Source: Microbotryum violaceum
Taxonomy: Eukaryota
DNA: 64,000 nucleotides
Direction: 5' to 3'
NCBI GenBank assembly: GCA_001244265.2
Contig: CDLV01000018.1
Location: forward strand, 372,001 to 436,000
This document shows positions 1-64,000 of the stretch, in pieces (position 1 is the stretch's first letter; the number at the start of each line of letters is the position of its first letter). Below the pieces are notes generated by a model. It searched no databases and was not told the DNA's origin. It was given only the letters and a program-made list of their open reading frames with translations. The translations under genes and the position numbers were made by a program.

Positions 1-254
1 GGTCTGAACAAGGCAGGGGTTTGAAAGTCCCTTTGAAGGCGAGTGATAAGTTTGATAGGAAGGGGTTGGGCAACAAGCTCAAGGGTGATGTGGAAGAGGG
101 GGCTTTGAAAGAGTGGAAGAAGGAGAAGGAGAGGAAGAGGAGGGACTTGGTGGAGGTGGAGAAGAGGGGTAAAGGGAGTAGGGAGATTGAAATGAGGCAG
201 AGGCAGGAGATGAAGGATAGGAAGGAGTTGTTGGCTTATATGAATAGGGATTGA
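1..254 (+). CDS. 3' end of a probable G-patch domain protein (partial; starts before the window)
   Basis: Open frame reads ...LKVPLKASDKFDRKGLG..., resembling the C-terminal half of a G-patch motif, then a charged helical tail. Stop at 252-254. Confidence 0.5.
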   Translation, partial: SEQGRGLKVPLKASDKFDRKGLGNKLKGDVEEGALKEWKKEKERKRRDLVEVEKRGKGSREIEMRQRQEMKDRKELLAYMNRD

Positions 255-475
255 AAGAGGATATTGCTTGTATGTTGTAATACAGAGAGTACGCAGCAAG
301 AGGCTTCGAGATTACTCGATCAGGAGGCCAAGAACTTTCACATGCTGGACCAAATACAAGCACAGTTGATGCACGGTATGAGCTATGTCGCAAAACGTTT
401 ATAATCTACAACGATACAACAATCCTTACCCCGGTAGATACTCTGTCTCGAAGACAGGTCTAGCGGCCTCGCCAC

Positions 476-3110
476 CTACCATCTCATCTCCGAGACCCTT
501 CTCGCAGTCGTCAATCTCGGTGAAAGTACGACATCTCCCCGCACCATCCTTGAGCCTATTTCATATGGCTTGCGCTTCCCATCCCTCTGAAGACTGCCCG
601 ATGTGGAAACGTCATTCATCACAGGTCGCGTCGGGGCTCGAATCGGTCGGCTTGGCCGAGATGTTGGTTCAACTGCGGAATTGGAGTTGACTGGCTCGGA
701 AGATGGAGAGCGAGTGAGTGGGGTCAGACTAGGCGACGAGAGATCGTGCGAGAGATGATTTGTCTTTATGGGGAGGAAGAGCGGAGTTTGATTTGGTGTA
801 GGAGGGAGAGAGGAACGCGAATGCAAGTAGGTTGGCTGGCAAGCTTGGTGGGGCGGAGGATGGAAGGTCGGTCCGAAAGCTGCTAGGCGAGGATCCGGAA
901 TCCGCAGTGGACCCGTCGAAAGTGGGCATAAATTGGGTTGTGTCTTCGAATTAGCTAGTCCCTTACCCGGATGGAAAGAGGAAACCCTCGGTGTATTCGC
1001 GATCGGTGCAATCTGAGTCGAAAGCCGAGGGCTACCACGCTCTCCACTGGCTCGTCTCGGAGGTGAACCGTTAAGTTTGACGAGACTTTGTTCGATCTCT
1101 TCCCTCCTCTTCCATTCGGGTAGACACCGTCTTGGAGAGGGAGGATCTTCTGCGAGTGGGGTCTTGGGTACAAATTGAGTGACGGGTCGTCGTCGTGGTG
1201 GACGTTGGGGCGGTTCAATGATTCTTGGAGCGAGCATTGGGGGTGCGGTGAGCCTTCTAGAGAAGCTGTTCCATCTAAAGAGTAGCTTCAGGAGGCTGAA
1301 CCCCTTCGGAGTAAACTTCGAACTCACAGCGATCGAGTGAACAATAATGCCAAAGGAGTGTCATCTTCCTTCTTCTCCTTCTCTCGCCATGTCGAGTTCC
1401 TTGGACTCGGACCTATTGACGCCGGATGAGCGGACATGTAACTCGAAGGCCGCTCTTTAAGAACAACTTGTACGCCTCCGATCCCAATGGGGCCTGGAAG
1501 ACGGTACTGGGGCCGGTAGTACATCTTTGAAAAAGGCGTAATCGATTCAGTGAATTCTCGCGAGGAAGAAGGGGGTCCACCGATTTTGGCGAGCGTTTGG
1601 ATTCGACCACTCATGAAGAGGGGCGGAGATCTCAATCGAGATTCGATCGGTCGATTGAGAACAATGCTGCCGGAGTACAAAAACATTTCGACATGCGAAT
1701 ACATGAAAGAGGGTCGAGTGGCCCATTGTTGGACTCGTTGGGGAGTGCCTGGAAGGGAGGTACTACGCATCGAGCGTCTTTTTGCGATGGTCAGGGGTAC
1801 CTCCTCGATCGTCGATCTGGGAAGGGTATCAACCAGTGGACCTAGGACTTGTTGGAGTGAGATAGGAATTAACCTCGCCTCAGTTAAAGGAATGAGGTCA
1901 TCCTGGTTCCCTGTTGCAGAACCATAGCCCTCCACTTCGATCCGTTCATGCGCAGTCGCCCCTCGTTGAGCTTTCCTTGCGATCCCAACACGACCCAAGA
2001 CGACGCGCATATCCATTTCCGGTCCTTTTTCTCGAATATGACGATGTTTATTCGTCGAGAGAGGATGATGCAGCGTTCGAGGAAGTCGGGAAGGGATGGG
2101 CACGGAGCGAGGGAAGGAGGATGAGAGTCGCAGGATGGTGTAGTCTAGAACGTGGACGCCTCTTGGACCGAGGCCGAGACGGTCTTTCGAATTGATCCGG
2201 TCCGAATTGGAGCGGATGGTTGATTTGGGTGTCGGTGTGGTCGATTGCGGTCGGGAGTAGGTTGCGACAGGTAAAGGAAGGGCGACGTCAAGACCGTAGT
2301 GGTTGGCATCATCCTCAGCGTCAACCTCGATAACGCGATTTTTGTTGGACGTGTTGGGGTCAAGTGACGAACCTCCCGAGTCCGAGTATTGAGCCAGCTC
2401 TGGACTGATGGGAAACCGAGGATCGCGCGGATTGAATGTCCGAGTTCGAGTGAGAGGAGGTGAAGCCAGCTTGACGGTACTAGTACCCCTGTACGAGGCG
2501 TGCGAAACGCTCGACGCGGCCGAACATGACGAATTGCTGGTGTTGGTGTACGAAGGCGTGGAAGGAGAACTCGTTTCACACGTCGAATCACTTGCTGAAT
2601 CGCCGGCTGCTTGAACGATTTCGAGCCAAGATGCAAACTCGTCATCGAGGTGGGGTGAGGTGGGGGTACCGAGCGAGTGGAGACTGGAGGATGCTGCAAC
2701 GAAGTGATAGCAGGTGAAGGTGAGCATCGTCTCGGATAGTCTCTACGCGAGGTATCGGACTCACTCAGGGAAAGGTCCAGACGAATGGGTAGGGTTGACG
2801 GGATCGGCACAGACGTGGAAGTCTTGGCACGACGATGAGGGGTGGTACCGCGCGCAGGATCAACGGACTTGTCAAGCTGTGGGTGCCTCCGAGTCGATGA
2901 AGATTCCTTTCGATGCAAACCACCACTCTTGACCTTTCTCACCATGCCTCGGACGAGTTTGTTTCTCTTTGAGCGCTCTTTGTTGGTAGAAAGCATCGTC
3001 GATGGAAGAGTTGGGATGGGGGGAATCGCCTCTGCCGGTCGCGATGGGGAGGGAGAGGAGTCGACTGCTCCGGCGGACTTTGAGCGTCGTCGTTGAAAAT
3101 GGAAGACCAT
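476..3110 (-). CDS. Hypothetical low-complexity S/P/R-rich protein, 3 exons
   Basis: ATG at 3110 (MVFHFQRRRSKS). Two introns with GTGAGT donors (near 2765 and 1328) join ORFs 2145..3440, 1324..2727 and 476..1327 in frame. Contains a DDTPLA motif. No recognisable domain. Confidence 0.6.
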
Positions 3111-3560
3111 GATCTCGACTAAAGCTGAAATGGAATGAACAAATAACTGAGTGGGCACGATAGCAAGCGCAGAGGGGGGTTCGTGCGCCAATCGGCTGAG
3201 TGAAGTTGTGCAACTTGAAGTCTGGAGCAGGGGGAGGTTGACGGGTGAGGAAGAAGCTGTCGTGGGGGAGAAACTTGAAGAATGGGCGTGACCTTGGGCG
3301 TCCGAGGTGGAGGTGACTGGTGTGGGTTGGTGTGAGATCTTGGTGAGGTGAGGAGGAAAGGGAGAATCCACAAGTCCGGAGAAGAAGGGGAAGCGATCTC
3401 GGACATGTGGTGCACATACCCCTCCGGCTCCCTGGATCAAGACCAGGGAAGAACAAGGTCAAACTAAGCTCTGCGGTGCACGGTTCTCGCCACGGCGCGC
3501 CGCGCGAGATGCCGGCTCTTGCCGTTCCTCCGTATCCCCTCCGAGTTCCCCACTTGCGGC

Positions 3561-6500
3561 ATGACGTCGCCATTCGGAGCAGGCGCATTCGGAGCAGGCG
3601 CAAGTGGAGGTGATGGTGGAGCTTTTGGAGGTGGCTCCAACCATGTCACCAACCCTTTTGGAGCTAGCTCGACGGGCGTCTTTGGCGCTGCTGCTCCCTC
3701 AAGTGGTGTCTTTGGTACAGCCGCCTCGACTTCGACCTCGCCCTGGGCTTGGGGGGCTTCGACTTTGGCATCGGACAACAACCGCAATGAATCGGCCTCG
3801 AATATATCTGGTGCACCTTTGAGTGTGTTTGGATCTTTCGCCACCCCGGCATCAACCAGTGCAGCGCCACCCGCATCTGCCTTTGCCAACCTCCCTCCAC
3901 CTCGGCAGCTCGACCGCCCACCACCACCTTCCTCGGTCGCAACACCTCCTCCACCACGCGATCCCAACCAGATCTCGACTCTTGAGGTACTTGGAGAAGA
4001 CTCGGATGCAAGGAAGCAGCGATTCGAGAGCTCCCTTGCCAACAATAGATACCTCGAGGTAGGTTCCCGCTCGGTCGGCCGGGTCTTCTTCGTGCCCCGG
4101 CTGGTTCAGTGGCGCTGACCGACGACATGCATGTCCGTGTTCTGTTCTCTGTTCATACCACACAGTTGAAACCATTACGAGAAGCTCAACGCTTACGGGA
4201 CATCAAGAATGGGCTCATCCCCGATCCGCTCAAGCCGATGCGCCTCGACCAGGCGACCGACTTCCTGGGGACCTGCCAAGACATGTGTCCCGCGTGGGAA
4301 AGGGAGGAGCGAGAGTACCAAAACAACGTTGATGCGCTTGAAAGGGTCGGTGCATGGAACAGAGAATGTGCGCCATTCTTGCGAGCTCAGCGCTGACAGG
4401 CCCCCCGTCCTTCTCGCTCAGTATCCGGGTACGACTCGCATTGACCCTGCCCGAGCTGTCAAAGCATTCCATCGACCCGCAGCAGGGAACGAACAGCCTC
4501 TACCCTCGGATGTTCGACCACCGCCCGTACTCAAAAAGACGCTCGACTACCTCTTCCACCACCTCCTGCCGACCGCCCCTTTGCACGTGACCCACCCCTT
4601 CCTGCGAGATCGAACCCGGTCCATTCGCCAGGACTTGACCATGCAAAACATCCGTGGAGAGGCGGCGATTGAATGCAACGAACGCATTGCTCGCTACCAC
4701 GTTCTTGCTCTGGGCACATTGCGCGAGCAATCGAGTTTCAGTGAGAGTCAAGAGCTCGAACAATTGCGCAAGGGTGAGCACTGTTTCGCCGAGTTGGGTC
4801 GAGGCCAGACGCAGACTCACACTCGAGCTTCTTCCACACCATAGTCCTTAAATCTCTCAATGAGTTCTATGACGACGCTCGGCTCGCCAATCCACCGATA
4901 CCAGCCCCCAACGAAGCCGAGTTCCGAGCTTACAATATTCTCACCCATCTGCGCGACCCCGACATCATTTGGTCCTGCGAATTGTTACCGCCGCGCGTAT
5001 TCGACGAACCTCGTCTCCAGATCGCATTGCGGCTTCACGCTTTGGTTCAGCGCTCCAACATCCCTCGTGGAGAGCGGGCAAGTCTCAATGCCGCTTCCCG
5101 GTTTTTCAAGCTGCTGGCGAACCAAGAGGTCCCCTACCTCTTTGCCTGTATCTTGTCGACACATTTCGATCAGATCCGCAAGAACGCGCTCGAGACGATG
5201 AAGAACGCCTACATGCAACAGCATAGTGGGTTTCCTGCGCGAACGCTCGTCAAGGTTCTTGGGTGCGATGATGAGGAAGAGGTCGAGTCGATTTGCTCAC
5301 AGTTGGGGATAGGGGCGAAGAAAGAAGAGAGTGGAGAACTGGTTGTCATGCTTCATAAAGCGGCAGTGATCAAGAGTGAGTCTGATGGGAGCTTGAGTGG
5401 ACTGTGCTGTGACCTGAGCTGCACGCTTCGCTCTTTGCAGATGTCACATTGCAGCAAAGGGTGTCCCAACGTCTTGTCGAAGCAAAGCGAGGGACAACGA
5501 CCTATCAAGCCGTCATCGATGGTACGGCCTATATCTCGGCTGCCGTGCAACCCCTCCCTTCGGCATTCTCCCCGGCCGTGTTTCGAGCTCCTGCTGCCCC
5601 TGCACCCAAAAGACCTGCACCTACCCCAGCCGCCCCACCCACGTTGCTCACATCGGTCCCTCAAGTTTCACCGTTCGACATCATCAAGCCGGCCCCTGTC
5701 GAGCCCAAGATGCCCTCTTTTCAGACATCAACCCCTCTTGCGTTCAGCTCCGCCCAAGCGTCACCATCGACGACCCCACCGACCCCATCTCTCAATCCCG
5801 TTGCACCTTCATTCGTCCCAAACTTCGCTGCGAATCCAAAGCTCGCCACAACCGCTCCCAATCCCTTTGCATCTGCCTCTACAGCTTCGGCTACCTCAGC
5901 CTTTGCACCACCACCCCAGCCGAACGCCTTCTTCGCGCCTCCACCGCAGCGGACTGCACTGAAACAGGGGTCGGGCCAACTTCCCGCTCCCAAAGCGTTC
6001 AGCTTCGAGTCTGCACCCCAGCCGGCCCCAGTTGTCGAGCCGCGGAAAGCTGCCGAGCCTAGTCCCGCAAGCAAGCCATCACCTGAAGTTGTCAAATCTG
6101 TTCCGACCAAGAAGCCCAAGTCGGTCCAAGCGCCGGCCTTGCTTCCCAAGTCGCCGTCGCCGCCGAAACTTGCCAAGGTGGACCAAGGTCCTTTGATCGC
6201 GTCGCTCAGCAAGATATTCGTCGACGAGCTACTTACATCCGCCGCACGGTCGTGTGCTCAACATGCGGCCGAACAGGCCCTCGAGGATTATTGGGACATG
6301 ATTGCGCATGATGAACAAAGGACAATGGAGTACGTTGCTGCGAAGCTTGCTGCTGACCTATTGGAAGACCATGCGAGGCGCGTGACGGCGAGTGAACTCG
6401 TTCGAGCCAAGAGGCAACGACGGATGACGAGGAAAGTCTGGAACTCGTGGAGGTTGAGGACGATGTTGAGTTTGGACGCGAAGGAGAGGGATCGAGAGAG

Positions 6501-8356
6501 GAGGAAGAGGTTCGAGGAGAACGTCAGGGAGATTACGGCTTCGGTAGGGGTGGGGAACATGGCGTGGGACCAGGAGGAGGATTATTCCTTTGATGGGGCT
6601 TTGGACCTCTCGACGCTTTCGTTGGGGTTGCCAGACCTTGATGCGCCGTCGGCTTCTTCGGTCCAGGCCGATCGAGCGTTCGCCGACCAAATCTATACTG
6701 CCCAAGCAAGAAGAGACAAACTTTGGAGGTCAGGAACGATGCTTCACACTCTGGCCCAACACGTCGACTCGCTCGTGCCTACTCAGCAAACCACACGGCA
6801 AGCATGGGCCGCACTCGTCTCGACAACCTCGACCACTTCGACGTTCGCAACTTGGTTGGCTCGCAAATTCGACTTGTCCGACTTGGAACTGACGAGTACG
6901 ATCGACATGCCGCATGTCGACCTCCTTGTCGAGATGGTCGCGGACGAGAACGACCCACGCCAAGAGACCCTGGATGACGTGGGGTTGATCCTGCTCGATT
7001 GTACCGAGGAACTCGCCGCTTCGGATCTATATGCCGCTTGTCAGCGCGTTCATCGTCTTGTCGAAGCTGCGAATGAGGTTTCACGCTTCAAGCCATCTTT
7101 ACTTATCACGTGTTGCCCTTCGACGACGCCTGCGCTGGAAGAGCAAGTTGAGCTTAAACAAAAGGTGAGTAAGGTCGTTCGTTTCTTCAGCCCCGAGATC
7201 GAGCATCCCGATTGCTAAAGCAGGAACGCCATGTCACAGCTTTTGGATGAGCTTAAAATCAACTCGCTTCGGGATGGATTGCAGGGGGTGGATGTCTGGA
7301 TCGCAAGACTTGATGACGCTGAGGAAGACTTTGATAAGCTCACACGAACGGCTTTGCCGACTCTGGCGATACGGGTGGATCGGGCTAAGCGCCCTCTCGT
7401 TGGTAAGTTCGGTTCGGCGTAGCGTGCATGTGACAGCTTGGAACTGACTACTTCCGGCACCGTCAGACTTCGTGGCACCTCTTTTACGGTCTTGGTCCGA
7501 TGCGCGAGCTTTTGCATTCTCCCAACGTTGCTCAACTGACAATCGTGAGTCGAATGGTATGCCAAGGTTTTTTTTCCCGCGGGAGACTGATTCCTATCAT
7601 ATCCAGCTATCATCGCATGCAACATCCTCTTGTCGTCCTTGTCTCTGATCCTCTCTTCGGCGAAAAAGACCGCCACCGCCAACTCTCCCTTCCATCCTAT
7701 CGAATCCTTGCCACTCTTGCCGACCACATTCTCAACTTCATTCCGGAGCCGCATACAATCCTATTTATCGGACAAGCGACTCGAAGTGGTTGGACCTTCA
7801 CCTTTGCTGAATTCAGCGTTGAGCGAGTTCCCGCCCGTTACGGATGGTCAGTCACTGTGCTCATCTGTGCGTCGAAGTCGATCTCGAAGCTCATGCGTCC
7901 TTTGTTTCCTCCTACGACTTCGCAGCCACGCTCGCTCGTTTACTCTTCGACCATCTGGAAAATCGCGTTCTCTCCAGCGTGGAAGGGTATTTCATACAAC
8001 AAGATACCTACGACTATGAACTCCGGCGAACGCGCGCACGACTGGCAGAACGTGTCTTTACCCTACCCCGGGACGACGACGAGATTTCCTCTGAACCTAT
8101 CAAAGAGAATATCGCGATAGCCTCAACGACTCTCACATCGAAACAAAAGGGCAAACGCAAAGCTTCTACGTCCCTCGAGTTAGCGTTGAGCAAGAACAAG
8201 AAAACTGTTCTTGAACCCAACGGGACGACACCGTCGACGACGGTGGATCGCTTGAGCGCGTTGGAGAAGATCATGAAAGAAGCGAAAGGGTTGTTGACGA
8301 TGGGAGGTGGGGCTTTGGACACGGGTTCGAACAGTTCGAGGGTGTCGATTGTTTGA
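3561..8356 (+). CDS. SAC3: SAC3/GANP family mRNA-export (TREX-2) scaffold, multi-exon
   Basis: FG-rich N-terminus (MTSPFGAGAFG) and SAC3/GANP motifs GTCQDMCP, AVKAFHRPAAG, DVRPPPVLKKTLDYL, FLRDRTRSIRQD and ERIARYH. GT-AG introns such as 4059-4165 link the ORF pieces. Internal 3' exon boundaries are approximate. Confidence 0.9.
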
Positions 8357-9397
8357 TGTGATGGTTTTGTAGGATTTTTGGGATGTTTAGGGGTCTTTGA
8401 TGACGCCCATGCAATCTTACTACGCGAGGTGGGCAGTCAAAAGGAACTGTGATGGATCGACCAAGCATCGCTAAAGTCAATTCCTTCTGCGGTTGAGCTG
8501 ATGGAAGTCCAGAAAAAAGAGTTTTTAGATCGACCTTTTTCTCTCTCTCGTTCTGTTGCAAGATGTCCGACGATGAACAGAAAGGAAAACCCAACATGGG
8601 ATAGATTCGATTGCGGGATCCGAGCGCCTTCCGAAAAGTTAAGAAAAGACGCCAACAATGTCAAAGGTGCGGGACTACCTTTCCAGAGCATGATATATGC
8701 AGCACTAGGATATGCAGCATGATGGCATATCCTCTCACGCGTGTAATCACCCAGTTTCGGTCCATGACGTGAAAGATAAGACAAAGGCTTGGTTCCGAGA
8801 CCTCGATGATGTAAGGCAAAGGCTTTCCCGCGTGCGTACGAGCTCCGACCGCTCGGGACCTTCGTTATGACCCATGAATGCTCGTTGATTAACCGAGGCG
8901 GTGCAAAGATTGTCGGACGGATCTCAATAAAATGGGCAATAGATTTGAACCTGAAGTAGTAGTACCATTCGTTTGTGTTTGGCACATAAATAGGATTCAA
9001 GCGATTGAAAATCCGCCGGCCCGCTGCCGTCGACTACAAGAGAGCCAACGAGCTGCAAGGGCCGCGGCGTTCCCGATTGTCGAGTCCCGTCGCCCTCCTC
9101 GCCGAGGGGCGCGGCCATCGCGCCGCGAATGGGAAAAGCGAAGCCTTGCCCCGTCCGATCGGATTCGTGCCTCACTGCATGTATGCCCAACGGGAGTCGC
9201 GAACCTCAGCACCGTGGCGTTCCGACAGGTCTAAAGTGGCTTTTCCTTTGTCATTTCTGAGAAGGTGTTGGTAGGTCCTAGTGGATGCTGCAAATGTGAG
9301 AACATGAAGCGTCAAGCGCAGCGCGGCACCGGTGACGTCGCAGGCCCACTGCAGGCGCCCAAGCGCTTCACCGCCAGTTGTGACCTGGAAAGGGGCC

Positions 9398-9399
<2 letters not shown>

Positions 9400-9447
<48 letters not shown>
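9400..9447. repeat. Poly(T) tract of about 48 nt (poly(A) on the minus strand)
   Basis: Uninterrupted T run seen directly. Confidence 0.95.
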
Positions 9448-9448
<1 letters not shown>

Positions 9449-11409
9449 ATAGAGTTCACAGAATAAGTATAATACCTAGAAACCTTTGGAAAGTCGGAGG
9501 GAACGCAGTTAAGCACACTGGCTAGGCCAGAAGTGTCGGACTCATCGAACCTGAATCAGAATCAATCATACCCACTAAAACCCCCTTGGGTGATTTACAG
9601 AGACACAAAGTGACCCTTAGACACCTGGAGAGGCGCCCGGAGCTCCTAGAAAAGGTGATCACAAGAGGAAGAGGCAATTGTTATCTGCAAGGTGCGACTA
9701 AGTTAGTAAACCGTGGCCCGAGCACGCGAGCACATCCGAATGAGACGAGAAAACTCATCACACGCTGGCAGTCGCGGTGGTACCTAGACTAGTACCCGAA
9801 AGACCGACTTGGCAGATCCTTCACAGAGTACTCGGATGCCAATACGAAGGCAAGTTGAAGTGGAAGCCAGCGCCTTCGCAGCAGGGGCCCCGAGAATAGA
9901 ATGACGTGCAGAAAAGTCCGACTCGATCTGTGGCGACGACGAGAGCCGGTTCCACTTCCACCTCCAGTTCGTAAACCAGAGTGGGGAAGAGCACGGCTGT
10001 TACAAGAAAACTTAGGAAGGCACAATTATTAGCCGTTTTTACCATCGTAACTCAGGTTTTTTTTCATTGCGAACCATTATTTCCGAAAAAAAAGTCGGGT
10101 TGAGTCGCCGCCGGTCGAGCTGCCTGCCTCGCTGCGCCCAGGATATTGAGCGCACGCCGTTCGGCTGAATTACGCGTGCATGCATCCACCTCGAGCAGCT
10201 GGATGAGAGGTTTCGGTAAGGAACGGCCGTCATCCGGTCCAACGGGGCTTAACTCCGTTTGCTCAATTAGAACTTGGGATCAACCACAGGGCCTGACTTA
10301 TCGGGTGATGGCGCTTGCGCCGGATTTCATGCGCTAACTGCGAGTCCTCATCCAATTTAGTCGGCAATTGTGGTCGACTTCCGTTGAAACGTCTATACGT
10401 CGGGGTCGGCCTCAGCCTGGCAAATGGAGTTGGCGTTAGAGCAAATCATCACCACCAAAGCCAGCCGACGGCGAGTACCAGCGCCGCCACAAAAGCGATC
10501 AATGGGCCCCAACACCTAGCCCATCATATTCGATTTTGAACCCATTCGATGTGGGTACCTACCCAGCCCTTGATTCAAGGCCAAGCAAACACGCTGACGC
10601 TTTCACTTTCGACTCTATCGCAGTCGCCGTCGCTGGCAGCCGGGTATAGCCTCTGTGACTCTGTCACCCCCTATACACATTCACATGTTCTCGAATTTTG
10701 TTCATATATTTGCAAGTTTTTCGTAGGCTTTTTGACGGCCACCTGGGGTGCGGTTGCTCCCGTACCGGTTTGAAATGCACGCGGCGCGGCGCGCCAACCT
10801 TTATCGACCCTCTCGTTGAAACTTCGTTTGCTTAAACTTCGATCACTTTGCCACGGCTGAGCAGCTGGAACGTTCGCGCTCTCAAAAGGAACGTTGTAGT
10901 CGCGTGCCTCAGTTAACTTTGTCGATGTTTGCTGACTTTTGCAGAATGTCCGATTACCCATGTTGCTGAAATGGGTCCAGTGCACGCCCTTGCCAGGCCA
11001 TTCAACACCCGAAAAATCGAAGCTCATCCGTGGGACGTTCATTGTGCGTCGACCCCCACATGGCTCGCCGGTGCTCGAGCGTCGGGATCGACTATAAAAG
11101 GGAACCCTGACTGGACAGTAGTGCGCTGCCAGGCTCGAGCGTTCGTGCAGCGTTGATCGCCGCGCGCCTGAATTGAGTCGAAATTGGTCATTTGGCGCGC
11201 TACGCCAGGACCCAGGAGCCAGGGCCCACTGGGGCTCCCTTCCGCTGCTCGAGACGGTGGTCGGTTGTCTGGCCTTTCCCGCTCGTTCCCTCAACATCGC
11301 GCCATCCCACATTTTCTCTCCTAAATTACCTGACTCTTGACGCCTTTCTTACGACCTTTCCGCTTGACCTTTCACTTTTCCACGTTCGCCTTCCCTACTG
11401 CTTCCCAAC

Positions 11410-13947
11410 ATGGCCGCATCTCAGCAGCACCCGACGGTGCCTCACGGCTCGTTCCTCAGCAGCAGCTCCTCGACGACGACCGCAGCTCCTACCCGGCCGA
11501 AACGACATGCACCACCGCCAACGAGCTTCGATGAGGACCGAAACGACCATAGCCTCCATCGGTCGACCTCGTATTCGACATCGCAGCCGTCGTCCACCAA
11601 TTCGCGAGCTTCGAAGCGGGCTCGAGCGATGACCCAAGCTCAGGCCCAAGCCGCCCAAGCCCAAGCCCAAGCCCAGACGCTCTCCCAGCCGACGCCGGCG
11701 GCTCCAGCGCAAGCGGCGCACGCGAGGGCCGGCCAGCAGCAGCAGCCGCCACCGCCGCCGCCGCAGGCAGTTCCGCTTTCATCAGGGCCATCGCAGCACC
11801 ATCCCGCCGGGGCCCCTGCGTCGACCTTTTCGGGTTTATCGACTCCGTCGGCATCGCATCGCCATCACGGTTCCCCCCACCAGCCTCGACAGGCGCCTAT
11901 TCAATTCGCAACCTCGTACAACTCAGCGTCGTCAATGAACACCTCACCCCCGCCCCCGCCTGCGCCTTCGCCGAACTCGACCCTCCTCTCCTCGGCGTTC
12001 GGCGGTGCCAACAGCAGCAGCAACAGCAACGTCGCCGCGAGCGTTTGTTCCCTCGATGACCACATGGACTCGCCCGGTGGTGCTTCCTCGACAACCGGCA
12101 CCACTCACGAGAAGGAGCAACGTAAGCAGGCTCGGATGATCCGCAATCGCAGTAAGTTCAGGCGGTGCTACTCCTCACGCTCGGTCTGCTCTCGGGTCCA
12201 TCGACTCCTGGCCTCCTGTCTTGGTGTTTGGGCGTTTTACATGGCTCTTACATGGCTCTTTCGACCATTCAATTCGGGGTCTCTCTACGGTGGTTTGCGA
12301 GCGATCTCTACCCGGGACTATTGTCCTGTCTCACAAGTCGAACTTTGGACTTGCGAGTTGCGAGCTTCACGTCCGAACGAGCTCGGAGTTTTGTGGGGTA
12401 GACGCGGGCGCGCGATAGCGGCGCGGAGGATTGGGCCGGCCCAGCCCCGCTTAGCGCCATCGTCGACTCGTCGCCTCTAGCCTCTTGTCGCGGGGACGTT
12501 TCTAGCAGGTTTGGAAAACCCGCCGGCGTTGCCATCCATACGCAACAAGGACTGCGCACCCGTCATCGTCGCTGTTCCCATACGGTCGAGCGACCAACGG
12601 TGCGACAGTCTTCTTTGGGTCAACCTCCGAGAGAACGTTTCTCCTGAACGAGCCCACGCTCGGCGCCTCCCCTGTGGCATGGCCTGAAAGGCGCCTCCTG
12701 TCTCGCACCAGAAGGGCCCTTCACAATTCCGCGCTAGTCACCTACGCCGCCTCATTTCTTCCGATATTTGCTCCGGTCATTGGCCATGCTGACCTAGATC
12801 GATTACCTCTTCCTTGAATTTTACGAACAGACGCTGCACAAGCCTCCCGCGATCGCAAAAAAGAGCACACCGTTTACCTCGAGCAGCGGGTCGCGCAGCT
12901 CGAAGCGCAGCTTGCGGTCCCCCTTCCCTTTGTGCCGCCCCCCTCCCACGGTGGGTCATCGACGCCAACCTCTCACACCTCGACCTTGCCGTCGAATCGG
13001 TCAAGTCGCTCCCATTCTGTCTCTTCCTCGACGACAAGTGTCAGTGATCACCCATCGTTGCACGGCGCAGCCTTGTCCGCGGCCTCTTCGGCGTCGGCCG
13101 CACCGTTCGCGAGCAAGATCGCCGAGCTCGAAACAGAGAAGGAGAATCTACGCACCCGCCTCCGTGCCGAACAAATGGAGTCGAGTCGACTTCGGGAACG
13201 GTTAGAGTCGCTCGAGGACAAGTTCAAGCGGTTCGAACAGTTCCTCGCCGCTCCGCTGTCGACCTCGGCCCCCGACCCCATCACCTCGCACCCGTCGCCG
13301 GCGAATGCGAACGGCTTCCCCGTCATTCCCGACACCACCTCCGCTCCCGCGCTCGGACCCGCCTGCTCGCTGAACGACGTCTGCGGTGATGATTCGATGA
13401 CGATCCGAAGCGACTTTGACGATCCCATGTCCCCCAGCGGTACATCGTACAGCACTTCGCCGTCGAGCGTGCGCTCATCGTCGCGCAAGTCGAGCCCTTC
13501 CTCCTCGGCCCACTCGTCGCCAATCAGTACACGACGCTCCATGTTGCCAAACTTGACCCCTCACTCTGATAGCTCTCGCCTCGTCGCACGCGAGGTTGAA
13601 ATTTCCCTGCCGCGGAAGCTATCAGAACGGGCCCTGTTCATCAACCTGGAGCGCTCGGCGCTGTCGCCGACCCTGTGGATCTAGTCCAGGTCGACATTAC
13701 CTCGTCGCCAGCCTCGGACCCGATCGAGGCCGCGGCTCCCCCTCAGCTCCACCTCGACAGCGAAACGATCGCCAACGCTTGGGGCGACTGGGCCAAAGGT
13801 ATCATTCAGGACCCTAACGACGACCTCACCAATGCCCCTTGCCCGCCCTCCGCACACGCGTCTCACGTTAACGACGACGAAGACGAAGACGCTTCTTTGG
13901 AATTTCTCGACCTTTCTTATCTTCAAGACGCACCGATGATGTGCTGA
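11410..13947 (+). CDS. HAC1: HAC1/XBP1-type (Hxl1/Cib1-like) UPR bZIP transcription factor
   Basis: Exon 1 11410-12151, spliceosomal intron 12152-12830 (GTAAGT...GCTGAC...CAG), giving the basic region EKEQRKQARMIRNRNAAQASRDRKKEH followed by the zipper LEQRVAQLEAQL. The unspliced frame stops at 13684. Removing the 23-nt Ire1-type intron extends it to 13947. Confidence 0.85.
13565..13626 (+). other. Ire1 unconventional-splicing RNA element (twin stem-loop; predicted intron 13587-13609)
   Basis: Outer helix TCTGATAGCT(13565-74)/AGCTATCAGA(13617-26). Hairpin 1 is CCTCG-[TCGCACG]-CGAGG and hairpin 2 is TTCC-[CTGCCGC]-GGAA. Both loops are 7 nt with G at position 3. Confidence 0.85.
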
Positions 13948-15593
13948 GCTCCATACTTGCGAAACACACGGCGAGATTGATACAGTAGGTCCTCGATACA
14001 GGCAGCGTCTAGTAATTCGAACGCTAATTGGTATCTCGTTCTTGTGAACATTCAGGTCGTAATGCCCTCAGTCTCAACTCCCACCCTTACATTTCCGCCT
14101 TCTTCTCACCATTCAACCCTGCTGTCCCCTCGCCCCTTCGTTCTCTTTCCATGACTTTCCACTTGCCCTTTGATCACTCCCGAGCCTTTTCCGGTGCACC
14201 CGCTTGCGCGTTGGTGCCGCTGATCGTCAGAGTTCGTACTCTTCCTCCATCGTGTCCTCGTTGTTCCCCGTCTCTTTGTGATTGCTCTCCTGCTGGCCCG
14301 TTCTTCGTTTACGAAGAGTGACTGTGCCTCCGGTTCGATTGAGCTTTCGCTCCGATGACGTCGGGATGACCTGGGCTACACGCGGAGGAAGCACCGACTT
14401 GGCGGCAGTGATGCCAAATCGTGTTCGGCATTTGCTGTCCGACGGGCTTCGGTTGTCTTGCATCACGGGGCTTTGGAACGGGGTGGGAAGGAGATTTTGT
14501 GGTGAGGGTTGACGCGATTGGTGTGGTCGAAGAAGTAGGGTAAGACTGGACGGAGTCGACAGGGCACGCGAGGACTATCGCATCTCCCACGAAACCGCAG
14601 CTATTGTCGAAGCTCGCAGACGAAACCGGACGTCTTTTGGAATCTTGGACTGAACTCTTCATTGAGCCTCGATCCGGACGACTCCTCATTTTTTCTCTTT
14701 CTTTCGACTTCTTTCTTCGTCCCCAACACCATTCTCTGCCACACGACCCCCACGACCGACGCGCCGTAGTACCTTCAGCTCTTGGAGACCCCAACATTTA
14801 CGACCCCCTTTTCTGTTCCACCTTCGCAACTCTTCTCATAGACGGACACGATCCATCATCGCCTTTGTTTTTTATGTTTTCTCTTTCGTTGACACGCTCT
14901 AACTCCTCCCTCGTCGCACCTTTTTTTTCTCGTTAGTTTCGCAGTTGTCACGCTGTCTCCTACCTCCTCTTTTTTGTGTGACGGGCAAGGCTCCCTCCAC
15001 CATTCTTGCTTTTTGTTTCTACTCTACTTACTACTCCACCAAACCCCCAAAATCGTCCAAAGTTACATTGCAACGCACTATTGAAAGTTCTTCTGATCAC
15101 TTTATTGACTCGAGCCAGTCGCGGATGCGCATGCTTCTTGCGAGTAGATCCGACAATCAATGTTCGATCCGATTCGCGACGGCGCGGCGCGCGTGTGCGA
15201 ACGAAGAAAGACAAAGCGACGCGCTTGGGCCTGTCTGTCTCTGCAATCTACGCGTCTCTTTGCACGTGACCATCACCCGGCTTGTCGGCGCCGGGCCTCG
15301 ACATCACACGCAGGCAACCACGTTAGCAGCATTACAAAGTGATTCAATCGTCCTCTTTCTTGACTTCCTGGCCTTGCCATTCACTAGAAGAAGCGACCGC
15401 CGGGCTTGATTGAGCCGGCGCCGACTAGCCCTCGCGAGGACTAGCGTTCGAAAAGAGGCGCGTCGAGTCGCGACGAGCCCTGGTAAGGCAGGCCATCGAG
15501 GGTGAGTGTCCCCGGCTGGCGTACTTGACATTTACCCATGACCTGACGTAGTGAAAGATTAACTGATTGCAATGTGTTTCACAGAGGATCAGC

Positions 15594-17555
15594 ATGGTCA
15601 ACATGATCAATGATCGACCGACCGAGAGCCAGGCCAAGCATGCGCTCGCGTCCTTGCTCGCCGCTGCGTTCCCTGGAGCCAACAGCACCGGCACTAGCAC
15701 TGGCTTGGGAACGACCGACCCCAATGCTGCGTCCCCTATTGGTTTCGATGCAAGGTTGGGAGCGAGCAATGGGTCTGCCACGACGGCTTCGACCTCGTCG
15801 GCGGTGACGCAGGCGTCCTCGGAGGAACTGTTGAGAGCTCTCACCCATGGAACCATATCGTCCGGATCGAGTGAAGCCAATCACCTCGTCGGTACATCGA
15901 CGTCGAATCTCATCTCACCTTCGTCCTCACCCCGAACGACGGCGCTCAGTCATACGTTGGAATTCCTCGCCGCGCAACCCAACCTCTTCGCCGGACTCGC
16001 CGTCGCTCCTCCTTCCCCCTCGGCGCATGTCAGTCGAAATCATCCCCCTGTATCCTACACCCCCCTCCCAACTCGATCAGGTCGAGTACCCCATGCTCCC
16101 AAAGCCGCAACGACCACCGAAACCGATCGCGAAACGATGCTCTTCAACGATTATTTCGACTGGCCCAGTTCAGACGAGGACGATCCGGATTTTCAACCCG
16201 GTCGAACGAACCTCGCATGGGACGATGGCTTGTTCGATCTTGGGACCGCAGGACCGAGTAGTGGTGGCACGAGATATATCTTCTCGCCTGATGAAGAGGG
16301 GGATGAGGAGGGAGAATCGGATTATAGTGCGGTCGATGAGACTTTCACGCCGGGGGAGGGGTTGGTCGATGTTGATTTCGGACCGTTGGTACCGAAGTCG
16401 GTTTCGCCGACGGCGGTGGGGACGCCGCATTCGAGGGAGTTGAGGTCACGGACACTTCAGTCATCTTCTGGACCCAATGCACGATCGATCGACGAACTTG
16501 CGGTCGGATCGAGTGCAGATCGAGGTCCGCCGCCTCCCTCGAGCACATTCGACGTCACCCTCGCACCTGCTCTCGCTCCAACCCGATCCAAGCGACCGAC
16601 CACTACCCCAAAGATCGACAAATTTACCTCTTCCTCTCCAGCTCGAACCTCCCCTCGCAAGAAAGCTCGAATTCACCTATCCCCCATGACCGAAGAAGAT
16701 GATCGAGCGACGCCTATCGCCTCGACCTCCCAACTTCCCTCCACTCGTCCGAACGAAGCCAGCGTAGCTTACAAATACGTGGATACTACCACGACGACGT
16801 ATTCGGATTTGCCACCGGGGATGGCGAGGTTGAAGAAATCGGCGGGTTTGGGTCCGGCGCCGCAGCCGAAACCGAAAAAGAGAAAGGTCGTAGCGCATCC
16901 TCCTCCACCGCCACCACCGCTACCAGAGGGGTCATCGCATCAAGGAAGGATCCAGGGTCGTGTGGTAAATTTAGATCGCGAGATCTCTACGAACAAGTTG
17001 GAGAATACGCTTCACTCCAACGTTTCCTCAACTCCTTCTCAAGCCTCCCCCGATCCCCGCTCCGGTTCGATGACGGCCGAAGAGAAACTTGAAGCAAGAC
17101 GCAAGAAGAATCGGGAAGCGGCGAAGGAGAGCCGGTTGAAGGCTAATCGGGAGAGGGTGGAGAAGGAGGAGAGGTTGGTTTTTTTGGAGAGGGAGTATGT
17201 TAGGTTGACGAGGAGGGTGAGGGAGTTGGAGGAGGAAAGGAGGGGAGGGGGGAGTGACCGGAGCGTGGGTAGGGATGCGGACGGGGATGGGGTTGATGAT
17301 GGGGACGGGGAAAGCATGGTTGATAGTTTGGAAGATAGTGAGGAGGAGAATGAAGAGGAGGAGCCCGGGGGTGGGGAGGAGGAAAGGGGCAAGACTGCGC
17401 AGGAGAGAGGAACCCGGGCTGCAGGTGGGAGTGGGGCTGGGGCTGGGGCTGGGGATGATAGAGGTGCATCACGAGCGGGTTTCGATCTGGGTCAGTTGAC
17501 GCAGCATCAGTTGAGGGAGCTGAGTAGGTTGTTGGCTTCCGCGACGAGGAATTGA
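15594..17555 (+). CDS. bZIP transcription factor
   Basis: Long ORF with TAEEKLEARRKKNREAAKESRLK...LVFLEREYVRLTRRVRELE and acidic/aromatic patches (FNDYFDWPSSDEDD). First ATG at 15594, just after a probable upstream intron (about 15483-15584). Confidence 0.8.
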   Translation: MVNMINDRPTESQAKHALASLLAAAFPGANSTGTSTGLGTTDPNAASPIGFDARLGASNGSATTASTSSAVTQASSEELLRALTHGTISSGSSEANHLVGTSTSNLISPSSSPRTTALSHTLEFLAAQPNLFAGLAVAPPSPSAHVSRNHPPVSYTPLPTRSGRVPHAPKAATTTETDRETMLFNDYFDWPSSDEDDPDFQPGRTNLAWDDGLFDLGTAGPSSGGTRYIFSPDEEGDEEGESDYSAVDETFTPGEGLVDVDFGPLVPKSVSPTAVGTPHSRELRSRTLQSSSGPNARSIDELAVGSSADRGPPPPSSTFDVTLAPALAPTRSKRPTTTPKIDKFTSSSPARTSPRKKARIHLSPMTEEDDRATPIASTSQLPSTRPNEASVAYKYVDTTTTTYSDLPPGMARLKKSAGLGPAPQPKPKKRKVVAHPPPPPPPLPEGSSHQGRIQGRVVNLDREISTNKLENTLHSNVSSTPSQASPDPRSGSMTAEEKLEARRKKNREAAKESRLKANRERVEKEERLVFLEREYVRLTRRVRELEEERRGGGSDRSVGRDADGDGVDDGDGESMVDSLEDSEEENEEEEPGGGEEERGKTAQERGTRAAGGSGAGAGAGDDRGASRAGFDLGQLTQHQLRELSRLLASATRN

Positions 17556-17689
17556 AGAGCTTGGACGTGAAGCACCCGTTCTTGGGAGGAAGGCTTGAGA
17601 CTGGAGCGAGAGGAATCTTCTGTGATCTTGTATGATTACAACATTCCGAGCTAAAGATACACTCCCAAACATAAACGCGCGCCTTTTCA

Positions 17690-18731
17690 TCAGCTCTTGA
17701 GGAACGTCATCAACTTCGCCCTCTTCTTCTGCTCCTTCTTATCCTTGAACGCCTGCACCTCTTTCGAACTGAGCTTCCTCTTTTTACCACCTTGCTCCTC
17801 GACCTCATCTTGCTGGCCTTGGTAGATTCCTCGTCCTTGTAGGGATTCAGTCCAGGCGTTGGTATCGTAGAAGGCTTGTTGTTGCCTCGATGAGCGCGAA
17901 TAGTCCGAGATTCGATCGGGCACCATGGACGGATCACCCTGGTCGTCAAATGCCGAGAAGCTGTCAGGCCTCAAGCCACATCTCAGCGCTCACTTTTGGA
18001 TCTAGTACTGACCTGGAATCTCCCCGTCTTTGAATTGAACCTCGCCTGAAACACCGGCACGGCCCCACCTCGTGTCTGTTGTCTCGCCAAGTTCGGATCG
18101 AGGAACGCCAAGTCCGGGTCGATGCCTCGGTGGTTGATGTGCGAGTTGGGATCTTCGTCTTGTGCATCTGCTGTTGTTGTTGCTGTTGTTGTGGAAGGAC
18201 CTGCGGTGGGTTGTGTGGTGGGTGTCGAGTCGACGGATGCTTCGAAGGGGTTCGTCCATTGCGTGACGCCCGTGAGGGTGTGGTGGAAGTAGTAGGCTCG
18301 TGCGCTGGTCGAATCGGTGCAAGTGATCTCATCAGTATGGCCAAAGGGGGTGTTACGCCTGTAGCAAGACTGGTGCGAACTGACGTTGAATCCCAGACGG
18401 CTGTCCAATTCGGATCCCGGCCTGTATGCACGCCCGTTGGAGGAGGAGCTGGTTCGTCGGGTAAGGGAGGTTGGGTCGATGGCATGGTCGTCTCTACCTC
18501 TGTTGCTGCGGGTATTGTGGCTTTTTCGCCCTGCTCAGCTACTGCGGCATCCGCTTGCTCGTTGTTGTTGTTGTCGTCGTCGTCGTTGTCGTCGTTAGTC
18601 ACTTGTGTTAGCTCAGCTTCAGCTGCTGTGTGCTCATTCGACGCAGCTGTTAGAGGAGGTGGTGACCCAGCAAGTAAAGAGGGCTGAACGACATCCTTCG
18701 TGACAGCGGTGGAAAGTTTCTTGGCTGGCAT
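17690..18731 (-). CDS. WW-domain protein with basic C-terminus, 3 exons
   Basis: WW domain split by an intron: PNWTAVWDST / ARAYYFHHTLTGVTQWTNP. The last exon ends KKRKLSSKEVQAFKDKKEQKKRAKLMTFLKS. Confidence 0.8.
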
Positions 18732-20062
18732 CTTGATGAGATGGAGGTGGAAGTGGAGCGGGAGAGAGCCGGACCGGAGCAGCGCAGTCCAAGCGAGATC
18801 AATCGAGACTCGGAGTTGGTTAGTAAGATCCAGGGTCTACCAAAAAAAAGGCCTCGCTCCGTCTTAATAACACGCCCTAGTGTTTTTTTTTTGTTCTTTT
18901 CTTTTCCAAACTGTAGTATAAGCCGGCATAATTCGGCGCGACTCGGAGGCTACTACGCACTTTCGATGCCCCTTTTCCGATGCCGCGACTCGACGTGATC
19001 GGAAATCGTCCACGGCACCGTTCCAGTTTCGTTGTGAGAATGCTCGGGTTTACCAGGACGTGGGCTCGTGCGGAATTTGAGGAGATTTTATTCAGATTGT
19101 ATGTGCTTCTAATCCATAGTCGGTCCGATCTCAGCTCTTGATCATCCAACCACCGGGCCAACTTGTCATGTGCCATATAGTAACCGATTGAACTAAGCCT
19201 AGCCTAGCGCGCGTCGACTCTGCACGCGCCCGTGCGTCAGACTGTGTGGATGACCGTGTGACGACCCGGCTGATCGTCTGCGCTGACTCGGCCACCTGAC
19301 TCGGCACCTCACGGCCTCACACTCGGCTCTGGCCATTTCGTGCGCCGGCTCCGAAGATGGTCGCTGCACCCATGTCGTCCTCGAATACGACGTCGATGAG
19401 CAATGGTATGAATGGTCGGAATGGCGCGAGTGGTGGGCATCGAAGGTGAGCTTTCCTGGAGTTTGGGTCGGAAGAGTGCAGTAGCTATCATCGTCGTCGT
19501 CGTCGTCGTCTGTCGGTTCGTCGTCCGTTCGTCGGTGGGGGCGAGTCGTACCAACGCGACGCGTGGCGCTGCTGCGATGGCACGGGCCATGGCAACGCTC
19601 AGGGCAGTGTACCTGGTCTTTCCAGCCCGTGCACATGTGCTGGAGTCCCATGTGCATCGTGACTGCTCTGGCCTAGTTGCTCTTGGTGCTGCACTGCCTT
19701 TCGGGCCTCGGCGCTCGACGCTCGCCGGCCCGCCACGTGAGGCCTCTCCGTTCGCATCGAAGCGCCCCTGCAACTGGCCTTCTGCGCACGGACTCGACAG
19801 CCTGCGGCGCTGGCAGAAAAAGTGGTGACGTGTAGAAAAGACGTTCCCAACATCAAAATATTCTCCGTGCCTTTCCGCGGCTACCCACGAACTACCAAAG
19901 CCGAAGCCGAAGCCGAGGGTGAAGCACCGAATTGACTCATGGCTCGGCCTCCTCGGGCCCTTCCGAACTTGCAGAGCTCGCTCGGTCGCCCAGAACATCG
20001 ACCCGGCATCCCTGGTGGCGTCTACTCCCTCACCTCCTCCACCTCCACCTCCCTCGACCTCA

Positions 20063-22729
20063 ATGATGTCACCTTTCACCTCGAGGTTGTCCGCGTCGAC
20101 CCCGCCTCCACCTTCGACGTCGCCCAACCACCATCAGCAGCAGCAACACCAACGCCGAGCCCAGTCCGTGTCGTACCTCCAAAGCGCATCCCCGTACTCG
20201 CCCACACGCGACTATGACCCATCAGACTACACACCCTCGGGCTACTTCGCCCCCGTCGTTGCTCCAGTCACTTCTACCACTGTCTCCTCGAATGCGAACG
20301 GGAATGGCAACGGCAGCCCGTATCTGGCTCCGGTCCCCGTTACCCCACCTACGTCCAATCCGTCGGCCTCGAACAATCCTAATCCGCACAAGCGGCGACA
20401 CCACAGTCTGCACAACCTCGGCCCACTCATGGTCCCGTCACCGCCACGGCCAAGTCTGAGCACACCACCACCCCATGGTCTGTCGTCGTACATCATCGAG
20501 GAGGAGAACGAAGAAGAGGTTGCCGAGGCCAACAAACTTCCTACAGCGCCCAAGGCCGACGACGACGACGATGAAGACCAATTTCCCGTCGAAGAAGACG
20601 ACGAAGAGTCTTTCCTTCCTTTGCCATCCCCGAATTCGTCGTCGATGCTGTTCCAGGTCCCACCGACAACAACGGTTGCGAGTTCGGCCACCTTGTCCCG
20701 GACCGAGCATGCGCGCTCCCACTCTCGCATCCACGAACGTAACCTCTCCGTGTTCTTCCCGAGACCAGGTCAAGCGGCGCAAGGCTATGGCGACACCTTT
20801 TCCGATCCGAATGCGTCGACCTCGACCTCGACCTCGGCACCCGCACCCGTCGTGGATATCTCTTCCCCGACGTCGAGTCGAGCGTCGGACAGTCGATCCC
20901 CACCTCCCTCCAAATCACGGCGAGGGCATCACCACAAGCATTCCGTCTCGCACAACTTCTTCTCCTTCATGGAACCAGGGCAAATACCGCAGAACGGTAC
21001 CTCGCCTGTTTCACCACCAATGGCGCATGGTCGTCGTGCCTCGATCGCGAATGCCTCGGGCCATGCCGCCGCCATGCCCTTTCCCAAGCAATCCCACCTC
21101 CGGCACAAGCATGCTGGCTTGCCTTCGCCGCTTCGCTTCTTCATCCTCTCGGTTTTCTACCTTCCCTCGTCGACGCGCGGTCAGTTGTTGCTTGCTGTGG
21201 GACAGGTCGTGTTGGGCGCTTCGCTGTGGATCACGGGGCAAGCCGCCGAGGCACTGAGTGTCACAGGTCTCGGCTACCTCATCGTCTTTGATGGCCTAGG
21301 TGCCTTGTCACGGATTTTTGTCGATGGTGCGAGAGGGATAGACGCCCTTTTGGGTGCCTTTGGAAGCGGGACGGGCAACTCGAGCATGCGAACACCCTAC
21401 GGCAGTCGACGCCTCGTCACTCTGTCCCACTTCTCGCAAGCGATCTACCTCCTCTTCTCGGCCGTCTACGTCTGCAAGGAATCCGTCGAGCATGTATTGT
21501 TACTACATGGAGGAGCCGAGCATGGTGGAGCTCACGGAGCAGGACATGGTGGGATGGGTCACGGTGAGGCAGGAGCGGGGATAACGGCGCCTGGTGCGCA
21601 TGGAGGTTCGACGAGCGTCTTGGAGGAAGGCATTAAGTTCCCCGTCGTTCTATTGGCCCTTTCAGCGACGTTGACGTTGCTGACGTCCATCATGATGAGC
21701 AATCATTACGCTTTGGCTCAGGCGATCGGTCCGACGTCGTCTTCTGCGGCGATGCTTCCTTCGAGACCGAGACCTTTGAGCAGCTTGAGGGGTCCTTCGG
21801 TGGTTGAGAAGGTTATGAACCCGTTCACGGCTACGATCTTGATGTTCAGTGTGGGATTGTGCGCAGCGGGGCTGACGATTCCAGGGTGAGTTTTGCATAT
21901 CTGCCTCTCCCTCGCCAAGTGCTTGAGGCTCTGGCTCACACCTTAATGATTTACGCTTCTGCAGAGCCCAATTGGCGCCGCTGGACAAGGTCGTGGCGTT
22001 GATGCAATCGATCGCCATGTTCTACGTTGCATACCCGGCCGCGGTTACGACGGGTCAAGTCCTACTACAAACCGCACCTGATCCCGATTCGCTCAATTCG
22101 AAAGCTTTGCAGAGTGCTGTGCGAGATGTGAGTGACGTCGATGACGCGTACAAGGTGTTATTTACAGGGTAGGCGTGCTGATGTGAGGTTTCGTGGGATT
22201 TTCGAACCAGATCGAAAATCACCCATTGGTCGTCTCCTTGGACCGACCGCACGTATGGCAAATGATCACCCACCCCGCCTCTCTAAATGCCTCCTCGTCG
22301 ACGAACCCCACCCCTTCAAACATCAACCCCTCCCAATCCGACGGCGGCGCCTCCCTCATCGCGACCCTAGTCGTGCACGTCAAAGCCTCTTGTACAGACG
22401 CCGACATCTTAGCCGTGACCAAGTTTTGCCGTGAACGATGTAGAGGACCGTTGAGGTTGGGGGATCAGGGACCCGATGCGCCGAATGAGAGGTTTGGTGA
22501 GGTGACGGTTCAGGTTGTGAGGGAGAAGAATGGCGGAGGGGGCTATTGGGTTCAGGGGGATGGGGCGAAGGGAATTGATGTGGAGTATTTGAGTCATGGC
22601 GTGGAGCAGGGGCATGGGCAGGGGCAGGGGCAGGGGATGGATGGTGCTGCTGCGGACGGTGGGCACGGGCATTCACATGCCTTGAAGCAGGGGCATGGAG
22701 GACATGGGGGGCATTCGCATGCGCATTGA
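20063..22729 (+). CDS. Cation diffusion facilitator (CDF) zinc transporter, Zrg17/ZnT5-7-like
   Basis: HARSHSRIHERNLSVFFP and HHHKHSVSHNFFSF motifs, several TM helices, VCKESVEHVLL, GQVLLQTAP, HVWQ and a His-rich tail. Introns near 21886-21963 and 22128-22210. Confidence 0.85.
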
Positions 22730-23705
22730 TTGATGGTCGATCGGTGGAGAAGGAAAAGCTTCGTGATCTCTTGATTGACTTTCGGCTTTTGGCCGGATAC
22801 GTTCGGCCGAACGGATCTCTACGCCGAGGAACATCCCCACCCTTCATCTACACTCTCGTTTTTGCAGAAGTCGTCGGTTTTTTCTATCGTATTTTCGGTG
22901 GGGTTATTGCCCTTTCTTTTTTTCTGTCTTATCACCTGTGAGCGGGGTTTCGATCCTTTGTGCTATCACGATGGACTCTTTTGATAATCATGATCATCTC
23001 ACGTGCTGTGAGAAAGACGGAAACTCTTCTCGCTTAAACCCCACACGGTGCAGCATGACGAAGCAGAGGACCGAAAGAGGCTGAGTTTGGGGCGGGTGTA
23101 TCCCTAGAAGAGAAGGGGGCATCATCTACCTCTTGTCCTGGATTCCGAAGAATCGTGAGAGCGATTTGATCTGCGAAGAAAGGTTTCGCCGGATCGGACA
23201 GCATCGAGCCGCGCACTGATGGGGTGCGACCTCGGGTAAATTGGCCGATCATTTGCCGGGAGCGACGTGCGAGAATCCACCAAAGTCTGGGAACAAGAGG
23301 ATAGAACATCACTTGAATGCACCCCACGGAATTTTGAAAACTTTCCACCCTTCCACCCGACCCCCAAAGTGGTCCGTGCCCGTCTCCGTGCCCTTTTTTC
23401 GAGATCCGAGGGAGGGGAAGTCCTCGATTGGCTTGGCGTTGCTCAATAGGGGTCAGTCGACTTTTTAACCCTTTTTTTAGCTCCGCGCAAGCACTATTCG
23501 GAACTTTGACTAGTCGAGGGGGGTACACGTGATTCTATAACCCTGCCCCACGTTATCGGGACTTGAGTGATGTGTGGGCGAAGTTTCTGCGCAGCAACTC
23601 TCGTTCCCGCGCGGGATGGAGAAGGAGAAGCTCGGAAGAAGCTCGGAACGGCGAAAGGCGTGGAAGGGGAAGGAACTCCCCGGATCATGCAGAAGAGTGA
23701 AGGGT

Positions 23706-23711
23706 ATAAAT
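23706..23711 (+). promoter_or_regulatory. TATA box of the small secreted protein gene
   Basis: TATAAA followed by a CT-rich tract about 130 nt upstream of the ATG at 23835. Confidence 0.5.
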
Positions 23712-23834
23712 TCGCGCATGGACTGGAGCCTCTCTCCCTCTCTCCCTCTTTCCCTTCACACCGCAATATTCTTCTCCTCACCACTGCACCACCACAAAAA
23801 CAAAACCCACAGCACACTCCCTCCCGAAGCGATC

Positions 23835-24335
23835 ATGAAGTTCTCCATCCTTTCCGCCATCACCGCTTCGGCCCTCGTCTCCATGACGTTCGCTGCCCCT
23901 GCAATCAACGCCGAACAAGATTCTCACCTCATGTAAGACCTCTCTCCCCTTGGACGAGAGGCCTCTTGGCCTGATTGCTGACTTTTAAGTCGACGTCCGA
24001 CTTTGTGGCTTCCGCAGTGCTCGCGCCGGTGACGGTGACACCGCGTTGATCAAGGCTTGCATCGTCAACTGCGTTCTCAACGTCCTCGGATGTGCTCTTA
24101 GCATGTAAGTCACCCCACCTTCTCTTCCCCATTCGGCTTCTTTCAAAGGTCCGGAGGAGCCGACCATGAGCTGACGCTCCTCTCTTTCTCGCCCGCCCGC
24201 TCGCCCGCTCGCCCGCTCGCCCGCCCTTCAACCAGCCAACAAGGTGGCTCCTGCGCCTGCGCTTCAGGTTGCAACACCTCGCACGGCGGCAGTGGCCATG
24301 GCGGTCACGGCAAGGGCGACGGGTACAAGCTCTAA
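23835..24335 (+). CDS. Small secreted Cys-rich protein (94 aa, 6 Cys, Gly/His tail)
   Basis: Exons 23835-23932, 24018-24104 and 24236-24335 with GTAAG/CAG introns. Product: MKFSILSAITASALVSMTFAAPAINAEQDSHLIARAGDGDTALIKACIVNCVLNVLGCALSIQQGGSCACASGCNTSHGGSGHGGHGKGDGYKL. Confidence 0.85.
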
Positions 24336-25044
24336 GGTAGATTTATTTAGGTTCGGACCTCGTCTTTCGCAGCGAGGATGAAGGCCGAAAGGAAGACTTG
24401 ACATGCGCTTATTGCTCCCTTCTTCCTGGCTCCGACAGTTCCCAACGATACAAAGGTGTTCCCTCTTCTTCGACTCTACACACCGGACGACCCTAACTCA
24501 AGCAAGCCAAATCCTACTTGACATCCTACATGGTCATCCGTCTTTGTTCCCCATTTGTGTGTAGGTAATAGGAACTAGGAACACCCTCTTTTTTCGTTCG
24601 TTAGCTCCTTTCAGCCTCCAAATTTCAGGACACTTTCGTCGTTCTGCTTTGCTTCGTTCGGTCTTTGCTTCAGTTCGCTCGTCTTTCGAGACTCGCTCGT
24701 CTTCCGAGACTCGCTCGCTTTTTCAATCTTCGTCTGTGAAAAATAACACCCTGTTCCAATGTGGAACCTTTTGCCTTTTTTTTTATATTTTTTTTACGAG
24801 AGAGCTTTCGTTGCTTGAGAGACATGGGTATTCGACCCGAGGAAAAGTTCAAGTGAAGTTTGCAGAAATCGAATACAACGGGTAGAATAAAGGATGAGCA
24901 AAACTAAATCAATGCAATGACGAATGAAAAGAGAGCAAGAACCAAATTGACCGGAGAAACAAAGTAGCACAAGCTAAGGCGATATAGGACCCCGTCAAAT
25001 TGTCCATACTCAGATCCCTGGAGAAAAACGCCTTTCCTCGGAGC

Positions 25045-26727
25045 TCAAGATTCCTCAACCCAAAGTTCATCCCACACCCTCGGCCCCGCTTCGATCGCGA
25101 CTCCCCCTTCCCCCGCAACGGCATACAAGTTCGCCATCCTCTCCAACAACTCCTTCCTTTCTCTCAACACATCCCTCAGATGATCGACCGTCTTCCCCAA
25201 AACGACAGCTTCGGACTTGGGTCCGGCCCTTCCATCAATCTTCTCTCCCCCAATTTCGATCCCTCCGCTCAAAGGACCTGAACCCCCTTCCGTCTTTGAA
25301 GATGATGGCGTTTTCGAATCGTTGGTGGGTACAGCAGCGCCTTTCTTAACGGCCGAAAGTTTCTTGACCCTCTCGTCGAATTCCTCGATCGCGGCTCGAA
25401 GACTAGGTACGATCACGCAAAGCGTTTCGTAACCATGTCGAATCGCCGCACGTCTTTTCTGTTCCGAAGCGATGTGGTTCGCCTTCTTTTGTTCGGCCGT
25501 GAGAAGACCCGGTTTACCTCCGTTCGAAGCGGTCAATGAAGCAGAGGACGTCGAGGATGGAGGAACGGGAGGTGCTTTCAGTAATCGACGAGGTGTGAGT
25601 TTCGGATAGGGTACATTCGATGAGGGAAAAGGTATATTGGAAGGAGTCAATGCCGGACCGGGGTTGGGCGATTCTGAATCGGTTGAAGAGAGCGAGCCTA
25701 GGATCGTGGTTGAGGTTGAAGCACGAGGTCCATTCCTATGCGGTGAGGCGCAAAATTTGGTACTACTATTCACGCTCGTAGTGGGTGTTTTTCGTTTCGT
25801 CGGTCGAGATGCAGATGGAGGCTGTGCGATGACTTGCGAAGAGCTCGTCGATGCGACGGGTTGGTGCAACTTCTCGGCCAAGTGAACAGGCCGCATCGTC
25901 ATGGGTGAGGTCTGCAACATCATCTTGGTCGTAAAGCCGTTAACTGGCGCATTCGAGATGGGTAGAAGATCCAAAGGGATGGGTACGGTCGTCGCTGTAC
26001 TCGTTTCCATCAGCGTTGGAACCGGCATTCTCCCCGCCGTATACCTCTGCGTGAATTGGGCCTTCTCCTCTGCGGCCTTGAGGCGAGCGAGGTCGTCGTT
26101 CGACGAGGAGGAAGGCATATTTCGTTCGGTCGCGTTGGGCATGTCCATCAAAGGTGTCGAGGTCAGGATGACACGTCCTCGCTTGTTCGGACTTTGTTCC
26201 TGCCGAATCTCGCTCGAGGCTTGTCGCGTTCGGCGAGCTTCTGCTTCCACCGCGTAAAAATGGGATGAAGGCCCAGCTTGTGGTGCGTACTTTGCTGCGG
26301 ACGCAAAGTCGGGCATGGAGGATGCCGATGGTTTCGATGCGGTGAACTCTTTGACCGACGCGGCGGATCTAGACCTCATCCAATCGGCCAATTCTCTCGT
26401 CTGTTGCGCCATCCTAGCTAGTTTTTCCTGATCGAGCAGTTCGGCGGCATGACTCGGAAAACTAGGTGGGATCTGATCCGAGTAAGATTGGGATTGATTC
26501 TGCGATTCGGGTGGGTTCATTATCGTTTGGGGTGGGGGTGGGATGAGGGTTGGGTTGGGAAAGAGAAATTCCGAATTGGTGGCGAGGCGAGGTCGAGTCG
26601 TGAAGGTCGAATAAGCTTGAGGGAGATGGTGCGTCGAAGAAGTTGACGCATGGGGTAGGTCATGATCTACCGTATCGAGGAAAAAGCTGAACTCTTTCGA
26701 GTCTTCAGGGGAGAGGATTGCTGCCAT
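25045..26727 (-). CDS. bHLH(-ZIP) transcription factor, Ino4/Mlx-like basic region
   Basis: LLTAEQKKANHIASEQKRRAAIRHGYETLCVIVPSL...KSEAVVLGKTVDHLRDVLRERKEL. Single long ORF, first ATG at 26727. Confidence 0.85.
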   Translation of the reverse strand: MAAILSPEDSKEFSFFLDTVDHDLPHASTSSTHHLPQAYSTFTTRPRLATNSEFLFPNPTLIPPPPQTIMNPPESQNQSQSYSDQIPPSFPSHAAELLDQEKLARMAQQTRELADWMRSRSAASVKEFTASKPSASSMPDFASAAKYAPQAGPSSHFYAVEAEARRTRQASSEIRQEQSPNKRGRVILTSTPLMDMPNATERNMPSSSSNDDLARLKAAEEKAQFTQRYTAGRMPVPTLMETSTATTVPIPLDLLPISNAPVNGFTTKMMLQTSPMTMRPVHLAEKLHQPVASTSSSQVIAQPPSASRPTKRKTPTTSVNSSTKFCASPHRNGPRASTSTTILGSLSSTDSESPNPGPALTPSNIPFPSSNVPYPKLTPRRLLKAPPVPPSSTSSASLTASNGGKPGLLTAEQKKANHIASEQKRRAAIRHGYETLCVIVPSLRAAIEEFDERVKKLSAVKKGAAVPTNDSKTPSSSKTEGGSGPLSGGIEIGGEKIDGRAGPKSEAVVLGKTVDHLRDVLRERKELLERMANLYAVAGEGGVAIEAGPRVWDELWVEES

Positions 26728-27995
26728 TGTGTGTCTCTTCGAAGGAGGAGGGGCGCGCAATCACGAGAGGTTGTTCCTTTCCTACGGTCAGGCCAAGCTC
26801 AGGACGACGACGACGACGAGAAGATCGGCGTGCGGTGCATCCACCCGACTTTGCACCAGGGTCTTCTCTTGAGCTAAAGACGAGTACACGCCTCGAATGT
26901 CTGTCGATCTAATGTGCTTCCGTTCGGTGCCTCAGTTGCCGATTCGGGTTCTGGCGCAGACGCCGACCACGGTAGACGATCTCGACTGCTTGCGCGCGCC
27001 TGAAGTAGCGCTGTACCGCGGGCTGCGCTGTAGGAGATGGGCCAGATGGAGTCAGTACATGAGTGTGTAGAGTGGTGTGCGACTATGACGTGGAGCTTGC
27101 ATTGCAAGTGACTGCTGGTGGAGCTTGCTGGCCAATGAGGCAGCTGACCCAGACCACCCACCACCCACACCCGGTGCGCACGGCCAAGCCACAGCCCAGA
27201 CGCCAATCTCATCCCAAAAGTCAGGAACCAATAGTACTCACAATCAGCAAGGTCTTCTGTAGCTACTCCGTGAACGAAAGAGGGTGAAACCTCGTTGCAC
27301 GCGGGTCGGAGGCGTCGATCTCGAGCTGACCGACTGACCGGCTGAGTGGTTCAAGCTGAGTCCGAGTGGGAGAGTCAGTAAGCGCGGGAGTGATTGCGCC
27401 GAGCGCCGCCGGCTGGCAGACTGGAATGGAGCAGATTGGAGCGTGATACCAAGTCGCCGTTTGCTTATAAACGCGGCGCGCTTGCATGCTGTGTTCGGCC
27501 AACAATTCCAGAGCTGATTTTTTCGGACTTTGACAGGCAGATGCCATTAGTGCATAGGTCCGTGCACGTTTCGACACTAACCAGAAATGGAAGTCGACAG
27601 GCGAATAACAGGCTGTGCAACGTCCTCCAAGTTTTCAAGTTCTCGGCCAGCCTCGACCGAGTGACTGACCCGTTCAACAAGCGTGTCATCGGAAGCCGTC
27701 AAGGTACTAGTATTGCAGTTATCAGCGGGGAAAAATTGCTCCGATCATTGCATGGCAGGCGTATTTTTTGGTGGGAATTTCAGCCTACACTACTGCACAA
27801 GAGTGCAATTGTAGGTCGAAAATGTAGTCGAGCCTAGAGAGCGGGAGGAGGCCGAGCCCCGCCGACGTCAGCCAGGTCACGAGGTCCGAGCGTTGGGCGC
27901 CCAAGAAGCACCGAGGTCACTCACTCGGGCGTGCGCCTCGTCCTGCCTCACCGACCTTCCCCAACCTCGACGCGTGCAATTTTGACGAGCACAAG

Positions 27996-29870
27996 ATGGA
28001 CTCGAGTCTGTTGGCGTCAATCCAAAAGGGCAAAGGCTTGAAAAAGGTCACGACCGTTGACAAGTCCGGGCCAGCAGTCGCAGGTCAGTTTCAGGCGAGC
28101 GTGCCACTTGGCCGCATCGTGGGCGTGCTATGGAATGTGCTGGCTGGCCACTTTGAGCTGACATGTTTGGATCTTTTCTATCTATTCCATACGATGTCTC
28201 CTCATGATGTGCGCTGATGGGTGGCCAATTCACTCGGCGTCACACCCACCCACCACCGCGCTCGCTCCTCATGTACGGGCCCACACCCGAATCACTGCGA
28301 CAGGTCGACCACTCGATGGACCCACTCCAGCAGGACGACCAGGACCCCCCGCCAGACCAGCCGCAGCTGCCGCACCTCCAGCCTCGAACGACGATGACGA
28401 GCGGCCGCGTCAACTGGCCGGTCTCTTTGCCGGTGGGATGCCCACCTTGAAGAGTCGAGGTGGGACCATACCGACGGGCAAAACACCCGCACCAGCTGCT
28501 CCAGCTGCTCCTACTCGTTCACTTGCTGCTGCTGCTCGTCCTCCGCCACCGAGGCCAACTGCCGGCGCTCCCGCCGCGCCCCCACCACCACCGGGGAGAC
28601 CGCCCGTTGCACCGCCTCGTCCGCCGCCGCCTCCTCCTTCGGCCGCCGGAGGTGCAGCAGCGAGACCGCCTCCACCTATCCCTTCCCGAACTCCTGCTAC
28701 ACCTCCCCGACCGCCTCCAGCTCCACCTCGTGCAGCCGCAGCGCCACCTCCATCACTGCCAGCTCGACAGGTCCCAGCGCCGCCTTCGCTGCCTAAACGA
28801 TCTATGCCCTCGGCTCCTGCTGCTCCCCCTCGGCCACCCCCACAGGCTCCACCGAGTCAGCCTCAGCTACCACCTCGAGGCGTGCCTCCACCACCGCCGA
28901 GACCGACCTCATCTGTGGCGGCACCCCCACTCCCACCACCCGCTCCACCTGCTCCGCCTGCCCCTCAAGAACTTCCCCCAGCGAGGGCCGTCCCGAGGCT
29001 GCCCTTACGAGCCCCTGTCGACGCTCTTCCTCCAGCTCGAGGCATACCCCCTCCCCCTTCTCGTCCACCACCCGCGAACGACAGCGACGACGAAGAAGCA
29101 CAACAATACAACCAAGCGGCATCTCGACCCGCATGGGTCAAATCCAAACCACCCACAGCGAACGGAGGATCCCCTGCTCGAGTGCCTCCACCACCCCCCG
29201 CTTCCAGACCCGGTGGCTCAGGTCGCGTTCCACCTCCACCACCTCCCTCGAGAGGTCCCGCCACTGCGCCATCTCGTGTCCCTCCTCCCGTCGTCGAAGC
29301 TCCCGCACCACCCTCACGGCCCATCCCTGTTCCGATCGTGGCCACTCCCTCCCTCCCTCCGACGCGTGTTGCCCCACCCCCTTCTCGAGCTCCACCCCCA
29401 CCCACCTCGGCCTTCTCAAGCATGACTATTCAAGATGACCAAGACGAAGAAGACCAGGGAGCCTATTCGAACTACTCTAACGGAGGCTACGCCCCTCCAC
29501 CACCTTCGGCTCCGGCTCCACCCCCACCTCGTCAGATGGCCCCCTCCGCAGCAGCACCGATGTTGGCAACCCCGATGAAAAGTGCTCCCGCTGCTCCTGT
29601 AACATCTCAAGTTCATCAAACGCCTGCTCGGAGTGAGTCTGCTCCCACACCTGAGGTATCCCATGAAATGCGCGGGCAAACTAACTCCGAACGCTCAACC
29701 CTTATCTCGCAGTCCCCTCTCCACCCCTCATACTCGCCCTCCCATCAGCACCAACACGCAATTTCGCCCCTTCGAGTCAATTCCCCCCTCCTAGACCTTT
29801 CGATGCGGGAGCGATGAGGGGCTCGGGGAGAAAGTTGGGTTCGTGGGATTATCGGTCGCAAATGGTGTGA
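27996..29870 (+). CDS. VRP1: Verprolin / WASP-interacting protein
   Basis: N-terminal WH2 domain (LLASIQKGKGLKKVTTVDKS), LAGLFAGGMPTLKS motif and polyproline body. Introns at about 28084-28303 and 29633-29712; the latter gives a C-terminal NFAPSSQFPPPRPF motif with a stop at 29870. Confidence 0.88.
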
Positions 29871-30820
29871 GGGGGAGGAGGCGTGAGGGTTGGGGCGGGG
29901 TGTATTTGGGAGTGGATGGAGGTGTTTAGTGCGTTGGCGTTTTTATTAGTGGCTTAGTGGAAAACATAACATTTCGTTGTGTTCATGCAAGCGCTCGCTC
30001 GACCGGGGGAGAGGAAATCTTTGATGATGTCGAGCAACGACCCGCACTGCCTGTAGATGCCCGAGGCGGAAATTGCGCTGCAACAGGAACCATCTCGAGC
30101 TCCTGAACGAGGTTCTAAAAAGATCGGATGTACTAGGTCAGTGGATTCCTCTGCTTAACGGACGGACACGGAACCCCTGAAACACTCTGATCAACAAAGT
30201 CGCTTAAAGGAGTTGGTTGACCCGTTTTGAAGGACAGTGATCGTCGAAGCGGATGATCTTCCTGGCTCGGACTGAGCAAAAAAGTACGCCCGACCGCTTC
30301 GAACGCACAGTTCAAACACAAGCCAACGGTTTTATTACCAAGTCGTGCTCAGGATCCCACTGCGCTGCAAGACGAGGGTGAAGTCTATCCACAACAAGTC
30401 TTCTTGACGGCCGGGAGGATGGACCCACCGCTCGTGTAGAAGAATAAAAATGTCAACAGCAGTCAAAGCCATCTTGAATGATAATAAAAATCAGGATGAA
30501 CGTACGTTAAAGTTATGGATTTCGACGCCCGAAACACGCTTTTCGTTCCTGTCTTGTCAGTCAGCAACAGGAACGAGTGGCGTCACCGCGGGTGAAACTT
30601 TCTCGATCCCTGACTGCGACTACTCGCGCACGGTGAAGCCTAACAAATGACGACAGGACTGCTTAGTGGGTCCCGGTCTTTTGGCTTCCATCTCCGCGGA
30701 TGATGATCGATGTGGAAAAAGCTAAAAAACTGGAATAAAAAAGAGAGTAAAAATAAGTGCCTTTCCTAACAGAAAAAAAATAAAAAATCAGCGAATAAAA
30801 AAGAAAGAGAAGGAGTGGTC

Positions 30821-30903
30821 ACAAGTATGTCGTAATTGGTAGCCGAACAGTTCTTAGGAAACTGTGGTTTATAACCGTGTGGGTTCAAGTCCCACTACTT
30901 GTA
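30821..30903 (+). tRNA. trnL: tRNA-Leu(TAG), intronless, mitochondrial-like
   Basis: Acceptor stem ACAAGTA/TACTTGT; anticodon arm CAGTT-CTTAGGA-AACTG (TAG at 30855-57); variable arm GGTT-TAT-AACC; T arm GTGGG-TTCAAGT-CCCAC; discriminator A. Confidence 0.88.
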
Positions 30904-31142
30904 TTTATTTAGCCCTCTTGATTTATTCCTTTTATTTCCTTTTTTTTCTTTTAATTAGTCGGCTCTAAAATAAATCGAAGAGCGAGAGGCGATAAGAAGA
31001 AAGTAAAGGCCGTGAAACCAAACTTGTGGACGGAGCCGAACGTGAGGAACGCTAGGCACACCCCCGGAATTGACCACACGACATAGGAGACGATAGATCG
31101 GCGATGCTCGCCGGTAAAGGACGCGCTCAGTCCGACCTCACA

Positions 31143-31628
31143 TTTTGGTGCAACGTCATCTCTGTCGACCCTGACAAACTCGACAGGTGCCTATGTGGCA
31201 AGCATTACAGTGATGTATGGAAAGAAATGGAGGATTGCATTCAGACCCGTAAGCTTGGTTTCGAAACGGTTTGGTGAAGCGCGACCCCTGTCTACTGGTG
31301 ACTTACACTAAGAGCCCCCTGTCTCTCGCAGACCCACGGCATAAGGGTGAAGACGTCGATTGGTGGCATGACTTTAAATGCGCGACTTGTCGCAATACTA
31401 ACTACGGGAAGAACAATGTGGTCCGAGATAGTAAGTGTCTTGCCTTCATCCTTTGACTAAGTTGGACCCCGAAGCCACTGAGCTGGCACACAGTACAGCG
31501 CCCCGGCAGAGTTACGGACGCACTGGCTTCAGAAGCTCATTGGCTGACATTCACTTTTCTCAATTCTAGAGGTGTGTTCACAAAAAAAAAAGCCCTCCAA
31601 AGCTCGCGAAAGAACGAAAATGCCCTAG
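31143..31628 (+). pseudogene. 5'-deleted copy (exons 2-4 only) of the secreted 8-Cys protein gene
   Basis: Exons 31143-31248, 31332-31430 and 31570-31628 match the intact copy. The signal-peptide exon is absent, and a diverged upstream-region homolog (31085-31143) abuts exon 2. Confidence 0.8.
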
Positions 31629-32339
31629 GTACTTTTCATAGAGACGAACATGCCCTCGTGATCTCAGCTGCTGTGATGTATCACTTCCAAAGTTTGGTGA
31701 TATAACGGCTCGGATGATCCGGTGATCTCTCTCGCTAAAACAAGGGGCGTTGGTACTACCACGTGCTATCCATGCGGTGCAATGTACCAATGTACCAACT
31801 CATTACCGAGAGATCCCCATCACTCCCCCCCCCCCCCCCCGGCTATCACGGTGACTAGCGTGCAATCCAGTTCGCGACGATGACTTGGCAGCTCGGTGAC
31901 TTCAAGAGGTTCTAAGTTTTATGGCATATATTCCAGCTACTGGTTGAGGTGCGCCTGTGGGACACTGAAACCTCACCTCCTTAGAAATTGTCGCACATCC
32001 TTGCCCTGCTCCGAGACCTGACGAACCGACGGACGAAAGATCGCCGACGATCGACGGTAACGGACGCGTTTAGTCGGACCTCACATGATCTCTTCAAGAT
32101 AGCTGCAACCGGCACCGCGTCGTACGTTAGCAGCTGAGACGGACGGAGAGGCACCCAATTGGAGACAAGCTCGGCCATCATTTTTACAGAATCGTGGGAT
32201 CATTGGGTCCGGCTCTCTTCTCTCTTTCTCTCTATCTCTTCCCATATCCCTCAGACCCCACATCTCCTAACCTCCTCGCACGTTTATCAATCTACGGCAT
32301 CGCCCACATTGTGTCAAGCTTCATCACCTACTGCACATC

Positions 32340-33056
32340 ATGTTCCGTTATCCGTGGCTCGCTGCATCGCTCGCCTTGGTGGTCTTCATCTTCTCAATTG
32401 AGGTCGCTGCCACTTTCGACCCTTATGGGCCAGTCATAAGGGATTGCGCGCTTACTGTGCAAATGAAAGAGGAACAGAAGGGGTAAGTCTTCCCAAAGCA
32501 TAACGGCGCAATTCGCTACCAGCACTATCACTGATCAGGTTAAAACCGTCTTGGCGCCCGCACAAGGAATTTTTGGTGCAACGTCATCTCTGTCGACCCT
32601 GACAAACTCGACAGGTGCCTATGTGGCAAGCATTACAGTGATGTATGGAAAGAAATAGAGGATTGCATTCAGACCCGTAAGCTTGGTTTCGAAACGGTTT
32701 GGTGAAGCGCGACCCCTGTCTACTGGTGACTTACACTAAGGGCCCCCTGTCTCTCGCAGACCCACATGGTGAGGGTGGGGAGGTCGATTGGTGGAATGAC
32801 TTTAAATGCGCGACTTGTCGCAATACTCACCACGGGAAGAACGATGTGGTCCGAGATAGTAAGTGTCTTGCCTTCATCCTTTGACGAAGTTGGACCCCGA
32901 AGCCACTGAGCTGGCACACAGTACAGCGCCCCGGCAGAGTTACGGACGCACTGGCTTCAGAAGCTCATTGGCTGACATTCACTTTTCTCAATTCTAGAGG
33001 TGTGTTCACAAAAAAAAAAGCCCTCCAAAGCTCGCGAAAGAACGAAAATGCCCTAG
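32340..33056 (+). CDS. Small secreted Cys-rich effector-like protein (136 aa, 8 Cys), 4 exons
   Basis: Exons 32340-32482, 32567-32676, 32760-32858 and 32998-33056, all GT-AG. Product: MFRYPWLAASLALVVFIFSIEVAATFDPYGPVIRDCALTVQMKEEQKGNFWCNVISVDPDKLDRCLCGKHYSDVWKEIEDCIQTHPHGEGGEVDWWNDFKCATCRNTHHGKNDVVRDKVCSQKKKPSKARERTKMP. Confidence 0.85.
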
Positions 33057-33784
33057 GTACTTTTCATAGAGACGAACATGCCCTCGTGATCTCAGCTGCT
33101 GTGATGTATCACTTCCAAAGTTTGGTGATATAACGGCTCGGATGATCCGGTGATCTCTCTCGCTAAAACAAGGGGCGTTGGTACTACCACGTGCTATCCA
33201 TGCGGTGCAATGTACCAATGTACCAACTCATTACCGAGAGATCCCCATCACTCCCCCCCCCCCCCCCGGCTATCACGGTGACTAGCGTGCAATCCAGTTC
33301 GCGACGATGACTTGGCAGCTCGGTGACTTCAAGAGGTTCTAAGTTTTATGGCATATATTCCAGCTACTGGTTGAGGTGCGCCTGTGGGACACTGAAACCT
33401 CACCTCCTTAGAAATGGTCGCACATCCTTGCCCTGCTCCGAGACCTGACGAACCGACGGACGAAAGATCGCCGACGATCGACGGTAACGGACGCGTTTAG
33501 TCGGACCTCACATGATCTCTTCAAGATAGCTGCAACCGGCACCGCGTCGTACGTTAGCAGCTGAGACGGACGGAGAGGCACCCAATTGGAGACAAGCTCG
33601 GCCATCATTTTTACAGAATCGTGGGATCATTGGGTCCGGCTCTCTTCTCTCTTTCTCTTCTTTCTCTTCTTTCTCTCTATCTCTTCTTACATCCCTCAGA
33701 CCCCACATCTCCTAACCTCCTCGCACGTTTATCAATCTACGGCATCGCCCACATTGTGTCAAGCTTCATCACCTACTGCACATC

Positions 33785-34604
33785 GTGTTCCGTTATCTGT
33801 GGCTCGCTGCATCGCTCGCCTTGGTGGTCTTCATCTTCTCAATGGAGGTCACTGTCGCAAAGCCTGTCAAAAGCCTGTCGCAAAGCCTGTCGCAAAGCCT
33901 GTCGACATTTTTGGGCCAGTCATAAGGGAGTGCGCGCTTAAAACAGAACAAGATGGGGAATATATGCGGTAAGTCTCCCGAAGTATAACGGCGCGATTCG
34001 CTACCAGCGCTGTCACTGATCACACAAAACCCTCTTGACGCCCGCACACCGCTGACCCTCACTAAAGATATCATGGATGCAATCTCCTCGCTTCTAAGCC
34101 TGAAACAATCAACCGTTGTCTTTGCTCCTCGTCTAAAGATGTTCTACGGCTATTAATGGACGATTGCGTGTGCCAGGGTAAATTTTACTTTGAAAGTGTT
34201 GGGTGAAATGTGACTCCTGTATGGTGACTCACCCCTCGGGCCGTCCATGTATCACAGATCATCGCTCTACCGCTGAGACCATCATCAAATGGTATTTTTT
34301 CATGTGCTCGAGGTGTAACACTACTCTCTACAACAATTCCCCTGTATACGTCGCGAGTGAGTGAACTTGCCTACATCCTTTACCTAAGTTGGACCCCGAG
34401 GACAAGGCTGGACTGGCACCGAACGCAGCGCCGTGGCAGAGTCACGGACGCACTGGCTTTACGAACTCCTTGGCTGACCAATTGTTCTCTTGTCTTTTTC
34501 TAGCCGAATGTTCACACTTTAAGCCACCCCCCCTCAGCGGATCTAGAACACCAACCCACCTCAAGAGATCTGAACCACCAAGGTTGGCGTATGAGTTGAA
34601 CTGA
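33785..34604 (+). pseudogene. Diverged third paralog of the 8-Cys secreted protein, apparently inactivated
   Basis: Exons 33785-33968, 34068-34177, 34258-34356 and 34504-34604. Exons 2 and 3 have the same lengths (110 and 99 nt) and Cys pattern (GCN..RCLC..DC; CSRC; EC) as the intact copy. The ATG is GTG, and an 11-nt unit within a 12-nt repeat expansion frameshifts exon 1. Confidence 0.8.
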
Positions 34605-35912
34605 TCTCGCACCTCGGTCTTCGACGACGACGGCGGCATGGATCATCGACATCGACTCCGCCTCGCCTCTCATCGAAGGCATTACCTCTCTTTGGTCGAG
34701 TGTCTGTAGCGGCGCGTGGGCTTGGTCCTTAGTTTCTTCAACCATATATTTACTACTTGGCCTCTTTTGGTTCTCATTCTTCTTAGTATCCGTCGCTCTA
34801 CTCGCTTCATTTCCTCGACCCCCCAGAGTCACTCTTGACCCCCTCAGTTGCTCCCCTCCCCCCCTCTTCACAAGCGACCGCCCGTCCCTTGGGAAGTTGC
34901 TTCTTTTGACTCGATAGACGTGTCCAATCTTTGCCCCATTGTCAATGTCCATTCTTATCTCATTCACGGACCATCCTCATCATCGTCGCTGTCTCGGGCA
35001 GCTCGCGCGTTCGGCCACTGGAGACTGGGCGCCGATCAGATAAAAGAAAAAGTGAACAATACAAGAATGCCTTCGCTACTGCTCATAAAGACAAAAATAT
35101 ATTTTCCGAAAAAGACAAAAATGCCCTCGTGAATTCAGCTGACTGCAATACAGGATGTATCGCTTCCAAGAGTCCAGTTCGCGAGGATACCTTGGCACAG
35201 CAGCTCGGTGATTCAAGACATGCGCATGCGCCAGCGGGACACTGAAACCTCACCTTCTGACCTGATTTCGCACATACCTTCCCCGAAACCTGACGAATCG
35301 ATTACGTCAAACATGTGACAGTTTCTTTGGATCGAGTGTGAGGAATGATGCGGGCCAGTCATTGTCACGTTGGACATGCACAGCCACAGACGACACGTGT
35401 GCAGCGAGGGAGCAAGCACTGTCCAAAAGAGCCCCTTTGTGCCGTAATCACCCCAATTTATCGAGGGCTCGTCTCGTTTATCGAGCGTCCGGCATACATT
35501 TCAATCGTCCTGGCAGACGCCCGATACACCAGACAACACTCTCGGCACTTGACACTGCGCGAAAGGTCTCGACAACTATAGCGATCCCACCACAAAGCGA
35601 TGCTCAAGAAACAGACTGTTGAGATTTCAATTGCGCTGAAGGGTTTCATCGTATGTTCTTCATTCTTTTTCTCTATATTTTTCGCTCTCATGGCTCAAGA
35701 CTACGAAACGAAAGACGTGCTCCCCGCCCCTCAGAAAACCCCACCGCTGACCAATGAAAGAGTCGGTCGGGACGAAGTTGAGAGCCGAACGGGTGTCCGT
35801 CAGTTCCTCCTGTCTGAACGCGCTCCTCTTCTTGGGCCTTCCAGACGACGAGCAACGGACGACGGCCTCAACAATCAACGATCGGTTCTTGTGGGAGATT
35901 GCGTAGAGTCGT

Positions 35913-36974
35913 CTAGTAGTTGTCAGAGCTGACGGCCTGCTCGGCCTGCTCGCGGGCTTGACGCTTCGCCTTCTCGCGGTCGAGGAAGTTGAGGCCCTTG
36001 GTTTCGAAGAGCTCTGGAGGGAAGCAAGCAAGCAGAAAGGGAAAATAGCACGTGTTAGTTGGGCTCGAGTGATTTGTACACGTGCAATGGATGAAACTCA
36101 CTGTCAGCCTCAGCACCGGCGAAACCAGCGAGCAACTCCTATAAACGGCAGATGTTCCTTGCGTTAGGAACCCAGCGACACGTCCGCACGTGGCAGCTGG
36201 ACTAGCGACTGACCTTGGCGAGCTGGTGGTTGGCGGGCCTGCCGTTTTGCGAAACGTGGCGTTCGTAAGCCCTTTTTTATGTTGGGAGTAGGAGTTCCGA
36301 GGTCAGTTTCATGTTTGCAAATGGGTTCAAAGGCTGGTTATGGGGTCTATAATCGGTGCCCGAGGCCGAAAGCGGGCTGGGGCAAAGCTTTCGGCCTCGC
36401 CTCGGGCAAAGGGAGGTGACTCACTTCTCGGCCTCGAAAGCGGCAGCACCGGCGATCAACTCTGTGGGGCGGGGGAGGGACCGAGCGCGAAGATGATCAG
36501 TACATGCGCAAACATGACATCGGAGTGCAGATTGGCCGAAAAGCTCGAGCTCGAGTACCGTATGGCTCCATTTACTGAAAGATGAGGTGAGTGGGGCCCG
36601 GTTATGGAAAAAAAGTCTCCGCCGCAGCCATTGGCTACGCTCGATTACCGCCGGAAGCCCCTACAAAAAGTGCCGCGCCCTAGACCAGACTTACCATGAG
36701 TCCACGACGACTCGTGCTGCTGTTCACCGTAGACGGCGTTGTGGGCCTCTTGCTCGTTGTTGCCGAAGAATCTAGAGGGAGAAGTGGGAGCGCGGTATGG
36801 GAGCGGGGGGAGGGGCAGGTGGGGGCCCGGAAATACGTTAAACAGGTGGTCGACGTGGCAGTGCCCGAGGGAAGGAGGGGGGTAAGGAGTGGTGGGGTGG
36901 ATGAAACGTGGTCAGTTCTACGTTCGTACGAGGAGACGATGCGGATTATCACAACCTGCTATTACTCACCCCAT
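35913..36974 (-). CDS. cipC: CipC-like protein (DUF3759), 6 small exons
   Basis: Spliced product MG/FFGNNEQEAHNAVYGEQQHESSWTH/ELIAGAAAFEAEK/AYERHVSQNGRPANHQLAK/ELLAGFAGAEAD/KLFETKGLNFLDREKAKRQAREQAEQAVSSDNY carries the CipC family motifs. Confidence 0.9.
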
Positions 36975-37753
36975 GTTGATAGTAGTTGTGCGGGTTAGGG
37001 GGGTTGGGTGAAAGAAGTGTGTGGTGTGAGTGTGAGGTGGAGGAAAGAGAGAATGAAAGGAAGGCTTGATGATGAAAGAGAGCTTGCCGATCTCTCCAGA
37101 GCCTGCCGTTGCCTAAGTGGGGACCACCATCGAGGCACCCACGCTAAAAATAGCCCCGCAAGTTCCCACCACTCAGAATCAGCGCTGATGGCATGCCACG
37201 GTTTCCTCGGGCTCTCGACATGTCATGGCTGTGCACTTGGACATCCCGAGCTGTTGTTGCACGTCTAAAGGCCGGTGCTCTCGTCAGGGGCGCATCGGTA
37301 GTGAGCGCGCATACATTCAGCTTCAACGTGCTGCACAGCCACTCTCGAAAGCGATCGGTGCACACTTGACGAACCGTACTAAGTCGGAAATGTCTTTTCT
37401 ATGCTAAAGCGTGAACACGAACACACGGTCCTCTCCCATCGATAAAAGGGAGCAAAAAGTGATCACGACGCGACTCACGCTGATCGCCTTTCGGCATGAT
37501 GCGCTCAAGCGCGCGTGGACGTCAACGTCATGAGCAGTTTGTCTCACAGGCTCCTGCGCACGCGCATCTGCATAGCCTCGTCCCGTCGATAACGATGCGT
37601 GAGCTGAGCACTCGGGAATGTACATGCATCCGTGACTAATAAGTATTATGCCAATCAAAATCTCGAAAAAGTAAGCGGGGTGATTCATCCTACACCCCTC
37701 CGGTCCAAATCAACTCAAAGGGAACTGTCCATGCGAACGAGCGGGGAAGCAAT

Positions 37754-39389
37754 CTACAGCACAACGAAGAGTGTACCGAGCATCGTGGGACCGATGACGA
37801 GCAAAGGGTTGACGAGGCCATGCGACCGCAGACCGGCTGATGTGGTTACTCCGAGTGCGACACCACCCTTGGAAGTACTGCGGAAGAGATGCGAGGTGGG
37901 GGATGAGCTGTGCTGTGCAGCGCTGCTTCTCCGTGCACTGCTTCTCGGTGCTTCGATGCTTCTCGGTGCTTCACTGCTTCTCCGACGTTCGAGGTTGACT
38001 CGGGACTTACTCAGGGTAGTATCTGAAGGAAACGACAAAGAAGAGGAATAAGTTCATCGCCAGTTTGATTGTCACTGAACCCTCTTGTGATCCTTCTCAG
38101 GCAGCCTCTTCCCATTGCCGCCTCCGATCCTGTCCCATAGGTCCAGCGATTTTACAAGCCATAATCTTCCGCACATCGACCGAACACTTACTTTGGCGTA
38201 TCATCATAATTCTTGACTTGGTAGAACGGCACGATCTCGGCATTGGTACCGCAAACCGAGGTGAGTATGTAGTTACACGCGGTCTGGCACGTCTGCACAT
38301 TCGTCACGGCCGTGTTCCGGCGATTTTGGCATGCGTCAAGGCATGAGAGCGCTCGTAATCGACAGTCTACGGAGATGTATGATTGAAAAAGCATGTGAGT
38401 CGACCAGACTGGCTGCGGGATACGCGGCATCGATCCACCCGAGAAGGATTTGTTTGCTGCTTACCGTAGGTCGTGACGGGCGCTACGATGGGTGCGAGTC
38501 GAGAGGTGGCCTTGTTGTTGCATTCGCAGTTCCACCCCATGGTTTTCGGATTACAGCTGTGACATCAGCCCGCCAAGCAGAGTCAGTACCTCGAGAAGCG
38601 GAGCTCGTAAGCTATTGTGGGCCGAGGCCAATCGCTCTCCGATTGCGTTCTACTCTGTCCACATGCTCGGTCGCAGGACGAATGCTCACAAGTTGACAGA
38701 GACGTTAGCTGAATTGCTGGTGCAATGCGATGTGGCACAAAATTGGATTTGTTGTGCACAAATCGCCGTCTTGGTCGCATTGGACTGCAGAGTGCCGAAG
38801 ACACGGAAAAGCAGGCGAGGTCAGTGAAAGTCGGCGAACTCAAGAGCTTGCCTAACGCTAGCGCCAAGCGCCGAGGTCACGCCGACGAAGCGCGAAGCTC
38901 AGCCGAGGTGCTACCCTACGTCCGACAGCGCTTGACTAGTGATAGTGAGGGGACGCTCACTTCTTCTGTCAAGTTGTAGGTATACGGTGGGAGGTATTTG
39001 GCGAATGCGGAAGCGGAGGCTGCCGCATACGGTGTGGCGCCGGCGTAAGTTGGTACAGGTAAGAGCGTCTGCGGCGCCGTCGTGGTTGTTGTCGTGGCTG
39101 CACTTGAGTTTTGAGCTGTGGGAAAGGCAGAGATGAAGGTCAGCTGAATCGCTCTTGAGCCAAGACAACCTGGTGGCTGGGAAGCGATAATCTGGGATGG
39201 TGCAGCGGCTTCATCGTCCGGAGGCTCCTTAGGCCCGGGCATGGCGCACGGCGAATTTGAACGGACGTCGGCGACCGGATATCCGAGGACGACGGCCAAG
39301 CTAAGGTTCGAGAACTACTGACCCAGAACGACCGAAAAGCCGCTGGCTACGATGAGCGCCAAATACGATCTTGTTGAGCACATCCGCAT
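37754..39389 (-). CDS. Secreted Cys-rich cell-surface protein, probably GPI-anchored, multi-exon
   Basis: Signal peptide MRMCSTRSYLALIVASGFSVVLA spliced to QNSSAATTTT. Cys domain ICAQQIQFCATSHC...CNPKTMGWNCEC...CRLRALSCLDAC...CQTAC...VCG, then a Ser-rich stalk and hydrophobic end LLVIGPTMLGTLFVVL. Confidence 0.75.
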
Positions 39390-39744
39390 CCTTGTTGATG
39401 GACCTAGTCGCGCAGGGGGCTTGCTTGAACGAGTGATGTGGTGGGTGGTGGATCAGTGCAAGCGGTGCGAGTGGAAAGGTAAGCCAACCCCCGCGCGGGC
39501 GGCCTCCGCTAGCTCCGCTAGCAGCTACGGTGAATCCGGGGAATTGAGCGATTCCCTCGATCGCTAATGGTGAGAAAGGAGGTCGGACCGCTCGCTATGC
39601 CTAATTCTGGAATTCTGGCCCCCACAAGGCCGTCAGTGAGAGCGCGTCGTAACACCTTCCGCTTCCTATCGGTGTCTCCGAGTACCTCTCCTGTAGTTGA
39701 CACCAAGTCGAGCCGACAGCCAACTCGTTCGTCGGCTTAGACAA

Positions 39745-39797
39745 GGACGACTGCTTGCTTCCACGCAGGTTGGACGACTGCTTGCTTCCACGCAGGT
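39745..39797. repeat. Two-copy tandem repeat with a 27-nt period
   Basis: GGACGACTGCTTGCTTCCACGCAGGT occurs twice in tandem. Confidence 0.85.
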
Positions 39798-39945
39798 CCT
39801 GCCACGAAGCGTATCCCACCCGCCCAAGACTCGCCTCTCACCGATCTCACCCATCGCTATCGAGTCGGAGCTCGGCCTCATCCGGCGCCACGACTCCTTC
39901 GCCGATCGAATCCCAGCCGGACCTTAGTACCCCCATTAGCTTACC

Positions 39946-41627
39946 ATGGCAAGCTTCTACAGTCGACGAGCGTCCTATGTCGCTTCATGGGCACCACAAC
40001 GTATCTACCCACTCCAGGAACCATCCTTCAAACCACCGACGTCGGCCGATGCTCCTCAGAACTTCGCGGCGCCGCTGTCACCCTCCCTATCACGCGCCAG
40101 CGCCACTCGAGCCAACAGCTCCCAAGATGCCTCGAACGCGGACACAGTTCTCGCTTCAGCAACGAGCCCAACTACAGCAGCCACAGTCGGAGAACCTACC
40201 AACCGGCTTCAAGCGCCACCCATGTACTACCCCGGTCAAGCCCAGCTCGCTCGAACTCGAGCCGCCGCCGCCGCCGCCACCGGACTGGACCCCGAACTGC
40301 ACGCCTCGAGCAGCACCAACGTCGCGAGTTCCATCACCGCAACCATACCGTGGCAGTCGCACCCGACCGCAACGCACGCGAGAGCGATCAAGAGACTCCT
40401 TCGCATACCTCTGTGGTGGAGTAGCTTGACCAAGGAGAGTGAGGTCCTGTGGCAAGAATGGCCAAAAGAGTTTGGAGGGACCAAGATGCTGCCGAGCTCA
40501 AGCACCGACGACGAGGAACAGAGGGTGCAGGGGAGATCCTCGACGAGCGTCACAAGATCCTTGTCTCGACGGAGTGGGGCAAGTATAGCCGACTCGGGCA
40601 TCGCATTGACTCCAAGGCCGACATTTTCGTCGTCGAGCGAGATGCCGCTCCACCATTTGCTCGAACCGCTCTTCAAGTCGCGCATCGAAGAGCTCGACGA
40701 ACTGGTTCCACAACATCTCGGTCCGAGTCGAGTGTGGCTCGCCGCATTGGAGATTATCAACTGGCTTTGGATTGTCGCTTTGGTCGTGGCTTTGGCTCAG
40801 GGGAAGGGCAAGCAAACCAAAATTCTTGAGGGCGTTGAGGTGAGCAGCCGTTCCGAAGTCTCTGTCGATCAGGGCTGGATCGGTCCGGCTAAATCACTGT
40901 CTCGTGCTCTTTTCATCACGCAGCTCACACTTATTGTGATCATTGTGCTCAATGGAATAGGCGTAAATGCCGTGCGGGTGAGTCATATTACCTTGTGAAC
41001 TCGTTCCTTGCTTTGTCCTGGAACTGACCCAGCACTGTCTGTTCAGATGCGTCGGTGGGCCTTGGCTCGCGCACTCCGACTTCGATCCCGTGATTGGTCA
41101 CCTCTACCAACGACGACATCGACAAACGCCCAGCTGCTCAACAATGCCCAACTGCAAGGTCTGGGTGAGGAACGAGAGGATGCCCAGATGACGACGGATC
41201 GGACGAGGGGCAAGGATCAACCGACTTTGAGGTGGAGGATGATGGAGACCGAGGTGAGCAATCAGTGTGGGTCAACTTGATGCGCGCGTGTGCTAATTCT
41301 ATTGGTATCGGATGGTTTGAGCAGGGCTCCTGGTGGCTTTCATACCGCCCGATCATCAAATGTGAACTCGTCATGCCATCGGTCACCCATGCGCGACACC
41401 ACGTCGCCCCCCCTCTACCACTTTTAACCGATCTGCCAGCTCTTGGTACCGCCGAGGCATCGCGACCACCTCCACCGCTGTCTTCAACGCCTCCTTCACC
41501 TACGCCACCGGTTCTTTCAACTCACGCCATTGCGGAAGAAGACCAGTCTCACCAAGGCGATGCCCCGGCCTACTCAGAGTCTTTAACCATCGTCCTTCCT
41601 CCAGTGCCTTTCAAGTCCCTTTTGTAG
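39946..41627 (+). CDS. Hypothetical membrane protein (2 predicted TM segments), 3 exons
   Basis: 350-codon ORF with hydrophobic stretches (WLWIVALVVALA; LTLIVIIVLNGIGV). In-frame introns at about 40978-41046 and 41254-41323 link the downstream ORFs. Confidence 0.6.
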
Positions 41628-41719
41628 CTATCCCCCTCTCTCTTCAACTTCTGCGCCGTAATAGTTTACGAAAATGCATTTTGCTCGCGTTCTCCGAAGA
41701 ATTGGTGTATTCGCAATCA

Positions 41720-42464
41720 TCACCTCGATCCTTCAAAATGGAACACCTCGGGCAGATCAACCCACCATCCTTTCTCCCCTCCTGATCCAGTCGCTCCTTC
41801 AACGAGCGATTCTTGCATCCCATCCGTCAGAGCCCACCATCTTCGGGTCTCCTCGTTCTACGGAACACGATGATATCTCACGTTAGGATTTTCTTTAGAA
41901 GAGGGAGAAGTTTCGACAACTGACCTCTGCGATTTTTTGACAATCGCCTTCCCAGTCGTCGCCGACATAAGTGAAGTGCGCGATCAAGAGGTTGTTCTCG
42001 GCGTAGTGGTGGATCGTGTAATTTTTGAAATGTGCCTGGGAAGGTCAAAATCAATGCCATTTAGTTGAAGATTAGCCACCCTGATTACAAGCCGAGCGGG
42101 AGCTTACCTGTTCTAACGTCTCCAATACGCCCGGCCAAGCGTTTGCGTGGAGCTGCAGTTGGCTCCCACGAACGTCAAGGGTAGTTCACCGTGTCCAGGA
42201 AGGGAGATGTGGGTGTGATGGGAACATATCATCATCAGTTACTTGTCCTCACCAAGACCCCTGAACACTCCACAGGACCTCTCAGGAAGTGACACTTCCC
42301 ACTAGCTTCCGGCTAGAGAGGGTGGACACGTGACCTGGATGCCAAGCGGAACGGACCCGCCGGGCCTTGACGGGCGGGAGAAGACTCCAATCACTTACAT
42401 GAACGTATTCGTCCAATCTATCGGGCTTGATGCGGATGATCTGACAAACTCGTTTAGGCGCCAT
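41720..42464 (-). CDS. L-rhamnose mutarotase family (DUF718/RhaM), multi-exon
   Basis: MAPKRVCQIIRIKPDRLDEYVH/LHANAWPGVLETLEQ/AHFKNYTIHHY...LIAHFTYVGDDWEGD.../WWALTDGMQESLVEGATGS...WWVDLPEVFHFEG. Confidence 0.85.
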
Positions 42465-43194
42465 AATGACGGTACACCGTGAGTCTGGGCTTTTGTAAGG
42501 ACGCTGAACGTTGAGACGCGGGTTTCTGACGGATGAAGAGAAGTGTCTCGGCCCCCCCGCGCTGGACCCCATCAAGTCGTCTCTTCGGAAATCGACCGCT
42601 CCGACGGGCCGAGGCGCGCCTGGCCCCTTGCTCCAAAGGTCCCGCCCGACCCGCCGCCCCGGTCGGCCAGTCGCCCGCTCACCTCTTGATATCAAGAAAT
42701 CCGGAACGGTGGGAAGCATCGAATGATCTGGCACGCGGTTCGAGAGGGAGTCGTGACTACCTACGTGCTCGGTTCTGGATCCTTCCCTTCTTCATGTACA
42801 GCGCGCGGGGAAGGGAAATCGTTTCCTGAGTTGAAGTCTCTTCTGGACGGGGCCACGAGCGAGGAAATAACGGATTCGCCGCGTCTGGACCACCGTCTGT
42901 ACACCACCTCTGAGCCGCCTCCGAGTCTATGTGGTAGAAGTCCTGAGTATACATACTCTAAAAAAATGTTAATGGTCTTCACAAAACTACACCCCTGCAC
43001 GTGGGGTCAGCTCGCAATGCAACAAGTCGAATTGACCGCCATCCCTGGCAGCTCGGGCCTTCGCCGAGCCCGCGTCCGCCCTTGCTTTGAGCAGGCGCAA
43101 CAATCAACCTTCGCAAGTGCAGGGCAAGTATTACAACATATATCGTCATCATCCTGATCTAGAAGGAAAATACAGGGCCCGCTCTCCCTCCGCA

Positions 43195-46100
43195 TCAACA
43201 CCCAAAATTCAACGCCGTCTCCCTGATTCTCAACCTGACCGTCCGCTCCCCTGGCCAATCGAACGTCACCCATTCAAGCGTCGCTGCATTCGTCATCAAC
43301 GCCTCATCCCCGACATGGAACTCATACTGCTTGAAAGGCGAAGTCCCATTCGACGCATTTGAAGAGGTCGTCACCGCCGCTGCTAGACCAGTCGTTTGTC
43401 GAGGTGCAGCACCGGGCATCAAGAGAGAAAAGAGACCGATGCCGACTTTCCAAACGACAACTTTGGATTCCTCCAACGACACCGTCACGAGACGATGACC
43501 ATCGCGGGACCAGGAAACAGCCGTGACGGCTCGTTTGTGCCCTTCGAGAACGTACATCCGCGTCGCGGTCTTGAGGTCGTAGATGATCGCTGCGCCTTCG
43601 TGGGTCCCGACGGCAAGACGTTGGGAGCTGCCGTGAAAGTCGATCGAAGGGTAGGTGCGCACGAGCTCGTTCAAAATGACGGTCGCGGCTTGATGGACCG
43701 TCTTGCGCAATGCTGTGACGGTCGGATCTAGAGACTTGACCACGGCTTCGGCGAGGCGTGGCAAGCTCGTCAAGAGCACGAGTGGTTTCTGCAGGGAGGC
43801 ACTGAGATGCGTCAGCCTGGCTCACGAAACGCTTCGAGACCAATACAACACCCTGACCCACCTTGCGAATCATGAACCCCAACAATTTGAGCGTCGCATT
43901 ACGATGCGAAGCCGAAGGTGCATTGAGGATATCAAAGATCAACGTCGTCATGAACAACGGCGTATTGACCGAAGCGACTTGCAGCGTCGCATGTTTAGCG
44001 AGCAGGCGCAACTCGGGCGGTGTCGAAGGGTCCCGACCCGTCGCGAGGCCAAAGAGGTGTCGAACGAGTTCCATCGCATCGACGTAATTTTGGAAGATGA
44101 CGAATCCACGGGCGCATAGTTCGACCGCGATGGATTGGTGGTACGGGTGCGCAAAGTCTTGGATGTAAGCCACCAGCGACGCGGTCAAATCTTCAAGGAC
44201 CCTGCGGGGATTAGCATAGCCCATGCGTCAGTGACGATCCACTCATTATGAACCCAGCCAATCTCAACCCACATGGGTGAAAGAAGTGAGAACCTCTCGC
44301 ATGCAATCAGTCCAACCACCAACACCGCCTGGTCTGCGCCCTCGCACAAGGACCCCACTTCACTCTGCCTTGCCGGCAACGCGTCCTGCCACTGTTCAAC
44401 CAGAGCCTCGACGCGTGTATCGCTCGACGCGGCCAAGTAAGTCCCGAACAACGTCCTCGCCGCCTGTTGAACCTCGGTCGACGTATCGAGCCAGAAATCG
44501 GCGAGGTAGTTGAGCGAAGGAAACTCGAACTCTTCGCCAACGGTTTCGTCCAGGAAGCTCGAGTAGAAGACGATCGCTTGCGAGGCGTAGCGTTCGGTAT
44601 CGGGGAAATTGAGGAAGAAACGAAGGACGCAAACGAGCTGCAAGAGTCGTTGGGCTGTCATAATGGGAGAGATCCTCCATGGTGAAAGGGACGACTCGTC
44701 GAAGGGGAAAGCGAGCGAGTTCGTACTCTGCAACGCCTCGGCATGGCAACGGTCCGGCTTAGGAGCACCGAGATGTTCGGAAATGAGTTGATCGGTATCG
44801 GTATCGAGTCCAAACGTCGCAAGGTGAGAGAGGAGAAAGCGCAGCCTATCCAATCTCCCCGACTTGCCAGCGTCTTCGGCGTTGCTGAAGTCGGCTAGGG
44901 ATCCCTCATCGGCACCCGCCGTTGCAGGCATCGCACCCTCAAGCATCGCCATCTCTCGGTTGACGCGTTTCGACTCGAGCCAAGGAAGTAGACCCTGGCC
45001 CCTTTCAAGTTCTTGACGAAGGTCGATGTTGAGGATCGGGGCGATGAGCGAGCCTGTTGGTGGGTCCGAGACATTCTGAAAGCCCGCAGTGAACCTATGC
45101 TCGTCACATCTCGTCAGCACATCAATAACCGCGAACAGGACCAAGTTCTAGTCAAACTCACCAAGTCAACCATTTCCCCTCGGCCAAAACCCCTCTAGCA
45201 GTCTTAGCATCCATAGACCTCCTCAACTCCCTCCGCTTGACATCACACACCCTCGCCAACCCATGCGCATAAACGACCAAGATCTCCTCCCCCAGCGTCG
45301 AGATACTCATCACCGGGCTCTTGGTCCCAGGTAAGACGAACAATAGTGCTGGAGGAAATAGGGAAACCAGAGCTATTGGCGAGTTGGCGGAGATGAAGGC
45401 GATCGTTTGAGCGAGTTGAGGGATGGTGGGATCTTGGATGAAGGCGAATTGGGAAACGGGGGAAGCGAAGAGGCACCATCGGCCTATCTCGTCCCAATCG
45501 CTTAAGTTCCAGGCTCCAGCTGTACCATCGACGGCTCCGGCGATGACAACGTCACGACCACCAAGCTTGACCACCGAGAGCAACGAGATGGCACCGGACA
45601 GGTTCGCATCGGGACATTTGATGTCCGTCACGGCCTCGAGACTGCCGAGCGAACAAACGCAAATCTCGCCAGTGCTATAGCCCACGATGACCTGTGCTCC
45701 ATCCAGTTGCTGTAAACGCGTGACGTGAGATTGCTTGCGTGCGGGGCCAGACGACAGGAGCACGCGCAATTCGAGGCTCGCCTCAGCAGAGGTGGCGACG
45801 ACGCTTTTATCTAAAGTGAGTGCGGCGAGCTCCCGCTGCCCGTCTCCAGTCGATCGAGCCACCAGATATCCAACCGATGAAGTCGAACCCATAAGACGAG
45901 CCGTCCACTCGACCCCAGCCGTTGCGACGTCTCCCATCAACCTGAAGCGGAACGGTCCCTCTTGCGGGGCATCTTTGGCGTCCGACGGCTCGAGCCGATA
46001 CAATCGCAGTCCTGTCTTGGTCGCCACGAGGACGTTGTTGTACCCTTCGACCGAGACGTCGATAATCCCCTCCAGTCTGACGAGCGCGAGTTGGATGACC

Positions 46101-48543
46101 TTTTGATCCCGAATCGTAAAAAGTAGGATACTTGAAGAGCTGTAGACTAGCAGGTCATCGACGCAGTTGCGAAATCCACGCACGCTTCCCGTCAGGCCCT
46201 CGAGCACGCCAGCTGAATGCGCGGGTTCAATCTTGACTCCCGGAGACGATGACTGTGAATCGCGATCTTGAGATTCGATCGGGATCAGGGGCCGTACGAC
46301 CAGTTCGGCAGTGGCGGTGCTTAAAGATGTTGTCGGCGAAGCGAACACGATGTAGTGGACGCCTGGGAGTGGCAAGGCGTGCTCAATATTACAGCTCAAT
46401 GACCATTGAGGACCCACACTCACCTTGCTTGAAGATGATCGCCGCTCCCCCAGGTCCTGTCCCACCCTCCACCACATCCTGCGCAACGAAATCATCCAAA
46501 TTGACTGCAACGAAACCCACTCCATACGTTCCAAAACACAGCGCAAACGTAATCTGTAGGATTTTCTCAAGCAACGTTCAGCTTGCAAACAATGATCGAT
46601 GTTCGCTTCAGAGACTTTGCACCCACATCGGCCAGTTGGACCATCTTCAACCCCAAGAAGGTGATCTGCACATCTGTCGAATCGAGCGGGACTTTGCTAG
46701 AGACATCGCAGCGAGCGAACGCTCGTCCATCGATCAGGGAATGGGCTGACAAGAGACTGTGGTCGTGATATGACTTTCAATGAGCAGCCACTCCTGTGCA
46801 TCGAGTATCACATGCGCCCACTCACCCTCTGCGTCTCAGCACGATTAGTGCTCGGCCTCTTTCCTCGGGTGCGAAAGCTAGACCATCCACGATTTTCAAC
46901 CCGACAATCTCTCCCGACCCGCTCGTTTGTACCCTGATGAGCGGCACCAAATCCATTAAAGGCGTCTCCTCTCTTTCTTCAACCTCCTGTGCGCGTTCGA
47001 GGTCCTTCTCCTCTCCACCTACAAGAGACGGTGAGATCGGCCCCGGTCCGTCATGAACGGACGTTGCGGCATTCGATTCAGTCTCCCACAAACCGATCCC
47101 CGTCGTAATACTATCCTTGGCCCTATGGTGCCTCTTCGCCGCCGACGAAGGAGCGATCGATATCACCGACGCACTCGAACTGGCGACACGATGTCCCCCA
47201 TTTGAGGTATTGGATCTTGACATGGGTGAAGTGCTGGGTGCGCGCGAGATGTCTTCGATGGAAGCGCGATGCATGCCGAGGAGGTCGACGCTCGAGCCGG
47301 TGTTGAGCATCGAGATGCCGACGGTGGCGCTCGCCTTTCGAGGTCGAGGAGCGATGACGTGCCCTTCTCCAAGAGGCGAAGCCGTTGGCGAGGTCGGTGA
47401 TAGGACACCGGATGGTACGCGTTTGCGGTTGTTGGATGCTAATGAATGGACCGAATTCGCACTCGAATGAGTCGCCAGAGGTGGGCGAATGGCCGAACCG
47501 AGACCTAGGCCGGCAGTGGGGCTATTCCGAGGAAGGGAGATTGAAGGAGGCCGAGAGCGCGTATTGGGAGACACGGGAGGGGATGCAGGCACAGATCTCC
47601 CCGCGTTCGGTGAGTTGGGACCACTCGTGCTGGCTGAGGTGGCCATGGCCGAAAGCGAGTCGGTCGAGGTGGCGGTTGCTCGGCGACTTGGGTGATCGAG
47701 TGTCAAACGTGGCACCATGGGCTCGTGGGCGACTGGTCCGTGGCCGTTGATCATATTGGACGACGATGATGGTGACAAGATCCACAACGACCCATCCTCG
47801 CACCCCACAGCTACCCTCAGCACGGTCTTGCCCGTACATCTCCTCGAAGAATCTTCTTCACCGTCCTCCTTCTCTAGTTTCCCCTTGCCCTTTCTCCGAC
47901 TCGAATGCGAGCTGACGGGATGCGAATGGTCCTGGCCACCATCGGCCGTAGGTTTGGTAGGTAAGACCTCAATATAAGTCGAAGCAATGGCAGTGACTCT
48001 CCGACTTGTCTCGACGAGCCAACTGGGGAGATCTTCGCCCGTCTCGGTCGTCTGATCGCGTATCGAGCTCAGGTTGACGAGCGGGAACAGGGTCGAGGTC
48101 GAGTCGGACATGGCTTCGTAAGAATGTAACGGTTCCTCGTTCGTCCGATTCAGTTGTGGTGTAGTTGGTGACGATTGCTGTAACCGATCCGCCCCTGTCG
48201 TGGCCTCCTCCTCCCCCTCGACGCTCCACGACATCTCCCTTCGATCCAGCACATCGAATACGTCCTCACAAGCCGGCCTCAGCCCATGCTCAGCAACCCA
48301 AAGCTTAGGCACCGGTGCATTCACCAACGAGAACGACACATGCAATGGCCAGGACGTCGTCGCACCTTTCATCGAGCTCCTGCCTTCGACTCCATTCGAC
48401 GTCGTCGCGCCCGTGGTGGCTGAGGACGACGAGGATGCGATAGGTGGGGTGGAGGAACCTGGGCCATGGTTGGGTGTGTGGAGTCGCGATACGGGTGTAC
48501 CGGGTCGGGATATTGGAGTCAGGGCGCCTTTGAGCGACTGCAT
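43195..48543 (-). CDS. Large WD40 protein, WDR7/rabconnectin-3beta-like, multi-exon
   Basis: C-terminus YPSIDFHGSSQRLAVGTHEG..IYDLKTATRMYVLEGHKRAVTAVSWSRDGHRLVTVS is typical of WDR7/WDR72. Successive minus-strand ORFs are separated by short introns. Confidence 0.8.
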
Positions 48544-49081
48544 CCCACTCGCAGCGGAAGTGACCGGGTGACCTAGCAGCGCAAGGGGGGGGGAGGGGGG
48601 GGGGGGGGGGCGAGCAGACGAGAGATCGAGCCAATCCAGCCAGACGAGATTGATCGAACGACGCGCAGAGACAGAGACAAGTTCTCCACTCTCTCCTTAC
48701 TGCAAACACCAAACACATGACCATCGTTGTTTATCTTTGTAGTATTACGAGCACAATGGTAATAATCATAGCCAGCCGGGGGTTTCGTCTCGAGAGCACA
48801 ATCGTACAATCATAAAGAAGAGAACTGGGAAAGGATGAAGTGACTCTAGGCGAAAACAGGGGAACAAACTGGTGCCGAGGTTTTTGGAAACAAGACTGAC
48901 AGCAGGAGAAGGTCAAAAAGCACCCCCAAAACGAGAAGAAACAACGACGGTGATATGGGGCGGCGGTGATGGATGGATGGCGACGGTGACAAGAATAGCC
49001 CAAAAGGTGTGCGAGAAAGGTGTGCGAAACGTGAGAAAGGAAGAGAAGAAATGCAAGCTTGAACGAAAAAAGAAACGAGAA

Positions 49082-52000
49082 TCACAACATGAGAGAGTTG
49101 GATTGGATCGTCGGTCTGCAAGCATGGTTCAGGAAGACAGAGTCAGTACAGAGCCCATAGCGAGGAACACAGAACGAGGCTGCTCACCTTCCAATGGCCG
49201 AAGTGTCTATCAGTCCGTTAGGGCCACGAACAATGTTGACCCGCCGCGGGCCCTGGCGCATGTCCGAGGAGCTCGGTGACGAGCCACTGTTGCTCTGCGT
49301 AGAGAAACGCCACCAGCTACCGCGACTGCCGCCGCCGGTGGTATGGCTCGGCCCCGCACTCGCAAGGCCGCTAAAGTCGATGCTCGTCTGCGTTCCTCGG
49401 CAATCCGAGGCCATCGCACCGGCACGATCAGAGACACCCGAGCTAACGGTCGAGGGCGATCGAATCGAGTCGCCGTCGTCACGCAGTTGCAGTCGACCAC
49501 CTCCGAGCTGGAACGCGCGCAAGGTCGGGTCCATGTCGCGGCGTTGGTAATACTGGTTCGACGGGGCGCCACCACGGCCAAAGCGACCGCCATCGGAGCC
49601 GAGCGCAATCGCACCCTCCTTGGTCGCCCTCCACGCGAGGTACCCGGCGATGACGAGTAAGATCACACCGCAGGTCACGACGACTGCGATGATGATCGTC
49701 TTCGAGTTGTCTTTGGCAGCGGTGATTAGTGTACCATTGGCGGCGATGTTGGCCGTCGATCCACCAGACTTGGCGAGTGACGAGTACGACGTGACCGAGA
49801 ACGAAGGGACGAATTGTTGCGACAGCTGACCAGCGACGCCCGATTGACGGTAGAGGGGACTGTTGGCCGCCTTGAGCATCGCCGCGAGGGTGTCGACATA
49901 GCTCGAAGGGAGCTTGGCGAGGTAGACCGACAGGATCGTGTCCTTGGAGTTCTCGTCGTACGACGCCTGTTGGTACGCCTGCAACGCCACGGTCTGCACT
50001 TGGTTCTCCGAGATGCCGAGCGCCTGCGCTACGATCTTGGGCATGTAGTACAGAACCTGACTCGACGCGTCCGAGTTTTGAACGAGCCACGTCCAGGGCA
50101 GCGCATCGCTGAGCAAAATCGAGACGATCGTCGTCGGCACCGAGGTACCATTGACCTGCACCTCGGACGTGGTCGAGACCAAGTCGGACTCCGCGGGGAT
50201 GATGCGACTCGGGAGATCGGTCGGGAACGTCACGGCGCTCGTGATGGTCACCTGAGGCGTGCCGTTGAGAAGGATCGTTGTCGCTCCGGCGCCAGCGGCG
50301 GTCGTCGAGGTCGTGCTCGTCGCGTCGGTCTTGGTCGGCGTGGAAGCCTGCACCAACAGAGTCGAGGTAGGGACCCAGGGTGCGGGGGGCGAGACCGAAG
50401 CTTCGGACGTGGCCGTCGTCGAAGTAGGCGCGGCGCCCTCCTTGGTCGACGAAGTATCCGGCGCTTCAGTCGCACCCGAAGTCGACGCTGTGCTCGAAAC
50501 GGCGGCACCCACAGCTGAGGTTGTGACGGAAGCAGCGGGTTCCACCGATGCTGCCGCACCCGAAGTCGACGCTGTGCTCGAATTGGCGGAACCCGCGGCT
50601 GAGGTTGTGACGGGGGCGACGGGGTCCACCGATGCTGCTGGAGTCGAGGAGGTGGCGGTAGGCGCCTGAGCCGGGGTTGTGGCCCCGGCTTCCGTGGCTG
50701 TCGTCGTCTCGGCCGAGCCTGCGGTGGGGAACACTGACGGGAACAGACTCGACAGCTGACTGAGAATCGCAGTCCCTTGCGGTGTCGTGGGCGTCGTCTG
50801 CGGGTCACCACTGGAGCCCGTCGTCTGGGCCTGGGGCGGCGTCGTTCGAGCAGGTGGGGTAGACGCAGATGGCTGCTGCCCTTGGGCGTTCGTCGTTTGA
50901 GCGGGAGCACCGGTAGTTTGCGATGGGACCTCCGAAGTCGTCGTCGTCGGGACCGGGATTAGAGTGGGGATCACAATCGGGATCGAGAGCGAGATCAGCG
51001 GAGCAGTCGTCGGCGTCGGCGTGACGGGCGTCGCAGCGGGGGTCGTCGACGGTGCAAGGGTCGGCAATGCGGCGTCTCCAGCGCTCGTCGTCATCGCAGC
51101 CGGCGAAGTTGTGGGGGCAGAATCGTCCGCGGTCGACGTCGGGACGGGGATCAGCGTCGGGATGATGATCGGGATCGAGAGCGAAATCAACGGGCTCGTG
51201 GTGGTTGCCGCATCCGTGGTCGTGGTCGTGGTCGAGGTCGAGTCAGGGCCATCGGTCGAGCCTGCGGCACTGGACGTTATCGGCGTGGTGTCGTCCGATG
51301 TGGTGGTGGTGGGCGTCGCAGACGCTACCGCTCCATCATCGGCGGACGTCGTTGTGCGTGAAGCTGCCGGGCTGGCCGTTGCCGTGGTCGACTCCGAGTC
51401 CGCAGTGGTCGATTGCAACGGGGGAAGACCCGACAGCTGCCCTCCCATCCCTCCAACGATCGACAAGATGCTCGAATACATGCCGCTCTCCTGTGTCGTC
51501 GTCATTGACGAGGGAGTTATGGTCGTTGGGGTGGTAGTGGACGCCGAGCTCGTTGTCGGTGTAGCATCGTCCGTCGTCGTTGAAGTGAAGGATGCTGCGT
51601 CCGACGTCGTCGAGCCCCTGGTGGTCGAGCTCGAGCTCGAGTCGTCGTTCGATGTGGGAGACGCCCTGACACCTCCTCTTCTGCTTGTGGGCTCGTCCGA
51701 TGAGGAGGAATCGCTTGACGAGGATGTCGTCGTAGGTGAGGCCGTCGGAGGAGACGCAGGTTCCGTATCGGACGTGCGAGCGCGGCCCCTTGTTGTTGTC
51801 GGGGTTACGGTGCTGTCATTGGTCGAGGACGAAGTGTCGTCCGACGAACTGGACGTCGTTCGCTGTCTCCTCGAGGTCGTCTCGCTGTCGTCGACCGGGG
51901 CCGAGGTGGGCCGCGACCTATCGGATGTATCGGTCGTCGAGCTTGTTGACCTCTGATCGTCTGATGTCGACGAGTCCGAGGAAGAGCTCGGCAGGGATGT

Positions 52001-52796
52001 GGTCGACCTCGGCAGGCGTGATGTCGACGTCGAGACCGCGCCAAGGATCGACGTGATGTTGACGGTGGAACCATCTCGAAGCACGCTTTCATAGATCACT
52101 GCACAGGTGGGAATTGTCGGCAATGTTGTGTTCAGTCAACTATCTTGCGGTCGTTGTAAAAGGTGTGACTGGCACGGAGTCGCCCGGTTTCTTGTTTCTC
52201 GACTGGCAGCAGCACGCTTTCCTCACACGCGCTCAGAACGCGCCCGAGCAAACGCGCCTGGCCCCGCGCACGCGCTTTCCAAGTGGCTGCGCAAAAGGGC
52301 CCGCGCCCACGCCCGCTCCCTTTCCAGGCGCGGCCCGGCGCGTGCATCGACCAAGAACGCGGGCGATCCGAGCACCCGTGCGCGACCCCGAACCGCCGCG
52401 GGCGTGATCCAACTCCTGGGCCACTGTGGCGGCCAGCGAGAAAGGAGACGCCCCCGAGGCGGTGACCGAGGAGAGGAGCGCCTGCTAAAGCAAAGCATAA
52501 AGGAGGGACCCACCTTCAACAAGCTGGTTCCCGTTGCGATCTTGGGTCGTGGTGACGAGGATGGCGTCGTCGTCGCTGACCACTCGGGCGCGCATGGCAG
52601 CAGCGGCAGAGGATGCACCTGCTCGTGCTCGAGGTCGACGAGCCGGCGGCGGCGTCTGCTTCGGCGCAGCTGCAGCGAGCACACGGCGCCGCTGCGCATG
52701 GTTGGGTGCCGCGTTCGCATCCGCCAACACCACTGTCGAGGTCGAAAGCAGCAGTGACAGGATCACAGCACTTGTCCATGTCGATGAACGAGGCAT
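49082..52796 (-). CDS. MSB2: Msb2/Hkr1-type signalling mucin
   Basis: Signal peptide MPRSSTWTSAVILSLLLSTSTVVLA, long S/T/P region, HMH-like domain (LPSRIIP...LPWTWLVQNSDASSQVLYYMP...LPSSYVDTLAAML...SPLY), one TM helix, and spliced tail IGRPTIQSNSLML resembling the Msb2 C-terminal motif. Confidence 0.85.
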
Positions 52797-55491
52797 GGTG
52801 AGGCAAGGGAGCGTCTGCGCCGACGCTGCTCGCGCTTGTTTGTCGGAAGGCCCGGTAGCGGCTACTGAGAGGCACGCACACAGACAGACACGATCGGTCG
52901 TAGGCCGCCGGGGAACGAAGGCGTAGCCGTGCAGGGAGAAAGGGAGATGAGGGCGAGCTCGAGTATTGTATGAACCCAACGTCCAAGGTCGAAGGGTGGT
53001 ACAGACAAGTCGAGTCGTACACACCAGATACACACGACAAGAGCGAAGTGTAGATACACGGCGGAAGGGCGTTAGAGAGGAACGAGCGTGACCGGAACTC
53101 TCTAACAAGTGACGGAGGGCAGCGGTAGAGCGGTAGAGAGCGGCAGTTAGGTGGGCGCGCCCAGCCCTCGGCGCGCCCGGGGCACCTTCTCACAGACTTT
53201 ATCTCTAATTTTGATATTGTCTCGCGGCGCGAACGGAGCGGTGCCGGCCGGTTTCCTCCTAGACAACTCGCTGGTATTTTCCTTACCTCTGTTCACAACA
53301 GACATTGTACAACTAAATCTCATATTTTCGCTCAGGACCCTTCAAAGGATTCCGACTCGAGCTTGCAATGATTTACACGCCGCTACTAGCTCCGACCTCA
53401 AATTTCGGTCACGACTCGCGTTGTCGACGCGTTGAACAAAATGCAGTGCAGTTCCAGAGTACCGACTTGCTTCGTTCAATCAAGATCGGCAAAATATTTC
53501 GTGTCGTGACTACGAAAGGGAAGACATGTACACGGTTCGCCTTCTTTCAAGATCCTCGACAGAGGACGGTGCTTTTTCCATTGACGAAGAATCCGAGTAC
53601 ATTCGAGGGTGCCTCCGCGAATTAATATTAGCTCCATCGCTCGCGGTCACTGTGCAGAATTATCCAGTTTTCTGCGATCTGTGCGGGTCAATTTTTGCTT
53701 GTAGCACACTTTTTTGTTATGATGAGGTGTCGCGCAAAATGTTGAGCGATCCGCATCTATGAACACTCTGGCACGTTTGGGAAAATTCCTTGACCGCTGT
53801 ATGTTCTCCCTTTTTCGAACCGCCCTAGTTTAACTATGGCGTGCGGATTTGGCCGCTGCGGCCCAGTCAGCGCGGCCCCCGCGCGACGCGTCTCCAAGTT
53901 GGGCGTCGAGCCGTTGTCGAATTTCAATCAAATTCAGTCATTCGAGACGACGACGCCGTTGAATTCAACACTGAACATGGAATAGCCAGACAGACGACTT
54001 GGCCCCTCGATGTCGTCATTGTCAAAATGGACGGATCTTTAAATGGTAGATCTTCTGAGACATCGAAAGTGGGCTACATTACCACCCCAGGTTCAAGTCA
54101 GGCCCTCCCCTTGACACCTTTTGTTGGCACTCTATCCATGGGCTGCACCATCTGAGACATCGCCTGCGTTGGCCGCGCTGGATCCAGCAAAGGATCCGGG
54201 AGCGCGGGAGCGCCGGGAGGGCGAGTCTTTTTTTCGGATTGCCGCTTCGGGTCGACAAAGGAAAGTGAAAGCAAGTCCTCTGGGCAGCGATCTACATGCA
54301 TATTACGTTGCTCATGATTCCGGAAGCGAGGACGGCACCCCGATTTGCTTGTTGCCCGAGATTACTGGGGTCAACCCATCGGAAGCCGATGCGCACGACT
54401 GCGAGCTGCAGTGAGCCCGAAACGATCAATTCGGCAAGCGCTTTATTATAGCACGCGGCATCGCGTACCTAGGCAAAGCAAGTCTCAGTCCCTGGATCCT
54501 CCTTTGTCCCTGGTTTCTCTACCTCACGACAAAACAGGAGTTGGCGATCGAAGTTTGCGCGAACTTTTAAGGGTTGCGCCTCACTGCACAGGAGCTCGCA
54601 AGCCAGTGCCCATCGACCCCTGCCTAAAAGAGGGTGAATTTCAGTCTGAGACTTTTTGAGCTTATCCCTGTAAGCGTGAGCTTGCAATTATGACGCCAAC
54701 GTCGTCGGGAATAGGGGGGTCAGACCCGCTTGCCCCATCTGCGAGGCTATTCCCTGCCCCGACGTCTAGTCGAAACGGAAAAGGGAGGTCGGCAACAAGT
54801 CGGTGGTAGCTATAGGACAGAAGTCGAGGTGGCTGTCTCGGGATCAGGGAATAGATTTCCCTCTTCACAAAAAAGAAGCGAGACGAGGCATCAAGTCTTG
54901 ACTAGCGTTGTTGTATTTGCTCTACGAAGCGTCATCTTGCAACGGCGGACTCGAGAATGCTTGGACTAATAGCCTTTGAGGTACAGCGTTACTCGTAACC
55001 TCAGTGGCCCAATCGACATCTGAGTTGTTGCGCGCGTGTTTATAAGCTGGGCGGGCCTGAGGACGTGCGGCGGGGTGACCACTGACCAGCCTACCTTCCC
55101 GACTTGAAAAAGGCTTGCCGCAAGTGGAAAGTATTGGAGGGGCCACGCGGCGCACCTGGCGGCAATCAATTCGGTCGAGTCGTACCTAACGACAGGGGCT
55201 TTTTGGAACCGTAGCCTTTCTCCGCCAAAACCCACTAGCCCCTTTCTCTTCCTGGTGGAGAATCTGGGATCGTTAATGAACGGTGGATGAAGCGACAAGT
55301 GTGATCGCCCGAGCCCGTCGCGTGGCAACTTGTGCAAGAGCCAGCGAAAGACATGGTCTCCCTCTCCTTCAATTGTTCCATGACCTGGCGCCTCGGATTG
55401 AATAACTCAATCTACACAAAGGTACCTAGAGAAGTACAACATGTAGGGTTCCAAATTTACGGCAACCGGTTTCGCGAGTGAAAGACTTCCG

Positions 55492-56558
55492 TCATCGCTC
55501 GACCGCCATGGGCGCCGACGACCCGGCCAACTTCTTCTGCGCAGCCTTGTGGACCGACCTCGGCACCAGCGTGATACTCGTCCCTTGCAACTTTCGACTC
55601 AGATCTTCCATCCCGTCCCCTACATCCACCCTTGGCGTAGAATGTTTCAATTGGTTCGCTGCTGGTCGCCGTTCTTCTGGCGATTGACCTCGCTCAATCT
55701 CGGCCATCTCGGTCCCTTCCTCTTCATCCTCGTCTACGTCATCCTTTCTAATGATTTGAGTCTCCCCCTTCCCTACATGACTGGTTGAATTCGTCAACCG
55801 TGGCGTCCAGTTGCGTCGAATCATTCCCCCACCTTTCCTAAGCACCTCTTGCACTCCCCAGATTGTGACGCCGAAAAAATATTCCTTCGGGTAGCCATGC
55901 TTGTCGATCAGATGTCGTCGACGGGTTTTCGGGGTCGCAAAGTGCATTCCGCAAGTTGGGTGAAGACAGGCGAACTAGATGACAGTCATGTTTCGTGGAA
56001 GAAGGGCGAAGATGAACAAGTCAGCTTCCGGCAAGCGAGACCACGTGACCTAGCTCTGCGCCAGCGAACTGACCGTCTTCTCCCCTCTGTCCTCCTTGGC
56101 CCTCCTCAACTCGTCATGACATTCCGAGAGATGCAAATCCAACATTCGCTGACTCGGGAAGAGCCTCGAACATTCTTGTTGTTGTTCGTACCCCCGCTTG
56201 TGAGGTGGTTTCGGTCTCGCAAAGTCAAAGGATGAGGGACGGGCGTGGCAGACGAACGAGTGGTACGCTTCGTGGTGCGCTGTTAGTGTTGCTAAGGTCG
56301 AAAAGGATTGGGCATCATCGTGGCAGGTCGGTGGGAGGGTGCAGGTATAAATCCTGTTGGTGATGTGATCGGACTGTGTGAGCAATTGAAAGCGAATCGC
56401 AGCGCAGGTTGAACGACTCACGGTGCGACATCAGAAGCACGACTGGCTTTGGTCACCGGTGATTGGGGTCTTGAACGTCCTTGTTTTTCTGCATCGTCTT
56501 CACCGTCATCAGAGGATCGCGACGAGGCGCGACGGGTGCGTTTGCTCGTCAGGCTCAT
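55492..56558 (-). CDS. C2H2 zinc-finger protein, ZNF511-like, multi-exon
   Basis: CTLPPTC...HHEAYHSFVC...CSRLFPSQRMLDLHLSECHD...FATPKTRRRHLIDKHGYPKEYFF. ATG at 56558 (MSLTSKRTRR). Confidence 0.8.
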
Positions 56559-56853
56559 GCGAGGTGGGACGGAGCAAGAGCCGGCGCACTCAAGTCACTA
56601 GATGTCCCTCTAGATGGGTATGTGCCAGCTCTTTGTCCTTCTTTGCCTAGCTTTGCCTAGTATTTGTCTGTCTTTGTTCTGTACCTCAAAGGATAGCCTT
56701 TTCACAGACCACAACATGTCTGCAACCGAAGTCTCAATACGATTCCCCTTAGTACAAAAGAAGAGTACACATTATTTGTCCAACAAGTGCGCACGAGAAA
56801 GACGATGAATTCAAAAACCCCGTGGCGTTTCCTTCCTCCTACACAGTTCCCTC

Positions 56854-58924
56854 TCATGCAGCCGTCCCTTCCCCAGCCGACGTCTTGCGTTTGTACTTGA
56901 GGATCCAAGGGTGTACGGCGACTTGACTCAAGGGGAGACGTTCTTCGGGCTCATAACGCAAGAGCTGAGAAGGAGCAAACTCATCCGTGTTAGCCCGTCA
57001 TGCTCGAAGCGCTGAAGTCTAGTACATGTTCGTACCTGGCGAATCAAGTCACCGGCCTGTTCGGAGATGTCGCTAGGGATATGCAAGTCCACTCGAGCGA
57101 TACGCTTGTACGTCGCTAATGATGGAAATCCCAACCTCTGAAGTCAATAACGGACTCTCGGTCAACCCCTCGATCCGCTACGGACTCACCGGTATGTCCA
57201 TCCATGTCCTCGAATGGGGGTTTACCGACCAAGAACTCGAAAGTGAGCACACCGAGGGCCCATAGATCGACCTTTTCCGAATGGGGCTTGTTCTCAATCA
57301 TCTCTGGGGGGAGGTAGTCGAGGGTTCCGCAAAGTGTTGTTCGTCTATAAGGGGGATACTCAGGATCAGGGTGTGTGAAGAGGTGGTGAAAGATCGCAAG
57401 TCGAGTTCAATAACCACTGACCGGTTACCGGGAGCATGTACGCTCCAACCGAAGTCACCAATCTTGAGCTCTCCGTGCACACCCAAGAGCAAGTTCTCCG
57501 GTTTGATGTCCCGGTGGATGACGTGCTTGCGATGGCAGTAGGCCAGTGCGTCGGCCATTTGGGCGATGTACTGTGACAAAATTACAGTGAATATTCTCTG
57601 TAAGCTTAGGACTCGAAGGATAATGATCCAGACGAAATTTCAAGCTTACCCGACTGCTTCGCTTCTCGCTGAACTTGCCGCACCGGTGCAGCTGTTTGTA
57701 CAGCTCACCCTTGCCGGCGAATTCGAGCATGAGGAAGATCCGCTTCTCGTCGTGCTTCAAAGTGGGAGAGGTCGTGGGTGTCAGTATGCCCTAGCTCTTC
57801 CCTGGATAAGGCGGCGCACTTTGACTTACGAAGTACCCATACAAACGAAGAATATGAGGGTGACTGTATGGCCAAACACACGATCAGCTGTGAGCCAATC
57901 GCCGAAAGAGCCTGAAAGCTTGAACTCACGCCAGGTTGCTCTGGATCTCAATCTCCCTCCTCACTTGCTTTTCCACCTTGGCCTTGACCAACTCATCCTT
58001 ATTCAAGCACTTGATCGCAACGATATACTTGGGCTCCGTCTTGGTTCTAGCCATGTAAACTCGACCAAACTTACCCTTGCCCAAAGGTCGACCGATCTCG
58101 AAACTGTTGAGGCTGAACGTCTGCGTACGAGCATTGGGCCCGACAGAGGAGTCGAGTGCTAGCATCTTGGCGATGGCGGGTTTTAAGGGCTCGGATCGAC
58201 CGGCAATGTCCTTCTCGAAGCCTCCATCGTAAGTGCCGATGTCGCCTGTTAGCATTCCTTGGGCATTGATGGACAAGGCCGCGGAAGCCGAGCCCGTGGT
58301 CGAGGCGAAGGAGTTGTGCTTGACGAGCAGGGGTCGAGACGACGAGGAAGAAGCAGCAGACGATGAGGGTGCACCAGATGTCATTTTAGGTCCTTGATAC
58401 TTGGACTGCAGACCATTTCCGGCGGCGTTGAAGGAGCTAGATACAACCGTAGAGGTGGAAGCCGGGTTGGCGACGCGCATCTTGGTCAAGTTGGATGACG
58501 GCGCGACGCCGGCGGTGCGGATCGTCTGCGTCGACGTGCTCGAGCTAGACAGGATGTTGGAGCTCGAGATGGTCGCGGAGGTGTAGTTGGACGTGCTTGT
58601 GGCCAGTTTGAGCAAAGGGGCGCGTTGCGAGTGCAGCACGTTTGATGATGAAGAAGCATTCGCAGGTACGCCCGTCGAGGCTCGGATGGGGACGAACTGT
58701 ATGGGATGAACAGAACTCAGTCAGGTGCAATCCAGAGAGGTCAAGATTCATAATCATCTCAAACTGACTTTGCCGGTGAGTACAGGCTTGTTGAGCGACG
58801 ACGAAGCGCCATTGGTCGTCGAAGACTTCAACGTCGTCGCGCGTTCATGCTCATCGTCATGCAGCGAGAGATGCTCCAATCTGTTCTCGACAGTCGAGGA
58901 ACGATTCAAGACGCGTGAGGTCAT
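56854..58924 (-). CDS. IPL1: Aurora kinase
   Basis: [60 protein letters not shown] and the final exon [12 protein letters not shown]...HPWI. Confidence 0.95.
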
Positions 58925-59649
58925 GACGAGCCCGATAAATAGGTCGGATGAGCGGTGAAGACAGATGTAGGCGGAGCGGCGTGGGAGAGGAAGCTGACCA
59001 ATGCGATCAGTCAACTTCTCCGATTTCGCCGCGCCGAAGCTGAGCCGAATACTGCCGCATAACTGCCGCACATTACCCTTAGGGCGGCGGGACCCCCGAA
59101 AGCCTGGCCATACGCGTAGCGCCGGTCTAGAACCACTATTTCAAGACCCTTGTAACCCCGATTGTGTTGAAAAACCTAAGAAGAAAACCTCGGAATATCC
59201 TCGATTGAGCTTACACTTACATGGGCCCGTGCGTTGCAACGGCCCGTCGCCTGCTATCAATCAACTGCCAGAGCTATAAGTACTCCGAGTCAGGCTGACT
59301 GCGAGAGCCCGAACCCGCAACTTGCTCCGATTAGTAGGGGACGAGACTTACCACACCCTACAAAGTTGACGACATTCATCCCCTATCAGACCACAGCGTC
59401 TGAGGCACTGGTCGAGCCTCAGGAGAACCTTCATTGACGATCCGGAAAAATCATGTTTCAAAAACACATGGAGGCCGAAGCTACCAACCTCCCGAGAAGC
59501 GCAGAGCGAGCTTTAAGGCCCTACTCCACGGGTGAGTGCAAGTACGACGCCATGGCTCATGCTGTCAAATTACAGCCCGATAGCCTCAGCGTCATGCCTA
59601 CAATGAGACAGAAAGCTCGCCCCCCCCCCCCCCCCCCCCACAATTCACC

Positions 59650-61644
59650 TCACTGAACCCACCCACCCACCTCCTCATCATCATAACCCCTCGGACCCCC
59701 CTCTTCCTTGATCTCGAAACTGCCCCCAACAACCCTCGGTGAATGCCTCACGAACTCGACCTCTTTCCCTTCAAACCCCCTCGCCCTCCCTATCCTCCCT
59801 CTCCGATCCAATTCCTCGAATGTCTCGGGGATGTTGGCGAAGGATTCGAGGGGTGCTCGACCTAGGGAGCGTATCCAGGTCGCTGTGGATAAGAGGGAGT
59901 TTTCAACGTAGTAGGCTCCTCCTGTTTGGGAACGATGGTAAAGGGCAGCTTGGATGCCGAATCTTTTGAATTAAATCGGCATTTATCAGTTCACCTCTTC
60001 CGTCGCAACCCAAAAATTGAACCGACTTACGCCAACAAATACCCACTCGAATGATCCAAAGCCTGACAAGGCAAAGCTCTCGGTTCCACCCCGCTCCCTT
60101 CCTCCACCTCTTTTCCGTTCCTAAACATCTCCCAAGCCCTCCCTTCCGCCTCATTGAACCCCACCGCGAACTGCACCAAAGAGTCAAACCCCTTCCTCTC
60201 CTTCCAAGGTCCCTCTTCACCCCAGGCGCTCAACGTAGCGTAAACGAGATCCGGGTTGATCTCGAGGCATTTCTCGATGGGATATCCGAGGGAGCATAAG
60301 CCGTCAGGACGGTAGCTTTGTAAGAGCACGTCGGCGGTTCGTAAGAGGTCTTCGAACTGAGCTCGGTCGGTGGGGTTCGAGCGACGTAGGTCGAGTTGGA
60401 TCGAACGCTTGTTGCGCGAGGTGTCAAAGTCGAGTGCGGGGAGTTTGGGATTGTGGGGGGCATTGACTGCGCGAGAGGGGGCAAGGGAGAAGCAAGGTTA
60501 GTATATCTTCATCTTTGAAACCAATTAGCGCGGTGGATGAACCTACCCCACAAAACATCTGCTCCGTATGCTGTTCCATAAATTGCATCAGCAATCCACT
60601 CCTCGTCGTGGATACCAAGAAACACTCACTAGCCAGCGCCCTCCCCGCCGTCGGCCCGGCAATGACCCTCGTCAGATCCAACACCTTGATACCTGCGTGA
60701 ATCACCCAGTTCGTTCAGTCATCCCAGAGATACGGTAACACTGCTCATCCTGGTGACCCACCTTGTAATGGTCTATTCCTCTTGTCACTCGGGACTTTGG
60801 GAAAGGGTTTCGGTGGTCGATCGTTGAGTTTGTAGAGTGGGATCGGCCCCCCTCCTTTATCGGAGGCGACTTGCCCTTGTTCATGGAGGTCCCTGTCATA
60901 CAATTTTCAGAAAAAGATCAGCAGCTTTAAAGTGCCACCAGTCCCTTGCACCGATTCTTTGCGGACTGACCAGTCTGTAAACCCCCTCAAACTGGTCATA
61001 CACAGCCCCTTCTCCATTACCTCATTCGCGGTCTCATGCGCCGGAAGTGTCTTCAACCTATTCGCCAACATCTCCTTGGTGGTAGTGCCATCAGTAGGTA
61101 ATCCGAGATGTTTGAGGAGTCCATCGCGATGATGAGGAAAGCTGAGATGAGGGCGGACCCACGCCGAGGAGGGACCACCTTGGGAAGCTGGTGGGGAGAC
61201 GGCTGCGGGGTACTGCCCTGCTAATGGGTCCCACAGTTGTCCTGGCTGTGGAAGAGGATCATACGAATCAGCTTGGTTTGGGCACCAAGGAAAAAGGCCT
61301 TCATCTTTTGCCCACTGCGCCAAACTCGTTCGACCTCACCAACTCACCTCACCCCCACACCGACTCAATCTCTCACTCCTAAACTCGGCCACCGCATCCC
61401 TTCCCTCCACCACCAACTCGGCCTCCTCCTCAGTCCCCCCATTCCGCTCAGCCGCTCTCCTCATCCTCAAAATCTCCGCGGCAATGCCTACACAAGCGCC
61501 GATTGAAGCCTGAGCCGCGGTGGTAAGGTGGAACGAAGTCGGTAACAATTCGCCCGAGTTGGGCAGGCTTATGCGGGTTAAGGCGGAGGGGGGCAATTGG
61601 GTTGTGAGCCATAGGAGTTGAAGGGTCGTTTGTGGGGACGGCAT
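59650..61644 (-). CDS. CoA-transferase family III (CaiB/BaiF) protein, multi-exon
   Basis: LPTSFHLTTAAQASI, WVRPHLSFPHHRDGLL, GIKVLDLTRVIAGPTAGRALA, LLQSYRP, GPWKERKGFDSLVQ and RALPCQALDHSSGYLLA. The frame ends GYDDEEVGGWVQ at 59650. Confidence 0.9.
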
Positions 61645-61877
61645 CGCTGCACTGTGCTTTACTGACGGGGTGCGGATGACGCGGGTGGGGGAGAGCGAAC
61701 GGGCGAAAGGCACGGCCGTGTACGACCGACCTCTGGCAGGCTGAGCTCAGCCGAGCGCTGGCCGAGGCCGAGACCGACTGCGAAGCGCGATCGGCTCGGT
61801 TCACGTTGATCATCGATCGTCTTTCGGCCTCTGGTTACTCCTTTCCCCACGCTCACCCACACGACGCGATTTCCAAC

Positions 61878-62902
61878 ATGTGGCCATTCACATCCAACGC
61901 TGAACCGTCCACCAGCAGCGAACCTATCCCCGAATCAGCCTGCCCAGTTGACCGCTCGACCCGATCGGCCTGGGTCAAGGAAGCGCAACAACACGAGAAG
62001 CGGGCGCAGACTGCACCTTCACGACCACCAACATCTCAGCAGTTGAGCACTGAACGAGAAGTGTCGTCGATCCCTAGGTGGTTACCGAATCAAAGCACTC
62101 CCTCCCCATCGACGCCAACACCATCCTCCACCTCCTCGGAAGCGGACCCCACCCTTCCCCCCTCTGCCTGTCCCGCTCATTCCACTTCCGTAACAGCCAA
62201 ACCCACCTCAGACTCGACCTCTCCCACAACCCAAACCGAGAACTGGGTCTACCCCTCCCCCTCCTCCTTCTACTCCGCTCTTCAACGCAAAGCCCGCCCC
62301 GCGAACGCCAGTGACATGCCGATCGTCGTCCCCATCCATAACGCCGTCAATGAGAAAGTATGGCAGGACGTATTGGATTGGGAACGATTAGCTTTGGGTA
62401 AAGCGAACGGAGAAGAGGTGGGGAGCAAGTTGGTCAGTTTTGTGGGGAAGCCAAAGGATTTGAGTCCGAGGGCGAGGTGGAAGAGTTTGATTGGGTCAGT
62501 TGGGGTTGGTACCTTCGCAAAGGGTTCATCCTGGAACTGCGGAGCTGATACTCGTCTATTATGCCTACCAGCTACACCCCGCCATTCGATCGCCACGACT
62601 GGATTGTCGATAGACCCCTACCCCCCACACCCGAAAACCCTTCCCCCGGTTCAATCCGCGTACGTTACGTTATCGATTTTTACTCTGGCCGAGGCGCATC
62701 CCTCCTCGAGGGTGGTTCATCATCGGCAAAGTCAAGAACGGACATGTTCACGCGCCCGTCATTGGCCTTCTTTATTGATTGTCGACCGGCTTTGGATGGG
62801 TGGGAAGGCGTGAGGATGAGGATCGATAAAGTGCGGGAGAACTGGTTGGGTAGTTCGAGGAAGGCTACGACTGTAGAGGGCAAAGGGGATGGAGCATCGT
62901 GA
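61878..62902 (+). CDS. CYT2: Holocytochrome c/c1 synthase (heme lyase), likely the c1 type
   Basis: CPV/CPA heme-regulatory motifs, REVSSIPR, WVYPS, VVPIHNAVNE, SPRAR, one intron (about 62494-62571), then PFDRHDWIVDR, RYVIDFY and DCRPALD. Confidence 0.9.
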
Positions 62903-63068
62903 TAGTCGTCGTGACAGCATCGGACCGTCCTTTTCGCAAGATAACAACATCCCCCGCATTTCGCATACACAATCATCTCGCGCGTGGTTCTCGGAGCGGA
63001 AAGCTCGGATTCGAAACCAGATTCATTTCCATCGGCAGCTATTGCATTACGTTTAAGCTGTCCAACGA

Positions 63069-63800
63069 TCAGAGCTTGTTCTTGATCTCCTCGCAGTAAG
63101 CTTTCAGTTCGGCCATGTCGGCCGGTTTGGTCGGCCAACCGACGACAAGACCTTGTTCGTCCGAAGCCGACGGCTTGGGGATCACTGCAGAATCGGGACG
63201 AACTTTCGCTTCAGGGCCATCGTTCATTCACACAAGTGGGGCTTGGCAGAAAATTGGTACTGACTGTGGAAATGGACGTGCTGTATGAGTTGAAATATGT
63301 GCGAATAGAGAAGGAGAGAGAGTTCAGTGCCTTGCTTTCTCTAACGAAGAATTCCGGCGCCTCCATCAAACCTACATCAACTTGTTGGTGTGCGTTCCTC
63401 CCGTTGTTCTATTGAAGCCGAAATCGTCCAACACGGCCATCAGTTTGATGCAATCGACACAAGATAGACATTTCTCAAAACCAAACACACGCACCTGAAG
63501 GACATTATAATCCTCCGAGCCGACAGCGATGGCGATCTTCTTGACGAGCGGCAACAAGGTCGTCAGATCCTCGTCGGGGATGTCGTGCAATTTGGCGCCG
63601 TGGTCTACAGAACAATCCGAAGCATTAGTTCATGTCGTGGGTCCATCTCATTGGGGAATTCCAGGGCTTGGCTCCCGAGTTCCTCGAATACTCTGAAAGC
63701 GGAAAGCAGTCATCGAGCCATCGTAGGTGGGGTACCTACATTTAGGAATGACAAGCGCATGTCCCTTGGCCAGCGGACCAATATCGAAGAACGCATACCT
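63069..63800 (-). CDS. HNT1: HIT-family nucleotide hydrolase (Hnt1/HINT), 5' exons not resolved
   Basis: AFFDIGPLAKGHALVIPK / LHDIPDEDL..LLPLVKKIA...YNVLQ / NNGRNAHQQVD / HVHFH / IPKP...GLVVGWP. Stop at 63069. Confidence 0.9.
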
Positions 63801-64000
63801 AGAAGCAACACGCATGTAAAACTCGAGGTGGGTGAGCCTTGTTGGTTCAGAGTGTGTGGGGGACATCCATCTTGACCACCCAGATCATGCCATGCCCACC
63901 TCACCACGAGCCTCACCGCCTAGACTCGCTCGTTCCTGTGCTTCCTCCTTGCTTCGTATCACTCACGCTCGATCGGTATCGATCAATTTGAACGAAGGGA

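Follow-up and report, generated by a model that had tools for sequence, protein, structure and literature searches.

The gene at positions 11410 to 13947 of the analyzed window (64,000 nt of Microbotryum violaceum contig CDLV01000018.1, to which all coordinates refer) is very probably a real HAC1/XBP1-type UPR switch of Microbotryum, of a kind that is expected in this fungus. An earlier sequence-only reading had proposed an Ire1/HAC1-XBP1 switch at this place, and conservation, covariation, frame logic, coding selection in the tail and spliced products of relatives supported it. The core switch is expected biology; the variant traits are the non-consensus 5' site, the 17-nt introns of relatives and two conserved features of the 3' UTR.

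The database match of the gene was MVLG_04330 of Microbotryum lychnidis-dioicae (database protein P0001; 531 aa, 100% identity over the exon-2 query), a species placed in Pucciniomycotina by taxonomy look-up, and only the unspliced 531-aa form is annotated. The gene model runs from the ATG at 11410 through a GT-AG intron (12152-12830) to the stop at 13684, giving 531 aa. Excision of 13587-13609 leads to 611 aa with the stop at 13947. The features of the coding part are as follows.

11410-12151 (+): coding exon 1, with a low-complexity N-terminus and the first half of the basic region of the bZIP (gene model, RNA-derived contigs)
12109-12913 (+): bZIP domain, residues 234-275, split by an intron (Pfam bZIP_1; coordinates from the gene model)
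12152-12830 (+): spliceosomal GT-AG intron of 679 nt within the bZIP (joint 12151>12831 in runs X11 and X2)
12831-13586 (+): coding exon 2 up to the 5' cut (gene model, RNA-derived contigs)
13565-13574 (+): outer exon-exon helix, 5' arm (pair probabilities, two-sided changes)
13576-13579 (+): predicted post-cleavage zipper, 5' half, partner 13612-13615 (fold of the joined ends)
13579-13595 (+): 5' splice-site hairpin, loop UCG/CACG (the slash marks the cut), non-consensus
13587-13609 (+): 23-nt unconventional intron (comparison with relatives; retained in the contigs of this species)
13604-13616 (+): 3' splice-site hairpin, loop CUG/CCGC, consensus
13617-13626 (+): outer helix, 3' arm (exact reverse complement of the 5' arm)
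13587-13684 (+): unspliced C-terminus, 32 codons including the junction Ala, no transmembrane-like stretch
13610-13947 (+): spliced C-terminus, acidic, with conserved W..W and F-L-D-L motifs and a terminal Cys

The encoded protein is mostly of low complexity. Its bZIP scored above the cut-off with Pfam bZIP_1 (E 4.3e-08) and likewise with bZIP_2, and it is encoded upstream of the 23-nt intron, as in HAC1 and XBP1. The matches of the family profile included proteins named 'transcriptional activator HAC1' (E 7.7e-11 and 3.6e-10); some relatives were automatically named X-box-binding protein 1, and the best PDB matches of the bZIP were CREB. The window carries one copy of the gene, and no clear cluster of UPRE motifs was detected in the 1.1 kb upstream of it.

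As in HAC1/XBP1 mRNAs, two hairpins at the exon-intron borders are held together by an exon-exon helix. The coordinates of the sequence-only reading were all borne out, with loops at 13584-13590 and 13607-13613, cuts after G13586 and G13609 and stops at 13684 (unspliced) and 13947 (spliced), and the segment 13587-13609 has neither a GT nor an AG end, as had been claimed. The 5' stem has 5 bp. A perfect 10-bp outer helix together with a 4-bp 3' stem had also been described; the arms are indeed exact reverse complements, but A13617 was counted in both elements, so that stem and helix are either 3 and 10 bp or 4 and 9 bp. Since both cuts fall between G and C, the gap may equally be placed one base to the left or right.

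Pair probabilities calculated in a 300-nt context were 0.96-1.0 for nine of the ten outer pairs and 0.6 for the tenth, 0.90-0.97 for the 5' stem and 0.71-0.75 for the 3' stem, and the folding z-score was modest (-2.4). A chance scan used two 7-nt loops with G3-C4, stems of at least 3 bp and an outer helix of at least 7 bp as criteria. The plus strand gave two matches, the site itself (outer helix 10) and one overlapping it (outer helix 7), and no twin hairpin was found on the minus strand of the window. Forty dinucleotide shuffles of the window yielded one match in total, none with an outer helix of 10. A search of Rfam gave no HAC1/XBP1-type match for positions 13000-14200 (three chance-level matches) and no match at E 10 for positions 13540-14420. 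Weak Rfam C/D-box snoRNA matches were located at 13381-13489 (+) within coding exon 2 (SNORD15, E 0.032); they were far below the gathering score and are most likely due to chance.

When metagenomes were scanned with the bZIP peptide alone, 22 loci were obtained, four of which end before the site. The twin hairpin was detected in all 18 loci that reach it, by unconstrained local alignment and then by a free-spacer pattern. The intron was 23 nt long in 12 of these loci, 17 nt in four, 29 nt in one and 22 nt in one (L006), a T run of the last being one base shorter than in its close relatives. Of the 17 loci for which downstream sequence is available, 16 gain an acidic tail on excision, the exception being L002, which has a further frame shift. 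The 22-nt length in L006 and the second frame shift in L002 may be assembly errors. Conservation of the structure and of the downstream frame in orthologues, with compensatory changes, had been named as a check of the proposal, and the loci support it.

Covariation was analyzed with 14 distinct sequences. Among these, 86% of the cells were paired compared with 36-48% for slid controls, and two-sided changes occurred at 11 of 18 pairs, a level reached by none of 500 shuffles, although these figures overstate independence because the loci are related (about 11 lineages by eye) and the structure was taken from the window. Both sides had changed in seven of the ten pairs of the outer helix. In the 5' hairpin, 100% of the cells were paired and four of the five pairs showed a two-sided change. 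By analogy with ES1 of XBP1, 13576-13579 and 13612-13615 can pair as a zipper stem after cleavage; here 53 of 56 cells were paired, with no two-sided change. A covariance model detected one site in each of the 19 sources, training sequences included, and nothing else in them below E 0.8.

The 17-nt introns are located at L010:2708-2724, L020:10323-10339 and L021:10599-10615 and also occur in L022 and for the proteins P0055 and P0063, and only 2-3 nt lie between their two hairpins. From the proteins P0115-P0153 and the loci L010, L012, L021 and L022, Microbotryomycetes appear to hold a second HAC1-like subfamily (basic region RMERNRIAAQ) with the same unconventional intron.

The intron lacks spliceosomal ends, and its removal exchanges the C-terminus for a conserved tail, as in HAC1 and XBP1. 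The highest 19-residue hydropathy of the unspliced tail was 0.33. The spliced tail contains 21 D/E and 2 K/R in 111 aa, its pattern of W..W and F-L-D motifs was matched by 40 of 58 homologues, and it is a putative activation domain. Comparing L005 with L002, the substitutions in the tail were silent in 23 cases and not silent in six when read in the spliced frame, and 2 and 27, respectively, in the unspliced frame. In four of the five pairs compared, silent changes predominated in the tail when it was read in the spliced frame, and the fifth pair had only four changes. In a related RNA-derived contig, indels summed to multiples of three, including 6 nt in the tail. Openness of the unspliced frame beyond chance was unsupported locus by locus in 13 sequences (P 0.03-1.0). 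The unspliced frame often ends with Arg-Arg 7-10 nt past the spliced stop (13 of 52 unspliced-frame proteins; L010:3041-3048, L012:10848-10855, L021:10938-10948), which requires conserved bases in the 3' UTR of the spliced form. This Arg-Arg end could be a degron or a signal for pausing in the unspliced protein.

Contig sets from four of the 12 listed runs, none of which is on record as RNA, were compared. Those of X11 and X2 are RNA-derived, X10 retains both ordinary introns and the contigs of X1 do not cover the site. In the X11 and X2 contigs both ordinary GT-AG introns were removed, and the sequence was unbroken over 12831-13984. No 23-nt gap at 13587-13609 was present in these two contig sets, whose stress condition is unrecorded and from which rare forms are dropped; as the contigs represent the commoner form only, splicing in this species is neither shown nor excluded by them.

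Products of both forms were identified in relatives. P0056 and P0057, two proteins from sequencing-run assemblies, share 186 residues and then diverge, and an exact loss of 23 nt fits both to one DNA sequence for 106 of 106 residues, compared with at most one residue for other lengths. P0056 clustered with a Cronartium protein. P0081 fitted a 23-nt loss at 96 of 96 residues relative to P0064 and P0080, and at 95 of 96 relative to P0079. On these protein comparisons, two rust-type genes occur in both forms, exactly 23 nt apart at the junction. The Leucosporidium model ORY80201.1 carries the exact junction and presumably rests on a transcript. Protein P0160 of Atractiella displays the signature of such a 23-nt intron. 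Intron lengths derived from peptides ranged from 17 to 32 nt; they are 3n+2 by construction and were therefore not used as evidence.

It could be argued, as the majority of public models for relatives imply, that the downstream frame is reached through an ordinary spliceosomal intron, either of the GT-AG type or of the GC-AG type with 23 nt and a shift of three bases. There are 35 frame-switching GT..AG pairs on paper around the site, the exact junction occurs in none of the 47 named Microbotryomycete models, 40 of which reach the tail by another route, and the junction of the R. toruloides NP11 model P0052 seems to be the one that a GC-AG intron would give. However, the contigs continue through the site while both true GT-AG introns are gone from them, and the handling of the site by gene models varies between species. 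In this species the 3' site lacks an AG, and the three exact-junction products read Ala-Ala instead of Ala-Pro. We therefore consider a spliceosomal origin very unlikely. The same models bear on the expectation that gene callers would annotate only the uninduced form, which held for this genome (531 aa) but mostly not for its relatives, where those 40 models reach the tail otherwise.

A -1 ribosomal frameshift, by which the tail would be reached without RNA cutting, has a negligible probability. Relative to the upstream frame the tail is read at -1, and an A3-U3-C run occupies 13599-13605, but the phase of this run is wrong for a slippery heptamer and it belongs to the intron part that is most variable among relatives, and products lacking the 23 nt exist in relatives.

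As a HAC1/XBP1-type switch, the gene would work in several steps. The two ordinary introns are removed in the nucleus, as seen in the contigs, and the mRNA mainly retains the 23 nt, at least in the contigs, and would encode a bZIP protein without the acidic tail. Upon ER stress, Ire1 would cut after G13586 and G13609 in the loops of the three-helix structure. The exon ends would then zip into a longer helix and would be joined by a Trl1-type tRNA ligase, as known from HAC1/XBP1 biology. With the excision the frame moves to the acidic-aromatic tail, and the resulting 611-aa protein would be the active factor that switches on UPR genes.

The 5' loop is the point at which this gene departs from known systems. 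In the window it is UCG/CACG, which differs from CNG/CNGN at -3 and +3. The 18 loci displayed UAG/CACG (15), CAG/CACG (2) or CAG/CACA (1), so the G at -1 and the C at +1 are kept and the G at +3 is absent from the window and all 18 loci. The yeast and animal 5' consensus CNG/(C or A)NGN in a 7-nt loop is thus not matched, and for this reason the gene was filed as a variant of HAC1/XBP1-type mRNAs. The sequence-only reading had called the architecture established, and the deviation of the 5' loop from the published consensus had passed unremarked in it. The 3' loop matches CNG/CNGN, being CUG/CCGC in the window and CUG/CMGC in 18 of 18 loci; it was part of the locus search pattern, and the unconstrained alignment found the same places.

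A pair U13584-G13590 was predicted (p 0.84), which would leave a loop of 5 nt. The bases at -3 and +4 are able to pair (U-G or C-G) in all loci except L010. The 5' loop of this lineage is, on the predicted folds, probably a 5-nt loop closed by a Y-R pair. According to passages of PMC6037481, Ire1 of S. cerevisiae requires CNG/CNGN or CNG/ANGN in a 7-nt loop, Ire1 of S. pombe cuts loops of 3 to 9 nt, and Ire1 specificity differs between species. A relaxed S. cerevisiae Ire1 mutant accepting CNG/NNGN still kept the C at -3 and the G at +3, as stated in part of PMC8104961. The acceptance of 3- to 9-nt loops by S. pombe Ire1 makes a shifted specificity plausible. Two Tremellomycete-type bZIPs (P0191 and P0203) have a similar peptide signature, a 47-nt spacing and a Val before the 5' cut, and their peptides are hinting at a U at -3 beyond Pucciniomycotina.

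The odd 5' loop would also be explained if the structure were genuine and spliced, with an RNase different from Ire1 doing the cutting or with splicing taking place irrespective of ER stress. The loss of the G at +3 in the window and in 18 loci fits such a process, and no canonical alternative 5' loop at 3n+2 spacing was found in 15 sequences (L001 has one at 51 nt). Against this, the 3' loop fits the consensus perfectly in all loci, the three-helix layout and the zipper match XBP1 as described in passages of PMC4687415, and the specificity of Ire1 is known to vary among species, with S. pombe Ire1 taking loops of 3 to 9 nt (PMC6037481, in part). We give this explanation very little weight, and cutting by Ire1 is preferred.

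Downstream of the induced stop, the following features were identified.

13985-14055 (+): spliceosomal GT-AG 3' UTR intron of 71 nt (joint 13984>14056 in X11 and X2)
14284-14292 (+): E1, 5' half of a bipartite element, core CUCUCCY
14331-14344 (+): E2, 3' half, GG-Y2-4-GA-U1-2-GAG, pairs with E1 across two bulges (covered by RNA-derived contigs)

The 3' UTR intron begins 37 nt past the induced stop. A donor-branch-acceptor pattern 16-38 nt past this stop was found in nine of 13 sequences compared with one of 94 control windows, and was missing from L001, L011, L015 and L016 among the 13 scanned. Such an intron might gate the unspliced mRNA into nonsense-mediated decay. With respect to the 50-nt rule of this pathway, the exon junction lies 300 nt past the unspliced stop and 37 nt past the spliced one. 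The intron position is conserved, though UTR introns of Cryptococcus were reported to be poorly conserved in passages of PMC5006051. However, in six (L003, L005, L010, L012, L020 and L021) of the nine lineages or loci that combine the intron pattern with an intact tail frame, the unspliced stop is at most 17 nt from the spliced stop, so both forms of the mRNA would be treated alike. Moreover, the unspliced form is the one assembled here, and retained-intron transcripts of Cryptococcus mostly escape the pathway according to part of PMC5006051. Gating by decay is thus an unlikely role for the 3' UTR parts.

E1 and E2 were traced from 8-mers shared among the 3' UTRs, as multiple alignment of whole UTRs was uninformative. 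E2 was exact in 12 of 18 sequences and had a variant form in L001; it was not found in L011, L016 and L017 (325-454 nt available) or in the short L002 and L022. Pairing of E2 with E1 across the same two bulges occurred in 10 of 11 folded UTRs (probabilities 0.37-1.0), and the interval between them formed a variable hairpin of 38-520 nt. This interval folded better than shuffles in nine loci (z -3.3 to -7.6), and in the window z was only -1.6. Shuffling of the interior was a weak control in the window, L014 and L021, where pairing was kept in 56 of 60, 19 of 20 and 43 of 60 cases, and a stronger one in the other seven, where it was kept in 3-22 of 60. Among 23 matches of E2 in 392 kb (both strands), the 12 in these UTRs all had E1 upstream and the other 11 had none. 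Being nearly invariant, the core of E1 and E2 shows no covariation by itself. The UTR intron and the element are both present in L010, L012 and L021, which were assigned to the second subfamily; therefore, these features would predate the duplication.

Two conserved motifs joined in a 3' UTR stem-loop are also the design of the S. cerevisiae HAC1 3'BE, in which two short motifs are juxtaposed (passages of PMC4279078 and PMC6116095). The yeast element brings HAC1 mRNA to Ire1 clusters, as stated in parts of PMC4279078, PMC6116095 and PMC6627864. E1 and E2 pair at the base of their hairpin, unlike the yeast motifs, which are described as lying at the distal end of theirs. By this analogy, the chances are about even that the paired motifs help to deliver the mRNA to Ire1, and targeting by the duplex, as its design and conservation suggest, would complete the mechanism given above. 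It is also conceivable, though rather doubtful, that Pucciniomycotina re-wired the splice, with the off-consensus 5' site being cut only because of the address provided by the 3' UTR duplex, which would possibly be armed by splicing of the UTR intron. If true, fungi outside the yeasts would have an independent Ire1-targeting element, the second in fungi as a whole, and the history of splicing in the nucleus would be linked with Ire1 splicing in the cytoplasm.

Among known systems, metazoan XBP1 mRNA shares with this gene a short frame-shifting intron in a coding exon, an outer helix with two arm hairpins, cutting after the loop G3 and an extension helix (ES1) after cleavage (passages of PMC4687415). 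The XBP1 5' loop is C(C or U)G/CAGC, whereas that of this lineage is YNG/CACR; the unspliced tail here has no hydrophobic stretch, and the conserved 3' UTR intron and paired element are further differences. The hacA/hac-1 genes of filamentous ascomycetes and HAC1 of C. albicans (introns of 19-23 nt) are likewise fungal bZIP genes with a short 3n+2-type frame switch, and differ in that the 5' loop here is non-consensus. The lower end of 19 nt is reportedly taken from Hooks and Griffiths-Jones 2011. The 17-nt introns of the relatives L010, L020, L021 and L022 are below this limit as quoted in part of PMC6222058, and the Neurospora hac-1 intron has the same length as the one here, 23 nt (passage of PMC13703316). 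HXL1 of Cryptococcus neoformans likewise combines a single ordinary intron close to the bZIP with an Ire1-spliced intron downstream; in contrast, the latter intron has 56 nt and is bordered by CAG on either side, and the bipartite element of yeast was reported as undetected in HXL1 (both in passages of PMC3154848). HXL1 and cib1 of Ustilago maydis, the counterparts of HAC1 in these basidiomycetes, belong to the same phylum, and the present gene comes from a third subphylum, Pucciniomycotina.

No description of this intron in Microbotryum, red yeasts or rusts was found among the top-ranked literature matches, although earlier surveys or supplements may cover some of the sites. The passages of two R. 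toruloides papers (PMC12278674 and PMC11134681) mention HAC1 only in passing. The analysis puts a name to the likely master regulator of the UPR in anther smuts, red yeasts and rusts and gives its exact splice sites; the industrial host Rhodotorula toruloides is among the red yeasts concerned. It implies that nearly all public gene models in these groups have a wrong C-terminus. The steady loss of the G at +3 of the 5' site is a natural test of what Ire1 reads, and the conserved 3' UTR duplex provides a handle on how Ire1 finds its mRNA in fungi outside the budding yeasts.

In many red yeasts the gene is present in two near-identical copies, 5-8 locus tags apart (for example ACM66B_005465/005470, JCM10213_007852/007858, JCM10908_005050/005055 and AAT19DRAFT_9960/9967), a pattern that points to a local segmental repeat. 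Literature searches gave no support for a connection between these duplicated copies and the mating-type locus. In R. mucilaginosa (P0094), a thioesterase-like gene adjoins one copy.

Directly downstream of the gene in the window, a second, unrelated bZIP-like ORF is located at 15567-17555 (+), with a Pfam bZIP_2 match below the cut-off (E 0.0016). The other neighbours are ordinary and are located at 4170-7218 (+), 25045-26760 (-), 19829-22729 (+), 57926-58720 (-), 61680-62813 (+) and 49184-52135 (-). They include a SAC3/GANP protein, a bHLH factor, a cation-efflux-like protein, a protein kinase and a cytochrome c heme lyase, and a further neighbour is a long Ser/Thr-rich mucin-like ORF.
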